Source: Octopus sinensis
Lineage: Eukaryota
Direction: 5' to 3'
Assembly (NCBI RefSeq): GCF_006345805.1
Contig: NW_021836663.1
Span: 1 to 26,923 of the forward strand
DNA: 26,923 nt
Part shown: positions 1-26,923 of the stretch, in pieces
Layout of the letters: each line of letters opens with the position of its first letter
Position numbering within the stretch: position 1 is the stretch's first letter
The notes under the pieces: generated by a model
The model's database searches: none
The model's input: the letters and a program-made list of their open reading frames with translations, nothing else
What the model was told of the DNA's origin: nothing
Made by a program: the position numbers and the translations under genes

Positions 1-1062
1 AAAAATTGCTATTGATCTCGTGCAGGATACCCAAACTGAACAACCCGAGGGAAGTACGGCGACTATTGTTGCAAAGAAGGTGAAAATGATGGTAATGAAA
101 AAAAGCGCACGAGCAATTGGCTGATAGGCAGGAGGAGAAACCTCTGCACGGCAAATATGTGACCCGCAGCAAACAAGCTGATGTTGACCAGAAGCAAACC
201 CATCAGTGGCTATGGAGCTCAGGGCTAAAAGCAGAGAGCGAAGGTTTCATCCTGGCTGCTCAAGATCAAAGCCTATTAACCCGGAACTACCAGGCCAATG
301 TGATGAAAAATGGAGCAGACCCAAAATGCCGATTCTGCAACGACATGATTGAAACAGTGGACCACCTAATCTCTGGATGTAAAGTCTTAGCACCAGTGGA
401 GTATAAATTAAGACATGACAGAGTTGGCCAATATCTCCACTGGCTAATAAGTCGGCATTACAATATCAAAACTGCCGACAAGTGGTATAATCACCACCCT
501 GAGGCTGTAACTGAAGGAGAAAATGTAACCATTCTGTGGGACTTTCCAGTACATACAGACTGAACCATCAAGGCCAATAAACCAGATATTGTTGTGAAAG
601 ACCAAAACAATAAAGTTTGCTTATTGATCGACATGAGCATCCCCTGTGATCATAATATCTCAGCGAAAGAGTTTGACAAGCTCAGAAAATATAAAGACCT
701 ACTCATTGAAATTGAGAAAATATGGCATCTCAAGGCGGTTACAATACCAGTGATCGTAGGAGCACTAGGAATGATCAAGAAGGGAACCGAAAATTATATG
801 AGAATGATCCCTGGCTTACCATCCCTACAAGAAGTGCAAAAGATTGTCTTAACTGGTACATCACACGTATTGAGAAGAGCATTGTCGATGTGAGAACTGT
901 TGCTGCTCATGTATTTTAATTTAACTTAAAAAAAAAAAAAAAGAACGAACTACTGAGTTTGGTTTAATGGCCTACCAATGTATGCTATGAGTTTCTTTGC
1001 CCTAGGAGTCGGGAAGACACTCGGCAAGAAATGGAAGTAAATTTGAAAGAAGAAAAAAAAAG
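1..1062 (+). mobile_element. 3' portion of an RLE-type non-LTR retrotransposon (R4/Dong clade), 5' end outside window; 3' UTR about 894-1062
   Basis: Translation gives KPLHGKY, LKAESEGFILAAQDQ, a CCHC knuckle CRFCNDMIETVDHLISGC, an RHD motif and the restriction-like endonuclease motifs KPDIVVKD..LIDMSIP and KLRKYKDL. The element ends at a (TAA)n tract. Confidence 0.9.
2..893 (+). pseudogene. Disrupted C-terminal part of the retrotransposon ORF (post-RT linker, CCHC knuckle, RLE nuclease)
   Basis: Frameshift in the A-run near 98-104. The in-frame TGA at 561-563 reads TD*TIKANKPD where Arg is expected, consistent with CGA>TGA CpG decay. ORFs 117-563 and 594-893 are in the same frame. Confidence 0.88.
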
Positions 1063-1086
1063 TAATAATAATAATAATAATAATAA
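1063..1086 (+). repeat. (TAA)8 microsatellite
   Basis: Direct reading. Confidence 0.98.
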
Positions 1087-1087
1087 T

Positions 1088-1300
1088 AGTTTCAAATTTT
1101 GCCACAAGGGCAGCAATTTGGGGGAAGGGGATGAGTGAATTACATCGACCCCAGTGTGTAACTGGTATTTATTTTATTGATTCCTAAAGGATGAAAGGCA
1201 AAGTCGTCCTCAGTGGAATTTGAACTCAGAACGGAGAGACAGGCGAAATGACACTAAGCTTTTCGTCTGGCACGCTGACAATTCTGCCAGCTCAACACCC
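1088..1300 (-). mobile_element. tRNA-derived SINE (family A, diverged copy)
   Basis: Minus strand reads GAGCTGGCAGAATTGTCAGC (A box-like) and GAGTTCAAATTCC (B box-like). It shares its body with the copy at 8998-9233 and ends in an ATT tail. Confidence 0.82.
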
Positions 1301-1381
<81 letters not shown>

Positions 1382-1382
1382 C

Positions 1383-1430
<48 letters not shown>
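1301..1430 (+). repeat. Compound (TAA)16-(TGA)~27 microsatellite
   Basis: Direct reading; produces the spurious poly-N/poly-D and poly-I ORFs. Confidence 0.98.
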
Positions 1431-1431
<1 letters not shown>

Positions 1432-1597
1432 TATGCTGCCCCTGGTAAATGATGGACTGATCTGTTGACCATCCATTTTTTGTGTTTAAAAAGTCAGTCC
1501 CCCTTGTTAATGCTACGTAACCTTTCTAAATGATGGACTGATCTGAAGGGGGTCATTTAATCAGTTAGACATAATAGTCTTAAGATAATTGTGTGTG

Positions 1598-1825
1598 TTA
1601 ATCTTTTTCTTACCAGATTTCTGCTGAAATGCATTGCCTTTGTTTCAATACATTTTGGAAATAGTAAAGAATTCAATGAAATAATTTTGTCCTTACTAAG
1701 CTAGTGTTTGGAACACAAGTTTATTTGAAGCCTTGATGGAAGGTTTACTTTAGATCTCTTTAAAACAGGAATTCATACAATAAAAACAAGGGTGGTTTTC
1801 AGCAGGTTGGGATCAAAAGGGTTCA
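1598..1825. mobile_element. About 225 bp MITE, piggyBac-like (TTAA-type ends), copy 1
   Basis: Left end TTAA-TCTTTTTCTTACC and right end GGGATCAAAAGGG-TTCA form degenerate TIRs. It resembles an abundant octopus MITE as I recall it. Confidence 0.6.
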
Positions 1826-1892
1826 GCCTTATTGATATTACTATCTTTTATTAAAAACAAAAAATATATGTTTTCTTGTTCATCTTTTGCAG

Positions 1893-2060
1893 ATGAGGAA
1901 ACAAAAGGTTTTGAAGATGCTGGATCAGGAAAACTCATCTATGCCATAGTTATCACTTTTATACTTTGTCTTGAAAATATCCTTCTCATAATCTGCTGTG
2001 TCAGATACAAATGGCCTCCTTACATTTGGATCAAGACCCGTGTCATCAAGTGGATATCTT
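1893..2060 (+). CDS. Putative internal exon (phase 1-1, 168 nt) encoding the stalk, single TM helix and juxtamembrane tail of an unidentified type I membrane protein; upstream exons lie outside the window
   Basis: Polypyrimidine-TTGCAG acceptor at 1892 and TT|GTAAGA donor at 2061. Reads DEETKGFEDAGSGK-LIYAIVITFILCLENILLIICCV-RYKWPPYIWIKTRVIKWIS: acidic stalk, hydrophobic stretch, then basic residues (positive-inside). Confidence 0.62.
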
Positions 2061-2128
2061 GTAAGAAATACCAGAATCCACCGGTTGAAGTATAAAAATG
2101 CTATGTTTTTTTCTTTTTCTTCTTATAG

Positions 2129-2139
2129 ACTTACAATGA
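2129..2139 (+). CDS. Putative terminal coding mini-exon (Y-L-Q-stop) after a 68-nt intron 2061-2128
   Basis: Strong pyrimidine tract ending TTATAG at 2128 and a compatible phase (T+AC TTA CAA TGA). The acceptor and stop are retained at 4811-4821 and 7268-7278. Confidence 0.45.
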
Positions 2140-2262
2140 TTGCATTAACATATTCTGTTGTGTCTGGGGAGAGTCATTTTCTTTTTGTGCCTTATGATGT
2201 AACACGTTTGATGTAGTGGTTTAGTCTCATCTTTTCAAAAACCCTGCTCAAGTGGTGGCGGG

Positions 2263-2268
2263 AATAAA
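2263..2268 (+). promoter_or_regulatory. Candidate polyadenylation signal AATAAA for cassette 1
   Basis: Lies about 125 nt after the stop; the equivalent position in cassettes 2 and 3 reads AACAAA. Confidence 0.3.
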
Positions 2269-2439
2269 CACAAAGATACTCACACACATATATTTAGACC
2301 AGGGGCTTCCACACAGTTTCCACCTCAAGAAGATCACCCTCCGGGCAGTTTCCTACTTGTTGCTAATTGTTATCTACAAATTTCATTCCCAATTTGTGGC
2401 CATACTGGGGCACTGCCTAGAAGTAAGTTTTCGTTGTTG

Positions 2440-2580
2440 AAGCCTTGTACTTATTCTATTGATCTCTTTTGCGAAACTGCTAAGTTACAGGGACATAAAC
2501 TCACCAACACCTGTTGTCAAGTAGTGGGGAGGGAGGACAAACGCAGACACAAAGACCCCTTCCCACATACACACATATGT
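2440..2580 (-). mobile_element. Decayed SINE family B fragment (shorter remnants at about 4958-5035 and 7415-7495)
   Basis: Reverse complement matches TTTACGTC..TAGCTTAGCGGTTCGGCAAAAGA of the plus-strand copy at 9556-9698. Confidence 0.65.
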
Positions 2581-2879
2581 CTGTGATTATAATTTAATAC
2601 AATTCATTTTTATTATGGATATTCAGGTAATGCATGCACCATGACACATAGTAACCACCCAGGGACAATACCTGGGGCACATCTACGAATGAATGCTCCA
2701 ATGACTTTCACAAAAATCTATATTTTTTAAGGAAATTTTCTACAAATCCACTTCAGATGGTGTAGATTCTTTTTATACTCGAATTTGATGTGACAAAATT
2801 TTCTGACAAAAAATGTGATTTTTTTCTGAAAGCTATCTCTAACAAGTCAAGAAACCACATAATAGTTATGTTTGTGTTA

Positions 2880-3480
2880 ATCTCCATGGCAATAGCAATA
2901 TGTGAACAATGGATGATTTCGATTGGCTAAAATTACTTAACTTTAAGTGCATGTAACTTTTTTATTATTTGTTTTTAGAAATAATGAGTGTGGTTTTCAT
3001 TATCAGTATCCAAAACTACATCAGAACTATATTTTTTAAAAAGTAATCAGGTGAAAATTTGAAAGACTAAGTGGTAGAAAGATACTTGTTGAAAAAAAAA
3101 ACCTTATTGCTGTGTAAACAATCATAAATCCTTGTCAAAAATCGTACCTTATCAGGCTCGACCATTACCTGTGATGTAAACTAAATTCCTGTGAAGTTAG
3201 ACTGAAGTCATTTAATTAATAAGTAAAACTAAGATCATTTCTGCTTGGCTTTCACTTCAATATCTACAATTTTTGTTCCAATTGAGTTCATATTTGGCGT
3301 ATTGATACAGTTTTGTAAACTAATCAATGCCATGAAATTCATTTTCACCACAGATCGATGCATAAACAGTTAATGGCATTTAAAATTTGTGAATTTTTGA
3401 TAATTTTAGCCAATCAAAAACCACAGACATGTAGGTGCCTGTTTCCATAACAACAAGCCAAGTTGCTTACCACGTGTTTT
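2880..3480. mobile_element. Possible decayed non-autonomous DNA transposon interior (duplicated at +2456)
   Basis: Perfect 15-bp inverted repeat GATTGGCTAAAATTA (2921-2935) / TAATTTTAGCCAATC (3401-3415); no termini or TSD identified. Confidence 0.3.
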
Positions 3481-4217
3481 TTTTCTCACTTTTCAAATGC
3501 TTAAAACATATGCAGTATGAAGTGATCATCCGATGTGCTAAAAATAACAGCTAAATAGGTCTCAAATCATGCATTTTGTTTTGTGTTTGCATAACTGTAT
3601 GAATTTTTTTTTGTGTTTGCATAATTGTATGAATTCCTGTGTGTGGAATGCAAATTCACAAAAATTTTCTGAAGATTCCAAAAAATAAAAATAAAAATGT
3701 CTTAAGGGGTTTTATGGGATGCATAAAGCAGAATTCCAACAATAATTAATTTGTTTACAGTTCACAACATGTGCAGCCATGCACAAAATGACAGCTTCCA
3801 AATCCCGTTTTCTGACTGGGTAAAAATGATCAAACTTTAAAGCCCTGAAGCTTCTTTTAATATTTTTGTGGAAAAAGTGAATTATCTCCTAAGATTCAGC
3901 ATGAAAAATTACACCAATACACAAAATTTAATTACACAAGAATGTTAGGAAGCCTCATGCAGAGTTTGCATCTAATTTAATAAATAAGAAAGTTTCAGTT
4001 TCTGTTTGAATAACGAGGAAATTAATTATGCTTAAATAACGAGTAAATGTATATGCTGCCCCTGGTAAATGATGGACTGATCTGTTGACCATCCATTTTT
4101 TGTGTTTAAAAAGTCAGTCCCCCTTGTTAATGCTACATAACCTTTCTAAATGATGGACTGATCTGAAGGGGGTCATTTAATCAGTTAGACATAATAGTCT
4201 TAAGATAATTGTGTGTG

Positions 4218-4445
4218 TTAATCCTTTTCTTACCATATTTCTGTTGAAATGCATTGCCTTTGTTTCAATAAATTTTGGAAATAGTAAAGAATTCAATGAA
4301 ATAACCTTGTCCTTACTAAGCTAGTGTTTGGAACACAAGTTTATTTGAAGCCTTGATGGAAGGTTTACTTTAGATCTCTTTAAAACAGGGAATTCATACA
4401 ATAAAAACAAGGGTGGTTTTGAGCAGTTGGGATCAAAAGGGTTCA
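4218..4445. mobile_element. Same MITE, copy 2 (carried by the cassette duplication)
   Basis: TTAA-TCCTTTTCTTACCA ... TGGGATCAAAAGGG-TTCA; about 97% identical to copy 1. Confidence 0.6.
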
Positions 4446-4512
4446 GCCTTATTGATATTACTATCTTTTATTAAAAACAAAAAGTATATGTTTTCTTGTT
4501 CATCTTTTGCAG

Positions 4513-4810
4513 ATGAGGACGCTGGAAGCAGCAGATCAGCAAATGGATCAGAAACAGCAAAGCAGCAAATGGATCTGGAACCAGCAAAGCAGTTAATGGA
4601 TCAGGAACCAGCATCCCCACCTGCGCCGTAGTCATTATTTCTGTACTTGGTCTTGTAGCCATCCTTCTCTTAATCTTCTCTGTCATATTCAAGTGGCTTC
4701 TTTACATTTGGATCATGAACCGAGTCAACGAGTGGATATCTCCTAATGAATACCAGAATCCACCGGTTAATCATACAAATGCTATGTTTTTTAATTTTTT
4801 CTTCTTATAG
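4513..4810 (+). pseudogene. Paralogous TM exon, cassette 2: frameshifted relative to the phase-1 acceptor, donor lost
   Basis: Phase-1 frame gives DEDAGSSRSANGSETAKQQMDLEPAKQLMDQEPASPPAP*. The shifted frame gives ANGSGTSKAVNGSGTSIPTCAVVIISVLGLVAILLLIFSVIFKWLLYIWIMNRVNEWISPNEYQNPPVNH..., colinear with cassette 1. The first stalk repeat is 26 nt instead of 27 nt. Confidence 0.65.
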
Positions 4811-6673
4811 ACTTTCAATGATTGCATTAGCATATTCTGTTGTGTCTGGGGAGAGTCATTTTCTTTTTGTGCCTTATGATGTAACACATTTGATGTAGTG
4901 GTTTAGCATCATCTTTTCAAAAACCCTGCTCAAGTGGTGGGGCAACAAACACAAACCCACCAACACCTGTTGTCAAGTAGTGGGGAGGGAGGACAAACGC
5001 AGACACAAAGACCCCTTCCCACATACACACATATGTCTGTGATTATAATTTAATACAATTCATTTTTATTATGGATATTCAGGTAATGCATGCACCATGA
5101 CACATAGTAACCACCCAGGGACAATACCTGGGGCACATCTACGAATGAATGCTCCAATGACTTTCACAAAAATCTATATTTTTTAAGGAAATTTTCTACA
5201 AATCCACTTCAGATGGTGTAGATTCTTTTTATACTCGAATTTGATGTGACAAAATTTTCTGACAAAAAATGTGATTTTTTTCTGAAAGCTATCTCTAACA
5301 AGTCAAGAAACCACATAATAGTTATGTTTGTGTTAATCTCCATGGCAATAGCAATATGTGAACAATGGATGATTTCGATTGGCTAAAATTACTTAACTTT
5401 AAGTGCATGTAACTTTTTTATTATTTGTTTTTAGAAATAATGAGTGTGGTTTTCATTATCAGTATCCAAAACTACATCAGAACTATATTTTTTAAAAAGT
5501 AATCAGGTGAAAATTTGAAAGACTAAGTGGTAGAAAGATACTTGTTGAAAAAAAAAACCTTATTGCTGTGTAAACAATCATAAATCCTTGTCAAAAATCG
5601 TACCTTATCAGGCTCGACCATTACCTGTGATGTAAACTAAATTCCTGTGAAGTTAGACTGAAGTCATTTAATTAATAAGTAAAACTAAGATCATTTCTGC
5701 TTGGCTTTCACTTCAATATCTACAATTTTTGTTCCAATTGAGTTCATATTTGGCGTATTGATACAGTTTTGTAAACTAATCAATGCCATGAAATTCATTT
5801 TCACCACAGATCGATGCATAAACAGTTAATGGCATTTAAAATTTGTGAATTTTTGATAATTTTAGCCAATCAAAAACCACAGACATGTAGGTGCCTGTTT
5901 CCATAACAACAAGCCAAGTTGCTTACCACGTGTTTTTTTTCTCACTTTTCAAATGCTTAAAACATATGCAGTATGAAGTGATCATCCGATGTGCTAAAAA
6001 TAACAGCTAAATAGGTCTCAAATCATGCATTTTGTTTTGTGTTTGCATAACTGTATGAATTTTTTTTTGTGTTTGCATAATTGTATGAATTCCTGTGTGT
6101 GGAATGCAAATTCACAAAAATTTTCTGAAGATTCCAAAAAATAAAAATAAAAATGTCTTAAGGGGTTTTATGGGATGCATAAAGCAGAATTCCAACAATA
6201 ATTAATTTGTTTACAGTTCACAACATGTGCAGCCATGCACAAAATGACAGCTTCCAAATCCCGTTTTCTGACTGGGTAAAAATGATCAAACTTTAAAGCC
6301 CTGAAGCTTCTTTTAATATTTTTGTGGAAAAAGTGAATTATCTCCTAAGATTCAGCATGAAAAATTACACCAATACACAAAATTTAATTACACAAGAATG
6401 TTAGGAAGCCTCATGCAGAGTTTGCATCTAATTTAATAAATAAGAAAGTTTCAGTTTCTGTTTGAATAACGAGGAAATTAATTATGCTTAAATAACGAGT
6501 AAATGTATATGCTGCCCCTGGTAAATGATGGACTGATCTGTTGACCATCCATTTTTTGTGTTTAAAAAGTCAGTCCCCCTTGTTAATGCTACATAACCTT
6601 TCTAAATGATGGACTGATCTGAAGGGGGTCATTTAATCAGTTAGACATAATAGTCTTAAGATAATTGTGTGTG

Positions 6674-6902
6674 TTAATCCTTTTCTTACCATATTTCTGT
6701 TGAAATGCATTGCCTTTGTTTCAATAAATTTTGGAAATAGTAAAGAATTCAATGAAATAACCTTGTCCTTACTAAGCTAGTGTTTGGAACACAAGTTTAT
6801 TTGAAGCCTTGATGGAAGGTTTACTTTAGATCTCTTTAAAACAGGGAATTCATACAATAAAAACAAGGGTGGTTTTGAGCAGGTTGGGATCAAAAGGGTT
6901 CA
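6674..6902. mobile_element. Same MITE, copy 3
   Basis: Nearly identical to copy 2. Confidence 0.6.
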
Positions 6903-6969
6903 GCCTTATTGATATTACTATCTTTTATTAAAAACAAAAAGTATATGTTTTCTTGTTCATCTTTTGCAG

Positions 6970-7267
6970 ATGAGGACGCTGGAAGCAGCAGATCAGCAAA
7001 TGGATCAGAAACAGCAAAGCAGCAAATGGATCTGGAACCAGCAAAGCAGTTAATGGATCAGGAACCAGCATCCCCACCTGCGCCGTAGTCATTATTTCTG
7101 TACTTGGTCTTGTAGCCATCCTTCTCTTAATCTTCTCTGTCATATTCAAGTGGCTTCTTTACATTTGGATCATGAACCGAGTCAACGAGTGGATATCTCC
7201 TAATGAATACCAGAATCCACCGGTTAATCATACAAATGCTATGTTTTTTTATTTTTTCTTCTTATAG
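6970..7267 (+). pseudogene. Paralogous TM exon, cassette 3 (essentially identical to cassette 2)
   Basis: Same sequence and same frameshift at offset +2457. Confidence 0.65.
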
Positions 7268-7955
7268 ACTTTCAATGATTGCATTAGCATATTCTGTTGT
7301 GTCTGGGGAGAGTCATTTTCTTTTTGTGCCTTATGATGTAACACATTTGATGTAGTGGTTTAGCATCATCTTTTCAAAAACCCTGCTCAAGTGGTGGGGC
7401 AACAAACACAAACCCACCAACACCGGTTGTCAAGTAGTGGGGAGGGAGGACAAACACAGACACAAAGACCCCTTCCCCCATACACACATATGTCTGTGAT
7501 TATAATTTAATGCAACTCATTTTTATTATGGATGTTCAGATAATGCATGCACCATGACATATAGTAACCACCCAGGGGCAATACCTGGGGCACATCTACA
7601 CATGAATGCTCCAATGACTTGCCTCATGACTTTCACAAAAATCTATATTTTTTAAGGAAATTTTCTACAAATCCACTTCAGATGGTGTAGATTCTTTTTA
7701 TACTGGAATTTGATGTGACAAAATTTTCTGCCAAAAAATGGGATTTGTGTTAGTACGTATCCCACCAATTTATTTTTTCATATTAAATTCTGATATAATT
7801 ACAATCTACAAACTCTGAAAGGAAGAAATTTTCACTTTTCTGAAATCTATGAAGAGACAAAGTCAGTGGAGCATATCTGTGTGTGTGTGTGTGCTTATTG
7901 CTTTAATCTAAATATCTTCAATTATAATTTTAAAGACTACACTTTTATTATTATT

Positions 7956-8150
7956 ATTGCCTTTGTTTCAATACATTTTGGAAATAGTAAAGAATTCAAT
8001 GAAATAACCTCGCCCTTACTAAGCTAGTGTTTGGAACACAAGTTTATTTGAAGCCTTGATGGAAGGTTTTTCTTTAGATCTCTTTAAAACAGGGAATTCA
8101 TACAATAAAAACAAAGGCAGTTTTGAGCAGGTTGGGATCAAAAGGGTTCA
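7956..8150. mobile_element. Same MITE, copy 4, left end missing
   Basis: Homology starts at ATTGCCTTTGTTTCAATAC and ends at AAAAGGGTTCA. Confidence 0.58.
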
Positions 8151-8217
8151 GCCTTATTGATATTACTATCTTTTATTAAAAACAAAAAGTATATGTTTTC
8201 TTGTTCATCTTTTGCAG

Positions 8218-8375
8218 ATGAGGAAACAACAAGATTTGGATCTAATGTATCCAGATGTATCCTACTTACTACAGATAGCGAAACAACATTTAAGAAGTTG
8301 ATTATCCGAGTGGGATCACTGCCAGAGCAGCTGTCTGGCTTCCGTTCCGGTGGGCATGTGAAAAGCACCATTTGA
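8218..8375 (+). other. Cassette 4 payload: same acceptor, starts DEETT like cassette 1, then unrelated non-TM sequence running into a repeat
   Basis: TTTGCAG|ATGAGGAAACAA, then DEETTRFGSNVSRCILLTTDSETTFKKLIIRVGSLPEQLSGFRSGGHVKSTI*. Sequence after about 8351 looks repeat-derived. Confidence 0.4.
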
Positions 8376-8545
8376 GCGTGATCATTACCAGCGTCGCCTT
8401 ACTGGCATGTGAACAAAACATCCTAGCGAGGTCGTTGCCAGTGCCGCTGGACTGACTCCTGTGCACGTGGCACATAAAGAAAAAAAACCATTCTGTGAAT
8501 TCCATTTTTCAACATTGGCCAACCTTGTTATAGACCTTCACAGAT

Positions 8546-8715
8546 TTCCATGCTGGCATGGGGCTGGACGCTTTGACCAGAGGTCATCAGCTGAGAAGCT
8601 GCACCGGGTCCCTGTCTGATTCAGCTTCATTTCTATGGCTGGATGACCTTTCTAATGCCAACCACTCCTGAGAGCGTCCTAGGTGCTACTGGTAGGTGGG
8701 TTTTACCACATGGCA
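8546..8715 (-). mobile_element. Decayed RTE-type 3' tail repeat
   Basis: Minus strand reads GTGGTTGGCATTAGAAAGGTCATCCAGC ... TGCCAGCATGGAAA, homologous to GTGGTTGACATTAGGAAGGGCATC at about 9390-9413. The family assignment is from memory of octopus repeats. Confidence 0.55.
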
Positions 8716-8879
8716 GAAGAACAAGCCAACCCTCTCCACTAGAGTGTGTTTCTTTAACACTCAGGCTGTGGTGGTTGGGTCTCCTTCAGTACAGGTCCCC
8801 TTCAGTACTGGTTGGCTATAATTTTAGAAACCCTGAAATTCATATTCAGGAAATATTCTTTTCTCTAAGCACAAAACCC

Positions 8880-8995
8880 GAAATTTTGGGAGAGGGGATC
8901 AGTCGCTTAGGTCGAACCCAGTATGCAACTGCTACTTAATTTATTGACCCTGAGGGGCCGAAAGGCAAAGTTAACCTCAGAATGTAAAGACAGAA
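8880..8995 (-). mobile_element. Degenerate partial SINE family A body
   Basis: Matches the GTCGA..CCCAGT..AACTGGTACTT..GACCC..GAAAGGCAAAG core of the adjacent full copy. Confidence 0.6.
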
Positions 8996-8997
8996 AT

Positions 8998-9233
8998 ACC
9001 TATTTCTTTACTACCTACAAGGGGCTAAATACAGAGGGGACAAACAAGGACAGAGAAACGGATTAAGTCGATTATATCGACCACAGTGCGTAACTGGTAC
9101 TTATTTAATCGACCCCGAAAGGATGAAAGGCAAAGTCGACCTCGGCGGAACTTGAACTCACAACGTAACGGCAGACGAAAAACGGCTACGCATTTCGCCC
9201 GGCGTGCTAACCATTCTGCCAGCTCGCTGCCTT
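8998..9233 (-). mobile_element. Well-preserved tRNA-derived SINE (family A head and core, different 3' tail from the 1088-1300 copy)
   Basis: Minus strand reads AAGGCAGCGAGC-TGGCAGAATGG (A box) ... GAGTTCAAGTTCC (B box) and shares the core GTCGACTTTGCCTTTCATCCTTTCGGGGTCGAT. Confidence 0.85.
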
Positions 9234-9319
9234 CCAGAAGGAGATAATAAAAGACTGAAATATGTGGTACATTGCTGTAGTCAAGATGACCTGCCCACCA
9301 CCACAGAATTAATATCCTA

Positions 9320-9420
9320 AAACCTTGGTACCACATAAAAACCCCCACTGGTGCTGGTGCTACGTAAAAAGGATCCAGTACACTGCAAAGTGGTTGACAT
9401 TAGGAAGGGCATCTAGGAGG
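9320..9420 (+). mobile_element. RTE-type tail fragment, same family as 8546-8715, opposite orientation
   Basis: CGTAAAAAGG..CAGTACACTGCAAAGTGGTTGACATTAGGAAGGGCATC. Confidence 0.55.
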
Positions 9421-9446
9421 TTAAGAGGCATGTATGTGTGTATATG

Positions 9447-9485
<39 letters not shown>

Positions 9486-9555
9486 ACATATGTATATATA
9501 TACAGGTGTGTGGATGTAGTATGTGTATGTGTGTACACCGTACAACCTCTGAGAA

Positions 9556-9698
9556 CTGACACCGATGTTGGGATGTTTACGTCTCCATAGCTTAGCGGTT
9601 CGGCAAAAGAATAAGTCCTGGGTCGATTTGTTCGAATAAAGGCGATGCTACAGCATGGCCGCAATTAAAGGACTGAAACAAATAAAAAATAAAAGGAT
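9556..9698 (+). mobile_element. SINE family B 3' half, preceded by its internal CA/TA microsatellite (about 9430-9540)
   Basis: ACCGATGTTGGGATGTTTACGTC..CTTAGCGGTTCGGCAAAAGA..CAGCATGGCCG..GACTGAAAC..AAATAAAA tail; homologous pieces at 2440-2580 (-) and about 16715-16760 (+). Confidence 0.7.
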
Positions 9699-9982
9699 AT
9701 ATACATACATACATACATACATACATACACACACATACATACATACATACACACATACATACACGCATACACACACATACATACACACACACACTCACAC
9801 ACACATAAATACATATATACGTGCATACGTCCATACATACATACATACACACATACATACATACACACATACATAACACATACATACATACACACATACA
9901 TAACACATACATACATACATACACACATGCATACATACATACATGCACATACATACATACATACATACATACATACATACAT

Positions 9983-10013
<31 letters not shown>

Positions 10014-10316
10014 GACACTCACACACACACATAAATACATACATACGTGCTTACGTAGATACATACATACATACATACATACACACATACATACATACAT
10101 ACATACATACACACACATACATACATACATACACACACATACATACATACATACATACATACATGCATACATACATACGTACATACACACATGCATACAT
10201 ACATACATACATACACATATACACACACTCACACACACATATAAATACATACATACGTACATACGTACATACATACATACACACACATACATACATACAT
10301 ACTTACATACATACGT

Positions 10317-10353
<37 letters not shown>

Positions 10354-10441
10354 TAAATACATACATACGTGCATACGTACATACATGCATATTTACATAC
10401 ATAAATACATACATACATACATACATACATGTATACATACA

Positions 10442-10475
<34 letters not shown>

Positions 10476-10508
10476 CATACATACATACATACATACATAC
10501 ATGCATAC

Positions 10509-10557
<49 letters not shown>

Positions 10558-10558
10558 T
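9699..10558 (+). repeat. (TACA)n/(CA)n/(TA)n compound microsatellite
   Basis: Direct reading. Confidence 0.98.
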
Positions 10559-10560
10559 TA

Positions 10561-11102
10561 GCAAAAGAGGGAGTGGTGTTTCCAAGCAAGAAAAGAAATA
10601 TATAGAAAAATGTGTTGCAGAAAATGCACTTAAATTTCGAGACCTCTACCGTAACAAATGCTTGTGTGTGTTACCAAGAAATTTATAGAGAGTGAAAAGA
10701 AAAAGAGAATTCTCAGCAAACAATTCTAGACTTGTGTTTTAAAAAGAAATCTACAAGTCCGTCTACGAGTGCTTGTGAATCGGTGATCACATTTTCAAGT
10801 GATGGTGTGCGTGAGTCTAATGCGAGTGACAGTGATTCAGAAAACAATTCTAATAATAATACTTCTTATTATAAATGATCTCAACATTCTTTTTACTTTA
10901 CATAAAATATTCTTTACATTCTGCTGTTGTTTTATTGTCATTTATTTTCGAGTATCACAAATTTTATGGATAAAATATTTTTCTGGGAACGAATTACGAT
11001 TTATAACATTGCTATTATTGGAAATTATGGCTCCGTTTTGCGAGTTTTTGCTTTACGAGCGATCTCTGGGAACAAGTTAACTTGTATATCGAGGCATTAC
11101 TG
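10561..11102 (+). mobile_element. 3' relic of a pogo/Tigger-type DNA transposon (transposase C-terminus and right TIR, TA at 11103-11104)
   Basis: Frame of 10669 reads MHLNFETSTVTNACVCYQEIYRE*KEKENSQQTILDLCFKK, like the Tigger/TIGD C-terminus. The element ends CGAGGCATTACTG|TA (reverse complement TA|CAGTAATGCCTCG, pogo-like TIR). Confidence 0.75.
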
Positions 11103-11355
11103 TATATACCTACCTACCTCCCTACATTCATACATACATACATACATAATACATACATACATACACACACACACATATATATATACACACACACAACATA
11201 CGCCAGGCAACCTCTTCCGAGTAAGTTTTGTATATATATATATATATGTATGAGTGTATGTATGTATGCATATATACATACATATATATATACATCTCCA
11301 AGAGATCTGGGTTCAAGTCCCATAGTTGGTTCTTGAAATTAGATGGAATGAAATG

Positions 11356-11396
<41 letters not shown>

Positions 11397-11402
11397 TATA
11401 TA
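11103..11402 (+). repeat. TACA/TA microsatellite with small unique islands
   Basis: Direct reading. Confidence 0.9.
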
Positions 11403-11499
11403 TAAACTTAGATAAACTTAGATATGTTTCGACCAGAGATTGGTCCAGGCCATGTCTAACTTAATAGCACCACCTGATAGGATTATTCGAATCCTGTTT

Positions 11500-14472
11500 A
11501 AGTCAAGTTTTGTTCAAGTAGTGAGTTCTTGTTGGTGAGTTGTATCCAATTATGGGTGGCTTATCTGGTATTCTTTGAAGGAATCAATCCAGACTCTGTT
11601 TGAAGTTGATGGGATCCTTTTCCTCTTTGATCTCCCTCGGGACAATGTTAAATAGGGCAGGCCTGTTGAGGAAAAGAAATTATGTTGCAGTGTACATGTA
11701 TGTTGTGATCTTGAATTTGGCAGGGGACGTATAGCCCGTGGTCCAAGTCTTGGATGAACCTTGAAGCTAATGTTTAGGTCGTTTGGGCAAAGTTGGCGGT
11801 ATATTCTCCACATCGTACAAATGATGTACCGCTCACGGCGACGCTGGAGGGAGTAAAGTTTCAAGGCTTTAAGGCGATCCCAATAATCGAGAGCAGCCAT
11901 GCCTTCAATTTGTTTAGTGAGTGCCCTCTGGGGTGACTCAATTCTGGAGGTGTTTTGTCTTGTGTGAGGAGACCACAGTGGGTAGCAGTATTGAAGGTGT
12001 GGCCGTACAAAGGATGAAAAAAGTGGTATGATGACACCTTGTTCTCTGGACCGGAAAGTTCTTAAGATCCAGGAACTCATCCTACGAGAGCTATATCGAC
12101 CTTCTTGTTGATGTGTGCACTCCAACTGAGATCGTCCATCAACAATTACACCCAGGTCTCTGATATTGTTAGGCTGTGAGCGGTTCCCCTGAAGGAAGAG
12201 AGTATGGCTGTTTTAGTGAGGAGTTTCTTCCAAATGCATCAGCTCAAATTTCCCTCATTCAGTTGCATTTTGTTTCTGTCTGCCCATTGACTCACAGCAT
12301 ATAGATCAGACTGGAGTTAAGTTCGGTCTGCTTCTTCATTGACGATTTGCTGGAGCTTAGTGTCATCAGCGAATATTTTCACTTTGCAGTGATGTACGAC
12401 ACTGGAAAGGTCGTTTACGTAAATTATGAAGAGTAGCGGACCCAAAACAGTTCCCTGGGGAACACCGCTGGTGACTTTTGCTGGGTTTGAGTGGACTCCA
12501 TCAACTACAACATGTTGTGTTCTATTCGCCAGGAAATACTGAATCCAGCGTAGAACTTTTCCACGGATTCCAACATTTGCCAATTTTGAGAGTAGGATGT
12601 TATGGTCTACCCTGTCGAACGCTTTACTGAAGTCAAGATATATGACGTCAGAGTTCGAACCTGTTCCCAAGGCTTTGAGTACATCTTCAATGTGGTGTAA
12701 GAGCTGTGTTAGACAGTCCCTGCCACAGCGAAAGCCATGTTGATTTGAATTTAGGAGTTTGTGGGTCTCCAGGAAGTCAGCTATCCTTGATCTTAACACT
12801 CTTTCAAACACTTTGATGATGTGGGAGGTGAGTGAGATTGGGCGATAGTTGACTGCGAGGGATCTGTTTCCCTGTTTGAAAACCGGGATGACCGACTGGG
12901 ATAGAAACTGTTTCGGTACATAACCTGCGTCTAACGAATTTCTCCAGAGGTTGGTCAGAGGGACTGCAAGTTGATATCTACATTCCTTCAGGAGACTAGC
13001 GGGAAATCTATCAGGGCCTACAGCAGAGTAATGTTTGACCTCATTTATTGCTGCTACGATGTCGGTGGCAGTGAAGGTTATGTCTGCGATTTTGTGTTGG
13101 GAGTCAACTTCGTTCGTTTCACTCACATCAATATCAGTGGGAACACTGAAGACAGAGCAATATTGTTTCTGCAGTATTTCTGCCATTTCTTTAGCATCGT
13201 GTTGGGGACTGCCATTATCATCAATCAATGGCCCAATGGGTGAGACAGTGGTTCTATGCTTATTTGCATAAGAATAGAACACTTTTGGGTTCTGTTTGAT
13301 GTTTTTTGATTACCCACTGTTCCTCCACAGCTCTTTGATTTTCAATGGAGGTTTTCATGTTAGTCTGCAGATGAAGTTTTTCCAGCTCTAGTCTTTTCAT
13401 TGTTGTGAATGTGGATGTTGTGTGTGGGAATATTTTAATGGTTGATTTTTGTTGAGTCTTTTGATGCGCCTGATGAGTTTTTTTTCTTTTTAGGGAGCCG
13501 GTTTCTGTTTGTGTTAGTAGATTTCTTGGGAGCGTGTTTAGAGCATGTATAGGTGACAATGGTTTCAAAGTGCTGCCACGCGGTCTCAATATGAGGGGAA
13601 TTGAGAGAAAAAGACCAGTCGATGGAAGACAGATCCTTTCTGATTGTTCCCCAGTCCGCTTTGTGGAAGTTTATGTTGTCAAATGGGTGCCATGGAGTGG
13701 GATTGGCTGGTTTGGTTTTTATATGTCGGGAATTAAGATTGCAGAGTACCATGTCGTGGTCTAAGAGGAGAGTTTTTTCGACTGAAATGCTGTGAACGTA
13801 GCTAGAGTGATTGGTCAATACCAGATCCAAGATCGTTTTATTCTGTCTCGTTGGTTCAAACACTAGCAGAGTCAGGAAATACTCATCCATCAGATTAAAG
13901 AGCAGTTCTGCTGCTGCCCTATCTGATGTAGAGCACTTGCCTAACTTTGGAGTATTTGTGGGTCAGTTCACATGAGGGAGGTTAAAATCACCCATCACTA
14001 GTATGTTTCCGGAGTGGTACTTCCGAAGGAAGGACTTGACTTTGCTAAGGCACTCTTCAAAGTACTTTAGAGGTGCCTGGGGAGGCCTGTAAAGACCAAC
14101 AATGGTTATGTCCTTGGCTTTGTTGTATAGTGATACCGATTCACAGTAGCCATTGGAAAATGTGTCCTTGGCATCAAGTGAAAAGGAGTCATGGATAAAG
14201 ATGGCTGTCCCTCCCTTATTTCGGTCTGTGCGATCCGCACGAACAATGGTGAAATCTTTTATTTTCACCTCTGCGTCCATATGGGTGTTGTTCAGGTGAG
14301 TCTCGGTAAGGATAAAGAAAGGGAAGCAATGTGCCATTTCGGCAAGCCAACACTCTATATATGGGATCTTCTATTTTTGGGCAATAATTGATGGGTTGAT
14401 GCCATGTACATTTAATAGGAATGTCGAGGTAAGGGAAGTTGGTAATGGGTGAGTGGTCCTTGTGATTTGCAT
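11500..14472 (-). pseudogene. LINE ORF2 (APE endonuclease plus reverse transcriptase), multiply disrupted
   Basis: APE motifs: LLNVHG, ILTETHL, YRPP, GDFNLP, LDLVLTN, LDH in place of SDH. RT motifs: GPD, RPISLTS, QHGF, YLDFSKAFD, GVPQGTVLGPLLF, FADD. C-terminal LYSLQRRRERY. Stops at 14371, 13963 and 12317 and many frameshifts. Confidence 0.95.
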
Positions 14473-15659
14473 AGATGGGTGATGGCTCGCTGGATCTCCT
14501 GGCTTAGGTCGGCCTTCATATTTTCCAGGTATGTCAGTAAAAAAGAGTTACTTGTTTGGTTTGCAACTTGGTCAGAGGATACATATTTCAAGTTGGCGTT
14601 ATTTGGTGTTTTTTCATGGTTCTGTCTACGTTGTTTGATTGTAGGAGGGGAAACGTGGTTGTATTTTGTTCTTGTTGTCCTAGATTTCCTCTGTTCCTGT
14701 TTATATCTATTCTGTGATCGTTTTGTGCCCTTCAGATGGTGGTGGTTGCATTCTGGGTTCAGGCACATCCTTTGTGAGACAGAAGTTTGGCACAGTTTAG
14801 GATGGAATAAGGTGCATCCATTGCCTCTTATGCATCCGTATTTAGGATCAGAACCATAGATTCTGTATTTAGGACAGTATTTGGGGTGGAGGTGGGGGCA
14901 ATTTTTTCCTGTTATACCGTATGGACAGGTGCCCATAGCAAGTCTACGACATAAGGTCGGATGGGGAAAAGCACAGCTGGGGCCAAATCTACAATTGCCC
15001 TTAGAATAGTAACGGCAGGGGTTTTTATTTGGTTGTAGTAGTGGTTTTTCTATTTTGGCAGTAGTAGCAGTGGTGTTAGAAGCAGCTTGTTGATTTTGTG
15101 ATGGTGGGTTCTGGCTTGCCAGAATGTGGTCAAATCTGCAGCTGCCTTGAGAGTAGTAGTGGCAGATAGTTTTACGCGGATGTAGTAGTGATTTTCCTTT
15201 TGTGGCAGTAGTGGGGAGTTGTTTTTGTTGTAGCAGCATTGGAACTTGACTAGTGGTAGTATTAGAGTGTTGTTGTTGTTGTTGTTGTTGTTTTTGTTGC
15301 TGTAGCGAAGGTGAAACTTGATTTGGTTCATCAGGTGCTGTTGTCAATGGAAGTAGGTCAGTTGATTGTTGCTGTTGAAGTGACCCCTGACCTGTTGGAA
15401 TTTGGTCATTTGTTGTACTGGATTCGTTGGCAAGAATGGCCTTTAGTGTTGCCATGTGCGCGTGAAAAATAGGGAATATCCTAACAATTTCTTTTAATTT
15501 ATTTTCTATCTGTTTTACAGATCTGTGAAAGGATTTTTTCGTTAAATCCTCAGTTATTTTACTGTAAACATTAGCTTCGTTGTGATGGATGAACCAAGCG
15601 TTAATCATTGCAGTAATTTCATTTTCAACCCAGCGGCGTTTTTGAAAATTATTGGCCAT
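14412..15659 (-). CDS. LINE ORF1, 415 aa from MANNF: N-terminal Myb/SANT-like trihelix, Q/T-rich linker, one partial and four CCCH-type zinc fingers
   Basis: Trihelix pattern KRRWVENEITAMINAW..VYSKITEDLTKKSFHRSVKQIENKLKEI. Fingers: C-x7-C-x5-C-x3-H, C-x7-C-x8-C-x3-H, C-x13-C-x5-C-x3-H and C-x8-C-x4-C-x3-H. The upstream ATG at 15728 lies in a microsatellite. Confidence 0.85.
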   Translation of the reverse strand: MANNFQKRRWVENEITAMINAWFIHHNEANVYSKITEDLTKKSFHRSVKQIENKLKEIVRIFPIFHAHMATLKAILANESSTTNDQIPTGQGSLQQQQSTDLLPLTTAPDEPNQVSPSLQQQKQQQQQQQHSNTTTSQVPMLLQQKQLPTTATKGKSLLHPRKTICHYYSQGSCRFDHILASQNPPSQNQQAASNTTATTAKIEKPLLQPNKNPCRYYSKGNCRFGPSCAFPHPTLCRRLAMGTCPYGITGKNCPHLHPKYCPKYRIYGSDPKYGCIRGNGCTLFHPKLCQTSVSQRMCLNPECNHHHLKGTKRSQNRYKQEQRKSRTTRTKYNHVSPPTIKQRRQNHEKTPNNANLKYVSSDQVANQTSNSFLLTYLENMKADLSQEIQRAITHLCKSQGPLTHYQLPLPRHSY

Positions 15660-16219
15660 ATTCAGTGGGGTAGTGTTGTGTAATATATATATATATGTAT
15701 GTGTATGCGTGTATATGTATATGTACACCAGTTATTGATGGCTTGATGTAAAATAGTGAATACACGGTTGAAAAGTTTGTGTCGATATACTCGGTAAATA
15801 GTGAATACACCGTTGGAAAGTTTGTGTCGATATACTCGGAAATTCGTGGCTTGTGTGTGTGAGAGTTCAGTGTAATTAGTACAATCTAATTAGTACAATC
15901 GGGATGAGCGGTGTGTTTGATACAGATCAAGAAAAAAGAATTGTACTCACGGGACTAGTTTTAGAACTAGTCTTGGGTTTAGTATTTAGTTTTGGGTTGT
16001 TCCTCTTTGTTCAGGTTGTATATAGATTTGTATAAATTCATCCTCCGATGGTAGTAAAAGAGTAGTATAGTAGGATTGTAGAGATTAAAAACAAGGAGAG
16101 ATTATGTTAGCTTGAGTTGAGTTGAGTTAAATTGAGTTGAAAAATGCTTCTTTGGTTAGTTACTGACGGGAGCTATAAAAAGTACGTCTTGTCACGACGA
16201 CTGCCTGACTGCTAATCAC

Positions 16220-16255
16220 ATATGTGTATGTGTGAGTGTATATATATATATATAT

Positions 16256-16286
<31 letters not shown>

Positions 16287-16381
16287 GCACCAGGTGGTGC
16301 TATTTACCAGTGGTGCTATTAAGTTAGACATGGCCTGGGCCAATAATGGCCGAAACCTATCAAAGTATCAAAGTATCAAAG

Positions 16382-16413
<32 letters not shown>

Positions 16414-16456
16414 ATATATATATAATATATATATATATATATGTATATATGTATAT

Positions 16457-16489
<33 letters not shown>

Positions 16490-16549
16490 GTATGTATATA
16501 TATGTATATATTATATAACTTTATATATATATATGTGTATATATATATA

Positions 16550-16605
<56 letters not shown>
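16220..16605. repeat. (TA)n microsatellite hosting the LINE 3' fragment
   Basis: Direct reading. Confidence 0.97.
16287..16382 (+). mobile_element. Severely 5'-truncated copy (3' end only) of the same or a sister LINE, opposite orientation, tail (ATCAAAGT)3
   Basis: GTGGTGCTATTAAGTTAGACATGGCCTGG(G/A)CCAAT..TGG(C/T)CGAAAC matches the reverse complement of 11426-11476. Confidence 0.85.
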
Positions 16606-16608
<3 letters not shown>

Positions 16609-16790
16609 TGCAGCGTGGAAGGTGTTTATAAGCCATTTAAGAAACACACAAAAGCCGTTCGATTCACTTCAACATTTAAGTTTAATTTGTCGATGAGTGA
16701 GAGTAAACACACTGATGTGGAGCTCCAGCATGGCCGTTGACCAAGAATTGAAACTAATAAATGACAGACGATAAAATCTGTTTAGTACGT
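16606..16790 (+). mobile_element. SINE family B-like 3' fragment
   Basis: CTCCAGCATGGCCG..TTGAAAC..AATAAA matches the end of 9556-9698; the upstream part is unassigned. Confidence 0.5.
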
Positions 16791-16799
16791 AAATGGTCT

Positions 16800-19700
16800 C
16801 AAGGTGTGCGTGTGTGCGCGTGTGTGCATGTGTGTGTGTGTGTGCTAGTATGTGTGTGCGTGTGCGTGCGTATATGTGAATGCGTGTGCGTGTGTGTGTG
16901 TTTGCGTGCATGTGTGTGTGTGCGTGTGTGTGTGTATGTGCGTTTGTGCGTTTGTGTGTGTGCATGCGTGTGTGTATGTGCGTGTGCGTGTGTGCGTGTG
17001 TGTGTGCGTGTGTGCGTGTGCGTGAGTGTGTGTGCGTATGTGTGTGAGTGCGTGTGTGTGCGAGTGTGCGTTCTTGTGTGTGTGCGTGTGTGCGTGTGTG
17101 CGTGTTTCTGTGTGTGTGTGTGTGTGGATGTGTGTGTTCGTGTGTGTGTGTGTGTGTGCGTGCGTGTGTGTGAACCTGTGTTTGTGCATGTGTGTGTGCG
17201 CGTGTGTGTTTGTGTGTGCGTATGTGTGTGTTTGCCTGTGTGTGTTTCTGTGTGTGCGAGTGCGTGGGTGCCTGGGTGTGCGTATGTGTGTATGTGACCG
17301 TGTGCGTGTGTGTGCGTGTGTGTGTGTATGTGCGTGTGTGTGTGTGTGGGTGTGTGTGTGTGTGCTAGTTTGTGTGTGCGTGTGCGTGCGTATGTGCGTG
17401 TGTGTGTGTGCGTGTGTATATATGTGTGCGTGCGTGTGTGTGTGTGTGCGTGTGTGTATGTGTGTGCGTGTGTGTGTGCGTGGGTGCATATGTGTGTGCA
17501 TGTGCGTGTGTGTGTGTGCGTGTGTTTGTGTGCGTGTAAGTGTGCCTGTGCATGTGTGCGTGTGTGTGAATGTGTGTGTGTGTTTGTCTGTGTGTGCATG
17601 TGTGTGTGTGTGTGCTAGTATGTGTGTGCGTGTGCGTGCGTATATGTGAATGCGTGTGCGTGTGTGTGTGTTTGCGTGCATGTGTGTGTGTGTGCGTGTG
17701 TGTGTGTGTGTGTGCGTTTGTGCGTTTGTGCCTGTGCATGTGTGCGTGTGTGTGAATGTGTGTGTGTGTTTGTCTGTGTGTGTGTGTGCGTGTGTGTGTG
17801 GATGAGTATGTGTGCGCTGCGTGTGTGTTTGCGTTCGTGTGTGTATATGTTTGTGCATGTGCGTGTGTGCGTGTGTTTGTCTGTGTGTGGGTGTGAGTGG
17901 GTGTGGGTGTTCGTGTATGTGTGTGTGTGTGTGTGTATATGTGTGTGCTTGTGTGCGTGTGTGCATGAGTGTGTGTGTGTTCGTGAGTGTGTGTGTGTGT
18001 TCGAATGCGTGTGTGTGTGTGCGTGTCTGTGTGTGCGTGTGTGCATGTGTGTGTGTGCCTGTTCGTGTGTGTGAATGTTTGTGTGTGTGTGTGCGTGTTT
18101 GTGTGTGTGTGCGTTTGTGTGTGTGTGTTCGTGTGTGTGTGAGTATGTGTGTGTGTGCGTGCGAGTGTATGTGTGCCTGTGTGTGTGCGTCTGTGTGTGT
18201 GCGCGTGTGTTTCTGTGTATGTGTGTGTGTGCGTGTGTGTTTGTGTGTGTTCCTGTTTATGTGTTTGTGTGTGTGCGTGTGTGTTTCTGTGTGTGTGCGT
18301 GTGTTTTTGTGTTTTTGTGTGTGTGTGTGTGCGTGTGTGTGTATGTGCATGTACGTTTGTGCGTGCCTGTGTGTGTGTGCGTGTGTGTGTGTGCGTGTTT
18401 GTGTGTGTGTGCGTTTGTGTGTGTGTGTTCGTGTGTGTGTGAGTATGTGTGTGTGTGCGTGCGAGTGTATGTGTGCCTGTGTGTGTGCGTCTGTGTGTGT
18501 GCGCGTGTGTTTCTGTGTATGTGTGTGTGTGCGTGTGTGTTTGTGTGTGTTCCTGTTTATGTGTTTGTGGTGTGTGCGTGTGTGTTTCTGTGTGTGTGCG
18601 TGTGTTTTTGTGTTTTTGTGTGTGTGTGTGTGCGTGTGTGTGTATGTGCATGTACGTTTGTGCGTGCCTGTGTGTGTGTGCGTGTGTGTGTGTGCGTGTT
18701 TGTGTGTGTGTGCGTTGTGTGTGTGTGTTCGTGTGTGTGTGAGTATGTGTGTGTGTGCGTGTTTGTGCGTGTGTGTGTGCGTTGTGTGTGTGCGTGTGTG
18801 TGTGTGCGTGTGTGTTTCTGTGTGTGTGCGTGTGTGCGTGTGTGTTTGTGTGTGTTCCTGTTTATGTGTTTGTGTGTGTTGCGTGTGTGTGCGTGTGTTT
18901 GTGTGTGTGTGCGTGTGTTTTTGTGTTTTTGTGTGTGTGTGTGTGCGTGTGTGTGTATGTGCATGTACGTTTGTGCGTGCCTGTGTGTGTGTGCGTGTGT
19001 GTGTGTGCGTGTGTTTGTGTGTGTGTATTTGTGTGAGTGTGTGTATGTTCTTGTGTGTGCGTGTGTGTGTGAGTGTGTCTGCATGTGCCTGTGTGTGTGC
19101 CTGTGCGTGTGTGCGAGTGTGTGTGTGTGTGTTTGTCTGTTTGTCTGTTTGTCTGTGTGTGTGTGTTGGTGTGTGTGTGTGTGCGTGTGTGTGTGTGTGC
19201 GTGTGCGTGTGTATTTGTATGTGTGTGTTTGCTTGTGTGTGCTTGTCTGTGTGTGTTTGGGGGGTGTACGTGTGTGTGTGTGTGTGTGTGTGTGCGTGTG
19301 TGCGTTAGTGTGCGTTTGTGAGCGTGTGTGTGTGTGCGTGCGTGTGTGTGTGTGTGTGCCTGTGTGTGTGTGTGTGTGTGTGTGCGTGTGTTTGTGTGTG
19401 TGTGCTAGTTTGTGTGTGCGTGTGTGTGTGTGTGCTAGTATGTGTGTGCGTGTGCGTGCGTATGTGTGAGTGCGTGTGCGTGTGTGTGTGTGCGTGCAAG
19501 TGTGTGTATGCGTGTGTGTGTGTGTGTGTGCATGTACGTTTGTGCGTGCATGTGTGTATGTGTGCGTGTGTGTGTGTGCGTGTATTTGTGTGCGTGTGTG
19601 TGTGTGTGAGTGTGTGTATGTTCTTTTGTGTGTGTGTGTGTGTGTGTGAGTGTCTGTGCGTGTGGGCGTGCGTGTGTGTTGTGTGTGTGTTTGTCTGTGT

Positions 19701-21355
19701 GTGTGTGTGTGGGTGTGGGTGCATACGTGTGTATGTGTGTGTGTGCGTGTGTGTTTGTGTGTGCTTGTGTGTGTGTGTTTGTGCTTTTGTGTGCGTGTGT
19801 GTGTGCGTGCGTGTGTGTGTGTGTTCCTGTTTATGTGTTTGTGTGTGTGCGTGGTGTGTGTGTGCATGTGCTTGTGTGCGTGTGTGTGAGTGTGTGTGTG
19901 TGTGTGTTTGTTTGTCTGTGTGTGTGTGGGTGTGAGTGTGTGCGCGACCGTGTGTGTGTGTGTGTCGTGTGTGTGTGTGTATGTGTGTGTGTGTGTGTGC
20001 GTGTGTATGTGTGTGCGTGTGTGTGCGTGTGTGTGTATGTGTGTGTGTGTGTGCGTGTTTGTGTTTGCGTGTGTGCGTGTGTGTGCGTGTGTGTTTGTGT
20101 GTGTGCGTGTATTTGTGTGCGTGTGTGTGTGCGTGTGTGTGTATGTGTGTGTGTGTGTGTGTGCGTGTGTGTGTGTGCGTGTGTATGTGTGTACGTGCGC
20201 GTGTGTATATGTGTGTGCGTGTGTGGTGTGTGTGTGTGTGTATGTGTGCGTGTTTGTGTGTGTGCGTGTGTGTGTGTGTGAGTGTCTGTGCGTGTGGGCG
20301 TGCGTGTGTGTGTGTGTGTGTTTGTCTGTGTGTGTGTGTGGGTGTGGGTGCATACGTGTGTATGTGTGTGTGTGCGTGTGTGTTTGTGTGTGCTTGTGTG
20401 TGTGTGTTTGTGCTTTTGTGTGCGTGTGTGTGTGCGTGCGTGTGTGTGTGTGTTCCTGTTTATGTGTTTGTGTGTGTGCGTGTGTGTGTGCATGTGCTTG
20501 TGTGCGTGTGTGTGAGTGTGTGTGTGTGTGTGTTTGTTTGTCTGTGTGTGTGTGGGTGTGAGTGTGTGCGCGACCGTGTGTGTGTGTGTGTCGTGTGTGT
20601 GTGTATATGTGTGTTTGTCTGTGCATGTGTATGTAGATGTGAGTGTGTGTGCGTGCGTGTGTGTGTGTGTATGTGTGCGTGTTTGTGTTTGCGTGTGTGC
20701 GTGTGTGTGCGTGTGTGTGTGCGTTTATTTGCTTGTGTGTGTGTGCGTGCGCGTGTGTGTCTGTGTGTGTGTATGTGTGTGCGTGTGTGTGTGCGTGTGT
20801 ATGTGTGTACGTGCGCGTGTGTATATGTGTGTGCGTGTGTGTGTGTGTGTGTGCTAGTTTGTGTGTGCGTGTGTGTGCGTATGTGTGTGGGCGTGTGAAT
20901 GTATGTGTGTGTGTGCGTGTTTGTGCGTGTGTGTGTGTTTTTTTCCTGTGCGTTTGTGCGTGCGTGTGTGTGCGTGTGTTTGCGCGTGTGTATGTGTGTG
21001 TGCGTGTGTGTGTGCTAGTTTGTGTGTGCGTGTGTGTGCGTGTGTGCTTGTGCGTGTATGTGTGTGTTAGTCTGCGTGCGTGTGTGTGTGTGTGCGTGCG
21101 TGCGTGTGTCTGTGCGTGTGTGTGTGTGCGTGTGTGCACGTACTTGTGTTTGTGTGTGCGTGAGTGTGTATGTGTGTTTGTGTGTTAGTGTGTTTGCTTG
21201 TGTGTGTGTGTGTGAGTTTGTTTGTGCGTGTGTGTGTTTGCGTGCGTGTGCGCGTGTGTGTTTGTTGGTTAGTTTGTGTGTGCGTGTGTGTGTAGTGGGG
21301 GTTCGTGTGCGTGTGAGCGTTTGTGCGTGTGTGTGTGAGTGCGTGTGTGTGTGTG
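16800..21355 (+). repeat. About 4.5 kb degenerate (TG)n/(TGCG) tract with internal higher-order duplications
   Basis: Direct reading. Lines at 18121, 18421 and 18721 start identically (300-bp period) and a block at about 19648 recurs at about 20280. Confidence 0.97.
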
Positions 21356-21363
21356 ATATATAT

Positions 21364-21394
<31 letters not shown>

Positions 21395-21682
21395 CATATA
21401 TATATACATATATATATATACATTTATATATAAATACATACATATATACATACATATATACATATATATATATATGTATGTATATATGTATATATATATA
21501 TACATATACATATATATATACATATATACATACATATATATATATGTATATATGTACGTATGTATATATGTATGTATATATATATATATATATTTATACA
21601 TACACATATACATGTATACACATATATATACATATATACGTACATTTATACATACATACATGTATACATATATATATATATG

Positions 21683-21722
<40 letters not shown>

Positions 21723-21797
21723 TAGATATATATATATATAAATATATACATATATACATACATATATCCATACATATGTACATACATCTATATATAT
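21356..21797. repeat. (TA)n/(TACA)n microsatellite
   Basis: Direct reading. Confidence 0.97.
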
Positions 21798-22004
21798 AAA
21801 GTTAATCCAAACAAGAAAACACAAAAAAACACAACAACGCAAGGACGTGGAACAAAGAAAGTATTATTGGACGCTCAGGAAAGAAGGGAAGAAGTAGGGT
21901 TTAACGTTTCGGGCGGAGCTCTTCGTCGGAAACATAGGGGAAGGAAAGATCCAGAGAAGGGAAGGCAGAGGAAAAAAATCGCCAACGGTACTCCTGAGGT
22001 CACA
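21798..22004 (-). mobile_element. Solo Penelope-like element terminal repeat (pLTR)
   Basis: Minus strand reads CCGACGAAGAGCTCCGCCCGAAACGTTAAA..TTTCCTGAGCG..AATA, parallel to 26371-26445; flanked by TA microsatellites. Confidence 0.7.
21899..21933 (-). ncRNA. Degenerate minimal type I hammerhead-like motif in PLE terminus
   Basis: GUUU-CCGACGA-A-GAGC-UCC-GCCC-GAAAC-GUU-AAAC has a 4-bp stem I, a stem II with one mismatch and a palindromic ACGU stem III. The core has C in place of U4. Confidence 0.45.
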
Positions 22005-22040
22005 ATGTACGTATGTATATAGATACATATAAACATATAT

Positions 22041-22093
<53 letters not shown>

Positions 22094-22163
22094 CACGCAC
22101 ATATATACATACATACGTATATACATAAATATATATATGTATGTTTATACATATATATATATA

Positions 22164-24997
22164 TCTCTATACAAACGGCAGTTTGTCTGTGCGTGTTTCT
22201 GTGTGTCTGTTTTCTCGTACCCTCACTCTGACCACGGCTTTCAACCGATTCTGATGAAACTTGACACACTCATAGCCCAATGTCATAATTCAAAACTAAC
22301 GCAGCGAAAATTTTGAAAAGTTCCCCCAGTTCTGAAAAAAATTGATAAATTCGACATGGGGTCGAGAATCAGAAACACGAACCACAGACTGTCTAGGGGA
22401 CGCAACTCGAGAATCTAAGCTTTTTTTATGCAACGCATTATCTATGGTAGTTTTCACAACTTGCAATCGATTTTCACCAAGCTCATGGTGAAGCTTAATG
22501 TTACCCTAAGAAACTCAATTCTGACGTTAGTTTTCCATGCAATACCTTACCATCAGAAACAATCGATAAAATCATGCCATTTTGGGAAATCGCGTTTAAA
22601 TTCAAGATGACATATTTTTGACAATATCTTTCACAAATTGGCAGGAATTTTTTTTTTTTATTCACAACGAGCATCATGTCTGCCCCAAGGAGCTATATAG
22701 CCCTTTTTATTCCAATAGGATACATTATTGGAAAAAATCGGTTAATTTAATCATATGTGGCACACATAGCAAACAAATTTGTGTATTAAACACAAACCAG
22801 ACTGTCTAGGGGACGCAACTTGACCTTTTTAGCTATCGATAATTCGATCCAACCAATTCCTACCAGGAAGAAATTACATTCGAGACTTTACCCCCAACAC
22901 CGCCACTTCTGCTAATAGCTGCTGCAGCCGCAAGTTATTCGAATACTCTTTTTGTTTACACTTTCTTTATAACTACCACCCCAAACGTTTTACCTTCAAT
23001 TTTTGACGTACCCTAACGGTCCTCGGACGCTACTTGCAAACACTTGGTTTATTATAAACCACTTTTGTCGTGTGCATCAAAAAAACTTTTCCTTTCGTTT
23101 GTTCAGTTTGGTCACTTTTGACTTTTTCGTTGTTGTCACTCACATTGCTGCCAGCTTTTTGGCCGTTTTTGTACATTTTTATACATTTTCGGATACTTAC
23201 CCCACGAGCTCCTTTTTATTACACCTTTACCAAACACATTGCTATCCACCAAAATACTTACCCCACGTGTTCCTTTTTATTACACCTTTGCCAAACACAT
23301 TGCTATCCACCAAAATGCCACCCAAGAAGAGAAGGACCCTCCTCAGCCCTCAGACGGCCAAGGCATCGGAGCTAGGGCTAGAAGGGCACGCGAGACCCAC
23401 GAGGAAACCGCCTTGCGCCTCTCGCAAACAGCTTCCCGTTATGCCGCTGCTCAGGCATCTGAAACTACTAGCGACCGTTCTATCCGACTTGCAAGGGTCG
23501 CAGCGTGCAGATCTTCCCTCTGCTCGAGGTTGACGAAAGAGCAACAGTTCAGCCAAAACATGCGGGCTTCTTACTGTGCTTCCATCCGCAGAGCTCGCGA
23601 GAACCCCGTTCGGAATGCGGCTAACGCCACTAGCACCGCCAGGACACGATCTGTCGAAACCTCACAGCAGAGGAGAACTCGCCAAGATGCTGACGCCGCA
23701 AACAAAGCCATGGCCCAAGCTGCCGAAACACCTCAACAGAGGAGAGCTCGCCAAGCTGCTAACGCCGTAAACACAGCCATGGCTCGATCTGCCGAAACTC
23801 CACACCAACGAACTATTCGGACATCCAGACATGCCATTAACACTGCTTCTGCTAGGGCTTCAGAGGGTGCTGAGGCGAGAGCTGAAAGGCTTTCAAGGGA
23901 TGCCACTGCTACCGCTGTCGCACGTGCATCTGAATCTGCTGAGGCACGGTGCACTCGACTTGAGAGTATCAACAAACGTCGGGATATCATTCGTGGTGTA
24001 CGTACCCCTCCCCCGCTTTCTGGTTGTCACTAGCATTCAACTACGACGCCACAATTAACTTCTCCTTGCGTGACGACATCAAGATAGGGTCAATGACAAT
24101 TGTATGCCAGTTTTGCAAAGCCAAGAAATGGCACGGAGAGCCACCTGCTTTGTGCTGCTCTGGTGGCAAAGTGGACCTGCCACCCCTACGGGAACCACCT
24201 CAACCACTGAAGGATCTCGCGGCGGTTTAACCCCCGAATCGTCACAATTCCTTGAAATAATTCGAAAGTACAACTGCTCATTCCAAATGACCTCTTTCGG
24301 GGCCAAAATTCCTCCCAGAGAAGGCTGGATGCCTACTTTCAAAGTGCAGGGACAGGTCTACCATCTTATTGGGTCACTTCTGCCAGACGAGATTCAGCAG
24401 TCTTCTTTACCAAATATACTTCTTGCCGACTACAACCACCAGGTTGATGCACGCCTTGGAATAATGCCGGGTACAAGCTATGTTCCCCGCAAAGACATTC
24501 TTCTCCGTCTCCAAACCATGCTTCATGATATCAACAGCTACGTCTGCAGCTTCAGATATGCCTTGGACAGTGCTCCATCTCCAAACTTCACTTCACCGTT
24601 GTCATGATGCTGATAAACGACCCCACGGGGAGCACGAACGCCGTTTCAACGCACCTGCGTGCAACGAAATTGCCGCAGTCATACACGGAGAGCAACACAA
24701 CAGCCGTGACATAATCATCTCCTCCGTGGTAACAACCTACACAGGATCAGCGCACCACCACATTTAATAACGGCCACAATACTTACCGGTTGTGGAAGGG
24801 AAGGACGTCTTCATTCCACGGATGCACCTTCAACCGTCGGGCGCTGACCTACCAATCCACTTCAGGCGTTCTCAGTTTCCTGTTAAACTCTGCTTCGCAA
24901 TGTCCATCAATAAATCCCAAGGCCAAACGCTGGGTTACATTTGGGCGAACAGTGCTTCGCCCACGGTCAACTCTACGTGGGCTGTTCACGCGTTGGG
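22164..24997 (+). mobile_element. Internally deleted Helitron; 5' A|TC terminus present, 3' hairpin-CTRR end not found
   Basis: Starts TCTCTATACAAA..GTTTGTCTGTGCGTG with the ACCGATTCTGATGAAACTTG motif, and carries RepHel fragments downstream. Confidence 0.9.
23315..24997 (+). pseudogene. Helitron RepHel remnants: MPPKKRR start, 23-aa STPR-like repeats, Zn finger, Rep N-terminal region, PIF1 helicase C-terminus
   Basis: CQFCKAKKWHGEPPALCCSGGKVDLPPL, YNCSFQMTSFG, FKVQGQVYHLIGSLLP, HERRFNAP, RDIII, then a jump near 24750 to VFIPRM, RRSQFPVKLCFAMSINKSQGQTL and FAHGQLYVGCSRV; several frameshifts. Confidence 0.92.
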
Positions 24998-25009
24998 AGG
25001 CGCAATGAT

Positions 25010-25481
25010 GTTTTCAAACGAGCCCACAACCTTCGAGACCTTTTGGTCCATAGCTCCTTCCCTGACCCTACCTCCCAACCCGGCTCGTTCCCCTGCTCCC
25101 GCCCACGTTGCCGCACTTGCCCTTACCTCTCCAACACCACCCGCTTCACTAGCACCCACCATCGACCCTATCCATCATCCACTCCTTCACCTGCACCTCC
25201 AGCAATTTATCTATTGCATCTCTTGCTCTCTCTGCAATTCCTTGTACACTCGGACAAACGGGACGCCGCTTGGCTGACCGGTTCGCGGAACACCTTCGTG
25301 ACATCCACCTTGCGAACGACACACCGTCTCACGACGCCATTTCCGCTCCACCGGTCACTCCTTGCAACACCTATCTGTGTTCGGTTTGTCCTTACACAGA
25401 GGCCATCCGGATTCCCGTTTGCGCCGTGAACAGGAATTAATCTTCTCTCTTCGCTCTTATACGCCATTTGGTCTCAACTCT
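25010..25481 (+). pseudogene. PLE GIY-YIG endonuclease, frameshifted
   Basis: Across frames: FKRAHNLRDLLV, PCSRPRCRTCPY, FTCTSSN, IYCISCSLCNSLY, GQTGRRLADRFAEHLRDI, HFRSTGHS, RREQELIFSLRSYTPFGLNS. Confidence 0.9.
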
Positions 25482-25810
25482 CCCCCCCTCCTCATCTAAC
25501 CTCACCCCCCTCCTCACCTATCCTTTCTCCCCCCGACCCCTACTTCTTCAGTCCTTCATCCTTTCACCCCTACTCCCCTTCCCTTCTTCCCTCTTTCTCC
25601 CTCCCTCTTCCCCTTCCCTCTGCTCCCTCACTCCCTCTCTCCCCCTTCTCTCTCCCCCTCTCCCTCTTTCCTCCTTCATCCCCCTCATCCCCTTCCTTCT
25701 CCCCACCTCTCCTCCCCCTTCTCCTCCCCCTCTTCTTCCCCTCCTTCTCTCCCCCGTCTTCCCCCCCTCCCCTCTTCTCCCTCCCCCTCTTCTCCCCCTC
25801 CCCCTCTTCT
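25482..25810 (+). repeat. About 330 bp C/T polypyrimidine low-complexity tract
   Basis: Direct reading; almost exclusively C and T. Confidence 0.95.
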
Positions 25811-25869
25811 CCTCACTACACCACATGACTTTAACACGTCACATCACATATGATGTGCCATAATAATAC

Positions 25870-25976
25870 ACACACCAACTAATACATACTAATACGTACT
25901 AATACATACTAGTACATACTAATACTTACACCAACCCTATACATACACATGTCCAGACCCCGCATACGCACTTATA

Positions 25977-26007
<31 letters not shown>

Positions 26008-26200
26008 CTATACATACCAATACGTACTAATACATACTAATACATACTAATACATACACCAACCCCAAACATACGCACGTCCAGACCAATCTTACGCACT
26101 AATACTCTCTCATACACACACCACACACACACACACCCTTATACATACTAATACATACACCACCCTATACATACACACATCCAGACCCCTCCACGCACTT
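25870..26200 (+). repeat. Imperfect 100-130 bp minisatellite (3 units) with TAATACATAC subrepeats
   Basis: TCCAGACC marker at 25952, 26080 and 26180. Confidence 0.8.
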
Positions 26201-26370
26201 TTAGCTGGTCCCTCAACCCGTTTATCAACCCTATTATCTCCCCTTATTTCGCTCTCGCGTCTCATGTTTGATCTTTGACCTCTGGCCGAAATCAGATCGC
26301 CATGTTGATTCGTTAGCTACTGCACGCATTTTTTTCTCTCCTTCTTTCTGTGTTTTTCTCTCTCTGTGTA

Positions 26371-26407
26371 TCTTCTGTTGAAGAGCGTAGGCTCGAAGCG
26401 TTAAAGA
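26371..26407 (+). ncRNA. Degenerate hammerhead-like motif in PLE terminus, probably inactive
   Basis: UCUU-CUGUUGA-A-GAGC-GUAG-GCUC-GAAGC-GUU-AAAGA has a perfect stem II, but core mismatches (U in place of A6, GAAG in place of GAAA). Confidence 0.35.
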
Positions 26408-26508
26408 CTTGTTTTATTTATATTTCCTGAGCGCCATACTAATACAATTGTTCGTTTGTTTTCCACCTGCCTTCGTCTTTTGTTTATTTTCATAAAGCTT
26501 CCCGTTAT

Positions 26509-26544
26509 TATATACATATATATATACACACACATACACCACAC

Positions 26545-26601
<57 letters not shown>

Positions 26602-26685
26602 CACACACATATATATATATATTACACACACAAATATATATATATATATATACACACACAAATATATATATATATATATATAATA

Positions 26686-26749
<64 letters not shown>

Positions 26750-26750
26750 T
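26509..26750. repeat. (TA)n/(CA)n microsatellite
   Basis: Direct reading. Confidence 0.97.
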
Positions 26751-26751
26751 A

Positions 26752-26900
26752 AAATAATATGTTACAATTACTCAATAGTCAAGATAAAATTCTGAGTTTC
26801 AGATGCCGAAGTGGAAATCCACAACACCATCTCTTCGGTTATCTGACCATCGGAAAAACGCTATGAAAAAATACCGTTAAATAAAGGGAAATTACTCTGT
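26752..26900 (-). mobile_element. Possible third PLE-type terminus
   Basis: Minus strand reads CCGAAG-AGATG-(hairpin-containing loop)-CATCT-GAAAC followed by an AT-rich tail into (TA)n. Confidence 0.35.
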
Positions 26901-26923
26901 TATATTATATATAATTATATAAT

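Follow-up and report, generated by a model that had tools for sequence, protein, structure and literature searches.

A tandemly duplicated transmembrane exon with homogenised introns and a replacement-rich sequence at the 3' end of an octopod Ig-like gene

Exon 17 of Drosophila Dscam1 consists of two alternative transmembrane (TM) exons, and there are other tandem-duplicated exons that are spliced in a mutually exclusive manner. In the immunoglobulin heavy chain, the membrane and secreted forms result from a choice at the 3' end, through splicing or polyadenylation. In the MHC class I/II and KIR-type receptor genes, recombination homogenises the introns and the selected exons stay diverse; accelerated exon evolution together with conserved introns is also known from the snake-venom PLA2 and conotoxin genes. 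CDKN2A (INK4a/ARF) is among the genes with an exon read in two frames, as set by the upstream exon. Basigin and embigin combine two Ig domains with a short tail and a single TM segment in which a glutamate is buried.

The window (i.e., the whole stretch of DNA analysed, 26.9 kb) is the entire unplaced Octopus sinensis contig VCDQ01005367.1, whose sole gene model, LOC118762047 (NCBI), connects the exon of a first cassette, through a donor at position 2090, to the acceptor of a second cassette. The model is partial, its 5' start falling within a polypyrimidine tract, and the Ig exons are absent from the contig, where the 3' end of the gene alone is present. HMMER matched the cassette exons to the C termini of the Ig-like octopus proteins P0002 and P0004 (E = 1e-19 and 1.5e-11), so that these are genuine coding exons of a receptor-like family; a rapidly diversifying receptor family was one of the possibilities raised in an earlier note on this DNA. 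Repeated PNMKRPVVWKC..YECDRTC modules occur in 27 octopod proteins of the family, and its Ig-like region is recognised by Pfam I-set (35.5 bits). The AlphaFold model of a family protein features a TM helix and two beta-sandwich domains, with titin Z1Z2, embigin/basigin, OPCML, and antibodies as the best Foldseek matches. What the window carries is the 3' end of a single gene from this uncharacterised family, which is specific to octopods and consists of type-I membrane proteins whose ectodomains are built of tandem Ig-like domains; any function assigned to the protein is presumptive.

The exon starts predicted by the earlier note (1893, 4513, 6970, and 8218) were all reproduced. The features described here lie on the + strand, except for an insertion and a crossover interval, which carry no strand. 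The intron end 5' of cassette 1 (U1, 1432..1892), with a polypyrimidine tract and an AG acceptor at 1891-1892, is 97.6 to 97.8% identical to 4052-4512 and 6508-6969 and 97.2% identical to the intron before the TM exon in O. vulgaris (locus L002, 33351-33810). The cassette-1 exon (1893..2095), recognised by its translation, its presence in LOC118762047, and its homology to the C termini of the family, encodes (D)EETKGFEDAGSGKLIYAIVITFILCLENILLIICCVRYKWPPYIWIKTRVIKWISCKKYQNPPVEV, which runs from a juxtamembrane stretch through a TM helix into a short cytoplasmic tail and is followed by a stop codon at 2093-2095; the GT donor at 2090 lies inside it. Downstream, a conserved sequence (2096..2258), which is either 3' UTR or intron, shares 95% identity with 4777-4940 and 7234-7397, and the poly(A) signal scan located AATAAA at 2263, just beyond it and 170 nt past the cassette-1 stop. 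An insertion private to unit 1 (2259..2492), where the aligned units 2 and 3 show a gap, is partly a dispersed repeat, with short matches scattered across other loci.

The intron end 5' of cassette 2 (4052..4512) is of the cassette-1 (X1) type, unlike that before the second cassette in O. vulgaris, and positions 3920-4533 are 96.1% identical to L002 33217-33831; in L002 and in locus L003, the homology of the second cassette to the other cassettes is limited to the last 197 nt. The cassette-2 exon as used by annotated transcripts (4513..4630) contains 27-nt repeats (4522-4613) and a TAG at 4628-4630. It reads MRTLEAADQQMDQ.. in frame 0 and ..QQMDLEPAKQLMDQEPASPPAP plus a stop in frame 2, and one repeat unit is only 26 nt long (4543-4568), so that the frame is broken there. 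A TM-like open frame (AVVIISVLGLVAILLLIFSVIFKW..., 4625..4810), paralogous to the cassette-1 TM, lies 3' of the tail-frame stop and is therefore 3' UTR in the annotated isoforms. Cassette 3 (6508..7745) comprises an intron end (6508-6969), an exon (6970-7087), and a TM-like frame (7082-7267), the downstream homology fading by about 7745; collinearity with O. vulgaris L002 (35437-36944) extends over 6981-8482, at 94.9%. In cassette 4, an intron end (7956..8217, 95.4% identical to 1633-1892) precedes a pseudo-exon (8218..8375) with an AG acceptor and 51 open codons (EETTRFGSNVSRC...STI and a stop); the intron and the first ~20 nt of the exon are common to the other cassettes, and the TM segment is absent. 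The corresponding cassette of O. vulgaris, like that of a second O. sinensis contig, reads gaag/ATTAGC instead of gcag/ATGAGG (the slash marks the exon boundary).

The use of these exons was read from two annotation pipelines. In the annotated transcripts of both O. vulgaris and O. sinensis, the TM exon is cassette 1, which either ends 3 nt past the internal GT donor or splices to cassette 2; in the latter case, cassette 2 is translated in a different frame, as an acidic, Q-rich tail. With a 5' splice site internal to the exon and 3 nt ahead of the stop, the message either ends (..PPVEV) or splices on (..PPVE/MR..). The former is the case of O. vulgaris isoform P0010, whereas P0033 and P0034 continue as ..PPVE/MRVPEAADQQ..PASPPAP, and the intact O. 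vulgaris counterpart of the cassette-2 exon, MRVPEAADQQ...PASPPAP, is their annotated last exon; the GAA/GTATAA donor/stop layout of cassette 1 is also used by O. vulgaris isoforms. On L002, the TM exon maps to 33811-33986 and the tail exon to 35345-35539, with the last Ig exon 14.3 kb upstream and ending in phase 1. The alternative forms in the O. vulgaris annotation were derived by PASA from Iso-Seq/RNA-seq (PMC10700109), and the actual splicing in the window contig presumably follows the same scheme. The four alternative terminal TM exons that the earlier note had raised as one option do not fit these isoforms, in which cassette 1 is followed by cassette 2, the latter serving as an out-of-frame cytoplasmic tail; nor did the four-member array stand, cassette 3 being an evolutionarily very recent copy of cassette 2 and cassette 4 lacking a TM.

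Over 916 nt, only 2 positions distinguish cassette 2 from cassette 3, and it follows from this near identity that the window holds only two independent TM exons. The spacer at 2502..4051, the right-hand parent of cassette 2, is 100% identical to 4958-6507, so that units 1 and 2 share 1,550 nt with zero differences after 2501/4957. Cassette 2 is a perfect hybrid, with cassette 3 sequence to the left of the crossover and unit 1 sequence to the right, the switch occurring within 10 nt (4958..4967, equivalent to 2502-2511 and 7415-7424); it originated through a single recent 2,457-bp unequal crossover. The 2.46-kb perfect duplication could be an assembly artefact, the contig being unplaced. The TM frame of cassettes 2 and 3 begins with TGA, one base off the acceptor phase of cassette 1, and a 1-nt deletion has put it out of phase with its own acceptor. 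A deletion of this kind occurs in each of the two O. sinensis copies of the cassette-2 exon; it breaks both reading frames and may be either a long-read assembly error or real decay; if it is real, the O. sinensis gene copy may be dying.

Upstream of cassettes 1 and 2, where about 11 differences had been noticed, 461 nt differ at 11 positions (9 substitutions and 2 one-base indels, 2.4%). The count for the 48 codons from GCC to GTT is likewise confirmed, with 28 of 144 nt differing (19.4%), 21 codons changing the amino acid, and 4 being synonymous only. For the downstream flank, the estimate of about 5 differences in 130 nt was correct as to the low divergence and slightly short as to the count, which is 7 substitutions and 1 indel in 163 nt. 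The exon is, as had been claimed, more variable than its flanks (Fisher p = 1.4e-11, cassette 1 versus cassette 2), and therefore the contrast is not due to chance; the second O. sinensis contig and O. vulgaris likewise combine conserved introns with an unusually variable TM exon. Across all cassettes, loci, and species, the final 197 nt of the intron show only 1 to 8% differences. Between L005 and L002, which are different genes, the cassette region is 93 to 97% identical, whereas the Ig-exon regions are 72 to 77% identical: the flanks are homogenised, even between paralogous genes. In the window, the silent exon sites (5/31.7) exceed the flanks (16/621) in divergence by a factor of 5 to 7 (p = 0.002), and part of the contrast is due to recently homogenised flanks and not to selection on the exon. 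Any assignment of the window as an orthologue of the O. vulgaris loci is tentative: their flanks are about 95% identical, as against 96 to 97.6% for L003 and L002.

The exon itself is a recombinant mosaic, with 53 of 136 informative-site pairs incompatible with a single tree and the incompatible pairs spatially clustered (PHI-like p = 0.002), a pattern that supports the suggested import by gene conversion. The strong selection suggested as one cause of the contrast between cassettes 1 and 2 was not recovered, since the Nei-Gojobori values (dN = 0.239, dS = 0.177) give a ratio of 1.35, not significantly above 1 (p = 0.62). Across cassettes, 52 of 58 variable-site events are non-synonymous (76% expected, p = 0.007); by codon position they number 21/26/11, and per site they amount to 0.46 (non-synonymous), 0.20 (synonymous), and 0.14 (flank). 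With the seventh exon included (seven cassettes, five loci), the 59.5 replacement and 7.5 silent events correspond to a ratio of 2.3 (p = 0.0097), an excess over the neutral expectation that upholds the description of the exon as replacement rich. Pairwise dN/dS exceeds 1 in all 21 comparisons involving a cassette-1-type exon (c1, Y1, X1, Z1). For three cassette-2 copies (window cassette 2, here equal to cassette 3; L003 Y2; L002 X2), replacement and silent events stand at a ratio of 1.2, as in unconstrained sequence, with pairwise dN/dS from 0.29 to 10 on 4 to 10 differences. The tests cover 48 codons of recombinant, non-independent sequences, and their p values near 0.01 are suggestive, not decisive; we infer selection as the cause of the excess.

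The explanation that we favour, and hold to be fairly probable as a whole, is the tandem duplication of a TM exon, with introns homogenised by recombination and fast replacement in the anchor exon of an Ig-like gene. An ancestral cassette, made up of an intron end, a juxtamembrane/TM/tail exon, and ~0.7 kb of downstream sequence, would have been triplicated in tandem before the O. sinensis/O. vulgaris split. Cassette 1 would be the working TM exon, with the message ending at the stop 3 nt past the GT or spliced from the GT to cassette 2; the latter would be read one frame off the ancestral TM frame, its expanded 27-nt repeat giving rise to the acidic Q-rich tail, with a stop just where the old TM coding sequence starts. 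The third ancestral cassette (cassette 4 of the window) would be in decay, and the later unequal crossover in the window contig would have doubled 2,457 bp into cassettes 2 and 3. The flanks would be nearly identical because unequal crossing-over and gene conversion homogenise the cassette region, between cassettes and between paralogous genes, and the exon would be distinct because older segments, exchanged between members of the family, make it a patchwork and because its amino acids change fast. In the cassette-1 TM exon, amino acid changes appear to be ~2 to 3 times faster than silent or flank changes, which may reflect diversifying or otherwise positive selection.

It is possible to hypothesize, instead, that mutually exclusive terminal exons provide one ectodomain with different anchors and that strong diversifying selection on the anchor alone yields the exon/intron contrast. 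The intact, same-phase acceptors of all four window cassettes would suit this hypothesis, as would the replacement excess and the orthologous genes with ectodomains ~98% identical and TM exons only ~60% identical; however, cassettes 1 and 2 are used one after the other in the annotated isoforms, a TM is missing from cassette 4, and cassette 3 duplicates cassette 2. Read in the cassette-1 phase from its acceptor onwards, the second cassette of O. vulgaris is open over 118+ codons, through an NGS-repeat stalk and a complete TM, but no annotated protein among 5.8 billion uses the cassette-2 TM frame, which in the assembled cassettes 2 and 3 opens with a stop codon. Moreover, the cassette-2 copies evolve at a ratio of 1.2, selector/docking complementarity of the kind seen in mutually exclusive exons was not found in the O. 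vulgaris intron, and the greater age of silent exon sites relative to the flanks in the window is not something that amino acid selection can produce. We consider this arrangement quite unlikely.

A neutral history, with older paralogous exon segments missed by conversion, recently converted flanks, decay of cassettes 2 to 4 (perhaps of the whole contig copy), and no selection for diversity, is unlikely as well. It predicts a ratio near 1 and even codon positions, different from the 52:6 events and their positions, and it leaves unexplained the conversion tracts that halt at the exon on either side at five loci. Against it, too, all cassette-1 exons, even an O. bimaculoides fragment 34 My distant, have kept their TM character together with the KW/YIW..RV..W..YQNPP tail motif and the layout of stop and donor. 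It agrees with the dN/dS of the window pair, the silent-site divergence above that of the flanks, the frameshifts in both O. sinensis cassette-2 exon copies, the dead third-cassette acceptor in L002 and L003, and the demonstrated unequal crossover and interlocus homogenisation. Very improbable is an assembly artefact, by which misjoined haplotypes or reads would have generated the tandem units and made the array and its near-identical introns unreal: the window is indeed an unplaced long-read contig with stretches of 1,550 and 916 nt showing 0 to 2 differences, and single-base deletions are typical of long-read consensus errors, but the three-cassette structure is common to L002 and L003, and both it and the exon/flank contrast recur independently in another O. 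sinensis contig and in the chromosome assembly of O. vulgaris. An artefact could account, at most, for the 1-nt deletions and for the extra copy (cassette 2). Duplication of the TM exon with homogenised introns and a fast-evolving anchor is the preferred reading, and the locus genuinely combines exon duplication with gene conversion and a fast-evolving TM exon; it is not a new splicing system.

In overall architecture the protein resembles basigin and embigin, and a mid-TM glutamate occurs in the window cassette-1 exon and in L003 (LCLENI); different from those proteins, the glutamate is missing in other octopus family members (LVAIL), and there is no detectable sequence relationship. As in CDKN2A, the cassette-2 exon of O. 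vulgaris is open in two frames, the frame being set by the presence of the preceding 197-nt cassette-1 exon, but only one of them is annotated as used and both are broken in the window; furthermore, the 27-nt repeat unit is stop free in every frame, so that openness there is no evidence of selection. The 5' splice site placed inside the exon, 3 nt before the stop, with both forms annotated in O. vulgaris, recalls the immunoglobulin heavy chain, although the TM is retained in both octopus products and the choice is whether a cytoplasmic tail is added or omitted. With Dscam1 exon 17, the locus shares a tandem-duplicated TM exon in an Ig-superfamily membrane protein, with homologous copies in the same acceptor phase; in contrast, the octopus copies are annotated in series, the second one in another frame, and the exon lengths are unequal.

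An exon divergence higher than that of the introns, with dN > dS, is shared with the PLA2 and conotoxin genes, which encode secreted toxins and evolve by point substitution, whereas the octopus product is a membrane anchor and recombination between copies is demonstrable. Different from MHC and KIR genes, the variable part is the juxtamembrane/TM/tail exon and not the ligand-binding ectodomain, and the comparisons concern paralogous cassettes and species instead of alleles. Nonetheless, as in those genes, the introns are more alike than the exon, and a mosaic exon arising from gene conversion shows an excess of replacements within a clustered, fast-evolving Ig-like family.

The pattern under study in this contig is real. 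Its best explanation is that, at the 3' end of an Ig-like gene specific to octopuses, a cassette encoding the membrane anchor has been triplicated in tandem. According to this explanation, one fresh extra copy would have been added in this contig, recombination would keep the flanks homogenised, the working TM exon would be a fast-evolving recombinant mosaic, and the second copy, read in a shifted frame, would now serve as a cytoplasmic tail.

The window is the entire contig VCDQ01005367.1 (26,923 bases), unplaced in the Octopus sinensis assembly GCA_006345805.1, and it is AT-rich and dense in microsatellites and retroelement fragments. Its sole gene model, LOC118762047 (101 aa), starts at an ATG within the polypyrimidine tract upstream of 1893, continues through the exon of the first of four tandem units of intron end and exon (cassettes 1 to 4), and leaves at the GT at 2090 for the cassette-2 acceptor at 4513. 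Evidently, this model covers only part of a larger gene, the 5' exons of which lie off this contig. Only 1.4 kb of the contig precede cassette 1, and they contain a retroelement fragment and microsatellites; the ORF survey found no upstream exons shared by the cassettes within the window, the remaining ORFs being retroelement pieces, an STPR-repeat ORF and microsatellite artefacts. For annotation, both the fragmentary nature of this model and the one-base deletions in the O. sinensis assembly, which change predicted C-termini, are of consequence.

A word-indexed protein search with the exon peptides returned the window's own model as sole match, and an exhaustive HMMER scan revealed homologous C-terminal segments in three other octopus proteins. 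In particular, hmmsearch with the C-terminal exon peptide gave E values of 1e-19, 3e-14 and 1.5e-11 for P0002, P0003 and P0004, respectively, all at the C-terminal end, and the tblastn identities of the peptide to family members were 50-66%. The peptide, which is confined to this family among the 1.8 billion representative proteins scanned, is homologous to the stalk-TM-tail segment of LOC115229017-, LOC115231405- and LOC115225115-type proteins. Starting from one of the three proteins, 27 relatives were identified, none of them named and every one from Octopus or Argonauta, and no mention of the family's LOC identifiers was found in a literature search. The members share a signal peptide and 2-5 copies of a ~95-residue module (..PNMKRPVVWKC.NYKYECDRTCA..LWI..VT..C..W.F..), followed by a stalk, a single TM helix and a short tail. 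On structure prediction and Pfam I-set scores, the modules of these relatives are Ig-like, the Ig exons of the gene itself being off the contig: they score up to 35.5 bits against Pfam I-set, and the AlphaFold model of P0004 presents two beta-sandwiches at pLDDT > 90 together with the TM helix, with titin Z1Z2, embigin/basigin, OPCML and antibody domains as its best PDB matches.

Among more distant members, P0025 and P0026 (O. bimaculoides and O. vulgaris) have gene models with three TM segments in series, and P0018, P0045 and P0049 (LOC115230628 and its O. vulgaris counterpart) show duplicated TETTTTKDAE stalk exons joined via a read-through acceptor (..IYYSSFAG..). The triple-TM models and the duplicated stalk exons suggest that tandem duplication of the 3' cassette is recurrent across the family. 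Octopus genomes hold many lineage-specific families of unknown function, and the one described here is an uncharacterised Ig-like surface-protein cluster with many predicted isoforms.

The rest of the contig carries mobile and simple repeats. A non-LTR retrotransposon ORF is represented by its 3' end (1-900, plus strand), which encodes a reverse-transcriptase zinc-binding domain (zf-RVT, E = 6.6e-6). Poly(A) and a short repeat come next, and then the (TAA)n and (ATG)n microsatellites (1063-1431); a microsatellite of similar ATG/TAA type stands immediately upstream of the first cassette of LOC115229017, on a second O. sinensis contig (L003). A LINE-like element on the minus strand (11550-15728) is split into several ORFs, including a CCCH zinc-finger/Myb-like ORF1 (14412-15728), an endonuclease ORF (13963-14337) and a reverse transcriptase ORF (12317-13282), all on that strand. 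An 830-bp (ATAC)n array (9697-10527) and a 4.5-kb GT-rich satellite with the 14-nt unit GTGTGTGTGCGTGT (16804-21355) are the source of most of the long spurious ORFs. The STPR-repeat ORF (23239-24033, plus strand; Pfam PF21107, E = 8e-13), followed by two ORFs without Pfam matches (24104-24607 and 24792-25277), lies in a GC-rich block that is probably a piece of another mobile element.

The earlier note had described, from sequence alone, a hypervariable TM exon set in near-identical introns, and had suggested that this would fit alternative terminal exons or a rapidly diversifying receptor family. Its description of the cassettes is accurate, since the acceptors, the flank and exon counts and the exon/flank contrast were all reproduced. 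The four acceptors (..ttcttgttcatcttttgcag/ATGAGGA.., where the slash marks the exon boundary) are present, with exons starting at 1893, 4513, 6970 and 8218. Cassettes 1 and 2 are separated by 9 substitutions and 2 one-base indels in 461 nt of upstream flank and by 7 substitutions and one indel in 163 nt of downstream flank, whereas their exons (48 codons, GCC to GTT) carry 28 changes in 144 nt, which alter the amino acid in 21 codons and are purely silent in 4 (exon/flank contrast, Fisher p = 1.4e-11).

However, the column-by-column divergence profile and breakpoint mapping by which we dissected the array rule out four independent copies. Cassette 2 has the same sequence as cassette 3 from 4052 to 4957 (2 differences in 916 nt) and matches unit 1, the first repeat of cassette plus spacer, from 4958 to 6507 (0 differences in 1,550 nt), the switch from cassette-3-like to unit-1-like occurring within ten bases. 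Cassette 2 is the exact product of one unequal crossover involving the downstream regions of units 1 and 3; this crossover would be very recent, an assembly error being the less likely source of the same junction. Before it, the contig carried two full cassettes plus cassette 4, which has the intron end and ~20 nt of exon in common with the others and is without a membrane segment.

We compared the window with the O. vulgaris gene of P0034/P0033/P0010 (L002), with L003 and with two neighbouring O. vulgaris paralogues (L004 and L005). L002 and L003 are collinear orthologues (95-97.6% identity), and both contain three cassettes in the order of the window's 1, 2/3 and 4, so the triplication is older than the split between O. 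sinensis and O. vulgaris, dated to ~2.5 My ago (PMC10700109). The window itself is matched in parts by L002, L005 and L004, each at 90-97%: its distal parts (10625-11336 and 25434-26652) match L004 24550-27862, just downstream of the P0021 gene, at 90-91%, and its cassette region is closer to L002 and L005 than to L004. In a check for copies spread by a dispersed repeat or transposable element, which covered ~170 kb of related loci, the cassette was found solely at the 3' ends of family genes. Comparison of L003 17363-17600 with L002 17403-33722 shows that the O. sinensis contig is without 16.3 kb of the O. vulgaris sequence, among them the third Ig exon and the greater part of the long intron, with the junction at a microsatellite adjoining the TM exon; a structural variant and an assembly collapse would each account for the difference. 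The first cassette of L003 also has two acceptors 12 nt apart, at 17678 and 17690 (tag/GACTTGAAGCAG/ATGAAG), which give the LOC115229017 isoforms X1 (..RLEADEETK..) and X2 (..NEETK..).

The likeness of the flanks extends beyond the window. The final 197 nt of the intron differ by 1-8% in a comparison of nine cassettes (three loci, two species), and the 128 nt 3' of the exon differ by 1-10% among cassettes. The second cassettes of L002 and L003 have just these 197 nt in common with the others; ~590 nt upstream of cassettes 2 and 3 of the window are of the cassette-1 type of O. vulgaris (96%), which means that a cassette-1 copy has replaced the intron upstream of the second cassette in the window. 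Furthermore, L005 and L002, different genes 75 kb apart, are 93-97% identical in the cassette region and 72-77% identical in the Ig-exon regions. Together, the hybrid cassette 2, the likeness of the flanks, the replaced intron and the interlocus identity show that unequal crossover and gene conversion have acted on the cassette region more than once. Another cause of the conserved flanks, an intronic ncRNA, was rejected, as window 1-9300 gave no Rfam or tRNA match. A reading of the sequence 3' of cassette 4 as an octopus SINE was dropped, since its matches were confined to orthologous positions in the loci compared.

This recombination bears on the exon/flank contrast. In the window, silent exon sites (5/31.7) and third codon positions (6/48) are more diverged than the flanks (16/621; p = 0.002-0.003), and the contrast is therefore in part one of older exon and younger flanks. 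The alternative source offered in the earlier note, gene conversion, is supported by the hybrid cassette 2, the replaced intron, the interlocus identity and a PHI-like p of 0.002. This last value comes from the 144-nt TM block, for which we aligned the first-cassette exons c1 (window), Y1 (L003) and X1 (L002) and the second-cassette exons c2, Y2 and X2 of the same loci. The first-cassette exons differ among themselves at 21-34 positions and the second-cassette exons at 4-10. Site patterns conflict, since c1 and Y1 share the 5' part (EETK.., LCLEN), c1 and X1 share ICCVR, and a six-site tract is common to Y1 and X2. Of 136 pairs of informative sites, 53 fit no single tree, and the incompatible pairs cluster spatially. 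With these conflicting patterns and clustered incompatibilities, the TM exon is a mosaic that arose by exchange.

Moreover, changes in the exon appear to be biased toward replacement. Against an expectation of 76%, derived from the observed transition/transversion mix, 52 of 58 variable-site events are replacements (p = 0.007), and changes at codon positions 1, 2 and 3 number 21, 26 and 11. Events per site amount to 0.46 for non-synonymous, 0.20 for synonymous and 0.14 for flank sites, the first being ~2-3 times the others. The ratio is 2.3 (p = 0.0097) when the L005 exon, Z1, is added to give seven cassettes, and 2.7-3.2 (p = 0.007-0.013) in cassette-1 exons alone, all in a small, recombinant sample; for the window pair of cassettes 1 and 2, it is 1.35 (p = 0.62). 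All 21 pairwise dN/dS values with a cassette-1-type exon exceed 1 (1.35 to 6.8). For the three copies of the second cassette, which annotated transcripts leave untranslated, the group event ratio is 1.2, and their pairwise dN/dS values scatter from 0.29 to 10, each on only 4-10 differences. O. vulgaris P0054 and O. sinensis P0055 are ~98% identical in their ectodomains and just ~60% identical in their TM exons. Hydrophobic length is kept, as are the YQNPP(V)E end and the juxtamembrane KW/Y(I/V)W..RV..W motif, and a fragment from O. bimaculoides has them too; the exon is thus under constraint as an anchor while its residues are free, or driven, to change. Mid-TM, cassette 1 of the window and L003 have Glu-Asn (LCLENIL), and other members have LVAIL.

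As for how the exons are used, the cassette-1 frame requires one preceding base (x/AT GAG..), and the last Ig exon of L002 ends in phase 1 (..AAA G/gt) and is thus compatible. TM exon X1 (33811-33986), 14.3 kb downstream, closes with the codons GTT GAA/GTA TAA. Both outcomes are annotated in O. vulgaris: P0010 terminates (..PPVEV and stop), whereas P0033 and P0034 splice from the internal GT of X1 to X2 (35345-35539), read in frame 0 as MRVPEAADQQTDQEAADQQMDLEP...QLMDQEPASPPAP and stop. This stop sits exactly at the start of the X2 TM-like coding, and the second TM copy is therefore 3' UTR in these transcripts. In the O. vulgaris annotation, alternative forms were added by PASA from Iso-Seq and RNA-seq (PMC10700109), and the independent NCBI models on L003 and the window make the same cassette-1 to cassette-2 join. 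The O. vulgaris genome paper drew on the data sets PRJNA718058, PRJNA791920, PRJNA547720 and E-MTAB-3957. Every annotated isoform reaching cassette 2 (P0001, P0004, P0032, P0033 and P0034) also has cassette 1. The window has the same donor/stop (GAA/GTA TAA, 2087-2095) as L002, L003 and L005, with AATAAA 170 nt after the cassette-1 stop, and we infer a splice-or-terminate choice at its own cassette 1. Of the claim of alternative terminal exons under diversifying selection, the variable exon, the signs of selection and the terminate-or-splice choice stand; how the cassettes are used and the number of independent exons do not.

The second cassette could be given a more elaborate role. The ancestral phase of X2 is likewise open in the O. 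vulgaris assembly, (D)EGAGSSRSANGSGSS...NGSGTSIPTCAVVIISVLGLVAILLLIFSVIFKW.., and encodes an NGS-repeat stalk and a TM segment; its two open frames span 65 and 118+ codons, only frame 0 being annotated, and its repeat unit is free of stop codons in all three frames. Word-indexed and HMMER protein searches found no annotated protein using the ancestral TM frame. In cassettes 2 and 3 of the window, the membrane-spanning frame starts with TGA and is one base out of phase with the cassette-1 acceptor because of a 26-nt unit (4543-4568, and 7000-7025 in cassette 3) among 27-nt repeats; both O. sinensis copies carry a single-base deletion, at different repeat units, that interrupts both frames, and these deletions are either assembly errors or real. 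We regard as unlikely a reading in which splicing controls a genuine dual-coding use of the second cassette, serving as an alternative anchor, with selection for anchor diversity driving the exon. With cassette 1 included, cassette 2 would then be read in frame 0 and give a cytoplasmic tail that is acidic and Q-rich, and skipping of cassette 1 would give, in the ancestral frame, an N-glycosylated NGS-repeat stalk and a different, uncharged TM anchor. If so, the same ectodomain could be carried by a neutral TM or by one with a glutamate (LCLENI, as encoded by cassette 1 here), and selection for anchor diversity would drive fast exon evolution across the octopus family.

Should the excess of replacements hold, the part of these proteins that evolves fastest is the short tail with the membrane anchor, and not the ectodomain; this would point to selection on sorting, on partner subunits or on intramembrane signalling. 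In surface receptors, the reverse is usual. The locus is also a clean, datable example of three processes together, namely, tandem exon duplication, the recruitment of a duplicate, read in another frame, to form a new cytoplasmic tail, and continuing unequal crossover and gene conversion, which wipe out intron divergence while exon differences stay.

Among known exon systems, the array can be compared with Dscam exon 17, a case of mutually exclusive, tandem-duplicated exons. In O. vulgaris, frame 2 of X2 runs open through the TM, giving homologous tandem exons of the same phase that could replace each other in frame; this does not hold for the window or L003 as assembled, because of the 1-nt deletion. 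Dscam uses one exon or the other per transcript, whereas octopus annotated isoforms with cassette 2 also carry cassette 1. A limited search of the first 2.5 kb of the L002 intron against the cassette region revealed nothing convincing as docking/selector RNA pairing, and such pairing was set aside: the best reverse-complement match has 15 nt (E = 0.008) and does not lie upstream of the TM exons. The arrangement agrees with alternative 3' ends formed by splicing or terminating, in that an internal 5' splice site just before the stop is present and both kinds of isoform are annotated in O. vulgaris. Under the dual-coding reading of cassette 2, there would be a likeness to paired activating/inhibitory receptors, with one ectodomain on a charged or a neutral anchor. 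With the MHC-like pattern, the octopus cassettes share flanks younger than the silent exon sites and exchange between copies; an excess of replacement over silent change is suggested by the seven cassettes (2.3, a small, recombinant sample) and is not significant in the window pair (1.35, p = 0.62).
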